A DNA stretch of 63,702 nt, counting the filler, from Hausera hauseri (lineage: Eukaryota), in NCBI GenBank assembly GCA_046269625.1. It is 12 parts of 12 records of this genome, joined end to end, with 100 filler letters (N's around TTAATTAATTAA, not from the genome) between each part and the next. Parts side by side here need not be neighbours in the genome. Positions count along the whole stretch, not along the records: positions 18,969 to 22,907 come from JBJURY010872515.1; positions 23,008 to 27,258 come from JBJURY010675773.1; 10 more parts are not named here. One strand, given 5' to 3'. Positions 1 to 63,702 of the stretch are shown in pieces. Each line of letters begins with the position of its first letter. Within the stretch, counting starts at the first letter, position 1. The notes beneath the pieces are model-generated. The model was not told where the DNA came from, did not search any database, and saw only the letters and a list, made by a program, of their open reading frames with translations. The translations under genes and the position numbers were made by a program.

Positions 1-894
1 ACAGTTGACAAACCGATGCAATGTGACCGTTTAGATTAAGATGGCAGTCGGTTTCACCAGTTCGAAAGTCAATTTCGTGAAAATCAATATTACCAGATGA
101 CAGTTTAATAATTAAAACTGGTTTACCAAAATTTGAAGCATAAATGTCGGACAACCAGTATTTAAATGATTGAGTGTATGAAAAACTGTCACAATTACCT
201 TTTGTTATTTCGTCGGAACTGGTTGAACAATAAGATGTCGGAGTTGAGTTCCCCGAACACTGTGTAGCGGTAGGATGATTGTCACAAGACTTAGTTGACG
301 TAGAACTTGACATTGGTTGCAATTGTTTCGAAGGAGTCGAAAGTGACGGGGATACAAAATGTAATCGGTTAGGCCTTTGCAAGTTTTTTATCAAACACCA
401 AATGCAAAAATGTCTAACACATAAAGCATAAGGCTTGAAAATTCTACAATTTAAAGGACTTTTTTTAAAATGACCAACCACTGCATAAGGTTTTCTAATT
501 CGATTAGAAAAACAAAGATGTGTCAACAAAAGAAATAATTCTAAGCAGTTTCCTAACAAATGACGTTTTTCCACCAATCAATAAAAGCGAAGAGTTTGTA
601 TTCATTACATGGAATCCAATTCCATAAGTTTTATAAGGTATCACTTTAGAAACTTGTTCACTCGAGGAAACAGTTTTGAGTAATGTAAAATTGGCATTTA
701 GAAAACAATTTGAACCCAATCCTGGCTTATTGAATGTTTTGTACGAAAATCGAAAATTATCGCGGAAATTCGTAAAATGATGATAGTAATAAATAAAATA
801 AGATCCAATTTCATTTGTTTGTACAAAATACGTTTCGGAACTCTGAATAGTGTATTAAGGAAGCATGTGAGGTACCGAACAACGTGTCTGACGA

Positions 895-1620
895 AAATAA
901 AATCGTAGTTATGAACAAATCGAATAATATTGATTATTTGAATAAAGTAGCACCAAGTTTTATCCTCAGGTAACATGTTCAAATCAGACGGTTTTTTCGA
1001 ACTTTATGGACGAGCTTGTTGACTCAAATTAGACGGATACGAAAATCCAATTAACTTTCCAACATTACTAAGATACGTTTGCAAAACTGTATAGCTACAT
1101 AGATAATAATCCGTGATAAAAATAGTAGAGTGGTCATCAAACGATTCGGTAACAAAAACTTGATTTACTGATATCAAACAAGGATGATTAATTTTATGAA
1201 ACTTCTCCAATAAATTCTTGTCGTTGGCAGATTGCAAAACAAGTCCTGGAAACCTTAGAAACAGAACATACTTTTCATTGGAATTACTAAATGTTTTATA
1301 ACAAATTGATGGTCGATTGGATGTCTGATTTTCGAAGTTAAACGTTGATTCCATTGGTGTTATATCAGTGTAATCCAGTATCGTATTGGGAATTTTAGCA
1401 CAACTTTTTTGAAATTACACTGACCAAGGAGGCACTAATTCTATCAATATACACCTTCCGAAGTCCGTCATTAATTGAAAGTGGACTTTCAGCTTTCTTA
1501 CTTTTGACTAAATGTTGCTTGCCCTGACGCAATCGTGTTGCAGTACTGTGCACCGGAGGAAACACGATCCATTTGGGATTCTCCAATTCATTATTAACCT
1601 GCATTTGACTGAGATTTTAT
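895..1620 (-). pseudogene. PAN3: PAN3 (PAN2-PAN3 deadenylase pseudokinase subunit) fragment, intronless and frameshifted
   Basis: Pieces ...SINDGLRKVYIDRI...IPNTILDYTDITPME...CYKTFSNS...KINHPCLISVNQVFVTESFDDHSTIFITDY...LPEDKTWCYFIQIINIIRFVH follow the PAN3 pattern in order (ADELRQELINRH, YHSLFPLE, CYKAVNS, KIQHSNIVTLREVFTTKAF, LPESLIWAYIVQL). Split over three ORFs; similarity stops mid-domain. Confidence 0.8.
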
Positions 1621-2298
1621 ATTTGACGGAGAATAGAACATGGTTGATTGTACAGTTCGTTGAGGATTTCGCTGTATATTTTTATTAGAGATCAATATTT
1701 CAGTATCGATTACTTTATGCAAAACAGGAGAATTTAAGATAGAATTTAATGGATTGTTACTGTTGCGGTGATTGTTCCCTAGACTCACTTGCATTTGATG
1801 CAAAGAATTCATATTCATTTGGTTTGGATACATTCGTTGTTCATTACCTAATAGAGGCGATGGATTGCATTTTGTTGTTTTGATTAATATTGGTTCAATG
1901 GACGTTGTACGTAGGGATGAGGATAATGTCATTAGAGTGTTCATAGAAATTTTACTTATTTCTGAATTGATGGAAGACATTTGAACAATTATGGACAATA
2001 ATTGATTGGGAATTGGACCAATAAATTTTAATAAATTGACAAAATCTACACTGGCCAATGCTTTGATCGCGTCTTTTATTTCAACATTTTCTAAGATGGG
2101 CAAATATGATGATGATGAGATTGACTCACCAATTTTTATATTGGATGAATCTTTTCTCTCTATACTACTCGTTGATGACATTCTCCAGTCCATCAGAACA
2201 TGTCTGGAACCAATCAGGAACCAATGGTGTAGCCACAGGAAGGCACAAGTTACCACTGTAAATATTTCCATTTTATCCAATAATGGTGACCATGAACA

Positions 2299-3115
2299 TC
2301 CTGTCAACATATTCCCCTTTGGAATACGGACACTGTCAAAATAGACAACGGTGCTCAATGAACCGACCTCACTGCGTTGGTTTGTCATTCCTGTGGTTTT
2401 GGAATCCACAATGAAACCAACAGGAACCTGATCATTTTCTCGAGCTAAAACTATACACAAATCCACTTTTTCAAATCCAAATACATCAGGCACGGACCCA
2501 TTCAGAAAATATGTACCATTAAGTTGGTCGTAAAATGCCGTCAATCGATATTTTGGCTCTGAAGAGAAAAAATCACCAATGCATAAAGTTGCAGAAAAAT
2601 TTCCAGATGCTATTTGTACTAATATTTCATTTTTAATCGCTTCGCTACCAGCAGTAGAAATGGTGTGTATGGAAAGCATATACGGTGATTACGAATTCAA
2701 TAAATATCTAACGTCCGACGAAATTGCCTCATGGACGAGTCCCATCATCAAATTGCTATAACTAGATCCATTATATAATTCTGGCAATTGCAAACTAAAT
2801 AATCCTAAATTTGGTAGCTCCCTTAAGATATTCTCTCGTTTCTGAGTGTCATCAGTTTCTTTTGAAATTTCAAAAACCTCTTAATTTTCGAAAGAATGTT
2901 TGAGTCTTTCCCAGACTTTTGTTATCAGTTTCGGGATATTCAAATAAATCGAGATTGAAATAGTTTCGCAAAAGATCTTTAGAAAACGGTCTGACGCAGT
3001 GTTTTTCAGTTGGTTCAACATCAGTAGGTTTTTCTTTATATTCTATAGTTGATGTGCAATAATTTACAAATTTCTTCAGTTCATTAAAACGAGCCTTTTT
3101 CATAGAATTAATCAT
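2299..3115 (-). pseudogene. ACAD9: Acyl-CoA dehydrogenase (ACAD9/VLCAD-like), 5' half, intronless, with a frameshift and an in-frame stop
   Basis: PFSKDLLRNYFNLDLFEYPE ... LRELPNLGLFSLQLPELYNGSSYSNLMMGLVHEAISSD ... AGSEAIKNEILVQIASG ... YFLNGS ... VYFDSVRIPKGNML parallels ACAD9 ([49 protein letters not shown]). Frameshift near 2880; TAA near 2690. Confidence 0.75.
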
Positions 3116-3877
3116 AATTTGAACTCTTACAATTCCATTAAAATGTCCTAACGATATCAAAAGGTGATTTCTGTCCAAATCTGTCGAATATGATTGTTCT
3201 TCAATTGGTGGCAAAAGACCACTAGTGTTCCGAAAATTGAGAACATTCCAATTGTGTAATTTCTTTTCTTAAAATATACTTCAAATTGACTAATTCACGT
3301 ATAGATCCATATTTTTCAATCACTTTGCCTGTTATATAAGCAGCTTCAGCCAAATCTTCTGCTAAGATCTTTTCATGTATCTCAATGAAAAATTCATACG
3401 ATAATTTCATATATATATATATAGCTAGAGACGTATCTTAAATTATATGTAATAATTCCAGATTTAATGTCATGTTTTCAGCTTTGTCAGACAGGTTCGA
3501 AGATTTTTCTGTGTTTTCAGAATTGTCAGTTAAGGATATGTATGAATCAACGTCGTCGTTAAATCAAAAAATCGATTCAGCAATACGCCAATATTTGTCT
3601 GAAAATTTCCTCTGACACCAATCTGTATCCATTTAATATAACAGGACAGATAAAATAAAAAGAAATTTGAGAGCTTGATAAAACATATTCTTTTTTTAAA
3701 ATTACATATTCAAATTACAATTACAAAATCAATTTCAACAATTTATATATATACATATCACAATACATCAATTTTTCCATTATTTTCTTTTACACATTCA
3801 GCAAATTTCCCTCCAATTAAAACTAACTTATGCTTCAATTCTAACTTAATCTGTTCGATTTCTGGCCAAATCATAGA

Positions 3878-4289
3878 TGGTACATCTTTCTTTTCACATT
3901 CATAGGTCAGTAGGACTTCTCCGGTTACCCGTCCGAAAACGCCTTCTTTCATTGGAATTATTGGTGATGCTAATTCCGGATTAGCATATATTAAAGCCAG
4001 TTTAGTTCGCATGACTTCCAAGTCTAATTTGCAGTCATTTGTTATCATTTTGTGATATAACTCGGCTATTCCAGTTTGTCCTTTATAGTAGAAATAGTCA
4101 TCTCTGTTTTTCAAATAATCCTCAATTCGAATGTCTTGAGACTCGAACTTGAACGTCCTGGCGCTGATTTCCGTCTTAGCTACAAAGAATGCTTCATAAT
4201 TGATGGCATAAATTATGACATCGCATCTTGTTAGTACATCTTCACAAATTTTAATCCATGAGTGTCAGAAATCAGTAAAGTGTGGACTG
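3878..4289 (-). mobile_element. Fragment of the family-A chuvirus-like env glycoprotein, fused in frame to unrelated sequence at ~3878
   Basis: KNRDDYFYYKGQTGIAELYHKMITNDCKLDLEVMRTKLALIYANPELASPIIPMKEGVFGRVTGEVLLTYECEKKDVP is nearly identical to the ORF at 46341-47324; similarity ends abruptly after DVP. Confidence 0.92.
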
Positions 4290-4389
4290 NNNNNNNNNNN
4301 NNNNNNNNNNNNNNNNNNNNNNNNNNNNNNNNNTTAATTAATTAANNNNNNNNNNNNNNNNNNNNNNNNNNNNNNNNNNNNNNNNNNNN
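4290..4389. other. Artificial contig spacer (44 N + TTAATTAATTAA + 44 N). The same spacer is at 8605-8704, 13652-13751, 18869-18968, 22908-23007, 27259-27358, 32692-32791, 44493-44592, 49305-49404, 53825-53924 and 59303-59402. A plain 10-N gap is at 31528-31537.
   Basis: Identical 100-nt structure occurs 11 times; TTAATTAATTAA places stops in all six frames; sequence content changes abruptly at each spacer. Confidence 0.99.
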
Positions 4390-7300
4390 ACATTCTATTC
4401 GGGACAAATCGCCGGGCAGACGAATAATTTGTTTCTATCATGAAAAGTTCCACAGAGACGCAAAGAAGTGTCTTTTGGGCTGTCGCTTTTGTAATGAGCG
4501 TTTGCACTGGACAACCCTACTTGTACATATCACGCTAAGTATCAGTCCAAGGCTAGGTCATGTGTGCCGGGATGCAAACATTATAAAAACAACTCCAACT
4601 TTCTTTCCTCTTCCTCTCCTCCTTTTTCTTTTCGTTCTTCTTTTTCGCCTCAACACTCAAAAAACCAATAACGCAGCCAGATGACACGGCATATTCTGTC
4701 ATTGGCAACATCTTTTAATCCTCTGGCCGTTTCAACACCACCTTTGCAGTCTTTTTGTTGAAACCTGCACTGTTATTTAGAGACACCTCACACATTGACT
4801 TTCTTATTGATTCGGGAGCTGCTTATTCACTTTTTCCATTGTCTTTCGCTCCTACATCTACTACAGTTTTTTTCCTCCACTCTTCACTGCCTGTGGTCAA
4901 ACTTTGCACATTGCAGGTGCCACAAAACTGTTTTTCACATTTTCCAACCTACCAGGCAAATTTTCTTGGAAATTTCACGTAGCCAATATTATAACGCCCA
5001 TAATGGGTTCCGATTTCCTGGCTGCACACGATCTATTAGTTGACTGCAAGCATAGATGTCTCTTGCGCAGAAACTCTGTTGTAGATATAAACAAATGCCT
5101 ACCAGACGACCAATTGGACACTTTCTTGGACATCTTCTGTTTATTCAAATGTGAATTTCAAATGCTGTTCGTCTGCTGATAACAATACGTTTAACAATTT
5201 ATCCATATTTTTAATTACGTCAAGTGGGACCAAGTTAATTTTGAAACAATCGGTTGAACCGAATGTCATTAGTAGCGTATTCAGTTATTCTACGTCAATT
5301 ACAGCCACTGACTATTCCAATAAAATGTCCCCATCATTCTTATTGCTGGATTCCTGTCTTAAATCTTGCATAACAACTTCTTGCTTCCGCACATTTAAAA
5401 AGGACGTCAATTTCAAGCCGTCTTCTACAATTTATCACCACATAGTCACCAAACAACAAAGACCTATCAGACAAAAGGTCAGACCACTGTCACCTCATAG
5501 ACAAAAAGCTGTTAAATTAAAGTTTAGTGAACTCGAAAGGTCTGGTATTATTAGAAGATCAAAATCACCATGGGCTTCACCATTGCATGTAGTAGCAAAA
5601 AAGACGGCACTTTTCGGCCATGTGGTGACTACCGTCAAGTAAACAACCTAACCGTCATGGATGATTACCCATTACCTCTCATAATGGACATCCTGTACAG
5701 TCCTAACAACGCAAATACGTATTCCACAATCAATATACAAAAAGTCTATCATCAAATTCCAGTTGCACCTGAAGACATTCCAAAAAACTGCTGTCATTAC
5801 TCCTTTCGGCATTTATGACTATATATTTATGCCATTTGGTTTGCGTAGCGCTTCCAAAACTTTTCAACAACACATTGATACCGTTTTCTCAGGCCTTGAC
5901 TTTGCTCATCCATATATTGATGACATATTAGTTGCCTCCATGTCTGTTAAACAACATCAAGAACACTTTCATATTATTTTTCACAGACTACATCACAGTA
6001 ATTTACAAGTCAATTTCTCCAAGTGTCATTTCTTTCAAAAACGTGTCAATTACTTAGGCCACATCATCACTCCTCACGGCCACTCTCCACAATCGGTTCG
6101 ATTACAGCAATTGAAAAACATAACGCTACCAACGACTACTACTGATATGAGGAGTTTTTAGGCACACTCCACTTTATCCACAAATAAGCACCGCATTGCT
6201 CTGAGCTCACAGCACCTTTCGCACATCTATCATTCGGATAAAAGAAGCAGTTAATCCACTGGACTCCTGATTTAGTCACCAAATTGGAACACTTATGCGA
6301 AGGCCTAAAGACCGTCAAAATACTGGCCTATCCAAAACCTAACGCAGATCTTATATTTACCACCGATGCCTCGACCATAGATATCGGTGCAATACTACCC
6401 CAGATTTCTAACGGCGTAGAAGAACCATTAGAGTTTTACTCCCAAAAACTCACACAACCAGAAAGCCGCTACTCAACATTTGGCCGTGAGTTACTCGCCA
6501 CAGTTCTGGCAGTAAAACATTTCAAACACCTACTTCTATCTCGTCAATTCGTTATCGAAACCGACCACAAACCTCTCCTGCATATCATGTCGCTAAAGTA
6601 GCCTTCACCAAGGCACGAACGACAGATATCATTCTTATCTACATTCGATTTTGTTTCAAAATACATTTCAGGCACAGTCAATTTGGTAGCAGATTTTCTG
6701 TCGAGGTCGGTTGGCTCCATTAGAGTTGAGCCGATTTTCTCATCCGAAGTCGTAAAGGCCAATTAACCATCTGCTCACTTCCTTAGCTCTTTCAGATTCT
6801 TTAAGATCATTGATGGCACTGATTATGATACATCCACCTTCGGCAATAAAAAGATTATTCTAACTTTACCTTTACAAAAGCCAGCTTTCGTTCATACACA
6901 TTCACTCCATCATCCGGATACGAAGGCAACTTTTAGCCTGCTTCAACGTCATGTAGTTTGGCAGTCAATATGCAAGGATGTACAGGGCTGGGTTACGGAA
7001 TGCGTAACCTGTCAAAAATACAAAATCATCAAACATCTTAAACCACCGCTTTACCATTTCCCATGTACATCACGTTTTCATACCGTTCATCTTGATCTCG
7101 TTGACTCCTTACCTCCTGACAACAAGCATCAACATATTCTTACTATGATGGATTGTACTTCTTGCTGGACTGAAGCCGTTCCTCTTCGTTCAACAAACAC
7201 TGATTCAGTAGCCGACGCCTTTATAAAAGTCTGGATCAGTCGTTTTGGTTCCTCACGTTACACAATTACGGATCAAGGTCCACAATTTGAATCTGAAATG

Positions 7301-7620
7301 TTCAAATAACTTGTTAAACGCTTGGGTATATCCCACTTCTACACAACATCATATCACCCTCAAGAAAATGGCCTTCTTGAAAGGTTCCATCGAACAATAA
7401 AAATTTCTTTAAGTCTTGACAGAAAATCATCGTAATTGGACGTTCATCTTACCATTCGTTCTACTTGGGTAGCGCAACACACTCTCTACCAACTCCGGTT
7501 GTGCTCCCGCCGAAGCATATTTTAGGACTCCAATACGGGCTCTATTTAAACTATCCAACCTCGACGACAATGCCACAGACGAAAACATGCGTGCAGAACA
7601 ATCTCACTTCGTCGAGATCA
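4390..7620 (+). mobile_element. Decayed Ty3/Gypsy LTR retrotransposon, CsRn1/Kabuki-like (gag knuckle, PR, RT, RNaseH, IN)
   Basis: CHCC-type knuckle CFYHEKFHRDAKKCLLGC (~4430); protease FLIDSGA; RT SPWASPLHVV..KDGTFRPCGDYR, MPFGLRSA, YIDDILVAS; RNaseH TTDAS, YSTFGRELLA, TDHKPL; integrase HPG, HLDLV, TDQGPQFES, YHPQENGLLERFHR. Many stops and frameshifts. Confidence 0.93.
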
Positions 7621-7734
7621 GCTCAGACTCGTTCTGCCAGTAGGTATAAAATGGCGGTTTTGTCCCACCTTACATCACTCCCCGGGGATATAATCGAAAA
7701 ATTAATTCTGCACATGTTCCAATTGATAACGCAC

Positions 7735-8560
7735 ATGGAGCACTATCGATCGGTAGTGTGCTAGGCAATTGTGCCGTTAGGTACCGTTGCTAAGCACACT
7801 TTTGCACATTTCAGAAATCGATCGCTTCACAGTTCAGTGTTGATCGAATCGATCAGCACAAAGTCTTAATTGATGGTGCACATTAGTGCACATGGGTTGG
7901 TGCATAGTGCAGGTGCACTACACATGTGCAAGTGTGCAAAAATCAATAATATCGGATTTCCGATATTTCCAATATTAATGATTAGCACCCGGCACCGGGT
8001 GCAATCGAGTGCAAAATTGATTCTTTATACGAATGTGCAATTAGAATTTAAATCAATCAATTGGTTGTCGAATAAATGGCAACTGAAACAGAACCGCCAC
8101 AGATCTTTCCGGTGTAAAATAAAAATTGATAGATCTGATACGTGAAAAGCACTAGTCGGTAGTGCATTTTGTGCACTACCGATCGGGAAATGCTCATTAT
8201 GGACGTGCCGTTAGGCACTGTTGCCAAGGCACTTTTACACTTTTCACATTTTTGTAGTTGTACAGACTAGGATTGATGGAATTGATCGGGGACTAGTTCT
8301 AGTGGATAGGGCATGTCGAGATGTATCTTAAAATGCACTGTCCAGGTGCTTAGCACATGTGCAAGTGTGCAAAAATCAATAATACCAGATTTCCAATATT
8401 TCTAATATTAATGATTAGGACACGCGACCGGGTGCAGTCGATTGGAAATATGATGCACTATATGAATGTGCAATTAGAATTTAAATCTATCGATTGATTT
8501 TTGAATAATATCAATCCAAAGTGCAACTGGAGCAGTTGCCCATAGTTTTTTAGGTCCTAA
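7735..8560. repeat. Two diverged tandem copies of a ~433-bp palindrome-rich unit
   Basis: cacatgtgcaagtgtgcaaaa at 7921 and 8354; gaatgtgcaattagaatttaaatc at 8031 and 8464; gtgccgttagg at 7771 and 8205. Confidence 0.85.
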
Positions 8561-8705
8561 GGAGTCAAAATTCAATACATTTAGCGGAGACAGATAGGGA
8601 GTGANNNNNNNNNNNNNNNNNNNNNNNNNNNNNNNNNNNNNNNNNNNNTTAATTAATTAANNNNNNNNNNNNNNNNNNNNNNNNNNNNNNNNNNNNNNNN
8701 NNNNC

Positions 8706-8960
8706 TATTTGGTGTTGTTCAAAAATCCCCGTGATCAGACTATCATTGATTATGTTGCATGACAAGCATTTCCTCACAACCGAGCCTACTTGATAGATGC
8801 ATATCATCATGTTACGACGGAGCCACGCGGATATTTGTTCACTGACTTTACGCAACAGTGTCCCGATGACATGCGTGTACAAACAGACATTTTCAATCAG
8901 AAGGGTGGTGTATGTTTCTATAAACAAATTCGAAAATCGACGAAGACACGATTGAGATAA
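8706..8960 (+). pseudogene. Polinton packaging ATPase (A32/FtsK-like), C-terminal part
   Basis: YLVLFKNPRDQTIIDYVA*QAFP...AYHHVTTEPRGYLFTDFTQQCPDDMRVQTDIF matches the Polinton ATPase C-terminus (YIVLFKNPRD...PYGYL.ID...R.RT.IF); one internal TGA. Confidence 0.85.
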
Positions 8961-8962
8961 AA

Positions 8963-9142
8963 ATGAAGAATTTCCGAAAAACGATTGTTAAACGTAAACC
9001 TATCAAGGTGGTGTCCGGCGGCAAGAAACGTGTATCAAAACGAAGCGCCGCTACAGTCAAGCGATTAATCAATTCTGTGCTTCGTCGAACAACAAAAGCA
9101 GCATCTAGACGCAAATTACCGTCACAGTGGCAACGGTTATAA
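8963..9142 (+). CDS. 59-aa Lys/Arg-rich protein, probable virion DNA-condensing core protein
   Basis: MKNFRKTIVKRKPIKVVSGGKKRVSKRSAATVKRL...; ATG lies 2 nt after the ATPase stop; below the ORF-track cutoff; VSGG resembles an adenain cleavage site. Confidence 0.55.
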   Translation: MKNFRKTIVKRKPIKVVSGGKKRVSKRSAATVKRLINSVLRRTTKAASRRKLPSQWQRL

Positions 9143-9167
9143 AAAACTACGTCTCATTAGCATTAAT

Positions 9168-9512
9168 ATGTCCACAAAAAACATGCGATTCAAATGTAGT
9201 CAGCCGTACTTTATTGATTTGCTCAAGGCACCTACGCGACATAGGCGAAACATGCTACGATCATTCCCGCAAATTGTAGTAGACGATTTGATGGAAATTT
9301 TGTACAATGTCATTGTGGGTCACGTTGACATTGGTAGTGGGAAGCGGAATTTACTAAAGTATCGAAAAAGACTCATTGGCCTTGCCAACGCCCGTAGTAA
9401 ACGGCTGAAACAAGGGGTTATGTACCAGCAAGACGGCGGATTCCTTGGTGGAATTCTACCGGTTGTCACGTCATTAATGGGTGGACTCATTGGTTCTACA
9501 GCAGTATTATAG
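9168..9512 (+). CDS. Small Polinton/adintovirus virion protein with C-terminal QxGGFL and hydrophobic tail
   Basis: ...LMEILYNVIVGHVDI...QQDGGFLGGILPVVTSLMGGLIG, a pattern typical of this conserved Polinton ORF. Confidence 0.75.
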   Translation: MSTKNMRFKCSQPYFIDLLKAPTRHRRNMLRSFPQIVVDDLMEILYNVIVGHVDIGSGKRNLLKYRKRLIGLANARSKRLKQGVMYQQDGGFLGGILPVVTSLMGGLIGSTAVL

Positions 9513-9658
9513 TATAAACAATGACGGTAAGTATAGGACAGTTCGGCGATATGGGTGCATAGTTTTCATCTATCTGTCTAGGTTTACCGAATCTTTCATT
9601 TACGCTGCGTTCTAACTGTTGTAATACAAGCAAAACCGGCACCATCGATGACAACACA

Positions 9659-10021
9659 ATGGGTGACGTGTGGTTCGACCCGCGTCATCCCGTGGGGTAT
9701 ACTGGCGTCGACAAACTGACAAAGACTGTCAAACAGACTCGGAAACAGACCCAACGTTGGCTCGGGAAACAGTTAGCATACAACCTAAACAAACTGATAA
9801 GAAGGCGGTTTCCAACTCGTGAATACCGTGCTACCGGTGTAAATAACGTATGGCAAAAGGATCTGATGGAAATGATTCCGTACGCCAGCACCAACGATGG
9901 GTATCGGTACGTGCTGACATGCGTTGATATGTTTAGTCGTTTTGCACGTGCAGTTGCCGTGAAATCTAAATCCCGTAAAGAGATTGCCGACGCTGTTCAG
10001 ACACTGATGCAGCAGCAACAA

Positions 10022-10058
<37 letters not shown>

Positions 10059-10729
10059 AACCGAAACATTTACAAACGGATTTGGGTAAGGAATTCTATA
10101 ACACCCGCGTTGCAGCGGTCTTGAAACGGTTCGGCGTAAACCACTACTCGGTGTTTTGCCAACACAAGGCTGCACTCGTTGAACGATTTAATCGAACATT
10201 GCGCGGTCGCCTAAACAAATTCTTTTCGAAGAAAGGCAACAAACGCTGGGTAGATGTACCGTTGGATATTATTCATAAATGCAATCATTCGACACATCTT
10301 GGCATAAATGGATTACGGCCGGTTGATGTAGTCGATGATTTGCACATGTGACTTTATCAAAACAACCGACGAGGACGACAGGAAATTAAACGCCCAAAAT
10401 ATAAAATCGGTAATTATGTACGTATTTCAAAAATAAGTACGACGCCATTGATTAAGAATTTCAATCAGAACTGGAGCGACGAGGCTTTCCGCATTTTGGC
10501 AATCAACTCAAAACAAACACCTGTCATGTACGTTTTAGAGGATGAAAACGGTGAGGAAACACGCAATAAATTCTACAAACAGGAACTGCAAGTACTAGCC
10601 GAGAAACTCGATGTATATCGCATTCAGGAAATTCTACGTTAGCATGACAAAGGTTCGAATAAACAATATTTCGTCAAGTGGCACGGATACACTGCACCAA
10701 ATTGGATTTTTGCATCACATATTCAATGA
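9659..10729 (+). pseudogene. Polinton retroviral-like (rve) integrase with C-terminal chromodomain; interrupted by a (CAA)n tract and stops
   Basis: WFDPRHPVGYTGVDKL, WQKDLMEM, YVLTCVDMFSRFA, PKHLQTDLGKEFYN, KAALVERFNRTL, NWSDEAF, FYKQELQ, QYFVKWHGY. Confidence 0.92.
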
Positions 10730-11805
10730 GCAGCAACAGCAGCAGCATTTACTTGGTACTTGATAATAACAGATCATTATCACAACATGACGACAATGAC
10801 GACAATACCACTAAAGAGTTTACCGTGCACTTGGATAAACCGGTCGATTTACGCCACACAGCCTGGGAAGTAGCTTTGACGGAATTCACATTTACATTTT
10901 CACCTATGGCAATACGTCAGAACAGTAGTATTTACTTTACCCGACAAGAAACAAACCTTATTTCAAGTCGTTTGCGGACAATCCGAAACAATAACCGATA
11001 TATTCTTCGCAATTATTCTGGTGAAAATTTCTCGGTTTATGCTTATTTGTCAAACTAACGTATGAAACTAATGCATTGAAATCCCATGGAAATTCAGTTT
11101 AATTCTATAGCTGATGCTCAGGAATGGGGTTTTCAATCAGTCAATGTACACTCAAAACGTCTACGGCTAGGTGGACATTTTATAATTGGTGAAAAATTGA
11201 ACCTTTCATCCGATGCAGAATCCGATATTATAGTAAAGTGGACTAAGTCAGATTCAGTTTTCCGCTCATATATTATACCACACAATTTAGTAATGGAAAC
11301 GGAACTGGAATTGTGTGAATACGTCAAGAAAACAGCTACGTTAGCCATAATGACATGTGAAATAAACGCAGATGGTCATATATCGATTATACTACATGAC
11401 AATGTTACATATTTTGCCTTTGATGAATTATTGGCTCGGAATCTGGGTTTTTAAAAACGGGAAATCTATCAAAACATTGTTGGACGATCTATTGTTACCA
11501 AAAACAAACAACAACTCTATGGAGCATTTTGCCGAATCAACATTTTAACGGACTTAACCGAATCCGTTCTCCTTGGTGGAGAACGTAAACAACTGCTGGC
11601 TTCTATCGAACTAGATTCTGATACGTAAAAAACATCGGGTGATATTGTTCGCGTTATTATGTTCAGACCCATGTACTTATCATTGTCTCACAATATTGTG
11701 CAGAGTATTTCCGTGTAAATGCTTGATGAATTTTTGGAACCCATTAAATTTTTGCTAGGGTCAACGACACACTTGACACTACACTTTAGACGTCGTTGTC
11801 GATAA
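10726..11805 (+). pseudogene. Polinton minor capsid (penton) copy 1
   Basis: N-terminal IYLVLDNNRS..NTTKEFTVHLDKPVDLRHTAWEVALTEF; C-terminal VLLGGERKQLL...PMYLSL...LTLHFRR; internal stops. Confidence 0.75.
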
Positions 11806-11853
11806 TAAACAAACTGCGTCATCATCATCATCATCATAGTCATCATCGAGATC

Positions 11854-12912
11854 ATGAGTATTTACAAGGTGTTGCCGAGAAACAGTTGTCCGATGACTCG
11901 TCCGAACAATTCCGCCAGTGAATACGTTGTAGACTGGAACAATCCTTTGGATTAATCTGGACAATGGGAGGTTGCACTGACGGTATTTAACTTTCCCTAC
12001 GCACCGGCGACATTGAAAGTTATATGAAAATAACGTACAACAAGACTGTTACTGATACCCAAACACATTCTTGTCCTGTGACACATATTAACAATAAAAT
12101 AACAGTCGGAAAATCGGGCATTTGTACAACCGAAGCAAATTATGGTATATTCGGCGTGATCGGTGTTTTTAGTTTAGATCAAAACTTACATTTTATGGCA
12201 GATTTTGAATTCACTGTTACCTTTGAGTCCTCTGAGATGGCGCAGAAATTTGGATTCAAAAATACAACATACAAAGGTAAAAATATTGAAAGTGAATATG
12301 TAATTGCTTCTAGATTAAGTCCCGTGTATTACAAGACAACGGTGAAATTTACCTATACAACAGAAAGGGTGTCAACGTCATACGTATCGATTGGAGACAA
12401 TGTCTATTGGGAATCGATAGCATATTTCTGTCAACACTTTTCAAGTCAAGACGATATTTAAAGTTTTCGAGTCAGATACAAATGGGTACAATAAATTTGA
12501 AGTGGCTAAAGATATTGTCGATATTTCATTGGACAAAGCTTTGGTCATGGTATTGGGTTTTGAAAAACAACCGTTTGAGTCAAAGACGGCGACGGCACAT
12601 GTTGCAACACTCAAACCCAAACTGAAAACGAGACTAAGTCAAATGTACATTTGCGTGAACGTCACCGAACCGATTTTGGTCGGTAGAGAACGTGTACCGC
12701 TCCTCTGTGCAATTTATCCGGAACGTAGCAAGTATACTGCCGGCGACAATGTCACTGTCAATTTCGATAATCCTATGTACCTACCTGTGGCATGAACATC
12801 TATAAACAATGTTGAAGTAAATATCCGATGTGACGCGGGCTGCCTTACTGAATTTCCGTACGGTAACACAACCAGTCTAACGCTTCAATTCCGTCGAATC
12901 CAATATGATTGA
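11854..12912 (+). pseudogene. Polinton minor capsid (penton) copy 2
   Basis: MSIYKVLPRNS..PNNSASEYVVDWNNPLD*SGQWEVALT ... MYICVNVTEPILVGRERVPLL...FDNPMYLPV...LTLQFRR. Confidence 0.8.
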
Positions 12913-13270
12913 TTCTGAAATCGTATCCATTTACAGTAAACCCCAGCAGGGCGGTGAACTGCCGTATTTCATTGATAAACACTATGGCTCTGGATGGTTG
13001 CGTACATTGTTACGTTTAGCATTTCCGGTGTTGAAGCGTATTGGAGCCGAGGCAGCAAAATCAGCACAGGACGCTCTATATGAAAAGAAGTCGATTTTAC
13101 CATCACTGAAGGAACACGCCTTGTCAGAAATAAAAAGCGCTGCACCGGAAGTCGTTGAATCAGTCAAAAAACAATTCGCTGGCAGTGGCTTGAGAAAACG
13201 CCGTAGAGCATTATCGAGCTTATCAACTATAAACAAAGGTCGTCGTTGTCGTCGTACGATTTTTGATTGA
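12905..13270 (+). CDS. Polinton core/virion protein (QxGG...GSG amphipathic type)
   Basis: QQGGELPYFIDKHYGSGWLRTLLRLAFPVLK...AGSGLRKRRR...TIF; sits in the usual slot between penton and MCP. Confidence 0.75.
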   Translation: MIDSEIVSIYSKPQQGGELPYFIDKHYGSGWLRTLLRLAFPVLKRIGAEAAKSAQDALYEKKSILPSLKEHALSEIKSAAPEVVESVKKQFAGSGLRKRRRALSSLSTINKGRRCRRTIFD

Positions 13271-13277
13271 CAGACAA

Positions 13278-13651
13278 ATGGCATATGCAAAATCTGACTT
13301 GTGTATGTTTTACAAAGGAGCGCCACAATTTGTTATTGACAATGCGGCATTTGAAGAAATTTACCCCGTTGATTCGGTTTCCGTGGCCGATAACATTGAC
13401 ATTCAATTCAACATTATAGCATCATACAATGAATACCTGGAATTGAACGATATGCTACTCTATGTAAAAGTCTTTGTTAAAAAGGATTCATCAACGGTTC
13501 TCGTTGCAACAGACACTGTAACACCGGCCAATTATCTTTTTCACACACTGTTTCAGGAAACTTCACTGACTTTAAACAGCATCAAAATCGAAGGCAACAC
13601 CAGTCTATACAGTATCAAAGCACTCATTGAAACGGCTCTGAATTACAGTAC
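13278..13651 (+). CDS. Polinton double-jelly-roll major capsid protein, N-terminal part (truncated by contig end)
   Basis: KSDLCMF..PQFVI..EEIYP..IQFNI...YLELNDMLLYVKV..PANYLFHTLF...LY..KALIETALNYS. Confidence 0.9.
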
Positions 13652-13751
13652 NNNNNNNNNNNNNNNNNNNNNNNNNNNNNNNNNNNNNNNNNNNNTTAAT
13701 TAATTAANNNNNNNNNNNNNNNNNNNNNNNNNNNNNNNNNNNNNNNNNNNN

Positions 13752-14150
13752 GGCCGCTCTCATGTCTTTTACCTGTTGAACTACCTTATGATCTTTTAGT
13801 GAGGCGTTGTACGCTCCGCCGAGAATCAACAGATTCTTAGATTACATTTGGTGTCCTCTGGTTTGACACAACAAATTCCACCCCGGTCGCATCCCCTTAT
13901 ATGAGAGACAGGCTTCTCGACTTCTTGGGTTCGAAGCTCATCCTGCACCACTTGGGCCTTCTTCGGAGTTTTCCACCGCTTTACAATCACTTGCATAGCC
14001 AGCACAAACGAAGCTGGTGTTATGGTGCATTCCATAGCAATTCCAACATGCAGTTTAGTGCGACCATTCGTCGTTGGCTGTTGGAATGGGTAAGAAGTAG
14101 ATATGGAAATGCCCTGAATGAGGTGATGGTAGTTCTGTAACATTAATAAA
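13752..14150 (-). mobile_element. HERO/NeSL-like non-LTR retrotransposon RT fragment
   Basis: LHVGIAMECTITPASFVLAMQVI (cf. GIAMGCTISPILFVLAMEVI) and FEPKKSRSL; homologous to 18758-18868. Confidence 0.65.
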
Positions 14151-14359
14151 GTTGAGAGTACAGAGGCCGTCGGCTAAGGGGTAGGATGTTGTAATCTGTT
14201 TGATACACAATACGTCACACGATGACTGACACGTAACAGCTATGAAGAAGACGAAGTACAGTCATATAATTCAGCTCAACACGTTGTTTAAATCTGTTTA
14301 TTCAATCAACAACATCTGTATAGAATCAACTGATGCATACATAAAAAAATCATCATCTA

Positions 14360-15600
14360 AATGTGTTTTCCTTCTTTGTCTTTTACAGGTTTTCCTGGTC
14401 TTCTAAATGTCCCTGATAGTTTCTTAATTGACTCATGTAACTCTTTAATGTTGCCTTTCTAGGCAGCTGTTTCTGCTTTCATCTGACAGGCTAGGGTTGT
14501 ATTTTCGCTTATTTTTCGGGAAGCTTTTCTCTGTTTCACTATGTATTTAAGTGCATTCTTCCTGTACCTTTGCCTTCTCGTACGACAACTATTTATCATT
14601 TTTCAAAAGTTTCAGCTGATATCCATTCTTTGGTCTTATATTTCTTGGGTCCCAATATTTCTTTGCACGTTGATGTGTATGTTTCTTCAATGTTATTCCA
14701 TACATTATCTACTGAGTCTTCTTTTTCCAATAATTCTTGCAGTACATGCAATGTATCTTTGAGAGTAATTTTATATTCTTCTTTTGTTGTGTGTCATTTA
14801 GATAGTGGATATTGTACTTTTGTTTTTGTGATTGCCATTTCATTCATTCTCTTTTTAATTTCAGTTTTGCCACTACATCAGCTCCCCTTTGTACCATCAC
14901 ATCTTCTAAAGTCCTACTGAATCGTTTTTAATAAAAATGTGATCGATTGTCTATCCCGTGATCTGGTAACACCCAAGTTGCTTTTTTATTCTTTTGTGAG
15001 AAAAAACACTATCTCCTATATCCAAGCTATTTGATGCACAGAAGTCTACAAAAGTTTCTCCATTTCCGTTTTCGTCACAAGTCCATTGCAGCCCTTTATG
15101 TTTTTGTATCCCTTATTATCGTCTCAAATTGTTGCATTCACATTACCCATTATGATGTTAACATCTCTCGATAGGCATTATGTCTCACACAGTCTAGCTT
15201 GCTGTAGATTTCTTCTTTAGTTGTTTCTTTAATATCAGTTGTTGATGCATTCATGTTGAGTTTCATTTTCTTTGTGCGAAAGGATTCCATTTTAATTTTG
15301 CTTCCCCTCCAATGAGCGCTTTCTGTGCTAGTCTTGATAGCATCAATGTTACTCCCTGGTTATGGGGTGAATGTTCCTCTGTATGACCTGAGCATATGAT
15401 TTTTTCTCCTGAGCTCAGTCTCTTCTATCCTGATTCTATCCACCTTGTTTCACTAATTCCTAGTATATTTATGTTGTAGTTTTTTTTTATTTCCTTTGCT
15501 AATTGTGCGATTCATCCTGCTTCATACATAGTTTAACTTTCCATGTTCCTATATACATAATTTCCTTGGCTGAGAGAATAGTTGTCAATCTGTTGGCTAC
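14360..15600 (-). mobile_element. Decayed RTE-like non-LTR retrotransposon, AP-endonuclease region
   Basis: IGTW...NYNINILGISETRW...IICSGHT..HTQGV pattern in shifted frames; heavily frameshifted. Confidence 0.6.
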
Positions 15601-15756
15601 CAGAATCTTGCTCTCTTCATGCTGCTTCTAAGATAAGTCCCACCCCTTTTCAGAGCGGTAGTTCTTGAGTTCTTTCGACGATTTGGTAGTAATAGTTTTT
15701 ACGGTGCCGAGTTACTAACCCAGGCCCCCCCCCCCACCTGTAGGACCTTTGAAAGA

Positions 15757-15915
15757 GAGTGTTCAAACAGGCCGCCTATTTCACACCCAATGGAAAAATC
15801 AACTGGTTCTCACCGAAATGGGTGGCTTCGGGTGTGTCACTCTCACTCATGATGTCCCTGAGGTGGTCACGGACGCGGTCTTTTAGTCTGGTCCTTACTA
15901 TTTGACCTGTCCGGC
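15757..15915 (-). repeat. Inverted partial copy of the Penelope-like GIY-YIG 3' region
   Basis: RLKDRVRDHLRDIMSESDTPEATH and GENQLIF are shared with 16925-17119 on the opposite strand. Confidence 0.8.
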
Positions 15916-16439
15916 TGTGTTGAACCTTCTTGTTGCAAGCTACCACCGGCATAGCTCTCAAGGTTGCAATACACACAAGCCTCCCAACCACTAGGTAAGT
16001 GAAAAAATATGAAAGCTGAACGTTTTCTCTGTCATGGATAATTATCAGACTCGGTAATGACGTCGTGACACTGATAACGGTGCAACAGACTGTGAAGTTC
16101 GGGGACGCGTTGCCAGTCTAAGTCACAGAATTCCATTATCTTCACGGATGATTTTTTGACTAGTAGAGTGATGAATAGGTGTGGTTTTGTTGTTTATTAG
16201 AATTCTAAATTTGCTAGACACGATTCACAAAGCGTGATGCGTGAGATTGACAAATGCATGCTACTAAGAGAGTGAATTATTCTTCTCGACCTCAGCATGG
16301 TTGAGCCTAATAAATGGATATACAGGTCACGTCATGCGTACTTTGTATAACTATTCCGTATGGCTACAGTACACAGGCCCGCTCCCTTCTCTCTACCGCC
16401 GATACATTGACGACCGCATCGGGATCACCGACATGCCGT

Positions 16440-17145
16440 TAGTTTGAGCTGCGGAAATTCATTGACTTCATCTCGACAACATTCACTCCTCTATATCCTT
16501 CACTCATTATATCTCCGATGAGAAGGCCAGTTTTCTTGACATCACTAGCTCCATGAAACACCCGACTCACTCGACCACGGTGTACTACAAACCCATTGAT
16601 GCCCACAGCTATTTTTTGTATAATTCGACTCACCCCTATCGCTGTTTGAACTCCCTGCGTTAGTCTCAGCTGCTTCGCCTTCGCCGTATGTGCCAAGAAG
16701 ATTTTGACTTCAGGCGACGAGCTCACGCAGAAGACTCAACCTGGTGCATATTCTCACCTCCGTCCTAGAGCGTGTCCTCCCCGTTTGTGTTTCTGACACA
16801 GTTCCTGCACTTCCCTAATGGCATATACACGATCAGTGATAACTTCTCCTGCACGTAACGTAACGCGATATATACTATCCGTTGTAAGCGATGTGGAACG
16901 TGTTATGTGGGTCAGACGGGTCGTCGACTAGAAGACCGCTTCCGTGACCACCTCAGGGACATCATGAGTGAGAGTGACACACCCGAAGCCACCCATTTAA
17001 ACAGGCCTGATCGTCAAGTCTTGTCTGACGTCGAAGTCACGGCACATACTATGCTAGTCTGCTACTTGGCCCGCCTCGTCGGTGAGAACCAGCTGATTTT
17101 TCATTTGAGTGTGAAATAGCCGGTCTGTTTGAACACTCTCTTTCG
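16440..17145 (+). mobile_element. Penelope-like element: RT C-terminus and GIY-YIG endonuclease, decayed
   Basis: SFLDI, TTVYYKPIDAHSYFLYNSTHP, SQLLRLRRMC, NAIYTIRCKRCGTCYVGQTGRRLEDRFRDH. Confidence 0.85.
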
Positions 17146-17767
17146 ATTGACCGAGTCCTCCCTTGTACCTTCTCTTTCCCCATGTTTTCTTCTCTACTTT
17201 TTTCCCTTCGACCTCACCCCCCCTCCTCCCAATTGGCATTTTCTTCTCGGTCTCTCCACCCTTGTCCATGAGTCCCTTGCCCCCCCTCTATTTTTCCCCA
17301 TTCACCGTCGTATGGCCCAGGTTCTTTGGGTCTTGTTATTTCGATTTTTTATTCCTACCAGTGCCCAGTCCCTCTACCCCTCTCCCTTCCATCTTGTTTC
17401 TCACGTCTGTCTCTAAGGTCTATTGGTGATTAGAATAGACCACCATTTCCATCCACTTGCATCTCTCTACCGTTTTGCATACACGTCTGTCCTAAGGAGA
17501 CATTTGTTTTGTTTCACGCGGTAGATTACCACTTCACTCACGATTCAGATTCGCCACATCAGCTGAGATTTTTTTCAATATCTATTTTAATTAGTTATTT
17601 TAACTTTACTTAATTTTGCGTTAATTTATTGTAGCATACGTCTCTTGATTTTTGCTCCCTCTCTCTGCCCTTTCATCCGGTATTCTTATCTACCATGTGA
17701 TTCTTTCTTACGCCCGCAATGTGGTTATAGTGTGTGTTGTCTGTCGTGTTTTCTGTGTTACATGTGC

Positions 17768-17800
17768 CTGATGAAGACTTTTTTGGTCTCAACGTAGTCG
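17768..17800 (+). ncRNA. Degenerate minimal hammerhead ribozyme in the 3' region of the Penelope-like element
   Basis: CTGATGA-AGAC(ttttt)GGTC followed by tcAACGTAGTCG where GAAAC is expected; hammerheads are a known feature of PLE pseudo-LTRs; the GAAA core is mutated. Confidence 0.4.
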
Positions 17801-18469
17801 TTTTTCTCTTTTTTTTCGCCATCCTCGTAACACTCCACTACAAACTTTGGTTTTATTTTTCCAGTACTCCTTTGTTCGAATAAAGATTGAAATGCCCAGG
17901 GACAAAATTTGACCACGAAATGGCTAGCCAAAAATATGTGTTTAATGTAATATTAAGCTGACTTACATTAAAAGAATGGCACTTTTATATAATAAAAATA
18001 TAAGCATTAAATGACACTTTAACTTATATTAATGTGAAAAATTTTATAGCCAATCGGTTTGTGAAAATAAAATATAAGTAATTTTTCCTACTGAATTTCA
18101 CGTAGTAGATTTGCTGTTTAGAGACTGTAAGTTTTTTTTAATCTGAAAAAGAAACTTTACTTAAAAAGAAATAATTTTACGAAAGTTTAAAAATGAGGAT
18201 TTTTGTCCCTTGTGTAATACTTCAAATTAATTATTTCCCTTATATAAATTACACGCGCATATATACATACACACAACACACGGGGCATTCGAACGGAATC
18301 CTCGAATCTTTACGTTTTTTTTCCGAACAACAAGTACCGTTAAACGTTTCAACTACTTTGAAAATGCAATAGAAAAATAACAAGAGAGATAATCAATAGG
18401 AGGATATCTGATTATCAGAAAACTACCCCCCTTTGAAAAATGTTCGCATTACGCACTTTCATTCTAAAA

Positions 18470-18868
18470 CTGACTTGAATGGAAGTTTGAGCTTGGGTTT
18501 TTTGCAGTACTCACAGCCACTTCCTAATGGACTTGTCCATTTTCCGCTCCATGATCTCCACCGTACTGACACTTATTTCGTATATCAGAAGTGGCAGCGG
18601 ATCTTAGGAATCATCATAAACTGGAGGTACAGATCTTGAACTTTCCAATAAGCCTGCACCGGCCAATGGTTTTCAGGCCCCTCTCGACCATGTCTTTCGT
18701 CTGTTGTACAACCTTCTGGCCTTTTAGTATGGCATCGCATACACTACCGAGAATCTTAATAGATTCTTTGATTACAGTTGGTATACTCTGGTTTGACACA
18801 ACAAATTCCACCCAGGCGCTTCCTCTTTTATGACAGAGAGGCTTCTCGACTTCTTGGGTTCGAAGCTC
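18470..18868 (-). mobile_element. HERO-like non-LTR retrotransposon RT C-terminal fragment
   Basis: FEPKKSRSLSVIK..IPTVIKESIKILG..GLKTIGRCRLIGKFKI..PKIRCHF*YTK pattern (cf. KPKKSRS..IPTV..PVKSLG..LPGKFKLW..PRILWP). Confidence 0.7.
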
Positions 18869-18968
18869 NNNNNNNNNNNNNNNNNNNNNNNNNNNNNNNN
18901 NNNNNNNNNNNNTTAATTAATTAANNNNNNNNNNNNNNNNNNNNNNNNNNNNNNNNNNNNNNNNNNNN

Positions 18969-21400
18969 ACTGTCACCATTCTTGTCACAGAGTTGATTTA
19001 CACTCATTACAGAAAATGTTTCACAGCTTATAGCAAATATTCGACGTTTTTCCTTCGTAGAATAAAACACCACGCAATTCAGAATATCATTCGTTGTCGT
19101 TTCTGACAGTAATGATTTGTCAACAATGTTTTGGCCCTGAAATGATCGTTTACTGAAATAGTCAGGAGTTCCTGTTGATTTCAAAGAACTTGATCCCGAA
19201 GATTGCTTCCAATCATAAGACAAATTTTCATTTATTGATGTAAAACTTTGAGATAGCGGATTGTTGGCTTCGGCATATAACGAACTACAGTTCATTTCTT
19301 TCCGAAGTTTTGATGTTGTTATCTCATTGTCTTCTAATGTTTTCAAATGAGAGTAACCACGCGACATTGAAAAAGATGGTGCTGAACTGCCGTGACGGAC
19401 AGATGTCTGATTGTTATCTAACAGATCAAATCCTTTGGAACTTCGTTTAACTATTCTATATCTGTCATAAAGAGGTTTCATTATTCTTTTGACGTTTTGA
19501 TCTTCTGGTCTACCGCGATGTTTTTCAAAACATAAAAGACATTTTTGAAGTTCTATTTTTTCTTCTAAAATCTGCTCTCGTGACATTTCAGATAACGATT
19601 CCGGTCTACTTTGAGTTGTCTCTGTCTCACTAATACTTTACAGATGTGATCATAAAATTCTTCAAGAGTTAAGTTGGAACAGTCAACGCATTCAATATTC
19701 GAACTTTCATCAAATGGAGTTCTTTTCAAGTCATCATTTCCCAGGCCAGTTAATGAAGAAATACCCGACTGAAGTGTACCAGTATTCGGATTAAGTGAAT
19801 TCGTTTTATAGAAATCTTTCGTCAACGGAAAGTCACCGGAAATATTATCGAAATTAGAATCCCTATAAATAGAGTTAAGATATTCGCTCAGCCGGACGTA
19901 CTCTGCAAGCCACTGTTGCACTTGAGAATCTCCGGTTTTTTCGAGACTCTGAGGACGAAAACCATGGTCCCGTTCGAATTTGTTCTTGAAATTATTGATT
20001 CTTGTCAGTAGGAAAGTAATTTTTTCCTTTATTCGATCTATGTTTTGAATATTTTCTCCAATTACATATTCTCCATTGCCCGATAATTGTTTGTGAAGAG
20101 AGTTTTCTTTCATTTCGTTTTGTGATTCACTCTCTAAATCATCTAAATCGACAGGCCCTTTCCAGTCTTGGAATTCATCAGTAACATATGCATTTTCTTG
20201 TCGATTGAGTAAATAGAAGTAATCTGGATCATTTTTGTCCAACCTACTACCTTGAGTGACGATTAATGGTTTTCGTCTTAAACTCTTAACATTTATCGCA
20301 CCCTTTTTCAATTTCGTTCTCGGAGCAGCTTTCGGTTCGTTTGAAGATTTTCCGGAAAAGTCAGTAAAATCATTTTTATCTAGTGAAGTTTCCTGAGAAT
20401 TTTTGACAACTATGGAAATGCCTTGAGGCAAGCTAGATATTCGATTGATTTTGAGATCATCATCATCATCATTGGTAGCATGTCCGTATTTTAATTCAAC
20501 ATCATCGTTCATATTGGGTATGGAAAGACGATTCTTTATACAAGTACTGATAACCTGCTGAATATTGGCCGACATACTCGTCGGCAGAGGCACTGGGTGA
20601 TTATCATTTGAACTACTAAATTCGTTATCACCACTTGTCGACGGACTCGATTTTCGACCGTCGGTTGAAAATGTTTGTGTAATCTGTGGACTTTCGGCAT
20701 ATTGACGAGCAGTTGTTCCATATACATTTGAGTCAGATACAGTGGAACCATTTAAAAATTTTGTTTTATAATTCAGTATAATTGCTGTAGTTATTGAATT
20801 TAAATGATCGATATATTTCAATCCGGACTAGATAGATACTAAATATACAAACACAAAAATAACAGCATCAAACCTCATCGTTTGGAACAAACATTATTGT
20901 CGGTGTAAATACCATCGCGAGATTTTTTTCATCCATTAAATTTACTTTATGTTCCGAAATTTTGATCAGAAAATTTATTAAATATTTTAAGAGATTATAA
21001 TTTTCATCCGGCAACGTTCGTAAAATCTCTCGGAATTCGTTAATGCATAAATCCAATTGTTTATTATGATGCATGTAGATATCAAATAAGCTAATTGTTA
21101 CATCTTCTGGTATTAGAAGTCCAGAGATACTCCGAAGAAACATTTTCAAAACGTCACAAACGGTAGGAACGTCAAGTTCACCACATGCACTCAATTCTCC
21201 AGTTTGGTCTAATCTAGATTTTAAATTTTTCGGCTGCAAGTCTCTTTCCACAGGTTCGAAAAATTCCCAGTTTTAATTCCATGCATCAAAATATACTCAC
21301 ATATATCTACAACAATTTTAGGAGCTTTGAATTTTTCATGTTTAATTAGCTGAGACAATCGTACTGTATAAACATTAGATGTTGTTTGTTTGACATCACC
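18969..21400 (-). pseudogene. FAM13A: FAM13A/B-like RhoGAP, intronless with several frameshifts
   Basis: RhoGAP (PKIVVDICEYILMHG, DVPTVCDVLKMFLR, LPDENYNLLKYLINFL, NLMDEKNLAMVFTP) plus FAM13 motifs INNFKNKFERDHGFRP and MSREQILEEKIELQKCLLCFEKHRGRP...MKPLYDRYRIVK. Confidence 0.85.
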
Positions 21401-22777
21401 AGAAATATTCTTTCTACTATATAGAGGACTTGTTTGTTCTTCAATTTGAGAAACCGAAACCTTTCCGTAGCATATACTACCATTTATTGATTCATTATAT
21501 ACCTTTGGAAAATTTTCCGTAAATTGAAAGCATCTACTTGTAACTTTTGACAAGGTTTTCAATGACGAGTTATCTAAAATCTTTTTGCATTTCAAAGGAA
21601 GACTGTTGCCGATTGACTTTGTAGCCAAATTACCTGAACATAATACTATTGGACTTTTATCTACAGTTTCAAGTGCTTTACATGTGCTGCAATTATTGGA
21701 CGTATTTTTATACCGATTACAATATCGACAATTTTTCTTAAATATCTGAAAAGCCTTTGAACATATTCGCCAGTGCAATAAAATTCCCATTATCGAAGAG
21801 GTATTCACGTAAATTTCACCACAAAAACAATTGATATATATTTTTTTACTTAACGAAAACGTCAAGAAATGGAGATAGGTCAGTATGAAACAGTTGTTTA
21901 AAACGAGTTCCCAGAATGAATTGTAGTTCTCCAAAAAACATCCACATCGACATATGTGACCACAATTGCCCGGCGAATTGATAGTTTGACACGCATGATT
22001 ACGTTTTACTGAAATGTCTTTGAATCGCATTGAGCATTTAACTTCCATCAACAGTTTTTTATTTTCAACCAACAAGTGGATTTTACTTTCTTTTGTTTCT
22101 TTTAGAAATGTATTTGAAGATTTGAAATCAATGCATTGTTGATCCACAATTTGTATTATTACTGTCAAGGCCTGGATTGAGTTGAATTCATTTAAATAAG
22201 TATAGTAAATCCCTAGCAATTCAATAAATTTATAAGGCAATGTCATTTTGTTAATAATAATAATAAAATACCTTACGTTCAAATCACACAATTTTAATAC
22301 ACATTTAATGACGACTTCTTTTCTGTCAAATATTCTCATCTTTCGGATTATATTTCCAATTCTGTTCTGTCTAATTTCTATACATTTTTCTAAATGGTTT
22401 TGAAATAAATAATTTTCAAATTTTGAAATAAATAATATTTTATTTTCGATAAGTTTAAACATTCCATAAATTTTAAGGCTTGGATCATCACAGATTGAAT
22501 TTATCATGAATCTCGAAAATCTAACAAATGTATCAATTTTCTCCAAAGTTATGTAGTATATTCTTTCTCTCTTTGAACATTGGAGTGACTTCGACATTAT
22601 TTTAAACTTTCGTAGGAATCTTTCTACAAGTGTCCCACCTGAGATGCCAATTGATGTTTGTCTCAGATTAAGGTATTTGAAAAAATCAAATACCTTAATC
22701 TGAGACAAACTTTTTTTTTTGCACATACTTCTAATTTCCATTTTTTCATACGGGAAGAAACAACCTTTGAAGCACAA
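21401..22777 (-). CDS. Unrecognised ~460-codon open frame (Cys-rich second half) fused 5' to the FAM13 RhoGAP domain
   Basis: Part of the 518-aa ORF 21221-22777; a stop-free run this long in AT-rich DNA is unlikely by chance; no family recognised. Confidence 0.45.
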
Positions 22778-23747
22778 AAAATTTTATTGATTTCTCACGG
22801 AAACTAATTTCATCTCAATTTCAAAAAACTTTTTTTACAACACTTAAAACAAAACAAGAATTCTTTTTTACAATATCTACATATATAAAAGTCTACATAA
22901 AACACGANNNNNNNNNNNNNNNNNNNNNNNNNNNNNNNNNNNNNNNNNNNNTTAATTAATTAANNNNNNNNNNNNNNNNNNNNNNNNNNNNNNNNNNNNN
23001 NNNNNNNAATTAATTTAAAAAAGAATGAACTAAAAATATTTGAAATTCAAAACTAGGGGTATATATGATTTTTTGCAAATGCAAAGGACGCGGCCGCACC
23101 GGGGGGCATAAATCAGTAATAAAAACCTAACCCACCTGATTTCGAGTGTCGGAATCCTAGATATTGAATTTGTCCATATGTGGAGTGCTTTCCCCAGAGG
23201 ATCGTCGACATCTATCAAATATTGGTTTCCTCTTGTGATTTCCAAGCTGATGTCCTGTTTTCGAGTCATAATTTCGAGTTTATGAGCAGTCTTCTCCAAT
23301 TCTTTGTTCTATTCAGCCCTTTTCTTTTGTAATTCACCAAGCATACTCGATATAGGAATTGTCGATAAGACGTTATTAGTTGTATTCACAGATATATTAG
23401 ACATATCACTACTGGTCATGCCATCCTCAATTTCACTAATTACAATATTCACGGACACCATCAGGACATTGATCTCTTTCAGCATTATACTAGAAACAGT
23501 CTGTTGAAGCAGTAATCCTGGGATTATTTGTTTCCGTTTGCCAAATCGAGATTGAACGATCCGTCGAATAAAAGAATAGATTATATAATCAAAAGTCTGT
23601 GTTAAACGTTCGATAACAACTTGACACAGCAGTTCGCAACTAGTGGCAGTTTGATCAGATTTGGTGTAGGACATTGATATGGTATGTTCATCACTATTTC
23701 GATAATGTAATGACAGTTCACTGCTACTTTCCCGAGTGGTCAAATGA

Positions 23748-23990
23748 TTGCTTTCCTTTGTTTGACGGACGAATTCATTTGCAATTTGATCACTCCATTC
23801 ATTTATCAACGGCATATTTATATCATCGATAAAAAATGACAATTTTTTACCAGCCGGCGGACTAAACGTTGTGCCTACTCGTTTCTCAACAAAACACTCA
23901 ATGGAGTGCAGAATTAATGCTGGAATAGTAGCAGATGAAAAGTTAAAAGATTTAGAAATATGAGATTCAGGATTATATTTTGCCATAAGC
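23748..23990 (-). pseudogene. DNAH5: ~80-codon internal fragment of an axonemal dynein heavy chain (DNAH5/8-type AAA3)
   Basis: [75 protein letters not shown] (cf. [21 protein letters not shown]...[44 protein letters not shown]). Confidence 0.9.
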
Positions 23991-24815
23991 GATAGCATTC
24001 TAGGATCATTTGTGACTGAAGTAACAACTCCATGTGCAGATGAGGTCGTAGGTGACACATTGAGAGACAATTTATATGAATCTAAGGCCGAATTTAAAAA
24101 ATTATCATTATTAAATTCGTTCATTGGAGACTGTTGGGAACCATGTAACCAATTAGTAATTGATTGGAATTGGTTATTAAAAATGCCATTACCAAATGTG
24201 GATGCATTGCTAGGAAACGACTGATCTTGACTTAACGAGATATTAGATATAGAGCAAATATTAGTCTTAGATATATATTCGGGATTTATTTCTTTTTCTT
24301 TTGCATTATCTTTTATAATTTTCAGCAAATGTGAATATATTTGGGGTGCCTCGTCGCTTTTGAATTCAGAGTACTTTAATTTAGAATCATATTTCGATAC
24401 ACCTTTTTCCTGAACATAGTTTAAATCTATGCGTTTATTTAACTTTCGAGTTTTCAAAATGCCGGCTGCAAGTTCCCGGGACATACCTGATAGGTCAATT
24501 GTTTCATTAGTATTACTTGGGCCTCCTGTAAACCATTCAGGTTTCGAGTCACTCAAATTGACATCGTTCGTATCTTTGTCACATCCATTTCGTGATTTTG
24601 ATTGATAAGAATAATACTCAACTGGTGAATTTCGATTACGATTAAATTCATATGACACATCCTCTTCGTACCCGTATCTTTGTTTAGAATTGTAATAATG
24701 GGAATGTCCCGGACCGTAGGAATTGTGACGCTTAGAACCGTCAGTATACCAAAAATATTTATAATCACCTCGCAACCGCTTTCTGTATCTTTCATTGTAA
24801 AAATGTTGACAGCTT
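23991..24815 (-). pseudogene. EIF4ENIF1: Fragment of eIF4E-transporter (4E-T/Cup-like) including the Cup-homology motif
   Basis: [20 protein letters not shown] at ~24485-24545 (cf. EPEWFSAGPTSQSETIELTG), preceded by an R/Y/D-rich region; boundaries approximate. Confidence 0.7.
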
Positions 24816-26733
24816 TTATTTTTCCTAAAATCGCTAATCGGTCTGATTAGACTGACATGTATAAGGAAAACATCAGTTGCATAATCTGCTGTGGACTTCA
24901 AAAAGTAATCCAATAGCTCTTCGTCAATTTCATCGAAATATTGAGCTCTTATCCGTGAAATGAAGGACTTGGATTCTTTCATCATCAAAGAAGATTCATC
25001 TGTTTTATCGGAATTATAGAAATTCTCTAAATGAACAGTTGAAATAATTTCTTCAATGGACTTTTTAATATTGTCGATCAATGGTTGCATGACAGTGGTT
25101 TGTACTTTCAAACAATGATCGAGCTTTTCATGAATAATCGATTCGTTTATTTCAGACAATCGCAGTTGGAGAATAACACTCTGATTAATGGTGTTCTTTA
25201 ATTTACTAAGCAAATTTATAATCTTAAAGTTCGCCTTTTGATTGTTTGTCGCAGGTGAAATTACCTGACCTGCATCGGTATCTGAAATAACACGACCTTC
25301 GAATTTCGTACAGATCAAATCAATCATTTTCCCGACATTGCGACAAGCTTGCATCAGTAAATTAGAATCCACAGAAGCCAAAGTAATTTCACTGGAAACA
25401 TTTCTCACAAAATTAACAACATCTTCATCGGATGGCGAATGTTCGTCTTTATCAAATGCAACTTCGACGATTTCAAATAATTTTGACAAAGATTTTTATA
25501 GAAACATCTGTTCATATTCCAAAAGAAACGTTCGAAAGTATTTTTGACTTGTCAAATTTTCGTATTCTATCGACATTTTATTACTGTCTGATGATACTTC
25601 AACAAGAGAAGACAGTTTACTGTTGAGATCGATAAACAATTTCAACAGTTTCGGATACTCATTTTCCAGTGTCTGTCGAAGGAATCCTGTTTGATCTGAC
25701 GACAGGGAAGTTTTAAAAGATTCTTTAAGAATGTCTGACATCCACTTCTGATAATAATACCCGACATAAGATACCGTATCGGTAAATAGTTTATTACAAA
25801 ACTCGTTCATCTCATATTTTTCTGAATCGTTTTGTAAATTCTCAATTTTGGCCAACAGCAAAATAAGGGACATGTTTGCCTCAATATGGTTGACCAACTT
25901 ATCTATCACAGTCCAGAAAGCAGCTCTGAATGCTGCCCCTTGACCAGAAGTCAGAATTGCAGCTTTTCCCGGTCCTTTAACGCCACTCGGACTTGGTGAT
26001 GCCTTCTGTACTGATGCCAACAGAGTTCTTATGTCCAGAACTTGTTTTACATTTGAGGAGAATTCGTTTTGAGAATCAATGACAATTTTATTAACACTAT
26101 AAGAGAGAATCTCCAAATTTGAAAAAACTTGCATTGGGATTCCAAACATTGGTTACTGGTTTCCTTGAACAATTTCACCATATTCCATGCCTCGTCGGTA
26201 AGACTGTTGGCGGTAAGTGTTACGAAATCGAGATGTTGCGCTAAAAATTTTATTCCAGAATAATCTGTTGTACTAAAAACATATCTCAGTTCATTGACAG
26301 TTGTTGACGCTTTGCTTGTATCTCTTTTTTGATCTTGCAATATCGTTACTAAACTACTTATCCGATTTATTTTCCTCAAAGTATCGCAAATGTATTGCAT
26401 ATTAGTCAACTGTCTAATCTTCGTTTCCAAACTGTAATACGGTTCAGCAAGCTTTGAACGAATTTTGTCGGTATTATTACGCAAATTACTCTTTCTGCTG
26501 TTCATCATTTCCAACACTCCTTCCAACTTTTCAATGCCAACTGCATGACTCATCAAATCGTTGTGTTTTGACGCAATATGACATTGTATTTTTTCATGAA
26601 GACTGTTGATCTCTGACTCAATTTGTAACAGAACCTTTGACGTATCTTTCTGCTTTAAAATTAAATTTGCTAAAGCTGATGCATCTATGCTATCATAGAA
26701 AATAGTAATATAATCATAGTTTGATGAATTCAT
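24816..26733 (-). pseudogene. COG5: COG5 (conserved oligomeric Golgi subunit 5), near full length, intronless, one frameshift, one in-frame stop, C-terminus missing
   Basis: [84 protein letters not shown]. Frameshift near 26150; TAA at 25496-25498 followed in frame by KSLSKLF. Confidence 0.9.
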
Positions 26734-27079
26734 AGAAAATTACGATAATCACAAAAAAGGTTAATCCAAATAAATATAATCCCACTTCTGACACCAGTGT
26801 CGTTTTCACGTATTTGAATTAATTCCACAAATGGTACGATAAAATTCCAAAAAAAGAACGAATTTAGAATAAAATTCCAATCACGTATGAATTCCAAAAA
26901 GGGCTAACTGTATAACTTTTTATTAGTTACAATTAACAATTAATGATTATTTTCAAAACATCAATTTCTTTTTAAAACAACATATATACATGATTGTCTA
27001 TATCTATATATATCATTAGCCAGTTTCCGTACAATTTGTGCGTTTTCGAAATTTCTTCCGTACTTGGATTGTCTATTTA

Positions 27080-27191
27080 CTGACAATTGTAATTTCATTC
27101 CAATAATAAAATATTCTTCGGCAACGTTGAAAGTCCATTCCCTGACAATTATAATTTCATTCCAATGATAAAATATTCTTCGGCCACGTTG
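27080..27191. repeat. Direct repeat, 2 copies of ~50 bp (period ~62)
   Basis: ctgacaattgtaatttcattccaataataaaatattcttcggcaacgttg and ctgacaattataatttcattccaatgataaaatattcttcggccacgttg. Confidence 0.85.
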
Positions 27192-28108
27192 TGATCCGTA
27201 CTGACAGATAACAGAAAAGAGCGTTTTTATCCAATTTGAAAATTCTCAATAGTCAAACNNNNNNNNNNNNNNNNNNNNNNNNNNNNNNNNNNNNNNNNNN
27301 NNTTAATTAATTAANNNNNNNNNNNNNNNNNNNNNNNNNNNNNNNNNNNNNNNNNNNNCAGAACCTGTGTCAATTAAAACGTAAACGTCCCAATCTTCGA
27401 TACTGATTTTTGACGAAGGGCCTTACTTCTATTACAGTTACGTAACAATTTGATGCAATCTTCGGGCGCTTAATCGTCGATATTTTATGGCCGTTTATTC
27501 TGATTTCTGAGGATGTTACTATGTTTTCAGTTAATTGTTTCAGTTCTCCGTTGTGGTATAATTCATTGCTTACAATGTTTGAATCTTCTGATTCGTGAGC
27601 ACTGATTGGCAGTTTTTGGTTATTTAAGTGTAGTTTTGTATTTCGAAACGTTTGCATTCTTAGATTTCCTCAGACTGTTGGTGTAGTTTCTATATTTTGG
27701 GGTATTTTTGGGGAGTATATTGCTATGATCATTTACCGACTGTCGGCGGCGAGATGCGGGATTTTCTCTATTACCGTTCATTTTCCGTAGAGCTCTATTG
27801 TTTTGTTCCTTCGGAAGGGTCTTCAAAACTAAATGGTTTCCTATAGATTTCTATCTGGTACGAAGTCATCGATCGTTTTTCGCAATCTTCGTATACAGTC
27901 GCAGTAGGAGGCAATATTGGCAATAGTTCTTTTATAACGGGGTACGCGTTGTGCCGATTTAATCCGGAAACGGCTTCTATTCCCTTAGGCTCGTCATCAT
28001 CTGAACTATTTTTTATATCTTTGAGTTAAGAAGTTTACGTCCATATAGAAATATAGGTTTCCTTCGCCTTACTATTATGATAGCTAATATGTCGCTCTAC
28101 GTTCGTTT

Positions 28109-29890
28109 TCACCTGCTTTCTTCATAAGCTTTTAAAATTTTTCCAAGCGGCGTTATAATTGCAGTCAAAATTTTACATGAAAATCCAGTTAACGTAAATA
28201 TCTCGTAATCATTTATTACTGCTTGAATTAAGGCCTTGATTAATTGTACTAGAAAATAGATCGCTAAAAATACACATGCTGCCTGTCCAAAAATTAAAAA
28301 TCTTCCCAAATTTTGTACAGTATTTCTGTAGTTACTCGTTGATAGTGGTTTAGAACACGTAATGATTCCTATTTTGCTTGGTAGCGTGTATCGTCTACTA
28401 CTGCACCCATGGATCGATTAAGTTCATGCGTGCGCTGACGTGGAAAAGCGACAAATTGTCTGAAGGCTTCAACTTCCTTCGGTCTGTAAATATCTTTCGA
28501 CGAAATATCTTGAAATTTGTCATCCGTTATCCCTTTTACAAGATTAGTTCCTGTTAATTTGTTAGGGGTGACTGTTATGCCTGCATTTGGTAAACTTACC
28601 CAATCCGTTTCACTACGTCTGAACATTGGTTCTACTAAACCTGCTTTACATTCTTTTAAAATTGTTGGCTGAGTTGCGTTGGCTAACAAAACTCTCGTAA
28701 ATGGCATGGCTAATCGAGGCATTGTTCGAGGTACAAAACTGACATTTCCTGTATAGGACGGCATCTGTGATTCGGCCGAAAATTCCTTCTTATTGGAATT
28801 ATCGATTATACTAACTCAGGATTGGCATAAATAAAAGTCAATTTTGTTCGCATAATTTCCATGTCTAATTTACAATTGTTCGTTATCATCTTGTGGTATA
28901 GTTTGCTTATTTCAACTTGTCCTTTGTAGTAGAAATAATCGTCTCTATTTTTCAAGTAATCTTCAATTCGAATGTCCTGTGCCTCTTTAATTTGTAAGTT
29001 CTTCATTTATTTCCATTTCTGCGACGAAAAATGCCTCATAGTTCGTGGCAAACATCACTACTTCGCAATGTGAGAGTATTTCTTTATGAATTTTTATCCA
29101 TGAAGATCGGAGATTAGTATGGTCGGTATAGAGTGTTCTACCACGTCTTCGCGTGTCCTTGTATTACTATCCAGCTTATTCACAGTGTTTACCAGTAGTC
29201 TCGTTGAATTTTAGTTCCTTGATTTTAATTAAATTACAGTCTCTTCTAGAGGGAGGTTCCCATATTATAACTGAGCTTCTAAAAGCACAAGTTCCACCCT
29301 ATAGATGATATTTTTGGTTTTTGGTATACAATTTGGTAACGCTATGAAACATCACTTTATGTGCTTGCATTTCAGTTTCGTAGAAATCTACAACTATTAC
29401 GTTTGATTCTATTCCTTTGCCAATGTCATACACTGCGTCATTACAGTTTACATTATGCATATCTAGTTTCCCGACTGCCACTTTATATGCTCTGATTATT
29501 TTACCTTGTTGCATTTTAAGTTCCATACCATCTCACTGTAGTCTACCTGTTTCTCTAGCTTGTTTACAATGCTGGTGTTCTAGATTCATGAGAATTGGTG
29601 GAATTGATGGTTTTGTTATTGATGAATGTCTGTGAATTAGTCCACAGTGGAAAATACTGCGGGATCGTTGCAACATACATTCTATTCCATCTAGTGATAT
29701 TAATTATCGTTGTTGGTATAGGAAGTAATTTTTCTCTTTTGTCTCTAATCTGTGCGGTCTAGCGTCTTCACACATCTCTAGGTCAGTTAAGGAATATTTC
29801 TGACCGACTTTAAATTCATCACAATCATAGACAGTAACAGCACTTATTTGTTTTATTAGCTTCATCAAGGTGAGTATATTAATTAGCCAT
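28109..29890 (-). pseudogene. Chuvirus-like envelope glycoprotein (family A, copy 1)
   Basis: Internal signal WLINILTLMKLIKQISA|VTVYDC..YSLTDLEMC, IFHCGLIHRHSS, NNCKLD, IYRPKEVEAFRQFVAFP, TM GRFLIFGQAACVFLAIYFLVQLIK; stops, frameshifts and an internal deletion near 28780. Confidence 0.85.
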
Positions 29891-30589
29891 TTAAATTCGT
29901 TTCTCCGGTTATTATGAACTGTTGTCGTCAGATTTTGTACCATATCTTTGAGTCTGTTATTATTACCGGAGGATGGTTTATCTTCCTCCTTTTCGAACAA
30001 TTTTGACCAATTTACTTTTCGCAGCAATTTCCTAGCAGCTTTCCATACTAAACTTATGGCCTTGCTAAACTCATTTTCTCGACTTGGGTTCGTCTTCTTA
30101 GCTAAGTTCAGCAATACTTTCCTTAATTTTTCTATTGTATTCTCTCGTCGGTTAAGGTGCTTTTTGATAATTTAAAACGAGAATTTCTCATCGTTCTAGC
30201 TGCATTATATGTCGCTTTCTCTTTATAGTCTAACACGTCACCACGGAGGCTGGCGTAGTTCACGATGCATATTAAATTTTTTATCAATTCGACTAATTCT
30301 TCATTATCCGCATTGCAAGTCGGTATCGAGGTTTGTCTTAATTATCTAATCAAGTCTCCATTGTAATCAGTTTCTTCGCGTATTTTCCTAGGTCAACCAA
30401 TTGGGCGCTTCTGTGTTACAGTAGTTGGTACGATTTAACTCTGTGTCATTAATTTTTATCACATTGTTCCTTGTCCTCATCTGTTCGCAAGTACCTAAAG
30501 TACATTGCAACATCTCGTACTCCCATGATCTGTCCTACACATTGTTCAGTTTTGGCCTTGCGTGTGGCTTCTTTAGTTTGTTCGTTAGC

Positions 30590-30820
30590 GTTTACAGCCA
30601 CTATTCGGTTTGTTTCGTCGGGTATCATCCCAATGTCTATTAATTGCTCTAGTTCATCTAAGATTCTGCCTCTAAAATAGAATCTATAGTTTAGTTCATT
30701 TCTACCACTATTGTTTAGGAACCATTCCTTTACGTCTCTCACAAGTGAACACGTTGTAAATTCGCATTCTTTTTCGTCCATCCACTCAGACGACATCTCC
30801 ACTCTTAATGTCACCTGAGG
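30590..30820 (-). other. Ubiquitin-like domain in the retroelement polyprotein (copy 1)
   Basis: LRVEM...EFTTCSLVRDVKEWF..NSG...YRFYFRGRILDELEQLIDIGM...RIVAV aligns by eye with ubiquitin TIENVKAKIQDKEG...[21 protein letters not shown]. Confidence 0.65.
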
Positions 30821-32791
30821 TTTAGCCCTTAAGAATTTAGCGTATTTTTTATTAAAAGCTTTGGCACAGCGCTATAAATTAATTTTTTACTCGATAATTT
30901 AGTTAGAGAAGGAATAAGTTGTCTTAGCCTATTTTTAGTATTACTTACGTTAATTAGTTCGATGAAATCCTTGTCAGTTAGTGCTGAATCCAGAAGCATA
31001 TCCATATTGAATCTCTGACTCTGGGTACATTTCTGTTTCACATAGGCGTACCGGAGTTTTCGGGTTTTCGACAACTATCGCATCAAAATACGCATCCCAT
31101 TCTACATCATTCTGGTTTTGGGAAGTCTATTGTCGATGGGAATGTCTGGTGGTTGGATTCTATTGGCGTTTTGTACCATTTCTCTTATTTCACGTAATTT
31201 CTGTTGCATCTCGGCCATTCGTGATGTTCGGAAGCAGAGTCCGTTACCGGAAGTCTGATATAACAAGGTTAACAAGTAGCCACAATCATCTGCTTGAATA
31301 AATCTTTGTTGATAATTAGTTAGCTCGAACGTTATTTCTCGTTGACATCTCTGTATGAATTCTGATTTATTTCTGATTCTGTCAGAGCATATTTGTTTCT
31401 GTACGGATCCAATTCTCTTGTTAGTTCCTCTATTTCGGAGTTTCTTTGGTTGGAGCGAATTTGGGTTTACTGAGCGTGACGTATCTGATTCTGAAATTGT
31501 CCCAATTTTTCGTCGTCAATTTCGGCTNNNNNNNNNNTCTACTAATTGCAACGTTAACTTACGCATCTTGAAAATTCTGGAGTCTGGGTCAGTTTCGTCA
31601 ATAGTCTCTTCACGAACCCGATTTCCTCAGAAGTAAGTTTGTGATCTTCGGTTATTTCCATGAGTTCGGTATGCCATTTTTATCTGACCCTTTTATCCGT
31701 TTATTGGGATACCGTATTAATTTCAAAACTCATATTGTCAGTTCTTAATCTGGACAAATATCTAATAGTTTTATTTCCTAGATTGAAATTTCGTTCACAG
31801 GTTCAGGCCATTTTTTCGATTAGTTGGCTATGATAGGCTTCGTCAGTATCGTTTTCCCTAATGTTTTATAAGCATCCTTTAATCGTCATCTGGGTCTTTT
31901 ATAAAACTCAATCGTGCTTACGTAGCCAACTTCATCCTTGTACTCGTCGAATTCTAAAATACAAGTTTTTATTATGTCTTGAGTTTTTTCATTGTAAACA
32001 TTATTCGGTTTCTGAAATACAGATTTATGATCGTTTATCGTTTTCAGTCTGGATACGTGTCTCCAGGTTTTCGTATCGTTCGGTTGCGGTAGAAGCAACT
32101 TTAATCATTTCCATTATGGGAGGAATGTCTATCGGGTTTATACCATCTTGTTCATAAATCGGCTTTCCTCTGAGTCGATTAAGCATTGCAGACCTAATTC
32201 TGCGCATTACGTGCTCTAAATTACGTTTTACTCTTTTCAGCTTCGGATTTGCTTCTAGTATGGTCAACAATTTCTCAGCTTTCTCCACTTTTACAACGAC
32301 ATTATCTTTGTTTTTACTCCATGTTTCTGAAAATTCAACTCACTCGTGACTGTATCGAGTGATTGTCAAATGGCCTGCCATTTCCACTCACGCTCCGCTG
32401 AACACCCATACAGAAATACGCGTCACTTGTTACCTGACACGCTGCTGAAATTATACCGCATTTTCTCCTAGTCCAGGCCTTACAATTCCCTGACAGGGCA
32501 TGGTCCACACAATGGAAGCATCTCCCTAGAGGAGTGCAGGAAAGGCTTTCACTTTAAACTCTTTAACAGAATGCAAACTGTGAACTCTGTCCGTTCGGTG
32601 ATTTCGTTTGTCTAAAAATGAGATTACACGTTTTCTGCTCTAAATCTGACCCGAGGAATAATTTTGCTTGTGATTTTCTTTTCTTTTTTTTNNNNNNNNN
32701 NNNNNNNNNNNNNNNNNNNNNNNNNNNNNNNNNNNTTAATTAATTAANNNNNNNNNNNNNNNNNNNNNNNNNNNNNNNNNNNNNNNNNNNN

Positions 32792-33214
32792 CAGTCATCA
32801 AAACAAGCAAGTGGTGATTACGGTTCCTTTTGTCATACGTTTAACAATTTCAATGTGAAATCAATAACGCTTACGAGAAATGTTGATTTTCGGGAAATGT
32901 ATGCAACGGATTTTACTGATGATAAACAGGATTATACTGAGGCCTATGTGCAATCAATCATTCGTAATGTGGGTATTATAGACAGTGATCGGAATAATGG
33001 TATTACGATGAAGGATTTTAAAGTCATCTATATATTTTTCACTTTTCTATTGGCACCGGACTTTCAAGTTGTTCAAGCACAACTTCCGAATACCGGTAAT
33101 CTGAAATTAGATGTCCGATTTCAGGAAGCTGTAACGGAATCAATTAAAATGTATGCTTATGGAGTATTTGATTTGGAAATTCAAATAACAAAGGATGGTG
33201 TTGTCGTCGTATAG
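32792..33214 (+). CDS. Polinton major capsid protein, C-terminal part
   Basis: FNNFNVKSITL...YTEAYVQSI..NNGITMKDF..FFTFLLAPD...GNLKLDVRFQEA...YAYGVFDLEIQI. Confidence 0.88.
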   Translation, partial: QSSKQASGDYGSFCHTFNNFNVKSITLTRNVDFREMYATDFTDDKQDYTEAYVQSIIRNVGIIDSDRNNGITMKDFKVIYIFFTFLLAPDFQVVQAQLPNTGNLKLDVRFQEAVTESIKMYAYGVFDLEIQITKDGVVVV

Positions 33215-33329
33215 AAAATAAAAAAACAAACGTGCATACCGACTCTACAATAGTGTATTATGAAGTATGTTGTATTATGTTATATAACAACGTATAGTTT
33301 AATTAGAACGTTTCAGATGGATATTATTA

Positions 33330-33645
33330 TAACTGAAAAACAAGGCAGTAAAATATTCAGTTTCATTTTTGCTGGAAAGGTTGCCAGATTATCTACAACC
33401 CGGAGCATATGTTATCAATATCCATTCTAACAATTTACCAGGAGAACACTGAATTGCCATCAGTGTTCGTCATGATATTACTCGTGTATTTGATCCTCTT
33501 GGTATGTATTATCCAATAAAACTTGATACAACATTGGAGAGAATGCAACAAGCGGTGGAGTACAATTCCGTCCAGTATCAGAACCCGTTAACAACTTTAT
33601 ATGGAAATTACTGTATAAATTGACTTCTTACCAGTATCATTGACT
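33330..33645 (+). pseudogene. Adenain-like (adenovirus-type) cysteine maturation protease
   Basis: YVINIHSNNLPGEH*IAI..VFDPLG...YNSVQYQNPLTTLYGNYCI: catalytic H, D and Q present; catalytic C mutated to Y; internal stops. Confidence 0.85.
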
Positions 33646-33693
33646 TTTCGTATTGGTACAAATATTTATATTTTGTAATTGAAAAAAATCATT

Positions 33694-34174
33694 ATGTCAG
33701 TGTCTTTTATCGATTATAAGCGTTTATAGATGAGTATAGTAATTATATAATAAAGAAATTATACATAATAGATACCTGTAATATTTTACAACCAATATAT
33801 TACGTGTTCAAACCTAATTTCCAGTGGTATATGTTATCAACGAAAAACGTATTACAAATATGTTTCTGACCCGTCATCGACATGGTCTTTTACGGAACGA
33901 GGGATGTGGTATACTTGATGTCGAAAATATTATGGGCAAATTAACATCTCCATCACTTTATTATGTCAAATATCATATTAACTGTCAAAAGATAAAAACA
34001 TTAAAGTACTACTTTCCTGGATTACGAATAGTCAATTACAGTGTCAATGCCAATGATCTTATGAATGTTCCTAACAATATCACCTGTCTATGGCACGATC
34101 ATGTTGAACATTGTTCCTACAAAAATGTATACAATCACGTGTTCATAAGTTGCCACAGAAATAAAATTTCTTAA
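33694..34174 (+). pseudogene. Conserved Polinton ORF (DEDD exonuclease-like remnant)
   Basis: YIIKKL...RITNMFLTRHRHGLLRNEG...C-terminal CLWHD..HCSYKNV pattern; frameshifted. Confidence 0.55.
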
Positions 34175-34261
34175 CATATATTTCTTCAATTACTACTTTC
34201 TTTTACACAAAAGTACGTAACGTACTTTTAAAAATTAATACAACTTAACACTAAAATTTTT

Positions 34262-36960
34262 TTGTAATACATATGAATTTGTACATATTCCATCGTCTAT
34301 AATTATTCGTTTATTATCATATTTACTGAGGCTGACCTTTTATATCTGGACTGTTGCTACTGTATGAGCCTGAGATCGGACAGCTTACATTGTGTGCAAC
34401 ATGCATTGTTCTTCATGTAACGGCTTCATAAAATCACCAAATTGTATGTTTTTTAATACAGCACGCTGTACACCCTTTGCACGTTTTTAATAATACCACC
34501 ATCAATCTCCAGCGCATACATTTTCGGTCGAAGGCCAACAAACCGTGTGGTAATAGCACCGTTTACTTCATCTTTAAATATTCCAAGGACTTTTTGTTTT
34601 GTGTTGAATAATTTGGATGGTCCATCGGATAATCATTCGTGTTCATAAATGAAGCCATTTCTCGAAACTCCTCACATATGTCCGATGACTGGATTTTATA
34701 CATGAAGGAGTCTGTGTCCATGTACATCAACTGAAGTCGATTCAGTCCGAACTTCGGTAGCATTACGTTGTAGTGAAATTCATACATGAGTAATTTACTA
34801 ATGTCCAAAATGCACATCCTGATATATATTGGTTCATTAAATACCTGTTGGGTTTCTTCCAAATGGATACTGATGATATTTTCAGAATAAATTTAAGAAT
34901 TCAGGAGATTAGTCTTGGCAATTAGGTTTTTTGTCCTTTTCCAATCATGCACCAGTTATATGTGCTGCCTATTTCCGATATTCTCCATGGTTTTTCCAAA
35001 TACAGAATAATTGTACAACTTAAATTGATCCTTTTCGAAATTTTTTTTGTCTCGTGTTCGTTAATCTTTATTGAACTGAATGTATGGCCGTAATTACGTG
35101 GACTGACTCAATTTTATTTTTCGATTAATATTCGTAATTTTTAATCAATATTTGATTGCCTGTTGGAAAAATTGATGCAATACTACATATTTCTGTCGAC
35201 CAACGAGATGGGAAATTAATTTTTTAATTTTGTTGCTTGTGCTTTCCCGTGGTTTCAATGTTACCGGTAGAAATGGTAACTCATCATGTTGTTCATGTAA
35301 AGTTTCAGGGTAATCAATATCCACTTTAAATACGTCACCAGTTGATGCAGTTTGACTTATATTGAGTATGTCTTCATCCATGTTTCCGGTCCATGTCATC
35401 AATTTAAAATCTCCGTACGGAAAATAATGCAACATTGCCCAACCGTACAAATTATTTGCACCTAAATATGTAATATACACATCCGGCTGGTTTTCTTCGT
35501 GTTTATCATACATATACTTGTTATTCGCAGCTGAATATCGATGTACGACTTGACATAGACATCCTCTTATTCAGTTTTCATCCATTAACAGCATATCGTA
35601 ATCCTTTAGTATTTGCAGCTTAATCTTGATCATCTTTAGCATTGCGCTACGTGCCATTCCTGGTGCTGTGAAATGATAGGCTGGATCGACTTTGTGTGGA
35701 ACCATTGTTACTGCACGAAAACTTTCAAACACATCGGTCAATATTAAAACATCGGTCTTCAAATATATGTCACTGTATTAACCGAGGTTTTCACAATTAA
35801 ATGCTTCCAATACTTTTTGTGCATGGCAGTAATCTTCATCTGACATATTTGATTGACAGAAGGAACTGAAAAATGCCTCTTTCTGCGGCAGTACTCGTTC
35901 TTCCAATTTTCTCCAGTCGGTTATGTATTCGTATGGGAATATACCTTTCCGTTTAACCAAACTGTACAATCGATCATCATCAAAGTGCCACATGGTTTCC
36001 GTAAATGCATCTGGCGGTAGATTTCGTGCCAGTTAATCGAGACTACTGCATATGAACTTAAAATTATCGGCGAACCGCAATTCAATATAACCCGCATGTT
36101 TCACAATCGTTATGTACCTTTCTTGATTATGGGGGATTACAATTATACGACCTTGTAATTCACCGAGTTCTCGAATAAAAAAGTGCGAATCGTATCCATA
36201 TAAATTGTGAAATATCACTGGGATAAATCGTACCCGTTTACATACCAAATTGCAATTGTATTTGAACTCGGTATTTTCCGGTAAAGTGGTCATGACTATG
36301 TGCCTTGTAATTTTTTTCCGTAAATGTATTTTCACACACGTAACACACTGTTGCTTGGTTGTGATGTTCTCTTTCTTTCTTCCGTAATACTTCCACAGGT
36401 TTATTAGCCATTATTTCTACATTCACGGCAATTTCCTCCAACTTCTTTATGAATACTGCTGCTGCATTCGGTCCTCGGTGCAGAAACGGTTCTTCGCTGT
36501 AACCTTTTGCAAACATACAAAACCATGTTGGTTCATGTATGTGTTATCATTGTAGAAGACTGACCGTTTTGTGGATTACATGTATGCACTGGTTGTAACT
36601 TGGCTTAAAAATCACAGTAAATTACAATGAGAACACGTATTGTTTTTTCGTATTCTTTAAATTCTGTTTTTTTGAATAGTACAGCTTATGCTGTTCCAAT
36701 TTCGTTTTACCGTAGTAGTGCATTAAACATCGTTTGCATATAAGATAAGCGGCTTTTATTTCTGTATATATGTGCCTACCAATCTGCTGCAATGAGAAAT
36801 GTATACAAAATGACTTTTATCTTCATCACTTATCAACAACAAATCTCGGTGATCATCATTTTCTTCTTCACAGATTTTCAAAGGATATATTTTCCTTGTT
36901 TCCTCTTCTATACCGAATACATTGATTGACATATTATTATTGACCTTTTCAAAAATTTTG
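34262..36960 (-). pseudogene. Protein-primed family-B DNA polymerase (pPolB) with endonuclease-VII-like insert, decayed
   Basis: FEKVNNNMSINVFG, CYVC..HDHFTGKYR, IPVIFHNLYGYDSHF, RKGIFPYEY, KTDVLILTDVFESFR, ANNLYGWAM..PYGDF, SVFGKTMEN, ILDISKLLMYEFHY, YMDTDS, FVGLRPKMYA. Confidence 0.95.
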
Positions 36961-39129
36961 AGTAAATCTTCATTCTCCTGATAGTAGATATTTCCTCTAT
37001 CCATTTTATATTTATTTTTGCTCCCCTCTTTGTTTAGACTATTACGAATTTTACGAACTTCTTCATCCTTTGCTTGTTCTTTGGCTATAGCTTCGTGTGT
37101 AATTGGCATGGTTAATAATATGTACATCTCTTCGTTGACTTCTGCATTGTGTACTTCATATATCATAATCTGAATTAAATAAATCATTTTGTAGTCTTGT
37201 GTTTTACATTTCCTTGATTTTATTTGTTCAATGTTTGAATAATCATACTTATTAGTTGATCGGTATCCTTTGTGCATTTATTTCGTATTGATTTGGGTAC
37301 ATCTAGATGAACTTTCTGCGAATAATATTCCTTTAGGTCCTGCATATCATCGTAATCAAAGTTGATATGGTCGTTATGGTCTTGATAGATGTCACTTTCC
37401 TGAAGTCTTGATAGAAAGTCTGCGTTAGCGTTTGCTTTTCCTTATCGGTATTTTATTGAAATTTCTAAGTCTAGGATTTCTGCAGCCCATTTCATTAATT
37501 TTCGGCTGGTATCTCGTTGTTTCCTTAACCATTGTAAAGGTTTCTGATCAGTGTATTGGATTAATTCTCGTCCAGTTACATAATATCTGAAATATCGTAA
37601 AGCATATACTATCGCGTAACATTCTCGCTCGATTGTTGACTATCTACTTTGTGTTTCGCTTCATGTTTTACTGAGACATGCTATTGTTCCTTCACGTGGT
37701 GTGTCAGGAACCGATTGTCCTAAGACTGCACCTATAGCGTAACAGATGGCATCGGTCATTATTATATAGGGATATTTGGGATCAGGAAATTGTAGTATTG
37801 GAGGTGAAGTAAGAACTTGTTTTAAAATCTCAAATGCTCTCTGATGTGTTTCTTCAGAATTTTATGTTGTTCTTTTCTTAGTTAATTTTACTAGTGGTTT
37901 GACTATACGTGCAAAATTATATACGAATTTTCTATAGTAGTTAGCCATTCCTAACAGTCTTTGCAATTCTTTGAGACATTTAGGCGATCTTAATTTCTTT
38001 AGTTTCTCTACATTTATAGGATCAGGTTGAATTCCTTTACTTGACATTACGTCCGAGGAAAATGAGAGTATTTTTAGCAAATTCACATTTTTTCAACTTA
38101 ATTTTTAAATGAGCTTGTTTCAGTCTCTCAAATACTTGTGAAATGTCATTTAAGTGCTGTTCGAAGTTTTCGGAAAATATTATAACGTTATCTATGTACA
38201 CCATACAACAAGTTAGCCCTTGCAATACAAACTTCATACATCTTTGGAATGTAGCGGGTCCTCCTGTCAAACCAAAAGGCATAGCATTAAATTCCCATAA
38301 TCCATTTCCAGTAGAAAAGCTGTTTTTTGTTTATCATCTTCGGCAACTTCAACTTGCCAAAATCCGCATTGTAAATCTAGGGTGGCGAATATTGTGTCAT
38401 TTCGTAAGGCCGTAAGCATCTCATCTATCTTTGGTAATGGATAATTATCTTTCTTTGTGACATTATTTAGTACCCTAAAATCTACACAGAATCTTTGTGC
38501 TCCATCCTTTTTCTGCACTAATACTACTGGAAATGTCCATGGTGAGAAACTTTGTCTGATAATACCGTGTTTAATTATTTGTGCTATTTGTTTATCGCAT
38601 TCTTGTTTCTTGACTTCAGCCATTCAATACGGGTCTTGTTTAATAGGATTTGTGTTCTCTGCGATTCTATGATATTGAATAACGTTAGTTCTACCGATGT
38701 CATTTTCATTAATATCTATAATATCTCAATATTTGTAAAATAGTTGTAGTAATTGTTTCAATTGATATGAGGTTAATTCGTCTTCTTTAAATTTGATATT
38801 TTCATCTTCTACTAAGAACGTTGCTGCACATATTTTAACTGGTTGTAACCGTCCTAAGTTGAGGTTTTGCCGTAATCTAATTGCCTTTTATTGATACTTT
38901 CTATTGGCAATTCTAAACAGTGTACTCCTTTTGGCACAAATAAGGGATATTGTAGAATCTTATATTTTTTGTTATTATGTAGATTTGGTTCGAACATGCA
39001 GGTTTGCTTGTGGTATTGCGGTGGTATTGTGACCATCACCACTACTCGTTGCTGGGGTTTGATAATAACGTCATGAGTCAAGGTCATGTTGATTTCCTCA
39101 ATCGGCAAATTGGTCATCGTGTATTTAAG

Positions 39130-39440
39130 GGTTTGGTTGATAGGTCCATTGAGAGTCCTGAATTTTGTGATAATACGTCCATTCCTATTACTAAGGGTAC
39201 TGACAATATTTTATCCTCTATCACAAATAAGGTGGTAGTGTGAAAATTATCATCAATTCTTATTCTGATGCTTATTTTTCCTAAAAATTGTACTTAAGTG
39301 GAGTTTGCGGCTGCTATTACTATATCGCTTGGCATGATTGCTCTTTTTTGATCGTCAGTTACGTATAAATATCTAATCATTGATACAGAGCATAATGTTT
39401 AATCCGTTAAATCGTACTCGTACATAGGGGTTATTTCCTG
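39130..39440 (-). pseudogene. Retroviral-type aspartic protease (family B), active-site motif deleted or frameshifted
   Basis: NPYVRVRFNGLNIM[..]SMI...IAAANS...FLGKISIRIRI...LFVIE...LVIGMDVL; its N-terminus shares ORF 39373-39849 with the env tail. Confidence 0.7.
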
Positions 39441-39849
39441 TTGTCAAAGTGGCTTGGGTCATAAAAATGAATTTTGTATTATTTCGTCGAATGTCCGTTT
39501 TATTATATTGTCGGAGTATATTTGGTGGATAAGCAGAACTTGGTAGGCGTGTATATTTATCTAAGTCTCTTGCCATCAGAAGAACGTGCATGGACGTGAC
39601 ATTTATTTCTCCATAATCAAAATATTCTGGGAATTCATCAATAGGTTCGGGCTTATAGTATGTTGGTGCTTCTGGCTCAAAGTGTTGTCTAGCTTTCTTT
39701 CTTAATAATTTATATTTAACCAGATATTCTTCCACCGTTAACTTAATAAAAGCTTGTAACTGTTGCTCTAGTTCTGGGGCTAAACGAAGTTCTTTTATTA
39801 ATTTGTCAAGTTCCTTTGCACGCCAGTACATTAATACTGATTGAGCCAT

Positions 39850-41680
39850 TGAAGGGAAACATCACAGCATAATTTGGCATGTACAACCACGTACTTTCTT
39901 TATATTTCTGGCAGCTCCTGTATGTCTTAATATAACCACTGTGGTAGTATTTATAACATATATACCGAAAACTCTAGGCATAACTTGACCAAAAATAAGA
40001 AATTCATTCAAGAAATCGTAAAGAACCTTTTTAGCTGTTCTTTCTAAATAGTCGCTTGGTAGTAGCATTCAATAATTAGGCACACCATCTGATCCTTTTG
40101 TAACAGTATATACAAATTCTGTAATGACTTTTTCTCGGATGTTCTGAAATAATACCTGTTTTCTTACCGCTTCCAGGTAAGAATATAATCCACTGGTGGG
40201 AAGTTCTCTACTTACTTTAAATTTTATACCTTTATCCCATGGTAATAATCCAATTGTCTGTGGTATGTTCATCATAGTTGGTTGGTGTGTTTTGGTCCAT
40301 CTTCCATCACTGAGCTTGAAGGCTAGATAGAAGTCTTTGTAACACGGTGCAGAGGTGATATTGTTGGGTAAGAACAATTTTCGAGCGATAGGATCCACAT
40401 ATCCGATTTGTATTATATTTTTCTCAATATACTGAACCATTAAATCGTTTGTGCAATTTTCTCTTGTAATTGTTATTGGGGTTACTTCAGTTGGCGGGCA
40501 TTGGTATACGTGAAGTATCTCGCCTTGTACTCTACCAAGTGTTCTGGGACGATATCCCATAATTATGGTTATATGCTCCGGGAATTCTCTGGCTAATATT
40601 ATGTCATGCTGATTCAATTTTTGAGTAATTTTGCAGTTTCTCAACACCATCATGTTTTATAACTCAACTAAATCCATTTTTGCGGTGTGATAAATATAAT
40701 CTCTCTTGTATTCGTATATAAGTGCCACTTTATGTCTTCAGTTGGTAGCTTTCCAGTATCCGCAAGGGTTACTCTCGTTACAAATAATTCTTCATAAGAT
40801 GTATAATAAATGGCATTTAATCCGAAAGTCGATATTGCTCATTTGCGCGACAACACAATTCCGTCTTTATCGCTGGATGGCATTAGGACTTTCAAGGAAG
40901 TTGTTTGCTTTAAGGTTCTTGGAGTAGGTAAACTTATGTTATGGTTATGTACAGGTTTTTATATTCGTCAACATAATATAAATCACCTTGTATTTTGTAC
41001 ATAGATACGTGTTTAAGGAAATATACTGGGCATATCACTGATGTTTTTCCCAGACTAGCGTAGATTCTCCTAATGCACACACTCCATCAGAATATGTACA
41101 AGATGGTGCAGTTAACATTTTTCCTGTAATTGCATCGAAATTTATTTTATATTCCTTTATGGTGACGGTGAAATCTTCTATTTGTACTACAGCCGATTCT
41201 TTTTGTCCATTTATCATCATACTTTCTTCTTCTTACGCTCTACCATATCCGGGCCATATTGGTGAACAAACTCGTTTTCCAATGCATGTCTACACGGGGT
41301 GTTGTAAACCTACGTGAATTGAATCCGTGTTTTTTCTACAATTTTCAGCAGCAATTGTTACGGGTTTCGGTAGTCCTTGTGGAATAATTACAGAATTCTA
41401 CGAATTATGACTACAGATATAAGCAAATACTACCTTATTAACTTGGCATTCCTTTACTTGCACTTGTTGATAACTGATTCTTTTATACAAATTATAATTG
41501 TAAGGACATTCCTTCTTTAATGATATCGGGTTTGCATTCTGACATTTACCTATATCTACCAGTGAAAGTCTGGCTATTATTTCGGGATTGGAACAATCGA
41601 AACTTCTAACGCTTTCGTAATTTTCATGCTGCTCAATGCTATTAAGTATAATAGAAAATCAATGATTTGTACCATCCAGT
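39850..41680 (-). pseudogene. Chuvirus-like envelope glycoprotein (family B)
   Basis: Signal FLLYLIALSSMKITKA|LEV(F)DCSNPEIIARLSLVDIGKC after correcting one frameshift; CTYSDGVC; RNCKI; GRVQGEILHVYQCPPTEV; CTNDLMV; SGLYS; TM FLIFGQV..FGIYVI. Confidence 0.82.
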
Positions 41681-44592
41681 CTAAGATATTAGTGTCTTTG
41701 GGATATATTAATGTAGTGGGGTTAAATTTCTTGAGAATTTCATCCAAACCACCTAGTTTCGTTACCCAATCTTTTGTTAGTTTGTCCATGTGATGGGCTA
41801 AATCTCTTACTATGTGGTGTAGCTTGGCATCGACCTTGTTTGATTATTTTAAACTAACCATTATGCATCCCAATGCCATCAACAATCGGTTTTGATCACA
41901 TTCCTTTAATAGTCGTGTCAATACTTTATTTAAACTTCCTTTCAGCTTATATTTGTGTAATAACCGGGTAATTTGTGATGAGAAATTTCTAGCAGTCTCG
42001 ATTTTGGATTGTAATGGAATTATGGTAATTATTGGTATCTTTTTGAGTTGGTTTGTGTTAGCTTTCTTGATTAAATGTTCCAAAAGTTTATGAGTGGTCA
42101 ATGTTACTTTGGTACATTTGTTTCGCCCTGGTTTGATGTTCCTGGGACAGAATTTTTTATTTGCTCATTTTCATCATCGCTAATAGTCAATCGTTGGAAA
42201 TTGTCATATAATATATCTTCTAATGTTTTCCTCTTTTCCTTACGATTTCGTGACAAAGATCTCTTCTTCCTTTGTTTTTCTGGATTTTCTTCATTGGGAT
42301 TTTCTTCGTCATCACTTATTGGATTAAAATCGCATTTTTGTGCTCTTCCGCCTTTTTTCTTAATGCCAAATTCCATGGTAATCTGATGAATCTTTCCGGT
42401 AAGCTGTCAGTAATCTACAACATAATAATTGTCAACGGTTAACCTGCCATAAACATCGGTTTTCGCTATTATATTGGTTTCTAGATCTAATTCATCTAAT
42501 ACCTTCCTTCGTAGATCCGTAAATTTAGTGAACATTCCTGCTGTTACTTCGATTACGTGTACCCGCTTATTGCTTTTGATTTCTATACTTATAATATATG
42601 ACTTTTTTCGTCTGTTTTCGTCTTAGGTCTCTTCCTAGAGTTTTAATAATTTTCTTGCTGCTGAAAAACAGAATATATCATCCTTTGTAAGTGGCAGGAG
42701 TAATGCTGCACATTCTATTGGACTAGCTGGTGGTAGTGACTCATATTGTCGTAAATCATTCCATACTTCGTTAGGTGCTGAATCAGCCATTTGTAATTTA
42801 TCTTTAATTATTTCAGTTACTGATTTTTGAGGTTCTCTGTATAGTATAGATCCTGGTGGAATGTTCACTTCCGGGATGTCCTTTGGCTTTTCGATCGTTA
42901 ATATTGTAGCATCGGGGTACTAAATCATATCCGGTATAAGTATGAGTTCATCATCTACTAAGATTTCAAATGCTTAATCTTCATCGACAACTTGTGGTTC
43001 CATTTTGGATGTACTTGGCTGTATTGGATCCCAAATACTGTAAAATAATGTCGGTTTCTCGAGTGGAACCTTAGATTGGGGAAGTGGTGCGACAAATCTA
43101 TCATTATAACGTTCTATCCATTCGCCAGTCGGTCTTGTTCTGACGAGTTCGTGTGAATATTCGTTCGAATCCATATCCGGGTGTCTTTGGGCAATTGGTT
43201 CGATTTCTGGAATTGCTCTTGCTTCATCAATTTTCTCGAGTTTTTGTACTGCTGGAAAAGCTATTCGTAATGTTTCCTGGCTTTCTATTATCTATGGTAT
43301 ATTGTATTCTAATCGCACAGTCTTTAGGTATTCACCTGGACATCTTTGTGCCATAATTTCTGAGTTATGACCGTGGTATAGGTCTAAACATTTGTAGGTT
43401 CTGTTAGTTTGTTCCAAATCGTAGATGGTGGTTAAATTTACTGGATTTATTTTCAATGTATTTAATAGTTCTGGCAACTGGCGTCCGATGATTATCTTCC
43501 CTGGTAAATATTTATTCATAAATTCACTTACTGACTCTTGTCGTTGAGAATTAGATCGTCTACTGTATTCGGTGTACTTCGTAGTGTCTGGTATATTTGG
43601 ATACACATGAATATTGTGAATTATTTTTCCTTCCAAATTTTTGGTAGCAGCTTGAGTAAGTCCTTTCTGGTCTCATTTGGTTGTACATCTACCTGTAATG
43701 ATTATTTCTCTGTCGTGCGTTACAGTTTCATCCGCCGTTAATACGGGTGTTTCCTTAAGTAACTGTATTAAGTATATCGAATAGTTGTTCAAAGGTTAAA
43801 TCTGACAGTCTCCTTCGTATGGATAATTAAGAAGTATCTTAGTTTCTTTTGAAACAATTACCGTTTTATTGTTGATTTGTAACCGGGCTTCTCTCTGATT
43901 AGTAATTATAACAAATGGCAGGTCATTTCTTTTAATCTGAATATCAGTCTTTTTATATAAATTTTATCAATACCTTCTATACAAATTGATCCTCGTTTGG
44001 CGATATCTGCAAACTCTATTCGGTTAGATTTCTTGTCGTTGAATATTTTGTATCAATTTTGAACTATATCTATATTCATACGCCGTAATGTTGCTTCTGG
44101 AATCAAAATGGTGTTGCATGTTATCTCTTGTTCGGGATATCTGTCTTCTTTAAACCAGGGTCTTCTTGGAAAAATATAATATGGAGTTCCTTGACGGTTA
44201 AGTTTAATTTTCTATTCTTGACGTAAGTTGATTAATCGCTGTGTTAATGTACCTTCTCTTTTCCATTGATCATTTGGTAGATTGAAGTTCTGATCTGTAC
44301 TAAACGTACCAAAGATATCTGTTTCCTTTAAATGCAGTTGTTTAAATAACCATGGTAATCTATTCCAACGATAAGTTTTCCACAGAGTAGCTGTCTAAGG
44401 TTCTTGGAACATTTTTCTTGCTCTATGTGTACCTTTTCTAACTCAATTATAAAATTACCTTTGATGTTTTCTATTCCTATTCAATTAATTTCNNNNNNNN
44501 NNNNNNNNNNNNNNNNNNNNNNNNNNNNNNNNNNNNTTAATTAATTAANNNNNNNNNNNNNNNNNNNNNNNNNNNNNNNNNNNNNNNNNNNN

Positions 44593-47500
44593 GCGCCAAA
44601 ACTTTTAATCAAAGAATATGCCGAATTTTTAAGGACAAGGCCCGAAGAAGTAATTAGAGTAAAAATAACGGCGGACTGGATGGATGAAAAGGAACAAGAA
44701 TTCACTACACACTCCTCTGTAAAGGATGTATTACTGTGGATAAAGAATAATGGATACGCCCATGAACTAAACTATAGACTCTATTTTAGAGGAAGGATAC
44801 TGGACGAATCGGAGTTACTGATAGAAGTTTGAATTATTCCAGACGAGATAAATCGATTAGTGGTGACCATAGCTATCGACGAGACAAACGAAGAGGCTAT
44901 AAGGAAAGCTAAAGCCGAGCAGCAACTAGGACAAATAATAGGAGTCCGAGATGCGGTAGTATATTTCGAGTACTTACAAACAGGTGAAGATAATGAGCAA
45001 TACGATATGTATTTAGTACCCCTTACTGATAACACACCTATCGTAACAAAACAGAAACGTCCGATCGGTAGACCGCGGAGGGTACGAGAGGAGAACGACT
45101 ACAATGGAGACCTGATTAAAGAATTGAGGCAAATGTTCATACCAACCTTCAGTGCAGATAATGAGGAACTGAACGAACTAATGAAGGATTTGATACGAAT
45201 AGTAAGCCACTCCAACCCTGACGGTGATATGTTAAATAAGAAAGAGAAGGCCATATTTAATGCAGCCAAGGCCATGAAAGGCCTCCGGTGCAAAGTAACC
45301 AAGAGTACCTTAAGTGATGAAACGATAATTGAGAAAATTATGGTAGAAAATACCATGGAGAAACTGAGGAAGGTGTTGCTGTATCTGGCCATCAAAATTA
45401 ACCCGAATAGAGAAAACTAATTTAACAAAGCAACTAGCTTAGCAAGGAAGGCCGCTAGGAAACTGCCTCGAGAAGTGGACTAGACGAAGTTATTTGAAAA
45501 AGAAGAAGGTCATCAAGCTAGACTTTCCTTCGATAGCAATAGATTCGGAGACCTGCTACGAAATCTAACTGGGAATTACAGAGGAAATGAATCGAATTGG
45601 TTAATAAACTTTCTGGTCATGACGATATTGATAAAACAAATGGGTGCAGTCACGGTATATGATTGTGACAAATTTAGACTTGGATAAAAGTACTCACTAA
45701 TGGACTTGGAAATGTGAGGACGCGAGACCACACAAATTAGAAACAAAAAAAGAGTTACGTATTATACCAACAACGTAAACTAATTGCATTGGATGGGGTG
45801 GAATGTATGTTGCGACGATCTCTCAGCATCTTTCATTGTGGGCTGATACATGGACACTCATCAATAATCAAACCGACGACTCCACCAATTCCGATTAATT
45901 TTGAACGACAACATTGTAAGCAAGCAAGAGAGACGGGAAGAATAAAGTGGGATGGCATGAAACTAGAGATACAAAAAGAGAAAATAGTCAGAGTATGCAA
46001 AATAGCAGTCGGAAGGCTAGACATGCACACGGGACATTGCCAAGGTGCAGAATACGATACCGGAAAGGGATTAGAGCCGAACGTCGTAGTAGTAGATTTT
46101 TATGAAACTAAAATGCGAATGCAGAAAGTGGTGTTCCTTAGTGTTACTAAGCTTTACACCGAGAACCACAAATGCCATATTCAGGATGGCACGTGCCCAT
46201 TCCGGAATTCCGTAGTAATTTGTGAACCTCCAGCCAAGACTGATTGTAATTTTATTAGAATTAAAGAACTGAAATTCAACGAGACAACGGGAAAACGATA
46301 GATAAGTAGCCCGGAAACTAACTCTAAAACGCGAGAGAATGTGACCGAAAAATCCACACCTACAATACTGATTTCTGACGATCATGGATTAAAATTTATA
46401 AAGAAAGACATGCTCTCTAGATGCGACGTCGTAATGTATGCTACCAATTACAAAGCATTTTTTGTAGCCGAGACAGAAATAAACGCCAGAACGTTCAAAC
46501 TCGAGACTCAGGACATCCGGATTAAATACTATTTGAAGAACAGAGATGACTATTTCTACTATAAGAAACAAGCCGGAATAGCCAAATTATACCGTAAAAT
46601 GATAACAAACGACTGTAAATTGGATTTGGAAATCATGAGAACTAAATTAGCTCTAATATATGCAAATCCCGAGTTGGCATCACCAATAATTCCGATGAAG
46701 GAAGGTATTTTTGGACGAGTAACCGAAGAAGTATTATTGACGTATGAGTGCGAAAAGAAAGACGTACCAATTGACGTGGAAGAAAAGAGGTGTATACAAG
46801 AACTTCCAGTGATATATCAGGACGTACCGAGATTAGTAACACCAATTACCAGAGTGCTGTTGGCAAACGCCACTTTACCGACAATTTTGAGAGATTGCAA
46901 AACGACTTTAGGAGAGCCAATGTTCAGACGAAGTGAGACTAATTGGGTGATTCTACCAAACGGTAATATTATCGCACCACCTACCAAGTTGACAGGAACA
47001 AACCTGATAAAAGAAATAACCGATGATAAGTTCCAGGATACAGCCGCAAAAGGTATTTATCGACCAAAAGTAGTAGAGGCATTTAGACAATTTCTTGCTT
47101 TTCCCTGCCAACGTACCCATGAATTAAACAGAGCGATGTATACAATATTAGAGGATTCGCGCTGTCAGTTAAAATGGGAGTCATTGCTTGGTGTTGGCTA
47201 TTATAAAAAGGTAACTACAGAAATTTTATACAAAATTTGGGGAAGATTCCTAATATTCGGACAAGCTGCATCAGGATTTCTAGCGATATACTTTCTAATT
47301 CAATTGGTAAAAGCTATAATTTAGTCAATCATAAATGGATATGAAATATTTACCTTTACATGATTTTCTTGCAAAATTTTAACGGCTATTATCATTCCTT
47401 TTGGCAAATTTTTAAAGGATTATGAAGAGAATAAATGGAAAACAAATGTAGAACGACACGTTGGCTATCACAATAGGAAACGTAAAAGACGCCTAATTGA

Positions 47501-49304
47501 TTACAGGCAAAGATTCTTAGATAGTAAGACACGAAGAAATAATTCAGATGATGACGAGCCTAATGGAGGAGACGTCCTCTTCAGGTCAAACAGATACAAA
47601 AATTACTCCGTTATAAAACTACCATTACCCATATTGCCGCCAACGGCGCCTATATATGAAGATTGTGAGAAACAATCTATGAGTTCGTGCCAGATAGACC
47701 TCTATTGGAAGCCGTTTAGTTTAGAGAATCCTTACGAAGGAGCAAAACGTTATGGGATACTGCGTAAGATCCACGAAACAGAGAAAACCTCGATTCCACA
47801 CCATAGATTAGCAGTCGACGACCACGGTATAATTTACTCGCCCAGAATACCTAAGCCGAACAAAACTCAATCGATATTTACTCGACGCCATGAAGCACAA
47901 AATCGTCGAACCTCAGATGTTCAACCGACGGTTAGAAACCAGAGAGTGGAAAAGGCGAATGAAACAAGTAATGCACTATACCCAATTGGGGAGTTAAGAC
48001 AGTTGGTCGAGCAGCCAGTTGGGACCACTGAAGTTACCATTAACGGTTACAAGGTGTCTACCATACGACAATCCAAGATAGCACCAAGCTATTACGATAC
48101 AGGGATCAAAGGCAGGCCCTTTGCAAAGATTCAATTGGAAGACTGGGAGGTTTATGCACTAATAGATACAGGATTTGAAATATCACTGATAAAATATAAT
48201 TCGATACCACAATTCTTACGAAAACAATTATATCCACCTCCTACGACGGACCCAGGAAGCATTGGAGCTTTCGCACAGTCATCAAAACCGGATAAATTAC
48301 TGTTAAGTAAAATATTGGATTGCATGGAGCCCAAGAATCAAAAAGAATTGAGGCATTGGCTAGGATTATGTGGATATTACGCCACTTACGTGCCAGAAAA
48401 TGCAAAGATAAATGCACCCTTGTATCGCTTATTAAAGAAAGGGATCAAATGGAAATGGACCGATGTTGAACAAAAGGCTTTTGATGAAGTGAAGAAAATT
48501 CTAACTAGCGAACCTGTTTTAAGATATCCCGATTTCAACCTGCCGTGCATAATCAAAACAAACGCCAGTAAGGAAGGTATCGGATATGAACTGGCCCAAA
48601 AACAAGAAAACGAGGATTTGGAACACCCGATTGCATACGGAGGACGTTCTCTGAAGTCAGCAAAAAAGAACTATTCTGTTTCGGAACTAGAAACATTTGC
48701 ATTAAAAGAAGCACTGCGGCATTTTAATGTATATGTCTACGTACAAAAGATCATTATCGTTACGGATCATAAGGCAGCTACGACTTTGAAAGGTAAAGCA
48801 AATAACCCAACTTGTAGACTCAACAGATAGATTGAGGAGATATCGCGATATAATATTGAGTTCCAATACAAGCCCGGAAGTAAACATGTCGACGCTGATG
48901 CGTTATCGAGACTTAAAACGAAAACAAGCGCAGTTATAGTAATGAGAAAAGCTCACGTTGAAGACTTAGTAGAGAGACAACGGATCCTCACACTGGATAA
49001 GACACTAAAAATTTCTCTCGAACAAAGAAAAGACCGGGTTATACAACAGAGTATCGAGTTTATAGAGACCAACGTAACACCCAAGGGTCATCAGTTACGG
49101 AAACACTTACGACGATATGGTCACAAATACTGCGTCGTTGGAGATTTAAACCGCGAAAATGTGTTATATTACGAACGAAAGGAACGGAAACTAGTTGTCA
49201 TACCAAAAGGATTACGAACGGAAGTACTCATGGCCGAACATGATTTTTATTTAGCTGGACATATGTCGTGAAAAAAGACATTAGAAAGGATTTTAAAAAA
49301 GTAT
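44593..49304 (+). mobile_element. Family-A env-bearing Gypsy-like element, copy 2: UBL, AT-hook-like motif, env, tail, PR, (RT core deleted), RNaseH, start of integrase
   Basis: ALIDTG protease; WLGLCGYYATYV RT thumb; KTNASKEGIG, YSVSELETFAL, TDHKA, HVDADALSR RNaseH; VIPKGLRTEVLMAEHDFYLAGH integrase Zn-finger. Confidence 0.92.
45598..47430 (+). pseudogene. Chuvirus-like envelope glycoprotein (family A, copy 2)
   Basis: AVTVYDC, IFHCGLIHGHSS, HCKQARETG, CHIQDGTC, NDCKLD, GRVTEEVLLTYEC, CIQELPVIY..LVTPITRVL, GIYRPKVVEAFRQFLAFP, WGRFLIFGQAASGFLAIYFLIQLVK: same motif order as chuvirus/Jingchuvirales glycoproteins (YDC..LSLLD.G.C, YYCG.HSH, GEV...KC, CY.ELPV, GIY....LR..I.FP). Confidence 0.88.
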
Positions 49305-49404
49305 NNNNNNNNNNNNNNNNNNNNNNNNNNNNNNNNNNNNNNNNNNNNTTAATTAATTAANNNNNNNNNNNNNNNNNNNNNNNNNNNNNNNNNNNNNNNN
49401 NNNN

Positions 49405-49640
49405 GTTGTTTGGATTAACCATACAAATATCCTTGCATCTTACCATGCCACGATCCCATACTTTTCTATAATCTGGGTCGTGTAATACATCATACATCAC
49501 GTTCGCTTCAACGTCTTTTTAAAAACGCTCTCAACTTAACGATCTTAAAATCTGTTTCTCGAGTTTACTTTGAGTAAACTTGTACATCCGGTTTATTAAC
49601 TTCGACAGACCAATTATCGTCAAAGTCACATTTTCCTAGC
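49405..49640 (-). pseudogene. STARD10: START-domain lipid-transfer protein (STARD10/PCTP-like), N-terminal fragment, intronless and decayed
   Basis: CDFDDNWSVEVNKPDVQVYSK*...[41 protein letters not shown] (cf. DVPAETLYDVLHDIEYRKKWD); not in the ORF track. Confidence 0.8.
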
Positions 49641-50949
49641 AATTTTTGTCGATTCTACGAAATTTAAATGAATCCAGATACATCTACTACCATTCTGCAC
49701 GAAACATGCATAATTGCAACTGCATACGCGCTTGTCATTGAGTTCATGAGGTTTGGTGTATGTTGAATAAGAATTCAGATTTTTTTGAACATTGACTGAT
49801 AATTTTCAAATTTGGTGTCATCGACAATACGCGGCCTTTAGCCTATACAAAATAGCATTTGATAGAATTTCGTTTGATCCATATTTCTTAAAACTTGATT
49901 TCTAACACGTTTTCTGAGATACTTTGAAACAAGCTTAAGACATTTAATAATTACTTTCATTAACGTTATGAGGAGAAGATAATCCACAAAATTCTATAAG
50001 TGTACTGATAAACTTGGTTTTCTGTCGACATAGGCGAGCCAATATCTACATTTGGAAAGGAAATCGTATTGTTTACGTGATGGTGATGGTGCTGAAGAAT
50101 ATGACGATGGTGAAATGTGTGGTGATGATGAGGTTGTTTTGGATTTGGCAATAGGGTGCTGAGATTGGTAGATGCCGTGGCAGGATTTGAATTGTTATTG
50201 TGTTTCATCAACTATGGGCCAGACTTATCAGTTACAAGCTCCTCCACGTCGTTAGCAAATGAATCTTCGAGGTCATTCGAATTGATTTATTTTTCTGGAC
50301 GTACCGGTGACGATTTGATTCTGGTTAGGTCCGGAAGATGGCGTACCCATTAAATAATTCGGAGGATTTTTGGATGGGGTTTTGTCCATACCGAATTCGT
50401 TCTGGAATACCAGATGGACAAGGTTTGAAGAGCTACCTTGTTGGCCTTGAACGGAAGCTTTTATAGTGTTTTGCGCCGATCTATTGCTGACTAACTGACG
50501 CAGTCCTTCACATACCTGTTGGTGGTTAACTTGCGTATAATTCTTTCGAAAAAAACAGGCGAAGTATTCGAATCGGAAAACAGTTCCGATAGTAAAACTA
50601 TTTTAAAATCGTTCAGAAGTTCTTCACTGCTACCAAAGGAACGGCTTTTTTGTGCATTTGGCGTATTTAGAACGGAAAAACTGTTAACATTGGTATTTTA
50701 TTTGGTTCATAAATATGAGCGTTTATGGTATCGCAATACCGGAGAGAGCGCAAAGTAGCATTTCTTGGCTGGCTGGTCGTCGCGTGGACGTGATCGATGA
50801 TGTATGGCAATCGGGAACATCTTTTCTATTTTGATTTTTGGAGCAAAAAGTTGGAAGATCGGACCCAACTATGTATCCGACGCGGCCGCAACGGACGTCC
50901 GGCCGTATCCAACCAAATGGGCCAGAGGGCACCGGCCGCTGTAGGCACC

Positions 50950-51290
50950 ACAGTCCTGTTAGAAGACAAAGTGTCTCCCAAGTCGGAATTTTCGAGCAGA
51001 TTTCTGCACATTCCTATGCAGAATTGCGATATAATGCTCCGAATCCATTCTGACATCAAAAAATTCCATTGTACCGACATCATTGGTAGCCATCGACCTC
51101 CAAACCATAATGTTCCCTTCACCGTGTTTCATAAATGAAATCAGATAATTTGGAAGAACTGCTTGATTGGCTCTCCTTCAGACATTTGTGCCACAGTCTG
51201 AACCATACAAATTCATTTTTGTTTCGTCAGACCATAAAATACTGTTTTTAAAGCGCTGGGGCATGGCTATGTGCTTTCTTGAAAAAAGCT
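50950..51290 (-). mobile_element. Tc1/mariner transposase fragment
   Basis: LWSDETKMNLYGSD...MKHGEGNIMVW...MDSEHYIAIL..SARKFRLGRHFVF*QD. Confidence 0.85.
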
Positions 51291-51619
51291 AGACTATTGA
51301 CTTTGTTGACCTTTGAAATAAAGGGCTTCTTGTGGGCTATGAATTAGGATGGGGTAAAGGTTTTAACACATTTAAATTATGTGAGAAAGTTGCCCCATCA
51401 TGCCCAAAAGCTTACTGCAAAATTTTATACTTTTGAAATAATATTTAGGGGTCCCAATTGGAACCTGAATTTCGAATATAAAGCAAATTGGTTATTATCG
51501 TCACATTAACAATATACAGTGTTTTCAACTTTTAGATACATTTCTGATTGTTTATAGATTGTTTATTTATACCAATAATGGCATCTGCTCAGAGTGACAG
51601 CGCGACTTAGTACAAAACA

Positions 51620-51860
51620 CTCAGTATTTGGTCAACCTCATCAGCTGCCCCGTTGTTAACTTCCAACTAAGGGTGAAGTTTTCAGATGCTACTTATGGCA
51701 TAGAAATACGTTTTTGCAACAATGTGAGAAAATACCAGTACAACAGAGATTATCAAGCTAGTTGCAGACGATGTGATAGGCATATGGAATAAAGCCAGTG
51801 TCCTTTTGATGGCACATTAAAATATTCTTGCTAACTTGGAAAAGTTAATTGAAAATGGAA
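51620..51860 (+). mobile_element. Possible N-terminal remnant of another DNA-transposon transposase (family unassigned)
   Basis: VFGQPHQLPRC*LPTKGEVFRCY...VADDVIGIWNKAS pattern recalls invertebrate transposase N-termini; short and decayed. Confidence 0.35.
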
Positions 51861-52123
51861 AGTTTAGAAACGTTGTCGAGCATACGAGCTCTGACGCGAC
51901 TTACTAACAGCATTAACCTGAAGTAGTCAAATAAAACGACTGGGAAAAGTAATAGCAAAAAACAAACTTGCAAAACGCTGGACATTTATTATCAGTCGAA
52001 ATCACTTCATCCACCGAAGCGTGTGACTTGTCGATTGAGGAGAAAGCCGGTTCCGGGTCCTGACGGTGATAAGATCACACAGGAAGCTCTTCCCTAAAAA
52101 TTGTCGAATTTTCGTGGGGTGCG

Positions 52124-52666
52124 TCAATGAGGGCCGGGAATCAGTTGACTTTCCGACGGGCTTACGGATTCGAACAATTTGTCAGCGGCAATCATCAGTC
52201 TCATGAAAATAGCCACGGAACTCGATGAGTCGAAACAGCGACGGCTCTTACTGTCGGCGTAGAATTGATTCAATCTTTTCACGGAAAGTACGTATAAGTC
52301 ATGCATCGGCAGTTGAGAGAGATGTTTCATGAATCTGCTACGTTGTAGGAGTTCCCGAGCCATTCGGATATCGGAATATGATCGTCCGGGAACTGATCTT
52401 TTGGTCGCCCGGTGGCGCCTTGTTACCGATTTGACTGTCGGTCGGTCTGAGCGGGTGTTTCTAATCTGAGAACCGCTGCCGAGGGGCCGGGGCTTAGTGC
52501 CTTTGTTCGTTGATCGGATTATCCTTGGAAGTTGGTACCTCGAGGCCAGATCAGTTGCTCTCTCCATTCGGAGAATGTTTTCGTCAGTATCGTGGTCCAG
52601 ACCCACAGAGTTGGTCTCATTAACTGTGCTGATCAAGTCCACGATATGTTCCGGATTGTTCCGCAT
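52124..52666 (-). CDS. Hypothetical 180-aa Arg/Ser-rich protein
   Basis: ATG-initiated open frame; no family recognised. Confidence 0.35.
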   Translation of the reverse strand: MRNNPEHIVDLISTVNETNSVGLDHDTDENILRMERATDLASRYQLPRIIRSTNKGTKPRPLGSGSQIRNTRSDRPTVKSVTRRHRATKRSVPGRSYSDIRMARELLQRSRFMKHLSQLPMHDLYVLSVKRLNQFYADSKSRRCFDSSSSVAIFMRLMIAADKLFESVSPSESQLIPGPH

Positions 52667-53924
52667 TCCTGATGGGGTTTCTTCTCAAGGAGTGGGAAGC
52701 TTCCATTGACGCCTTCTCCTTTGCGACTATATTATATCACCATTAACCTTTCTTGGCTGATGGGCTGCTCGGTTCTTCGTTGTGGTATCTGTCCTTCTGT
52801 GTATTCGACGTCTGTTGCCGGCATAATATATATTATATGTTTCGGACCGCCTTTCTTTCTGGACGGTTCGGTGTAGCTTCATTGTGGTCCTCTAGATTCT
52901 TCTCGGTGATTCGCTTCATCTTTCTTTCTTCTGTTCCTTCCGTTCCACGCTTTCTTTTATTTGTTGCTGCACGTTGTACGTTTCTTTTCGTTATGGACTT
53001 GGATTTGTCATAAAGGTCAACCATCAGTGAGAAAATTGAAACGTGATGTAAATAGAATTAATTGGATAAATATCCGTTTTATTGAATTTGCGAAGCTGGT
53101 GTATATAATTATGTATCTAATTCTACCATTAGTTTATTATATGAAAATTTAGTAAAATTAGATAATTCAATTATATTGTAAAACAAGTCAAAAGAATCAC
53201 TGTAAACAGGATAACGAGATCCGGTCAAATTAGTATATAAGAAGATCGGAATTGAACAGAAGTTGAACAAGTTTATGTACGACTTAGAGTCGAACAGCCA
53301 GAAAACTAGAAACTTTTGCTTGCGAATCGAATCTGTGTATTGACATTACTTTCGTGACTTATTGAAGTGGTGATATCGTTTGCGTATCAATAAAAGGTGA
53401 TTGTATTATTTGTGTCATTTTTAAATTCCTATAGTTTTCCATCGTCCCTTAAGGACGATTTGTACTTCATTAAGGGTAAAATTTTACTTAAACTTAAATA
53501 GTCAAGTCGAGATCTTATTAACCGAAAAGCATACATCGCACGCAGTACCAGCAAGACAGTTAAAATCTTTTAAATTTAATAAGGCACAAACCGATTACTC
53601 GAGAACGAGTAATCCTAATCTGCTCTAGAAGCGAATATAAATTGAAGTTAACTATTGTTATAGTGGGAGAAGGTAAGGGCCACCCAAACTGTAACATATT
53701 TTGCGACCCTAGCAGGACAGTTTGTGCCTCGCTAGACTTTACTGTTAAGAAACCAAGTAACGACATACCGGCGAATAGCGCCAATTACATCAAGTAATCG
53801 ATATTGTAAGAAGTAAGAATTAAANNNNNNNNNNNNNNNNNNNNNNNNNNNNNNNNNNNNNNNNNNNNTTAATTAATTAANNNNNNNNNNNNNNNNNNNN
53901 NNNNNNNNNNNNNNNNNNNNNNNN

Positions 53925-54017
53925 CCTGTGGAATACAATAACATTATGTATCAAAATCCATTAACTACGTTGTGTGGCAATTACTGTATAGAATGGCTTA
54001 TGTGCCAATATATGTAA
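53925..54017 (+). CDS. Adenain-like cysteine protease, C-terminal 30 aa with intact catalytic Cys (truncated by contig start)
   Basis: PVEYNNIMYQNPLTTLCGNYCIEWLMCQYM*; 17 of 21 residues identical to the Polinton protease at 33555-33617; AATAAA at 54021. Confidence 0.85.
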   Translation, partial: PVEYNNIMYQNPLTTLCGNYCIEWLMCQYM

Positions 54018-54122
54018 TGAAATAAATGTATTTTTATGAAAAATGGTCTTCATTTTACTACTTATCATATTTTCATTATAGGGGGAAATTAAACAACACA
54101 AATTACGTAATAATCTACTTAT

Positions 54123-54413
54123 TTACATGAATTTTGGGGTATAATTGAATTTGATTTTTTTTGTTTCTAGTAATGCTAACTTGGTATCGACCACAGAATC
54201 TTGTGTAGTTACTTGGATATCACTGATGAAAATTTGAGTATGAACGATATTGAGGTATTGTTCATAATTAGCAGTATATAATGTTGACGATAGATTTTCT
54301 AATAAACGGCTTGTACATATTGCTTTAGAGTAGATTGAATTTAAATTATAGCATATGTTTTCCATAAAGCAAAAAGAGTGAACAAATGTAGTAAATAAAT
54401 AATGAAGAGACAA
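54123..54413 (-). CDS. Hypothetical protein downstream of Rep
   Basis: 96-codon open frame between the Rep stop and the convergent protease; start uncertain. Confidence 0.3.
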   Translation of the reverse strand: MSLHYLFTTFVHSFCFMENICYNLNSIYSKAICTSRLLENLSSTLYTANYEQYLNIVHTQIFISDIQVTTQDSVVDTKLALLETKKIKFNYTPKFM

Positions 54414-54442
54414 AGGAATCTATATTTAGTAACAAATTTTGC

Positions 54443-55843
54443 CTAATCAGCGTCACGTGATTGGCTGGTTGATGCAGCCGCCCAGGCCTGAGTCACTGGG
54501 TCTTTGTTCAATGTAAGCCTTATCCTTTTCTTGGCAATTTCTTTTTGGATATCGACGTTGTTTTCGATGAGGAATTGATTCCTGTTGCCTTTTGAGTCAT
54601 AGAGCATTTGCTGCCCACACTGATAAATTTTGAGACGTTTAATACAGGCCTCTTTTTGCAATGGGTCCATTTTTATGGGCCAAAAATTGTTTTCTGAATT
54701 GTAGGTGAAAATAAGGGGGATCTTTGACGGAATCACCACACTTTTGTAAAGCCCCCGTATGGATCTAAATTATTTTGAGTCAAATATTTAAATTTCAATT
54801 GTACCTGTTATCATTTGCGTGATTGCATTGAATGATTGCGAGGAATATGTCTGGGGCTACGTCGTGGAATCCGACGTCATCAAACACTATTAGGTCATAT
54901 TCCCCTGTCCAATCATAGGGGCAGCCGTGCATGGAATGTAGTATCAAAGGGTTTTTTCCATGACTCAGTGCGAAACTGGTCTTCCCGATGTTAGAAGCAC
55001 CAAATAATATCGCACTATTAATCCCTTTGTCCGGTTGAAATTCAATAGGTGGTATCAGGAATGTGTAATTATTGTTTGCCACATATTTTTCTCGAAATTT
55101 GTTCCTGATGTAATTATTGAGCAGACGGTTTTTAGTCACGTATTCTGCTCTGTCCCCATCCTTCATTATTTCTAGGGCGTGCTGTATCGTGGGCGCCTCA
55201 TCAAACATTTTATAAATTGCTTTTTTCGACGTATTATCTTTGAAGATATTTATGGGAGGCGTGCCCATCGATACAATTAAGGCATTTTCGAATGTCTTCT
55301 TGTAGTGATATTCGTATACCTAAATTGAATTAAATATGCAATAAAAGAAATTTGAGTCACTTTTAATATATCACATCTGAATGGGAGCACCCAACATCCC
55401 AATATTTTGACATAAAATTGCGTCGGTAGGGTATGGGTGTATAAATCAATACGTGTAAATGATGGAAATTGTTGCTGCTTATTTCCTCTTGCAGCCTTAT
55501 GAACCATTTTCTTTTGAGGTAAAGTGGGGTATAAAATGACTCAAAATAATATCTGGCGTCCATGTCTGCATCTAGTGCATGGACAAGCATAAAGTGCCTG
55601 AAGGTAGCACTTCGTGGGGGCATTGCTAAAGTTCGTACATTGTCAGGGAATTTATTTTGCAATGCTGTGAACGTATTTTCATCGAGCATCGTATCTTTAA
55701 ATAATGGGACGTCGATTTCTGACAAACAATGGAAGTTCCGTTTGTACTGGCTAAAGGAGGGGGGAATATTATGCAAATAAAAAAAATTATACATACGTGT
55801 TCGTTGTATTGCCAGCATTAATAATATTTATATTATTTTCCAT
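54443..55843 (-). CDS. rep: CRESS-DNA-virus-type Rep (HUH endonuclease + SF3 helicase), 419 aa, exons 55843-55797, 55750-55375, 55319-54805, 54764-54443
   Basis: Removing three GT-AG introns (46, 55, 40 nt) gives a stop-free 1260-nt CDS with motif I (FMLVH), motif II (EEISSNNFHHLHVLI), WDV..SHSD, motif III (YHYK), Walker A GASNIGKT, Walker B IVFDD and motif C IFTYN. Confidence 0.88.
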
Positions 55844-55903
55844 TATTTAAAATATTTCGTTGCGAAATTCAATTTGAAATGTATTTAAATATTTATTTTC
55901 AGA

Positions 55904-56296
55904 TTTGAGTCAAAATAAAAGTAAAAGAAATTGAGCCGGCTCAAAATAAATATAACAGTTTAATGAGCCGCTCAATATATGTGTGTATGTTTGCGTGCAT
56001 GCATGTTAAATTATCTGCATAGTAACAGTCAATGCATTATTGATTTATTTTAATTGCTTCTCGGACTGCCTGTGTAAATAGTGAATGGGTTTGAAGTGGG
56101 TACTTGAGCGACGGCCGATAATTACCCGACGCTGCTCGGGTCTTCAATGCATTTAGTTTGTTCGGCCTTTTCTATTGATAGTGTAATGTCCGAGACCCTA
56201 TACGATCGGTATAGGCTCGGAATTACATTGGCTCAATTTTTATTTGGTTAGTCAGAAATGTTGGCTCAATTTTAAAGCCTTAAAAAGTGGCTCAAA
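55904..56296. promoter_or_regulatory. Candidate replication origin / Rep-binding region: iterated TTGAGCC/GGCTCAA palindromes and a hairpin
   Basis: TTTGAGTCAAA 55904; perfect palindrome TTGAGCCGGCTCAA 55931-55944; TGAGCCGCTCA 55964; GGCTCAA at 56230, 56263, 56289; imperfect hairpin 56182-56227. Confidence 0.5.
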
Positions 56297-56613
56297 ATTT
56301 TAAACTATTATTATTATATTTATTTGAATTTTTTTTTGATAATATCCGCTACGAACGGTATGTAATTTATTTTATTTAATTGTAAATATTAATGTAAGGA
56401 CGATACAACCTTCCGGGTTATCTTGAGCTTTATATATTTCTTCTTTCTGTATAAATATTAACTTTACTCATGAACTAATCATTTAAAGCACAATTCCAGT
56501 TATATAAGTAATCAAATGTTAACTTTACTGTTGAATTACTAAATACTTCTTACATATAAAACAAAACCAAGACAAAACACATAAAATATTTATTTACATT
56601 TATCTACAAACAG

Positions 56614-57816
56614 TCAATCATAATAATATTCTGTTACGACTTTCTTCACCAACCTTCTTTCATGTTGGTGCTGCTGCGATTCTGTTTGTATCTCCTTCTC
56701 TTCTTTTTCAACCGCTCCCACTTGAATTTCCTTCTCTTCTTTTTCAACCGCTCCCACTTGAATTTCCTTCTCTTCTTTTTCAACCGCTCCCACTCCTTTG
56801 TCAAATTCAAATGTTTCTATCAAAACTTCTATCCCTCTATTTGTTTGGGTACCTTCCTCTCGTCTTCCTTTTTCATCCTTCCGTACCTTTGCTAATATAA
56901 CTGACTGCCTCTCAATCACCTTCTGGTAATGTTTATTTTGCGTTGATAACTGATCTTTTTCTTTCTTCATTTCTTCATATTTCCTTTGCAATTCTTCTAA
57001 TTCCTTTTTCCAATCAATCTCCTTTGCTTTCTGCTCTTGCGCCTCCTTCTGCTCTTGTTGTACCTCCATCTGTCTTTGTTGGGTCTCCTTCTGTTGTGTC
57101 TCCTTCTCTTGCACCTTCCTTTTTGATCTGTATTTCGAAGCGCTTATCTAAATTTCTGCGCCATTTCTTTTCGCCAAGATTGTCCATTTTGATAGAATCC
57201 AGAGATTCATCTGGATTAATTTCCTTCTTCAACTTATTTCTTCTTCTTCGTTCACAGTCATTCATGCACTTATCCAGGAATTTTGTACGTATTTCGATAC
57301 GTTCTTGCGTATTATTCGCATTTCTTTCTTCCATCGCTAATTTCTCTTTCCGCTGCTTGGTCATTCGAACCTTGCAGCTTGATGGTGGAATTATTCTTCT
57401 GATCTTCTTTGATGGAATAAATTCTGATTCCATGATGAAGTCATCGTCATCATCTGATTGTGTTAGTTTTATGTCTTTGCGGACCTGCTTTATCTGTGAT
57501 TCCTAACAAATTAAATATATTATAAATGTATACATTATTACTGTAACTCCTGCATCTATATCCACAGGCTGCATTGTAACTTTCTTACTACATCCTGGTT
57601 TGTCTAAAAATGAAATATAAATTAGCTTATAAAATAAAACTAAATCTTACCAAGTTTCTTGCTAATTTCCACCAACTCCTGTGTCAGTGTAGGCTGATAC
57701 ACAGGAGCGTCTTTCGGCACTGAAGGCATATATTCGCAACCTTCTTTTCTCTGCTGCTCCAATGCAGCTACAATCAGGTTTTGTTTGTCTTGTTCCGTAA
57801 AAATGATTTTGGACAT
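56614..57816 (-). CDS. Spliced coiled-coil protein with tandem (T/I)Q(T/V) motifs; exons 57816-57651, 57603-57542, 57502-56614; one frameshift near 57120
   Basis: GT-AG introns of 47 and 39 nt join MSKIIFTEQDKQ... in frame to ORF 57014-57433; the charged frame continues in ORF 56614-57114; upstream TATA (~57852) and two CCAATCAGATT boxes (57870, 57886). Confidence 0.7.
56694..56793. repeat. 36-bp coding tandem repeat, ~3 copies (VGAVEKEEKEIQ)
   Basis: ccttctcttctttttcaaccgctcccacttgaattt repeated. Confidence 0.95.
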
Positions 57817-57904
57817 TGTAAAATAATGTCAAAATAATGAAAGACACTAGCTTATATAACTAATTTCATCCAATCAGATTTCGACCAATCAGATTACAGA
57901 CACA

Positions 57905-58125
57905 CAACATAGACACATTAGTTTTAGCTTAACAAAATATATAGTTTATTTAAGTATTGCCTTATAATAACACAATATAGACACTTTAGATTTGTCTTAA
58001 CTATTATATAGAACATTTAAGTATTGTCTTATAATAACACTGACACATTAGATTTTGTCTAAACTATTGTCTTATCATAAAACTGACACAATAGTTTTAG
58101 CTTAACATATTATATAGAACATTTT
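57905..58125. repeat. Imperfect AT-rich tandem repeats between viral genes
   Basis: gacacattag/gacactttag/gacacaatag x4; ttaagtattg.cttataataacac x2; tattatatagaacattt x2. Confidence 0.75.
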
Positions 58126-58243
58126 ACTTTTGTACACTACATTTTGCTTCACACATTACATTTGTCAAAACAAAACTATATATATATATTCACAAAATAC
58201 TTAAACTAAAAGAAAAATATAAGCGAAAACAAATAAAATTTAT

Positions 58244-58603
58244 TTAAATGTCAAACATATCGAGAAATCGCAATCCTCTAAGACAACCTACCATATTGCC
58301 AATCAGTGCATCTAATTTGTTGCACTTCTCGACATCATTGGTTTCCAACCAAATATTAAACATTCTATTTGTTGGATTGAAAGTGAAACTTTCCACTTGC
58401 ATTCCGTTGAAAAATTCTTTGTTTAAAACAATTTGAAACTCCATGTCTTCGGGTAAATACATGGCTTCCACTTTAATTCGGATTCCGATATCAACCATTT
58501 TCCACTTTCGTAACTTCAACTGGAATCCGAAAGCCATGTCATTATCAATAACAGGGAATTCAAACTGGTCTTCGTTCAGATTCATAATAATTTCTGCTGC
58601 CAT
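58244..58603 (-). CDS. Hypothetical 119-aa protein (virus-like ORFan)
   Basis: Clean ATG-to-stop ORF with globular composition; TATA-like box ~40 nt upstream. Confidence 0.6.
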   Translation of the reverse strand: MAAEIIMNLNEDQFEFPVIDNDMAFGFQLKLRKWKMVDIGIRIKVEAMYLPEDMEFQIVLNKEFFNGMQVESFTFNPTNRMFNIWLETNDVEKCNKLDALIGNMVGCLRGLRFLDMFDI

Positions 58604-58849
58604 TGTATTGCTTGTAATGACAAAGGAATGACAAACACTACCTTATATATATAAATTTAATGAACCGCAACGTAATATATTGTTACATTGTGGATTATTC
58701 TATTGTCTTCATTACATTTCCTTCTTGATTAATCAATACACACACAATGTATTATCCTACATTTGATTGGTTAAAATTTTATTGGATAAAATTTAGTATA
58801 AATAAAGTGTTGAAATCATTTTAATTCTCTTTCAAAATTCAATTTCAAA

Positions 58850-59302
58850 ATGGTATAACTTTTATTCTTTTTACATAAGTTCTTATTATTTATTTAGATT
58901 TGCAACTTTAACTATTGCACCAGCGATGTGCATTCGTCTGTGACATGTGAGGAAAACATGTCGAAATATTATTGTGTGAAAATAGATGGACAACAGTTTT
59001 ATGTTTGTCCATCCTGCGAGATCATCTCCGGTCTCACATTCCCAGGTTTTCGTCAGAATCACCAACATCATCTGACGTACTTTACAAAACCCAAAAAGAC
59101 AATTGTTCGAGACCATAAAGAAATGATAAACTTGGCGAAACAATTTGTCATGGAACAACAAATACCATTCCAACAATCAGCAAACCAACAATCAACGTCC
59201 CAACCAGTTAAACAGACAAACAAAAGGACACAGAAACAGCCTAATCAGACAGTGAAGAAACAAAGACAACAAACTGTAAAAAACACAAAACTTAATGTAC
59301 AA
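58850..59302 (+). CDS. Spliced Cys/His-rich protein (putative Zn finger) with Q/K-rich tail; exons 58850-58852 and 58898 onward (truncated)
   Basis: ATG|gtataac...tttag| (45-nt intron) joins in frame to ICNFNYCTSDVH...CPSC...HQHH; TATAAATA at ~58797; reversed CCAAT boxes at ~58766 and 58781. Confidence 0.65.
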
Positions 59303-59402
59303 NNNNNNNNNNNNNNNNNNNNNNNNNNNNNNNNNNNNNNNNNNNNTTAATTAATTAANNNNNNNNNNNNNNNNNNNNNNNNNNNNNNNNNNNNNNNNNN
59401 NN

Positions 59403-60252
59403 CAGGCCTTGGCCAGCAGATCCATCACCCAGGGCAGACCCTGCTTCTTGCGGCTGACAAAGCCCGGGTGGTAGCTGGACTCGGCCGGTACTTTGGCGTG
59501 CTCGGTAAAGTAGATACGGCTGGCAGCCGCAGTCAGGTCAGTCACCATCAACACGAAGAAGTCGAGCCCTTCACTCGTCACGCGCTGGGCCATCTCCTGC
59601 TGCAGGGCTGGCAGGTGCTCGGCCAGCTGCTGCTCGCTGCCCACTTCGATCTGGCTCATGATGAAGTTCAGACCTTCGGCCTGGAATGCTTTCTCATCCT
59701 GCTGCAGCAGTTGAGCCGGAGTCAGGCCGCTCAGGTCGGTTTTCGCCATCAGCAACTGTTGGCCGAATTCGGCCAGCGATACTTCTGCCAGCGGTGCCAG
59801 ACGCTCACAAGCGATCTTGTCCTGCTCGGTGGTGGTCGGTGAGGTGAGACAGAGGGTGTCGCTCATGATGGCACCCAGCATTAGGCGAGCCTGGCTGCGG
59901 GTCACGGTACCTTGCTGGCTCAGCAGATCGAAGGCGATGGTGCAGGTGCAGCCGACGGCCCGGATCCAGGCATCCAGCGGAGATTGGGTGACCAGAGTGC
60001 CGAGACGGTGGTGATCCACCAGGCCCAGTACATTGGCTTGTGCCAGTGTGGCAGGGCCCTGTTCCAGATCACTGAAATCCACCAGCCAGACATCTTCACC
60101 GGTCAGATCTTTGGTCAGCAACTCGGGTTCGCTGACGCCAGCCTGCTCCAGAATAAAACGGGTTTCGGTGCGCAGGTCACCCAGACGCCATGGGGTGGCC
60201 TGACGGCCCTGGCCATTGAGCCAGTCGGTGATAACCAGCGCACTGCAGATAC
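59403..60252 (-). CDS. ppaC: Bacterial Mn-dependent inorganic pyrophosphatase (family II, DHH/DHHA2), lacking the first ~15 aa
   Basis: ICSALV, ETRFIL, LVDFSD, VDHHRLG, VGCTCTI, GAIMSDT..SPTTT..D, SRKKQ; GC-rich gammaproteobacterial-style codons; no lesions. Confidence 0.93.
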
Positions 60253-60259
60253 ATCCACT

Positions 60260-62935
60260 TCTTCTAATCCCCAAAACCAATAAAGCTGGCGGAAACTACG
60301 GCAAATTCTGGAAGAGGCAACTCCATACGACTCAACTAACACACATCTAGAAACACCGTTTTTTACTGGACGCTGCAATGACAACGTCTCCACATCACAC
60401 CAAATTTCTCATAGATTCAGGTGCAGCTGTCACACTCTTACATTTATCCTTCAACTTATCAAAAATATATTCAACGTCAACTAAACTTTTCACCGCCAAC
60501 AATCAGGCCCTATGTATTTCAGGTACCACATAAATCCCCTTCACTTTGCCACAGTTTTAGACATTTTTAAATGGAAATTTATAATTTCAGATATTCAGAC
60601 TTCAATATTAGACTCCAAATGTCTATTACATTAAAACTTACTGGTCGACCGTAGATAGTGTAGTGTGATCAAATATACACATAACAGTACCACCCCACTT
60701 GTTGCACAGCTGACTGTCATGCCGAAGTTTATATTAAAAAATTCTAAAATAAAATAAATTGAATGTCGACAATGCTGATAGAGATAATTCCATTCATACC
60801 ATCACGCCGATTTTCACCGCAGATATAAACCTGATTTTTTAGCTTTCATCGCTATCCATGCAACTAGATGTAGCTCCGCGAGACTACGTAACCATATCGT
60901 GTTCCGGAACTGTTTAATAGACCCTAATTTTAAGCTTTCTTTCACGACTTATCGTCACATCGTCAATGAACACCAGAGACCAATAAAACAGAAAATTTGG
61001 CCACTTTCTCCTTACAGACGCAAAGCTGTAGAACCGGAATTCAACGAATTAGAAAAAGCCTGCATCACAAGGATGTCTAAATCACCATGAGCCTCACTCT
61101 TATATGTCCTATGGACCTTGTGGCGACTACTTCCAAGTAAATAACCTTACCAGCGTTACTTCTCATAAAGGACATCCTGATAGCTTTAATAATACCAACA
61201 CGTATTCCACAATTGATCTGCACAAAACCTACTATCAAATTCCCGTTACACCTGATGACATTCGATAAACTGCCAATATCACTCCATTTGGACCTTATGA
61301 ATACATCTTCATGATATTCGGTTTACGCAGTGAATCCCAAATTTTTCAAGGTCACATTGACATGGTGCTTTCAGGACGTGATTTCGTTCATACCTATATC
61401 AACGGCATATTAGCCGCTTCTGCTTCCAACATCATGAACACCTTTGAATTCTCTTCCATAAGTTACACCAATAAAATTTACAAGTTAACCTTTCCAAATG
61501 CCACTTCTTCCAAAAACGTGTGAACTTAGGTCACATTATCACTTCTCACGGTGACTCTCCACAGCATGATCGAGTACAGCAATTAAATAACGTAACTTTA
61601 CAAACCACTACCACGGACATGAAAAGTTTCCTAAGCACACTTTACTTTGTGCACAAATACGTGCCACATTGTTCCGAATTAACGGCCCTTTTGCACATCT
61701 TTCATCTAGAAAGTGGAAGCAACTAATCCACTGCACTCCTAAGTTGGTCAATAAATTCGACCACTTACGCGAGAGCTTAAAATAAGCCGAAATCCTAGCA
61801 CGTCCAAAATTGGAAGCAGAACTAGTAATCACCACACATGCCTCTATCACAGCTGTTGGCGCAATAAACCACCAAGTATTCAATGACAACAACCACCCTC
61901 TGGAATTATATTCTTGCAAACTCGCAGCACCGGAACGCCGTTACTCAACTTTCGACACAGAGATTCTAGCCATAATACTCGCCTTTAAACACTTCTCGCA
62001 TCTACTAATCGCCAGGTCTTTTACAATCAAAACAGACCATAAACCATTAACTCAAGTAATGGACGTGAAGACACCTTTATCTCGACAAGAACATCACATA
62101 TCGTATTTGTCGACTTTCAATTATAAAATAACTTATATTGCAGAAACAGATAATCTAGTTGCTGATTTTTTATCCCCATCAGTCACCATCTTTGGAGTTT
62201 CGCCTATTTTCTTACAGACAGTGATTAAGCAAGATGTGCCAAAGCACGACGCTCCCAAATCTTTCAAATCTTATGAGATCATGGACAGAAACTCTAATGA
62301 CACATCTAAACCCGGTAAAAACAATGCAATACTTTCTTCACTTTTGCAGAAAATTGCACTTCACAGCTTTTACGCGTTTTATTATCCCAGTGCAAAAACA
62401 ACTTTCCGTCTACGACGCCGAGTAGTATGCCTGTCGATACACTGAGACGTACAGGCTTGGGTTAAGGAGTATGTGTCATGCTAAAAATTCAAAAACCAAC
62501 AAGCATCTGAAGGCACCACTAGATCACTTCCCCTGTACGTCGCGTTTTCAGTCCGTGCATATTGATCTAGTCGGCCCTCTTCGTTCAGACAACGGCCATC
62601 AGTTCATACTCACAATGATGGACTCTTCTTCCATTACGCTCCACTAACACAGACACAATTGCTGAGGTTTTTATCAAAACTGAGATCAGCAGATTTAGTT
62701 TACCTTGTTTAATAATCACGGACCAAGGTCCACAATTCGAGTCAAATCCCTTTAAAGCCTTAGTCAACCGCTTGGGGATCAAACATATACACACTTCTCT
62801 ATATAATCTCAAAGCAAACGGTTTATTGTAAAGATTCCACCGCACAATGAAGACCTCACTCCAAATCCGTGCTGAATCAAACACAAACTGGATAACTATC
62901 CTTCCTCTCCTCTTGCTCGGTTGGCAGACTTCCAC
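60260..62935 (+). mobile_element. Decayed CsRn1/Kabuki-like Gypsy pol (same family as 4390-7620)
   Basis: FLIDSGA, PCGDY, FGLRS, YSTFDTEILA, TDHKPL, HIDLVGPL, TDQGPQFES; collinear with 4750-7480. Confidence 0.9.
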
Positions 62936-63640
62936 AGTCATATTCGCACTTTCCCAGTCCCTGGTGAGACACACTATTCGTCGCACACACATCTCACCTC
63001 CGCTGCCACCATCACACTGCGCCGCATGCGGGAAAAGAGGGAGCAGGACAGGGGGGGACCTTACTTTGTCTTTCTTCATCTCGGCGTGAGAAATGACCGA
63101 TAGATGTGTCACCTGAAGTGAAAGGCCTGACACCTGAAACATCGCGGCCTGATTGCTTCTCCTTCTTGAGCATCTTTCTGTGTCCATCATTCATCCTGCC
63201 ACAATCTGCTGCTCCCTCCCTCAATCTGCCTCGCTCTTCCCTCGCAATCTGTTTCCTCTCCCGCAAAGTGCTCAAACTTTGTCATCTGTCTCTCTCCCTC
63301 CCTCTCCCTGTGTTCTCTGTGCTGTTCCTGGTCTCAATCATGAGGACATCAGATCGTGCCATATGGCTCACGCACGCCGACACGGACGCGAGCCGCACGG
63401 CCCAGGTGCATGGAGGCGCCGCGTTCCGCTAATGACGCCGGAGTCGGCAGCTCGAGATGCTAACGCAAATCAATAGGCAGCACGGCCCAGCGATAACAAT
63501 CTCCGTTTCTCCTCTCCTCCCCGCATCTCTCCATTCCCTCATCGATGCTACGCCCCCCCTCCTCCTCCTCCTCCTCCCTCACATCCTCCCTCACATCTGC
63601 CTTGATCTTGCAGGTTCAATCTATCTCTCCCTAACCCTCC

Positions 63641-63672
63641 CACACACACACACACACACACACGCACACACC
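63641..63672. repeat. (CA)n microsatellite within GC/pyrimidine-rich sequence unlike the rest of the window
   Basis: cacacacaca run; (cct)n at ~63560. Confidence 0.9.
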
Positions 63673-63702
63673 CGTCTCCGTGCCCTCAATCTCACATACT
63701 CT

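Follow-up and report, generated by a model that had tools for sequence, protein, structure and literature searches.

A chimera of COG5, 4E-T and axonemal dynein pieces behind a tRNA-Leu primer-binding site in Hausera hauseri: a probable remnant of a non-autonomous LTR retrotransposon

A single contig of Hausera hauseri (positions 23008-27258, 4251 bp, 34% GC) carries, behind an exact primer-binding site, partial coding sequences of COG5, 4E-T and an axonemal dynein, followed by a coding-like tail. With a probability of about two in three, we consider this contig to cover the 5′ part and the middle of a non-autonomous LTR retrotransposon, now decayed, the interior of which was replaced by pieces of host mRNAs. 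The window analyzed (63,702 nucleotides) consists of short contigs with N44-TTAATTAATTAA-N44 linkers between them, the linker being a six-frame stop flanked by N44. As the contigs are merely concatenated, features located on separate contigs are not genomic neighbours. The whole chimera falls within the one contig, both ends of which lie inside repeated sequence. Self-BLAST of the window revealed no further copy of this contig, and the other contigs are unrelated to the chimera (31 ORFs scanned): they include Gypsy pieces and a Monjiviricetes-type fusion protein, a ppaC-like gene and Rep-like ORFs.

Gene pieces on the minus strand

All pieces are carried by the strand of the primer-binding site; they are sense, partial and intronless, and no A-tract was found at their joints. 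The COG5 coding sequence (24810-26733, intronless) was delimited by Pfam and by alignment to a homologue, and extends from the ATG to about residue 668 of 804, that is, from the start codon to about 83% of the length. The preliminary description had taken this piece for the C-terminal half of COG5; it begins at its own ATG (26733), and hence is truncated at the 3′ end. An L1-type processed pseudogene was rejected, as COG5 keeps its start and lacks the 3′ 17%, and there is no complete 3′ end with poly(A). The upstream frames match COG5_N (E 5.9e-14) and COG5_C (E 2.8e-18) by Pfam, and residues 1-227 of P0001 align with residues 432-668 of 804 of Acropora COG5 (E 1e-21); the best named match, Paragonimus at 33%, is barely above Acropora, a weak indication that this animal is a flatworm. 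COG5 runs over three minus-strand frames, and the two lesions reported before could be placed, the frameshift near 26150 and the stop at 25496-25498. The control previously invoked for them, that Rep and ppaC are clean, is invalid, both being on other contigs and silent on error rates here.

Downstream of COG5, 4E-T, dynein and tail follow without a stop in a minus-strand ORF spanning 25495-23309 (728 codons stop to stop). Its existence had been reported with a slightly shorter extent (23309-25489, 726 aa). The 4E-T (EIF4ENIF1) piece is a middle fragment located at 23993-24809, with an approximate 3′ border (24019-23993). It corresponds to residues 272-493 of P0001, which match Pfam EIF4E-T (E 1.7e-10, model positions 208-369 of 663), and includes a conserved motif matched to PDB 5anr chain C (E 0.0026). 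The next piece (23753-23992) is of the DNAH5 type and, as described before, 80 codons long: residues 502-589 of P0001 match Pfam AAA_7 (E 3.4e-19), and the best PDB match is DNAH5 2602-2693 (E 3.7e-28). This axonemal dynein AAA piece begins past the P-loop (GTAKT) motif, so that it is without P-loop, and it deviates at residues common to the aligned dyneins. The reality of the chimera, with one ORF passing from COG5 through 4E-T and DNAH5 into the tail, is therefore upheld by Pfam, PDB and alignment alike, and so is the earlier statement that the pieces share strand and frame and lack introns, all of them being pure coding sequence in sense orientation on the minus strand.

The tail (23309-23752, 145 codons, same frame) ends at a stop at 23311-23309 and has no Pfam or PDB match. 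It shows no stops in its own frame as compared to 7-19 in the other five frames, and none of 20,000 shuffles was open, which indicates that it derives from a gene. After the stop, 92 more open codons are read in the same frame (23030-23308), possibly a separate piece. Word-index searches gave no candidates for P0002 against longer proteins (0 of 1810) or for P0001 1-500 against shorter proteins (0 of 3445); these blanks are weak, because HMMER finds 215 COG5 relatives. The Rfam search returned two sub-threshold chance matches and no spliced leader.

Primer-binding site and LTR context

The preliminary description of the locus had left out the primer-binding site, which we found at 26796-26779 on the minus strand: an exact 18-mer complementary to the 3′ end of tRNA-Leu(CAA), with 1e-6 expected from base composition. 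One base upstream, a CA closes an AT-rich repeated arm (26797-27258, minus strand), which is cut by the contig end and contains AATAAA and a 62-nt tandem pair (27062-27185). An arm ending in CA and followed by a primer-binding site is the layout of an LTR end, and from its position upstream of the site the arm is likely the 3′ part of a 5′ LTR. On the other side of the site, a 45-nt leader without ATG (26734-26778) contains the switch point between element and COG5 somewhere; the COG5 ATG, 45 nt on, is the first after the site and occupies the position where gag would start. A perfect primer-binding site before COG5 points to an LTR retrotransposon. The 19 nt at this site equal the start of an antisense probe to tRNA-Leu(CAA) published in PMC7997516.

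The contig showed no 3′ LTR, polypurine tract or target-site duplication, and no long terminal inverted repeat, the longest inverted arms being of 25 nt at 72%; the element ends lie off the contig. A search of 89 ORFs revealed no gag or pol remnant on the contig and one weak match elsewhere in the window. Resemblances between the arm and either the 3′ end of its own contig or the head of contig 1 were discarded, 31 and 32 of 500 shuffles, respectively, being as high.

A second, decayed stack is present at 1-4289 (minus strand) of the window and consists of a Gypsy env-like piece, an AT-rich stretch, a remnant of a primer-binding site and then gene pieces. The env-like fragment is 81% identical to 46366-46769; a purine-rich tract and a TG are found near 3770, and the remnant (3620-3611) is 10 nt long, with 0.09 expected. 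The cargo, all in the same sense, comprises acyl-CoA dehydrogenase (E 1.4e-5), PAN3 (E 3.7e-9) and a piece without identification. Relatedness between the arm of this stack and that of the chimera was not detectable by shuffle comparison.

Gypsy-like elements in a decayed state, in which a fusion glycoprotein of Monjiviricetes (chuvirus) type lies upstream of pol, are located at 44593-49304 (plus strand), 27800-30865 (minus) and 40069-40656 (minus), two copies being 68-72% identical; this lineage is a candidate helper for the non-autonomous element. The region 8705-13651 (plus) includes an integrase core (rve) by Pfam and further ORFs, which we take to be Polinton/adintovirus-like. At 18969-22907 (minus), a frameshifted RhoGAP gene without introns (Pfam E 7e-25), presumably FAM13-like at its C-terminus, is preceded by a 520-codon ORF mostly without identification, and this contig is possibly another retrocopy chimera. 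Two ORFs at 53925-59302 (minus) resemble CRESS-type Rep, with HUH and helicase motifs recognized by eye and no Pfam match at E 0.01. The ppaC-like gene (DHH plus DHHA2) is bacterial-looking and lies on a contig of 47% GC (59403-63702) together with a Gypsy RNase H fragment (61786-62445), this being either a mixed contig or a transfer.

Joints, copies and exon borders

Three public runs contain the stretch (X1, X2 and X3, with word shares of 0.67, 0.09 and 0.06), as contigs of unrecorded kind. All are of 2024, and X2 and X3, with a depth of 2-6, are maybe of the same campaign, their independence being uncertain. Depth was present in X1 in 30 of 30 bins; a hole was noted at 25848-25989. Three of the four joints are bridged, with at least 31 letters on each side, by 6 of the 24 pieces listed (273 further pieces exist): the joint between primer-binding site and COG5 by X1 record 8 (26638-26837) and X3 record 21 (26604-26834), the 4E-T/DNAH joint by X1 record 2 and X2 record 14, and the DNAH/tail joint by X2 records 11 and 12. 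For the COG5/4E-T joint, the same 24 pieces include no bridge, and X1 record 3 ends exactly at 24809. Three X1 contigs diverge from the window beyond about 24810, which places a switch point there; as judged by eye, the sequence with which they continue stays open in the frame of 4E-T over the ten codons visible. A further common break in X1 contigs, at 23304/23305, is weak, the shorter side having only 22 letters. A 501-nt skip in X1 (23304-23806) was rejected as an intron, since it rests on these 22 letters and its ends are not GT..AG.

The abundance of the modules in X1 is graded. Summed depth, which is not a copy number, is 133-476 over 23008-24001, 22-87 over 24002-24995, 0.9-31 over 24996-26841 and 44-110 over 26842-27258. 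Taking into account that up to 11 X1 contigs have the same alternative letter at one site, and that 125 of the 263 X1 records aligned are under 95% alike, the 3′ module exists in many diverged copies. Each of the three breaks of the window copy (the frameshift and the two stops) is absent from some X1 contig; these contigs are unphased, and an intact reading of COG5 in X1 could come from the native gene. The stop at 23311-23309 is not read in 862 of 882 of summed X1 depth. At several sites the whole depth of X1 disagrees with the window, so that X1 probably represents a different individual. X1 record 6 (25612-25804, depth 7.9, with 49 loose letters at one end) is about 84% identical to the COG5 piece and represents an older copy, a paralogue or another species.

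Exon borders were judged among the 150 COG5 relatives listed, out of 215. Of the two most identical matches (65 and 54%, on contigs of 569 and 905 bp), one stops and the other starts at residue 135 of P0003, the latter running as far as LQ/V. They look like neighbouring exons, the flanking residues being compatible with GT/AG sites as far as amino acids can tell, and the window reads through both of their borders. Among the short COG5 matches, 15 of 70 end at residue 151 and 6 of 70 at residue 115, and the window reads through both; since the two nearest relatives also do so, this lineage has lost introns. Of the 18 short dynein matches, 9 end at residue 571 (GDQ/V), a border which is read through by the window and by 3 of the 18 (P0172, P0174 and P0179). 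X1 record 7 (26318-26571), the sole contig at 26492, crosses the residue-135 border by 19 nt unbroken. The host's own COG5 may be without this intron, or the parent was filtered out of the X1 comparison. As the host COG5 may lack the intron, absence of introns is no proof of an RNA step, and we consider the read-through of borders no more than suggestive of intron loss via RNA.

Origin of the chimera and its meaning

We propose that the reverse transcriptase of an autonomous Ty3/Gypsy-type element would have switched from element RNA onto co-packaged mRNAs, and that capture was probably serial, the dynein and tail module being acquired first, then 4E-T and then COG5. Dynein plus tail is placed first because it has the most, and the most diverged, copies. 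In the case of COG5, the enzyme would have entered the mRNA in the middle of the coding sequence, continued to its 5′ end and jumped back to the element immediately behind the primer-binding site, which would explain why the start of COG5 is intact and its 3′ end is missing. The element would then have been copied in trans, between captures as well, and the present copy would since have gained the frameshift and the two stops; most likely it makes no working protein. Serial capture of mRNAs by an LTR element had already been suggested, and the primer-binding site, the sense orientation of the pieces and the read-through of exon borders speak for it; the mechanism itself is one that we infer.

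Several features of the chimera have precedents. The retrocopies described by Tan et al. 2016 (PMC5131818) are partial, truncated at the 3′ end, derived from several parents and re-amplified as non-autonomous elements; examples are CG4799_CG11924_r of the fly and, in the mouse, the four-gene "Super" retrocopy. Their longest ORF often keeps the parental frame, as it does in 14 of 17 young cases in the fly. The likeness to our contig lies in partial mRNAs replacing the interior of the element, 3′ truncation, several parents and re-amplification; COG5, in keeping its 5′ end and losing its 3′ end, behaves as the fly retrocopies do. The chimera described here departs from those retrocopies in several respects: the first switch occurs within 45 nt of the primer-binding site, the contig retains no ORF of the element, a single frame is common to at least four pieces, and the modules are of unequal abundance. 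Moreover, both LTRs and microsimilarity are shown there, whereas our contig offers a single putative LTR arm. Maize Bs1, as presented in the same text, is an LTR element with exonic pieces of three genes, several copies and common switch points; it belongs to a plant and is cited as possibly protein-coding, whereas the differences between copies here look neutral. In the open literature we found no paper on LTR-captured host-gene chimeras in planarians. Our assignment to the class of LTR chimeric retrocopies is supported because a primer-binding site, sense partial cargo and amplification in X1 coincide, and the chimera is likely a fossil of the published process, serial template switching as in multi-parent LTR retrocopies.

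It is improbable that the fragments were instead stacked at the DNA level, being copied into the remnant of an LTR element through repair or ectopic recombination in a genome with few introns, with the primer-binding site as a bystander; a tinkering locus and Pack-type or Helitron capture would be routes to it. Record 7, if host COG5 is intronless at the tested border, would fit such an origin. According to Weisman (bioRxiv 10.64898/2026.08.09.743762), transposon fragment stacks arise mainly from ectopic recombination, and the Drosophila tinkering loci described there are, as here, stacks of gene fragments beside transposons which yield composite ORFs. Those loci have genomic flanks, but our pieces consist entirely of coding sequence in the sense direction and in frame, and no such flank, intergenic sequence or intron was seen; in addition, COG5 lies 45 nt behind an intact primer-binding site and long terminal inverted repeats are absent. 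Less probable again is that an LTR element became fused before genomic COG5 by insertion or deletion, and that its spliced read-through RNA recombined with a sister element in which 4E-T, dynein and tail were present. Such transduction is the route of oncogene capture by retroviruses. It would account for the intact COG5 start behind the primer-binding site and for the lower X1 depth over COG5, but it requires an element at the native COG5 promoter, which was not seen, and leaves the other three pieces unexplained without template switching.

We give little credence to the possibility that the assembly created the COG5/4E-T joint by merging two different members of a collapsed repeat family into a mosaic. 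The contig is short and the family multicopy, and the missing bridge among the 24 pieces listed and the three diverging X1 contigs fit a mosaic; however, the joint is in frame and connects unique coding sequences of two genes that are unrelated, no repeat common to both was seen at it, and the other three joints recur in other runs. Least credible is that the unbroken form of the family is a selected fusion gene, e.g., a COG5-anchored 4E-T/DDX6 decoy, of which the present copy is a pseudogene. Apart from the unphased unbroken contigs of X1, this reading has in its favour that the 28 alternative letters of the 3′ module create no stop, where 1.3 would be expected, a difference that is not significant. 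Against it stand the 35 copy differences classed, which are unphased and come from the best-supported 40 among 242. Of the 28 located in the 3′ module, 7 are synonymous, against an expectation of 21.7% (P 0.41), and 10 affect third positions (P 0.46). The dynein piece, lacking its P-loop and altered at common dynein residues, argues in the same direction. Variation among the copies looks neutral and lends no support to a selected fusion protein; an advantage of a translated chimeric protein, one possibility raised in the preliminary description, finds no backing in it. That description had also held in-frame junctions to be favoured. Since three in-frame joints arise by chance at 1/27, and it was the long ORF that led to the choice of this locus, the joints do not demonstrate a frame bias.

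Under the preferred reading of a decayed LTR retrotransposon with captured mRNA pieces, the locus is a clear example of the class, with an intact primer-binding site and modules of graded abundance. Such copies can mislead annotation, as false paralogues of COG5, 4E-T and dynein, and could yield small RNAs against host genes. Without its breaks, the open frame here would run through about 1,230 codons contributed by at least four genes. A tentative, rather unlikely extension is that, in H. hauseri, non-autonomous LTR families keep adding host mRNA pieces at the interior 5′ end and are selected, at the level of RNA rather than protein, for a long open frame from the gag position; the basis would be escape from nonsense-mediated decay or a gag-like translation needed for packaging. 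If true, these families would be a self-propagating exon-shuffling machine with a built-in frame filter, and whether the cargo of retrotransposons is filtered for open frames without selection at the protein level is a question that can be tested.

Follow-up and report, generated by a model that had tools for sequence, protein, structure and literature searches.

A decayed Ty3/gypsy element with a chuvirus-type envelope upstream of protease, reverse transcriptase and RNase H, most likely of the Burro-like group

The planarian Burro/GYPSM1 elements are giant gypsy-like elements with a single ORF, described as running in the order gag, cargo, Ubi2/SUMO-like domain, BCL-2, env, PR, a dUTPase-like part, RT, RH, and IN (Arkhipova and Yushenova 2019, PMC6431247). 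The Burro env, situated in frame between gag and pol, has matches to mononegavirus fusion proteins, and decayed copies with stops and frameshifts are described in the same work (PMC6431247), while an anti-apoptotic role is described for Burro1 (PMC13465017). GAG-ENV-POL errantiviruses with an HSV/gB-type envelope are described from Platyhelminthes, Nematoda, and Bryozoa (Chary and Hayashi 2026, PMC13524379); nine Platyhelminthes rows in that study come from three free-living species, and the GAG-ENV-POL elements are not monophyletic across phyla. In bdelloid rotifers, LTR elements are described that carry a DEDDy exonuclease as ORF3 (PMC5408684). A search of the literature on Bcl-2 cargo in enveloped gypsy elements and on Burro in flatworms returned nothing beyond the works cited here.

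Two further systems join a viral glycoprotein to a retroelement. Nematode NERVs reportedly carry an env of RNA-virus glycoprotein origin ahead of pol, and the Anakin elements of mosquitoes, which belong to BEL/Pao, are said to place a chuvirus-like glycoprotein on an LTR retrotransposon. The element described below has env before pol in common with NERVs, whose hosts are nematodes, and a chuvirus-like glycoprotein in common with Anakin, but it is a gypsy and not a BEL/Pao element.

The window that we analyzed (63,702 nucleotides, Hausera hauseri) strings together 12 short contigs, which are of mixed origin and joined via N/linker runs. The element lies on the minus strand of the contig at 32792-44492 (11.7 kb), with 44492 being the contig end before an N/linker run. 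Read on this strand, it runs from a long upstream region through an internal signal peptide and a chuvirus/gB-type glycoprotein to a TM helix, a tail, a protease, RT, and RNase H, and this order, which an earlier note had proposed from the upstream region through to RNase H, was recovered both with Pfam and with profiles built from relatives. We call the element lineage B, as distinct from family A, the other env-before-pol family considered in the earlier note. In all likelihood, the locus represents one decayed and truncated copy of a multicopy Ty3/gypsy element in which env precedes PR/RT/RH. The element is most likely Burro-like, and its intact form would be one Gag-cargo-Env-Pol polyprotein; membership in the Burro-like group is assigned here by architecture.

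Features of the lineage-B copy, in minus-strand order (window coordinates)
Feature	Coordinates	Strand	Basis
Possible degenerate DEDDh-exonuclease-like domain (lead only): its C-terminal part, truncated at the contig end	44115..44492	-	colinear with P0003 394-520
Lineage-specific cargo region, no assigned fold	42860..44114	-	52-63% identity to P0003/P0004
Small helical domain preceding the ubiquitin-like domain	42600..42859	-	4 helices in P0003 AF2 model, pLDDT ~50
Predicted ubiquitin/SUMO-like domain ending KKKGG	42347..42598	-	P0003 model beta-grasp, pLDDT ~70; KKKGG at 42361
Probable degenerate Bcl-2-like helical domain directly before the env signal peptide	41735..42110	-	hhalign E 2e-4
Internal signal peptide	41616..41687	-	hydrophobic segment of P0003 1337-1355, mapped
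Chuvirus/gB-type (class III) env ectodomain, with stops and frameshifts	39990..41600	-	PF24664; 52-57% identity to P0003 env
Env TM helix and short hydrophobic stretch behind it	39862..39984	-	mapped from P0003 TM 1911-1929
Open cytoplasmic tail/linker, env to protease, one frame	39440..39861	-	0 stops in 154 codons
Retropepsin protease, without catalytic motif	39120..39435	-	profile match 39389-39123, iE 1e-6
Spacer between PR and RT, possibly dUTPase-like like that of Burro (weak)	38940..39100	-	profile iE 0.094; 27% to P0009 1250-1301
Reverse transcriptase, frameshifted	37790..38880	-	RVT_1 E 1e-16; 43-60% identity to P0009/P0010
RNase H	37397..37790	-	RT_RNaseH E 3e-26
Post-RNase H bridge, runs into Polinton-like sequence	36961..37396	-	no integrase profile match

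A protein search with the env frame yielded 101 proteins, 20 of which were scanned with Pfam. The best match, P0003 (1963 aa), is colinear with 44492-39826 at 49–72% identity and holds upstream region, signal peptide, and env in a single ORF; relative to it, the copy shows four frame changes over that interval, with further ones in pol. A second protein, P0004, is 56–63% identical to the window's upstream region. Env is followed by protease within one ORF in 12 of the 20 scanned relatives, five of which also contain RT and RNase H, and in eight of the ten matches with E of 1e-30 or better. Env, RT, and RH share a single ORF in six relatives (P0009, P0010, P0012, P0015, P0018, and P0105), the last of these being a fully fused cluster mate of P0008 that also bears ankyrin repeats. 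Relatives show Bcl-2 matches directly upstream of env, and in intact relatives RH is followed by an H2C2 and rve integrase. The earlier note's claim that the arrangement is an old conserved design and no one-off rearrangement is upheld, since intact relatives have env in frame before protease/pol, and the layout is a published one. Within lineage B itself, env-pol fusion is read from the window's open tail together with more distant relatives.

In the env portion, the read-through frame 41589-39376 matched PF24664 at E 3e-33, and ORF 40069-40656 did so at E 1.5e-18. The hydrophobic segment equivalent to the signal peptide precedes a conserved (A/G)(Y/F)DC env start in the relatives. Both previously reported ORFs are present: one spans 41577-41789 and reads M...FLLYLIALSSMKITKALEV, with the motif at 41657, and the other, at 39373-39849, runs from the tail to NPYVRVRFNG at 39432. 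The internal signal that had been placed upstream of env is likewise there, but in this copy signal peptide and mature env are out of frame, split by one frameshift near 41600 at a point where P0003 is continuous. Mapping from P0003 places the TM helix itself at ~39984-39930. The frame that runs from mid-env through TM and tail to the protease contains 4 stops in 457 codons, the two remaining frames containing 36 and 31, and none of 20,000 shuffles of 39376-39861 was open in any frame. Alignment with P0011 extends from env through to 39391, all in one frame.

The PR-RT-RH order and the gypsy-type RT and RNase H (RVT_1, RT_RNaseH, RT_RNaseH_2, and the protease profile, which was built from six relatives) place the element in Ty3/gypsy. 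No D(T/S)G motif was found in the protease stretch, and the RT motif reads YIDN. For the spacer between PR and RT, the name dUTPase-like is taken from the Burro description (PMC6431247) and not from a family match. An integrase profile search gave no match in the copy. The copy is non-functional: it has stops and frameshifts and lacks both a protease catalytic motif and an integrase. Copies of the element form a repeat family, with many diverged copies across all 30 bins in sequencing runs X1 and X2, in which read depth does not equal copy number. A P0003-based search for related loci in metagenome and viral contigs returned no match.

Upstream of env, a ubiquitin-like domain is predicted in the cargo from an AF2 model of P0003 950-1336 (8-row alignment). 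Structure searches align the beta-grasp domain of this model with members of the ubiquitin family (Foldseek E 2e-5, with a TM of 0.7–0.78 to ubiquitin; VIA Z 10.7, rmsd 1.9–3.2, ~77 residues), and over the stretch concerned P0003 is 58% identical to the window copy. A segment resembling the small helical domain in front of it was also seen by alignment in P0005, P0010, and P0022. The helical region between the ubiquitin-like domain and the signal peptide is probably Bcl-2-like and degenerate in lineage B. Its hhalign match to the relatives' Bcl-2-like profile spans 90 columns, with five of five shuffles at E of at least 0.18; a leave-out HMM for the domain gave iE 0.046 on P0003, PF00452 was matched by three of eight aligned rows (best 2.3e-5; the P0003 row not among them), and P0006 matches Bcl-xL at E 0.01. 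ESM gave no support for the lineage-B region, over which the P0003 model is of low confidence, and the lack of a Bcl-2 fold in the structure-search lists, which were filled by Ubl matches, is not evidence of absence.

Farther upstream, the lineage-specific cargo region has no Pfam match, and profile comparison with other relatives and with family A gave nothing clear. Among the ESM feature matches listed for P0003 360-830, most were to DEDDh-type exonuclease families (0.83–0.88, under the 0.9 threshold). The AF2 model of the upstream region was uninformative (pLDDT 32), and P0015, whose DEDD-like segment was compared by hhalign with the exonuclease-like part of lineage B, showed no match (E 0.075). 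None of 7,996 candidates was a shorter homolog of the upstream region.

Up to the contig end at 44492, gag is absent from the copy. The earlier description of an N-terminal region devoid of a gag motif is correct in this respect, but the region appears to be cargo between gag and env and not a cryptic gag. P0004 contains a weak Retrotrans_gag match (393-482, E 8e-4, below the cut-off) that lies ~480 residues before the position equivalent to the contig end. Because this match lies upstream of the colinear region, gag would be expected beyond the contig end and the visible 2.8 kb would be cargo; the gag of this copy was likely removed by the contig end. A capsid profile built from five relatives found no match within the window, and a PDB search with P0004 gave none. 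The CCHC knuckle pattern was not found in P0003 or P0004 and is present in all six of the other gag-bearing relatives checked.

Lineage B and family A show no similarity by blastn, and their proteins are 20–24% identical over env and 34% over RT-thumb/RH. Comparison by hhalign gave no match between their Ubl regions (E 0.11) or between the pre-env helical region of A and Bcl-2-like profiles (E 0.07 and 0.19). We built an env tree with FastTree from 70 rows, comprising A, B, and 68 proteins with at least 330 profile columns (shorter matches were dropped), a sample biased by having been seeded with B. One 18-row clade (SH 100) unites A, B, all 12 env-protease fusions, P0003, P0006, and two fragments, and the other 52 rows, mostly free-standing glycoproteins of 600–700 aa, fall outside it. 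The earlier note had taken B for an independent replicate of the arrangement; this cannot be maintained, as the A and B env sequences are homologous and both lie inside this clade. Their common clade argues for one inherited arrangement, with B as a distant member of A's lineage, not an independent origin. In trees of 10–11 rows, B groups with P0009/P0010/P0105 by both env and RH (84/94 and 77/77), and A, a long branch, groups with P0009/P0010/P0105 by env (81/84) and with P0015/P0018 by RH (85/92). AU tests, in which A is again a long branch, gave p values of 0.16 (A with the B side, RH), 0.134 (A+B, env), and 0.047 (A+B, RH).

The likeness to Burro consists of an env placed in frame between gag and pol (the P0003 cargo-env ORF, the P0004 gag match, the open env-protease linker, and the six fusions), of a lineage-B env (PF24664) that is kin to mononegavirus/chuvirus fusion glycoproteins, and of a Ubi/SUMO-like domain, predicted from the relative P0003, upstream of the probable BCL2-like region and env. 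Lineage B differs from Burro in a lineage-specific insert of 550 aa that may include an exonuclease-like domain, in a more degenerate Bcl-2-like domain, in the missing CCHC knuckle of P0003/P0004, and, in this copy, in the missing integrase and LTRs. BIR, MATH, RING, and ankyrin were not seen in the part of lineage B that is covered, ankyrin being present in the relative P0105. The elements of PMC13524379, compared by description, likewise have a gB/chuvirus-type env before pol in a Ty3/gypsy element, whereas Bcl-2, ubiquitin, and exonuclease go unmentioned in the main text of that paper. In the rotifer elements, the exonuclease is described as a separate ORF3, in contrast to the possible degenerate domain inside the lineage-B polyprotein (PMC5408684).

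Likeness of this kind might also arise by convergence, with lineage B being an independent gag-env-pol lineage comparable to nematode NERVs or to the bryozoan elements. The non-monophyly of GAG-ENV-POL elements on the POL tree (PMC13524379) is compatible with such an origin, as are lineage B's own cargo and lack of a CCHC knuckle. However, the order from Ubl through Bcl-2-like domain to env specifically matches Burro, and the B env nests among relatives carrying Ubl, Bcl-2, and ankyrin cargo; we regard convergence as improbable. A cruder possibility is that chance or mis-assembly placed an EVE derived from a chuvirus glycoprotein next to a gypsy fragment, given that the window is made of chained short contigs of mixed origin and that chuvirus-like EVEs are described as often flanked by gypsy fragments (PMC10084718). 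Against this explanation stand the intact relatives with their colinear sequence, the linker that stays open in frame, and the many copies that cover the element evenly in two runs; it is refuted by P0003 and the fused relatives and is almost certainly wrong.

A different division of the coding sequence must also be weighed, in which lineage B has Gag, cargo, and Env in one ORF that ends after the TM segment, and Pol is made via readthrough, a frameshift, or an ORF of its own, as many retroelements do. The end of P0003, be it a stop or the end of its contig, corresponds to 39826 and follows closely on the TM region; a few codons upstream of this end, the window has an in-frame stop (39862-39864) where the TM/hydrophobic stretch finishes. 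P0006 ends after env as well, and P0106 is a separate pol ORF on a contig equal in length to that of P0008. Yet the two stops do not coincide (39862 versus ~39826), all 154 codons of the tail are open in the env frame up to the protease, six relatives read from env into RT without a stop, and P0105 is fully fused despite clustering with P0008. An ORF that terminates behind the TM segment seems quite unlikely, and a continuous Gag-cargo-Env-Pol polyprotein remains the favored reading of the intact element.

A protein with one signal peptide and one TM segment has the intervening env in the ER lumen and its downstream part returned to the cytosol. In the proposed Gag-cargo-Env-Pol polyprotein, Gag and cargo would be made in the cytosol, after which the internal signal peptide would direct the glycoprotein into the ER and be removed by signal peptidase. 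The TM helix would then stop transfer, so that tail and Pol would come to lie back in the cytosol, with Pol tethered to Env until its release by the element's own protease; the signal and single strong TM of P0003 fit such a return of Pol. With the class III glycoprotein, the particles could be enveloped and capable of fusion with other cells, and the Ubl and Bcl-2-like cargo may act on host ubiquitin and cell-death pathways.

With lineage B the Burro-like clade gains a divergent branch, and at least 12 intact relatives show that elements with env inside the polyprotein form a broad, old group with changing cargo. A more specific proposal, which we consider rather doubtful, is that lineage B is a distinct Burro-like branch, possibly from a parasitic flatworm, in which an exonuclease-like RNA-handling module replaced the usual cargo and the GG of the Ubl serves as a host deubiquitinase cut site in the polyprotein. 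Captured ubiquitin in pestiviruses is a site of polyprotein cutting by host deubiquitinases. Were the Ubl-GG to be cut by the host, or the exonuclease-like cargo to be real, this would add a modest new point on giant-polyprotein processing and host defence. The layout is already published, and novelty may be limited to two points, the insert peculiar to this lineage and the Ubl with its terminal GG.

Neither LTRs nor internal repeats were detected in the copy, which is cut at 5' by the contig end and at 3' by Polinton-like DNA. On the same contig, a weak DNA_pol_B_2 match was observed at 36036-36410 (E 0.0025).

In the copy of family A, the other env-before-pol family of the window, the protease N-terminus joins the RT thumb directly and the RT core is absent; in trees, its RNase H and its env tend to fall with different relatives. 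The family A copy is probably an internal deletion or a recombinant. Upstream of its chuvirus/gB-type env, family A also carries a ubiquitin-like segment, which aligned with those of the relatives in hhalign (85%, E 6e-6). Comparison of the family A pre-env region with Bcl-2-like profiles by hhalign detected no Bcl-2-like domain.

Features of family A and of other contents of the window
Feature	Position	Strand
Protease N-terminus joined to RT thumb, family A	48111-48290	+
Ubiquitin-like segment, family A	44600-44890	+
Ubiquitin-like segment, family A	30560-30860	-
Intronless mosaics made up of fragments of host genes (COG5, EIF4E-T, dynein AAA_7, RhoGAP)	19565-26739	
Contigs of mixed content	59351-60295; 54795-55827; 9069-13703; 32792-36960	

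Among the protein relatives, hydrophobic segments lie downstream of the integrase in P0009, P0010, P0015, and P0105, which suggests that a second membrane protein ends the polyprotein. Two to six D(T/S)G motifs, together with repeated retropepsin-like domains, occur per polyprotein in P0005, P0007, P0009, and P0105. The more distant relative P0015 contains, ahead of env (~105-300), what we take to be a DEDDh-like segment; an hhalign comparison of this segment with the possibly exonuclease-like part of lineage B, to which the window's decayed and probably Burro-like gypsy copy belongs, showed no link. P0010 (HBK71150.1) is a full env-pol polyprotein whose NCBI record is assigned to a Flavobacteriaceae MAG, evidently through eukaryotic contamination.

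Elsewhere in the window, the mixed contigs include a bacterial-looking DHH/DHHA2 gene, as well as a presumed Rep-like ORF pair and presumably Polinton/adintovirus-like fragments, both named by eye.

Follow-up and report, generated by a model that had tools for sequence, protein, structure and literature searches.

A decayed Ty3/gypsy retroelement from Hausera hauseri with a gB-like Env in frame upstream of protease, RNase H and integrase

Described elements with Env ahead of Pol

The giant gypsy elements of planarians (Burro/GYPSM1) carry env in frame between gag and pol (Arkhipova and Yushenova 2019, PMC6431247). According to their description, Burro has an ORF of about 4,900 aa in an internal region of up to 25 kb. 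Its Env matches mononegavirus-type fusion glycoproteins, and decayed copies with stops and frameshifts are known. MATH, BIR, ankyrin and dUTPase-like domains occur in addition, with a dUTPase-like spacer between protease and RT (PMC6431247). A study of GAG-ENV-POL elements (Chary and Hayashi, eLife, PMC13524379) lists them for flatworms, nematodes and bryozoans. It counts intact elements alone, and its nine flatworm rows are from Macrostomum, Prostheceraeus and Schmidtea. The same paper cites Sacco et al. 2022 for endogenous retroviruses of nematodes with a flipped Env/pol order. Mosquito BEL/Pao elements with a chuvirus glycoprotein have also been reported (Dezordi et al. 2020, PMC7642597). 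Our literature search found no paper that joins monogenean genomes with env-bearing gypsy LTR retrotransposons. The above-mentioned nematode endogenous retroviruses reportedly have a continuous gag-env-pro-pol ORF.

The locus described here belongs to a window of 63,702 nucleotides (filler included) from Hausera hauseri, in which contigs are chained by N-spacers. It fills one whole contig of 4712 bp (44593..49304, plus strand, N-spacers on both sides), and the domain scan identifies it as a decayed internal fragment of an env-bearing Ty3/gypsy element (copy A), probably of flatworm origin. We consider copy A, with a probability of about 85%, to be a dead, RT-deleted member of an abundant Burro-like GAG-ENV-POL Ty3/gypsy family, which has a gB-like Env in frame upstream of pol and the intact members of which are predicted to make one ER-threading polyprotein. 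The initial annotation knew of no description of such an X-Env-Pol arrangement. This view had to be abandoned, given the in-frame env published for Burro (PMC6431247). The layout is real but already published, and the copy A family joins a known element type.

Judged from the published description of Burro, Burro and copy A both have Env in frame upstream of protease-RT-RNase H-integrase (with the RT core deleted in copy A). The likeness to the GAG-ENV-POL errantiviruses (PMC13524379) is one of gene order and Env type: the pol order is that of Ty3/gypsy (the RT core, deleted in copy A, is present in element D and the relatives described below), and pol is preceded by a class III Env of the HSV/gB type, which has a signal and a TM by hydropathy. 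The available text on these errantiviruses is silent on Env and Pol as a single ORF. The elements of Sacco et al., which have nematode hosts, likewise have Env before pol. The BEL/Pao elements (PMC7642597) share the same broad class of captured glycoprotein, but the pol of copy A is of the Ty3/gypsy type, and its Env is 5' and in frame. A BEL/Pao-type pol is ruled out for copy A, as Pfam assigns a gypsy-type RNase H and an H2C2 integrase, and no Pao family.

Domain order, decay and RT deletion

Copy A has the domain order ubiquitin-like domain, helical region, signal, chuvirus-type Env, TM, tail, protease, RNase H and integrase zinc finger, all on the plus strand. Env, protease, RNase H and integrase are arranged as initially annotated; the RT named in the title of that annotation is absent from copy A. 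The ORFs (45741-46301, 46302-47324, 47364-48830 and 48831-49271) are all in the same frame. Between 45741 and the contig end, the 1188 codons of this frame include five stops (46299, 47322, 47361, 48828 and 49269), where about 83 would be expected; the two remaining frames have 100 and 82. The Pfam domains are on this frame, which upholds the common frame that had been claimed: Monjiviricetes_fusion (aa 6-559, E 7.5e-50), aspartyl protease (aa 791-825, weak, E 0.038), RT_RNaseH_2 (aa 906-1006, E 3.6e-30) and Integrase_H2C2 (aa 1154-1188, E 3.5e-5). Upstream of the ectodomain and into it, the reading is broken by five stops (44830, 45418, 45481, 45685 and 45715) and shifts frame near 45712 and 45747. 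Copy A itself is incapable of activity.

A ubiquitin/SUMO-like domain (44653..44875, with one stop at 44830) is indicated by weak but agreeing signals. The UBX match is weak (Pfam, E 0.07), all three matches in a PDB sequence search are ubiquitin-like or SUMO-like (E 0.77-1.6), and the stop-free domain of a sister copy (copy B, see below) yields ubiquitin (0.91) and Rad60-SLD (0.90) in the Atlas. Burro, as described, also has such a motif upstream of Env (PF11976); the likeness relies on the weak, concordant signals in copies A and B. The helical region (45091..45510) shows coding-type divergence from copy B. Its position, directly ahead of Env, is that of the BCL2-like motif in Burro. Tests for Bcl-2 in copy A gave no support: the hhalign probability is 0.15, no score exceeds those of shuffles, a PDB sequence search has three matches, none of them Bcl-2, and the model (pLDDT 45.8) has six helices. 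An Atlas search with 44833-45417 gave no usable match. Gag, LTRs and target-site duplications were not seen in the window, where the contig of copy A covers the internal region. In copies A and B and in element D, Pfam gave no Gag match in the frames ahead of Env, where the contigs end, and a reading of the upstream region as Gag itself was rejected. An Rfam search gave 0 matches.

A hydrophobic internal signal (45595..45648, hydropathy 1.71) directly precedes the conserved YDC start of Env. A signal-like segment (hydropathy >1.6) is found in 7 of 10 relatives scanned. The Env ectodomain (45649..47252, PF24664) is of the chuvirus type, with a gB-like class III fold, and contains frameshifts (~45712, ~45747) and stops (45685, 45715, 46299). 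The initial annotation had described continuity from the upstream region through the signal into Env for the sister copy. This is confirmed for copy B, where an ORF (29704-30171, minus strand) runs without a stop from the upstream region via the signal into Env. Copy A is frameshifted between signal and ectodomain. The anticipated match to a viral fusogen was obtained: beyond the PF24664 assignment, a wide fold search (VIA) with the AlphaFold model of Env (pLDDT 72.7) has class III fusogens as all of its best 11 matches, at modest strength (best Z 8.0, with 317 residues aligned at rmsd 15.7). When the Env alignment was compared with PDB sequences, the best 60 of 213 matches were all aspartic proteases, via the protease part of the relatives. 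By eye, the cysteines of domain I-II and local motifs follow six Schmidtea errantivirus Env rows (PMC13524379 supplement), with domain I-II resembling the C1a rows. Scans of viral contigs with Env and with a natural relative (P0003) found no relative.

Env is followed by a TM segment and a second hydrophobic/amphipathic stretch (47253..47414, assigned by hydropathy, with stops at 47322 and 47361). The second stretch (hydropathy 1.76) could, if membrane-spanning, alter the predicted topology. The tail and linker (47415..48110) are stop-free, with a basic cluster near the start. Next are the N-terminal part of an aspartic protease (48111..48280, DTG motif near 48159), the RT connection region with RNase H (48285..48851, PF17919 and PF17917, stop at 48828) and the start of the integrase zinc finger (49200..49304, PF17921, stop at 49269). 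The integrase ends past the zinc finger because the contig stops there.

At a joint (48281..48287) that keeps the frame, about 420-450 codons are absent, covering the rest of the protease, the spacer and the RT core. The distance from DTG to the RT connection region is 38 aa in copy A, compared to 456-488 aa in all six relatives. Pfam found no RVT_1 match in copy A, and tblastn with the RT cores of two relatives found nothing in its contig, with matches at three other places in the window. Family contigs from sequencing run X1 have loose ends at 48281 and 48287 and diverge into other letters (22 behind 48287, 10 before 48281). With the frame kept, the family on both sides and contigs running on with other letters, this is as expected for an internal deletion. 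No X1 contig among those listed bridges the joint.

Sister copies and natural relatives

Copy B (27359..30865, minus strand) is on a separate contig, which ends within the protease. It is collinear with copy A from the ubiquitin-like domain to the protease (tblastn, tblastx), has its own breaks, and shares 68-72% nucleotide identity with copy A. Copy B has sense codons at the sites aligned with the 47322 and 47361 stops, which corroborates the attribution of these stops to decay. At 47322, all 24 X1 family contigs listed have another letter. A conserved stop between TM and protease was rejected. Between copies A and B, the third-position mismatch is 0.48-0.59 in 9 of 10 segments, compared to 0.04-0.38 at positions 1 and 2. 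In the same segments, dN is 0.11-0.42 and dS ranges from 1.7 to saturated; one tail segment has dS 0.59 and dN 0.27. The third-position excess is missing in 2 of 13 windows compared. Judged from the sequences, the divergence is of the coding type through signal, Env, TM, tail/linker and protease in one frame.

Fragment C (3878..4281, minus strand) is a piece of a third Env copy (81% nucleotide identity, PF24664). Element D (37400..44492, minus strand) is distant and decayed, with a long upstream region, Env, RT and RNase H; the RT is kept. Its upstream region is 49-71% identical to a natural protein (P0131), and Bcl-2 is absent among the six PDB matches for its equivalent of the helical region. 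No single copy in the window is unbroken from the upstream region to integrase. Other contigs of the window are mosaic, with an Aeromonas veronii gene (99% identity) beside a gypsy pol and with intron-free pieces of host genes. The DHH gene in the window is bacterial.

In run X1, 9765 contig pieces align on the copy A contig, 7835 of them less than 95% alike, which indicates a large, diverged family. Among the sequencing runs listed, one contains the copy A stretch (share 0.24), and no RNA run listed contains it. Among 152 natural stop-free proteins, 17 carry this type of Env. Env is followed by protease in one ORF in 12 of the 17 (11 by Pfam, P0029 by motif); 6 extend to RNase H and 5 to the integrase core. 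Together with the frame of copy A, these unbroken relatives support the proposal that X-Env-Pol is one reading frame. Gag marks precede Env in P0009, P0024 and P0086. P0003 has 2627 aa on a contig of 9084 bases, which leaves scant room for introns. P0012 has a weak Bcl-2 match at the position before Env (E 9.6e-4). The Env of copy A is about 30% identical to its closest database relatives. In a quick RNase H tree, copy A is on a long branch outside a 12-row group (support 93), which includes six natural Env-Pol proteins and element D. In a quick Env tree, copy A is also long-branched, and its placement lacks resolution.

Predicted processing, alternatives and meaning

We predict that Gag (presumed past the contig end) and the ubiquitin-like and helical domains would remain cytosolic. 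The internal signal would direct the Env ectodomain to the ER lumen, with signal peptidase cutting directly ahead of the YDC motif. The TM would stop transfer, so that tail, protease, RT, RNase H and integrase would be cytosolic and initially tethered to the Env tail, until the element's own protease would free the Pol parts. Gag, Env and Pol would be produced in equal amounts. Such membrane-threaded processing is consistent with hydropathy, and we infer that the family may be infectious.

Equal amounts of Gag and Pol would be unusual for a retroelement. This favors a reading that accepts the single frame but has Env made chiefly from a spliced or otherwise processed sub-genomic RNA, the full membrane-threaded polyprotein being minor or unused. 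Cer1 of C. elegans is described as having no gag-pol stop, yet a spliced CERV mRNA (PMC10309623). We regard this reading as improbable: the coding-type divergence continues in a single frame from the signal over TM and linker to the protease, and relatives with an Env identity of about 25-38% still have the in-frame link, which suggests that the joined product is in use. Less probable still is an origin of Env and pol from two separate elements that nesting, recombination or mis-assembly brought together, the likeliest place being the protease/RNase H joint near 48281-48287. The mosaic contigs elsewhere in the window fit such an origin, as do the RNase H of copy A, which falls outside the group of the Env-Pol proteins, and the joint itself, which is unbridged by the X1 contigs listed and lies beyond copy B, which stops within the protease. 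However, the joint is in frame with the family on both sides, the X1 contigs continue differently there (22 and 10, see above), and the collinearity from Env to protease recurs in copy B, element D and 12 of the 17 natural proteins. At most, RNase H and integrase could be detached by such an event, never Env from protease.

Chuvirus glycoprotein insertions are described as frequent in invertebrate genomes, so that a host-domesticated or non-retroviral insertion might lie beside a gypsy pol by chance. This is extremely improbable, as there are several diverged copies, each decayed independently, the protease is in frame, and natural polyproteins have the identical order. The natural relatives and the divergence between copies A and B largely refute it.

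For the preferred reading, a Burro-like GAG-ENV-POL family, a further scenario is conceivable but rather improbable. The host might be a flatworm outside the listed free-living groups (possibly a fish parasite), and the abundant family might once have been an infectious endogenous retrovirus. Pol might be packaged via the Env-tail tether after signal peptidase has severed Gag, unlike in a Gag-Pol fusion.

The gain is modest: a group that is known but has received little study acquires a divergent, abundant subfamily. Should the host prove to be a parasitic flatworm, the listed host range of such elements would be widened. The intact published planarian elements are better suited than the dead copy A for asking how Gag, a luminal fusogen and a cytosolic Pol arise from a single ORF, and whether the particles infect.

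Copies in the window and their shared reading frame

About 12 short contigs were chained into the window by spacers of the form N44-12 bases-N44 (eleven spacers, 4290-59402); neighbours across spacers are therefore unlinked. The element under study, copy A (44593-49304, + strand), is one entire 4712-bp contig. Its sister element, copy B (27359-30865, - strand), lies on a separate contig and is 68-72% identical to it. Nucleotide similarity to copy A is also found in an Env fragment (fragment C, 3878-4281, - strand), while element D (about 37400-44492, - strand) is a distant relative. Fragment C has an abrupt junction at about 3878 with unrelated sequence (1-3877, - strand), one stretch of which we take to be acyl-CoA-dehydrogenase-like; Pfam gave no match there.

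From 45741 to the contig end, copy A keeps a single frame with 5 stops in 1188 codons, compared with about 83 predicted from composition and with 100 and 82 in the remaining two frames. Pfam assigns to this frame Monjiviricetes_fusion (E 7.5e-50), a weak protease match, RNase H and an integrase zinc finger. The initial annotation was largely right: Env and the downstream domains share one frame, the two stops between the transmembrane region (TM) and the protease face sense codons of copy B in the alignment, and copy B has no stop from the upstream region across the signal into Env. At position 47322, a different letter is present in all 24 family contigs listed from X1, the sequencing run whose contigs hold the family. 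Upstream of the ectodomain, copy A has frameshifts near 45712 and 45747, and its upstream frame carries five stops. For every junction between the upstream region and the protease, one or both of the two copies therefore keep the frame, yet neither copy is whole.

Between the two copies, third-position mismatch is 0.48-0.59 in nine of ten segments (dN 0.11-0.42; dS from 1.7 up to saturation). In the first tail segment the pattern is less marked (dS 0.59, dN 0.27), and the third-position excess is missing in 2 of 13 sliding windows from TM to protease. Judged by these substitutions, the region was evolving as protein in copy A's frame prior to decay.

Env fold, proposed processing and natural relatives

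The AlphaFold model of Env (16-row alignment, pLDDT 72.7, pTM 0.53) has long strands, a central helix of 48 residues and a crown rich in strands. A class III, gB-like fusogen had been expected, and a fold comparison against 48,161 chains agreed: ranks 1-11 are herpesvirus gB, rhabdovirus G and thogotovirus glycoproteins, and baculovirus GP64 is at rank 13. The Z-scores themselves are modest (best match Z 8.0, rmsd 15.7, 317 aligned), so the class III call is based on the agreement of the ranks together with the Pfam match.

A single internal signal and a single TM would place the ectodomain in the ER lumen, leaving both the upstream part and Pol in the cytosol. Copy A has a basic cluster downstream of the TM region. 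A second hydrophobic stretch reaches 1.76 in copy A; as it exceeds 1.6 in only one of ten relatives, it is taken to be amphipathic and not to cross the membrane. Cleavage by signal peptidase would liberate the Env N-terminus, and the element's own protease would cut Pol from the Env tail. Env may instead be made from a spliced RNA, for which Cer1 is a single-ORF precedent (PMC10309623).

Relatives came from an HMMER search over 1.84 billion representatives; the set comprises 152 natural proteins (P handles). The best-ranked matches are Env-Pol polyproteins (P0002, E 1e-125; P0003, E 8e-121), and 17 of the 152 carry a copy A-type Env. A protease lies C-terminal to Env in 11 of these 17 (Pfam; scan run without P0062), and P0029 ends C-terminally in a protease motif. 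Six Env-bearing relatives extend to RNase H and five to the integrase core, while four stop inside or shortly past Env. The order is reversed in P0062 (pol, then Env). Gag marks occur N-terminal to Env in P0009, P0024 and P0086, and P0012 has a weak Bcl-2 match. P0003 (HBK71150.1; 9084-base contig) is labelled a hypothetical protein and assigned to a Flavobacteriaceae MAG; it is probably animal DNA within a bacterial bin. Relatives with two to four aspartic-protease motifs C-terminal to Env include P0002, P0017, P0024, P0086 and P0152, the last also having ankyrin and C2H2 domains. P0002 and P0003 have long post-integrase extensions containing more hydrophobic segments.

The missing reverse transcriptase and other sequences in the window

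The reverse transcriptase (RT) attributed to copy A by the initial annotation is absent. Only 38 residues separate the protease motif from the RT connection region, compared with 456-488 in six of six relatives, and RT core queries had no match in the contig. X1 contigs diverge at the joint, 22 continuing with other letters behind 48287 and 10 before 48281, and none of the best 8 of 1319 X1 pieces bridges 48281-48287. This pattern fits an in-frame internal deletion in copy A or, less probably, a collapse in assembly.

Other decayed pieces of gypsy pol, matching RT, RNase H or integrase, lie at 5403-7414, 60926-62933 and 9563-10222 (all + strand); no Env was seen beside them. The contig with the fragment at 60926-62933 also holds a manganese-dependent pyrophosphatase gene (59403-60295, - strand) 99% identical to Aeromonas veronii, reflecting either a chimeric assembly or inserted bacterial DNA. 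At 18969-27258 (- strand), long intron-free frames unite pieces of separate host genes: COG5, then an EIF4E-T-like and a dynein AAA_7 piece within one 728-aa ORF, and further pieces that are presumably RhoGAP/FAM13-like. Element D would be expected to carry integrase immediately after its RNase H; that place is taken by a decayed DNA polymerase B-like sequence (35000-37300, - strand; PF03175, E 0.0025), which we take to be Polinton-like and which is possibly a nested insertion.

Upstream region and placement

By Pfam, the upstream region is not Gag. For its first domain, three weak but concordant signals suggest a ubiquitin/SUMO-like fold, and tests of the helical region before the signal gave no tie to Bcl-2. 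The upstream region of element D (41589-44492, - strand) is 49-71% identical to the natural protein P0131; its about 900 residues of putative accessory domains had no convincing Pfam match, and its end segment has a W-x-GG motif common to P0006, P0012 and P0131.

A quick RNase H tree (122 rows) unites element D and the six natural Env-Pol proteins with support 93. Copy A is on a long branch beyond this group, inside a wider one (support 85). The Env tree (18 rows) did not settle copy A's place. On these placements, copy A represents a divergent subfamily.

A literature search found no paper on monogenean gypsy env elements. The nine flatworm rows in the table of the GAG-ENV-POL paper belong to genera that we take to be free-living. 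According to that paper (PMC13524379, within which Sacco et al. 2022 is cited), GAG-ENV-POL elements with a gB-type Env are known from Nematoda, Bryozoa and Platyhelminthes. The similar layout of Burro, a planarian giant gypsy element with Env in frame upstream of pol (Arkhipova and Yushenova 2019, PMC6431247), overturns the claim that an Env-before-pol single polyprotein lacks prior description. Env domain I-II of copy A agrees by eye with the six Schmidtea rows in the supplement of PMC13524379, in cysteine order and local motifs. This likeness is compatible with a flatworm host, but is no proof of one. Copy A works like Burro and is a candidate, not a firm, member of that group; the class that suits it best is that of the GAG-ENV-POL Ty3/gypsy elements with a gB-type Env. 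Its contig aligns with 9765 X1 contig pieces, 7835 of them less than 95% alike; these numbers point to a large and diverged family, although summed depth does not equal copy number.

Follow-up and report, generated by a model that had tools for sequence, protein, structure and literature searches.

The 5.4-kb contig under study (positions 53925 to 59302; 5,378 bases between N spacers, limits that were borne out) is best read as a variable central stretch from a single copy of an abundant, virus-like element of Polinton type, probably in an animal genome. It lies in a 63,702-nucleotide stretch of DNA, which is called the window here. The contig carries both the end of a Polinton-type cysteine protease and a CRESS-type Rep, and we assign a probability of about one half to the reading that this Rep, with its putative origin, is a passenger in a minority subfamily of the element and not its sole replicase. 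The first-pass annotation had proposed a candidate hybrid DNA virus; the two components do occur in one young element, but published precedents make the pairing less novel than stated there. In the papers that were found, the step at which a Polinton acquires a rolling-circle initiator is not described, and the present family displays Rep-bearing, Rep-variant, and probably Rep-deleted copies together. Even as cargo, a Rep with its own putative origin in a Polinton family would be an unusual nested replicon, with host-style candidate introns and a binding-site-like repeat that extends across Rep exons and introns.

Gene content of the contig

The features of the contig, in window coordinates, are as follows.

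53925..54017, plus strand: 3' end of a Polinton-type (adenain-like) cysteine protease, 29 codons and two stops, truncated by the contig start; high-depth family
54123..54365, minus strand: 80-codon ORFan converging on the protease; end portion (to about 54204) in the high-depth block, remainder at low depth
54443..54764, minus strand: last Rep exon, with SF3 motif C and arginine finger; profile positions 275-333, E 9e-13
54765..54804, minus strand: candidate 40-nt GT-AG intron with one TTGAGTC repeat inside; flanking pieces abut in the profile (276/275)
54805..55319, minus strand: Rep exon with motif III (YHYK), Walker A (GASNIGKT), and Walker B (IVFDD); profile E 2e-33
55320..55360, minus strand: candidate 41-nt intron with one TTGAGTC repeat inside; a 55-nt alternative from 55374 has a weaker donor
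55361..55750, minus strand: Rep exon with HUH motif II (HLHVLI); profile positions 23-87, E 0.2; apparent frameshift between motifs II and III
55751..55843, minus strand: candidate first Rep exon (ATG at 55843) and 46-nt intron (55796-55751), with a GTATGT donor and in frame with the next exon
55900..55980: repeat-rich palindrome 5' of Rep with TTGAGYC copies; hairpin at about 55930-55976 (z -6.25, 0/200 shuffles)
56106..56137, plus strand: weak candidate nick-site stem-loop; 11-nt loop ending in a nonamer-like word (one mismatch)
56174..56236: long hairpin, best origin candidate (z -5.53, 0/200 shuffles)
56230..56295: three GGCTCAA copies in direct orientation, closing the TTGAGYC repeat array
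56614..57816, minus strand: coiled-coil ORFan, spliced and with 36-nt repeats; its candidate introns measure 47 nt (57650-57604) and 39 nt (57541-57503)
57830..58160: promoter of the coiled-coil gene in the high-depth block (a TATA box and two of CCAAT type), followed by imperfect direct repeats of 43-68 nt
58244..58603, minus strand: 119-aa ORFan; a low-confidence model (mean pLDDT 45.5) shows it as beta-rich, with a helix at the C-terminus
58604..58849: divergent promoter region with a TATA box on each strand and a pair of CCAAT-type boxes 5' of the plus-strand gene
58850..59302, plus strand: cysteine-rich ORFan, its ATG followed by a candidate intron of 45 nt, truncated by the contig end; high-depth block

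The protease frame ends in stops, and 17 of its first 21 residues are identical to those of the resident Polinton ORF at 33555-33629 (18 of 25 aligned, 72%); against the rest of the window, the piece scores a tblastx E value of 1e-7. These matches bear out the likeness to the Polinton ORF given at first pass; the name adenain finds no support in the Pfam or PDB libraries, where neither the contig copy nor the Polinton copy has a protease match. The putative adenain identity is based on the 72% match, the position, and a catalytic motif taken to be that of adenain. No metagenome contig contained an exact copy of a 26-base piece of the protease end, and no protease relative was confirmed in IMG/VR. 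The Rep was said to converge on the protease; the two are indeed on opposite strands but do not face each other directly, the 80-codon ORF (54365-54123) lying between them. The reference Polinton of the window likewise has an ORF (33818-34174) between protease and polymerase, and the slot 3' of the protease is the polymerase position in that element.

The presence of a CRESS-type Rep was confirmed, with the SF3 motifs Walker A, Walker B, motif C, and arginine finger all present. A profile of 73 relatives matches the minus strand at 55319-54798 (E 2e-33) and 54769-54446 (E 9e-13); the exon at 54805-55319 yields 73 phmmer matches at E ≤ 1e-3 with 24-46% identity, and Y4 and K7 of motif III (YxxK) are invariant in the six rows of alignment A2. 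The HUH piece (55827-55366) matches the profile at E 0.2 only, in the correct order. Its motif II is visible and collinear (E 0.2), being all that hhalign aligns in the exon at 55361-55750 (probability 1.9%), and this exon gives an Atlas lead of 0.82 to Viral_Rep/Gemini_AL1 clusters; motif I is unclear. Most breaks in the Rep frame fit short introns, and the three candidates of 40-46 nt resemble the three candidate introns of the neighboring genes. The GC3 of Rep is 0.43-0.50, compared with 0.27-0.41 for its neighbors and 0.29-0.30 for host genes.

Among 65 loci with related Reps, all 44 from IMG/VR and 20 of the 21 from metagenomes are on contigs of 1.4-6.9 kb, and none of the 65 matched the Polinton pieces of the window or the adenain-like motif. 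A Rep with a matching Walker A/B signature but without the nickase is located in a 58-kb contig (L059, E 1e-42). No Rep relative was confirmed among 65 pattern matches in prokaryote genomes, nor any relative of a single Rep exon in IMG/VR. A quick tree was run with the middle exon of the window Rep and 72 of the 73 relatives (P0058, with no Walker A match, was omitted); it puts the window Rep on a long branch (2.01) and gives no placement. On both sides of Rep, contigs run on into other genes, unlike a small circular Cressdnaviricota genome, and the contig has no capsid-like ORF by Pfam or by tblastx against the 65 related loci.

Four ORFans were counted where three had been annotated, the additional one being the 80-codon ORF at 54365-54123. 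Its low-depth part is stop-free, as in 29 of 2,000 shuffles in that frame and 67 of 2,000 in any frame; a CCAAT box about 100 nt upstream overlaps the final Rep codons, and contigs have loose ends at 54204 in all three public runs described below. The coiled-coil ORFan, with nothing above the Pfam cut-off, has an apparent frameshift near 57120-57150. The contig had been described as nearly lesion-free with one frameshift; this becomes two apparent ones, in the coiled-coil ORF and between Rep motifs II and III, so that the Rep-bearing copy in the window is slightly decayed. Contigs from other runs differ from the window in both of these stretches. The 119-aa ORFan has no match in Pfam or Atlas, the promoter region at 58604-58849 shares a 40-nt inverted match with the coiled-coil gene promoter, and the cysteine-rich ORFan has no confirmed relative in IMG/VR.

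No pPolB, rve integrase, major or minor capsid protein, or packaging ATPase was found in the 5,378 bases; because both contig ends stop inside repeats, the lack of pPolB does not count as an observation. The two ends share no overlap, and the termini of the element, with any terminal inverted repeats or target-site duplication, are beyond the contig.

Sequencing depth and copy variants

Contigs of three public runs (X1, X2, and X3, of which X2 is from a separate study with a different organism label) were compared with the window at 96% and 80% likeness. At 80%, 4,296, 561, and 156 contigs matched, respectively, indicating many diverged, putatively integrated copies in the host dataset. Both ends of the contig belong to a family whose depth exceeds that of the Rep stretch by a factor of at least 30-100. 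In X1 at 96%, the summed depth is 201,559 over the protease and up to 75,403 over the cysteine-rich ORFan, versus about 47-56 over Rep; the protease/Rep contrast still exceeds 100-fold after dividing by 31, our correction for overlapping short contigs. Single X3 contigs have depths of 96.9 (protease) and 173.8 (54173-54204) versus 2.6-3.1 in the low-depth middle. Since the protease and end blocks are far deeper than Rep, most protease-bearing copies lack this Rep. Relaxing the likeness to 80% raises the Walker A/B bin to a depth of only 154.5, so close relatives of this Rep do not make up a deep pool.

At least three Rep variants, about 80-85% identical and aligned over hundreds of bases with 0-6 gaps, were detected in X1, one of them apparently in the flanks that surround Rep in the contig. 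The X1 Rep depths (47-55, 14.4, 22.9, and 28.8) sum to 113-122, compared with 115.6 for a near-identical contig of the coiled-coil ORFan, a faint hint of one Rep per subfamily copy, depth not being equivalent to copy number. One further contig, at depth 134.7/10.5/2.3, joins the collinear pieces 54410-54436, 55513-55563 (within a Rep exon), 55924-55952 (within the palindrome), and 56179-56203. Three of its joints are seen in X1 and X2 and the first alone in X3; their sides are 25-29 nt with unknown letters in between, and they were flagged as unreliable. By this contig, no Rep-bearing copy is deeper than the copies that lack most of Rep, and a Rep-deleted form that retains the repeats probably exists. 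In X3, most of Rep is uncovered, which is uninformative at a depth of 2-3.

An assembly join, in which the assembler crossed through shared repeats from the low-depth Rep into a high-depth protease family that need not adjoin it, is very improbable. No single record in X1, X2, or X3 covers both protease and Rep, the X1 record that crosses 54204, where depth changes, reaches only 24 letters to the left, X2 is uncovered at 54219-54316 (96%), and X1 may be the source sample itself. Against such a join, X1 contigs tile 54181-56427 with 0-3 differences and one 1-base gap between two records, X2 bridges 54369-54816, a sister contig ties the protease end to sequence from 54097 onward, with 51 letters on either side, and the 80-codon ORF is open across the depth step. 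Even a wrong join would have the same family as its partner.

Neither the joints listed at 96% nor the 15 (of 19) listed at 80% include an empty site, that is, a joint from about 54400 to about 56200-56400. At 54410 and 54458, two variant contigs end or part from the window sequence, as sequence divergence alone could explain, and an X1 contig differs from the window within the Rep exon at 55361-55750. The idea that Rep is a free transposon bounded by 54410 and 56211 is weakened by the lack of a listed empty site and because 54410-54460 doubles as the 80-codon ORF's promoter. Rep looks built in, not freshly inserted, because it has neighbor-like introns, no accompanying capsid gene, variants in shared flanks, and no visible empty site.

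These variants also bear on the improbable reading that a dead or inert endogenous CRESS fragment became inserted in a Polinton copy and was carried along in its multiplication, the hairpins and repeats being idle leftovers of a viral origin. Such a fragment fits the unhost-like composition of Rep, its frameshift in the window copy, and the Rep-deleted forms, and capsid-less endogenous Rep genes are described as common in eukaryotes (PMC3198968). It fits poorly with at least three variants that differ by about 15-20% with so few gaps, one in apparently identical flanks, with repeats in exons and introns alike, and with three host-style candidate introns and intact motifs.

Origin candidates and the proposed role of Rep

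The palindrome-rich spacer noted at first pass does contain two real hairpins (z -5.5 and -6.3; 0/200 shuffles each). The longer one (56174-56236) is retained in the variant and Rep-less contigs, whereas the spacer at 56140-56190 is replaced; variant contigs rejoin the window sequence at 56139-56140. The repeat TTGAGYC occurs 10 times in 54592-56295, inside both exons and introns of Rep, and nowhere else in the contig; 0.35 copies were expected and the maximum in 300 shuffles was 3, for a pattern read from the data themselves. The canonical TANTATTAC is absent from the contig, and the nonamer-like stem-loop at 56106-56137 failed its shuffle control (z -0.56; 50/200 shuffles fold equally well).

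In the passenger reading, Rep would be translated from a spliced message with host-style introns of 40-46 nt, bind the TTGAGYC repeats, and nick at or near a hairpin. Copying started at the nick would multiply the cassette in place or, through recombination, transfer it between sister elements. Such copying would account for diverged Rep alleles in shared flanks, for swapped spacers between kept hairpins, and for Rep-deleted, repeat-keeping forms served in trans, and the family as a whole would be copied by a putative pPolB encoded outside the contig or by other copies. This reading is favored by the depth contrast, the Rep-less contig, the short contigs of the Rep relatives, and the deviating GC3. 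It is opposed by the overlap of the final Rep codons with the next gene's promoter, the match between the candidate Rep introns and those of the neighbors, the unlisted empty site, the polymerase-site position of the post-protease slot, the X1 depth sum, and the fact that no pPolB was seen in cis.

Tentatively, and with odds clearly against it, a true swap can be envisaged: in a subfamily of a Polinton lineage whose host is probably a flatworm, pPolB would have given way to a spliced HUH+SF3 Rep of CRESS type with a repeat/hairpin origin, yielding an adomavirus-like, Rep-driven element with Polinton virion genes. Rep-deleted copies would then be non-autonomous partners of Rep-bearing autonomous copies with exchangeable Rep-origin alleles, and the contig would comprise the complete "early" arm, with the origin and four genes on the minus strand, from the divergent promoter at 58604-58849 to a terminator at 54020-54120, the capsid arm missing because it is repetitive. 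The layout is suitable, with one minus-strand block converging on the protease and a plus-strand gene starting at the opposite edge; the SF3 motifs and HUH motif III of Rep are present, the variants keep hairpins and flanks, and the X1 depth sum fits one Rep per subfamily copy. Precedents exist in the AdintPa adomavirus (RepE1), CressRep adomaviruses, and the helicase swaps of group 2 Polintons. However, the depth of the end blocks implies that most of the family has neither Rep nor the long hairpin, the contig ends do not overlap, and adomavirus CressReps belong to a different Rep class, judged by eye. Group 1 Polintons, moreover, are reported to be uniform in keeping pPolB and integrase (10.64898/2026.06.19.733378), which would weigh against a swap if this element belonged there. 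If the swap were true, the element would be an extant transitional form linking Polintons with circular viruses that resemble adomaviruses.

Comparison with known systems

Adomaviruses are thought to combine adintovirus-like virion genes with Rep-type replicases. Forms with a CressRep and forms with adintovirus-like virion genes plus RepE1 (AdintPa) have been described (PMC11071296). As the present element may do, the -Ress types and Adomavirus tegillarca5526 AdintPa, from invertebrate datasets, pair a Rep-type replicase with adenovirus/adintovirus-like virion genes; the -Ress viruses in the naming key of that source have the Xeno late region and a Rep judged by eye to be of a different class, and AdintPa has RepE1 (PMC11071296). 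The contig's Rep falls outside the adomavirus replicase classes (RepLT, RepE1, and adomavirus CressRep) in a by-eye comparison with the 7 adomavirus entries among the 22 CressRep of supplement 2. Unlike adomaviruses, the element has a protease 72% like that of the resident Polinton and forms a multi-copy family. Maverick-Polintons and adintoviruses likewise have a cysteine protease and a multi-copy element (PMC8502044; 10.64898/2026.06.19.733378). Group 2 Polintons are described as swapping pPolB for SF1/SF3 helicases, which are fused to polymerase or primase, whereas the SF3 domain here is joined to a putative HUH nickase (10.64898/2026.06.19.733378).

For the passenger reading, the closest parallels are larger viruses that hold a CRESS Rep while keeping their own replicase. 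The auxiliary CressRep of the Parvo3071 group is one example; such parvovirus Reps, beside a retained NS1, share by eye the Walker A/B signature of the contig's Rep (PMC11071296). Poxviruses (avipoxvirus) similarly retain captured cressdnavirus Reps next to their own polymerase (PMC10193959). Unlike these Reps, the one described here is accompanied by origin-like hairpins and repeats, three candidate introns, and a probable deleted derivative.

Rolling-circle initiators are also described in mid-sized DNA viruses of the double-jelly-roll type, namely, circovirus Rep-like nickases in Gulliviroviridae virophages (10.64898/2026.10.13.758929) and HUH proteins in Mriyavirus-like groups (10.64898/2026.06.19.733378). 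These belong to different capsid lineages, mostly aquatic and protist-linked, and not to the Maverick-Polintons of multicellular hosts. Replitrons are not known to have a helicase. Helitrons, Replitrons, and the geminivirus-like transposon of Tuber are likewise Rep-based eukaryotic mobile DNA with possible non-autonomous forms; the Tuber element differs in its transposase and terminal inverted repeats (PMC3198968). No insertion site was found here. Helitrons have an SF1 Pif1 helicase (PMC11296320), whereas that of the contig's Rep is SF3. The nearest Rep relatives are unclassified CRESS/crucivirus-like viruses of IMG/VR (L001-L044), 23-54% identical over the best segment; these have small genomes with capsid genes, in contrast to the long-branched Rep of the window.

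Polinton-like protease end and CRESS-type Rep

The contig under study (53925-59302) is one complete contig of 5378 bases with 33.5% GC. Its first 29 codons match the ORF at 33555-33629 of the decayed reference Polinton, with 17/21 and 18/25 identical residues, and this protease end is the sole strong match between the contig and the rest of the window. The first-pass annotation had paired an adenain protease with an HUH+SF3 Rep. The likeness to the Polinton ORF stands, but neither protease copy matches a protease in Pfam or PDB, and the name adenain is tentative, drawn from that match, the position, and a catalytic motif.

In a search of 1.84 billion proteins, the middle exon of the Rep (54805-55319) retrieved 73 at E ≤ 1e-3 (24 to 46% identity; best E 4e-10), and 18 of the 23 relatives scanned carry Viral_Rep or Gemini_AL1_M domains. 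When the window's 2671 stop-free fragments were searched with a profile of the 73 relatives, the three Rep pieces ranked at the top and were collinear.

Rep pieces and their matches to the profile of relatives
55827-55366, minus strand: piece 1 (HUH), profile positions 23-87, E 0.2
55319-54798, minus strand: piece 2 (HUH motif III and SF3), profile positions 115-276, E 2e-33
54769-54446, minus strand: piece 3 (SF3), profile positions 275-333, E 9e-13

The Rep carries motif III, both Walker motifs (A and B), the arginine finger, and motif C; its HUH part is a statistically weak match. Three candidate Rep introns (46, 41, and 40 nt), predicted from sequence and chosen by us among several GT-AG pairs, resemble three in the neighboring ORFans (47, 39, and 45 nt). 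Pieces 2 and 3 abut in the profile, as predicted by the 40-nt intron between them. Splicing out the 41-nt intron leaves the window copy with a broken frame between motifs II and III; an alternative 55-nt intron keeps the frame, but its donor is weaker and the stretch is shortened.

In a quick tree, the Rep fell on a long branch, without placement. Its relatives come from small CRESS-like or crucivirus-like contigs, 44 of them in IMG/VR and 21 in metagenomes; among these 65, no match to Polinton genes or to an adenain-like motif was seen. One metagenome contig of 58 kb (L059) encodes at 9836-10648 a same-clade Rep helicase with an altered Walker B and without the nickase domain (profile E 1e-42), none of the six surrounding ORFs having a Pfam match; from its sequence, this looks like another capture of a Rep of the same clade by a larger DNA element.

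Sections of PMC11071296 describe adomaviruses with CressRep, AdintPa adomaviruses, and parvoviruses with auxiliary CressReps; its supplement 2 holds at least 22 CressRep entries, 7 from adomaviruses and 15 from parvoviruses, with no adintovirus among the entries listed. Excerpts of two other studies link Gulliviroviridae to circovirus-like Rep nickases (10.64898/2026.10.13.758929) and describe group 1 Polintons as uniform, group 2 Polintons as swapping helicases, and HUH genes in Mriyavirus-like groups (10.64898/2026.06.19.733378). In the literature covered, with most subscription journals outside its scope, no spliced CRESS Rep with an origin within a multi-copy Maverick-Polinton-type family was found.

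Hairpins and repeats

Two hairpins in the spacer, previously described as palindrome-rich, are significant (z of -6.25 and -5.53; 0/200 shuffles each), but the nonamer-like stem-loop between them, considered as a nick site, folds no better than chance in a shuffle control. The word TGA(C/G)TCA occurs 7 times in 54410-56320 versus 0.16 expected, and in 200 shuffles no 7-mer with at least three G/C reached 7 copies. All 10 copies of the wider word TTGAGYC in the contig fall in the same stretch, and the remaining 57 kb of the window have 17; those of the contig lie upstream of the Rep, within exons, and within two introns. We prefer to read them as putative Rep-binding repeats; alternatively, they may be host sites with the AP-1-type consensus.

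A short block at 56398-56431 is far deeper than its flanks, which differ in sister contigs. Between two ORFans, imperfect direct repeats of 43 to 68 nt occupy 57902-58160, and contigs of other runs skip repeat units.

Copies with and without the Rep

The contig was matched by three public sequencing runs from three studies (X1, possibly its source sample, X2, and X3), all as assembled contigs. Depth is very high at either end of the contig and over the promoter at 57705-57884, and low in the middle.

Summed depth at 96% likeness, in which only large contrasts count because it is no copy number
Protease bin: X1, 201,559; X2, 3,737; X3, 149
Rep: X1, 47-56; X2, 3-7; X3, about 0

For single X3 contigs, the values are 96.9 over the protease versus 2.6-3.1 over the shallow middle. 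With ends common and deep and the middle rare, the assembly broke at their borders. Contigs of X1 tile 54181-56427 nearly difference-free and X2 bridges 54369-54816; the protease-to-Rep span is in no record of the three runs. We regard the contig as a real feature that bears out the first-pass annotation in part, and rate a wrong assembly join as very improbable.

Rep variants in X1 are ~80 to 85% identical, at depths of 14.4, 22.9, and 28.8; the first stops at 54449, the branch point of the contig under study, and its 14.4 added to 55.5 comes close to the depth of the flank shared on the left (69.6). In one contig (depth 14.8), the sequence on either side of 56140-56190 is retained, but not what lies between. 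Another (depth 134.7 in X1, 10.5 in X2, and 2.3 in X3) joins four collinear pieces, including 51 bases of Rep exon and two repeat sites, through short-sided joints whose intervening letters were not read, and is probably a Rep-deleted form. No empty site was seen among the joints shown (15 of 19 at 80%, 3 of 3 at 96%).

Most protease-bearing copies lack this Rep and its hairpin, and copies without most of the Rep are no rarer than copies with it. Therefore, at roughly even odds (about 0.5), we take the Rep, together with its origin, to be a passenger within a minority subfamily, in which the Rep would nick its own origin and the cassette may spread or exchange among sister elements. Against this reading, the Rep is closely built into its surroundings, variant depths sum to one Rep per subfamily copy, and its slot is the pPolB slot of the reference Polinton; a true swap, with the Rep in place of pPolB, is a weaker, tentative candidate. 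An inert insert, ranked below both the passenger and the swap, as is the wrong join, seems unlikely.

Other contigs of the window

The other contigs, separate and set in a row, bear AT-rich, intron-poor host genes and LTR elements, as well as two decayed Polinton pieces (8705-13651 and 32792-37300). The first, a second decayed Polinton-type contig, has an rve integrase match (Pfam, E 2e-7) and further ORFs resembling core, penton, and capsid genes; it has no sequence match to the contig under study. The pPolB and capsid labels of both pieces are tentative, assigned from motifs, and these ORFs have no Pfam match. LTR elements at 46302-47321 and 3761-4264 encode an F-type viral fusion glycoprotein (PF24664; E 4e-33 and 2e-9). 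Finally, in contig 59403-63702, a GC-rich ORF (59405-60295), presumably resembling a bacterial manganese-dependent pyrophosphatase, is joined to an AT-richer LTR-retrotransposon region, the product of either chimeric assembly or gene transfer.
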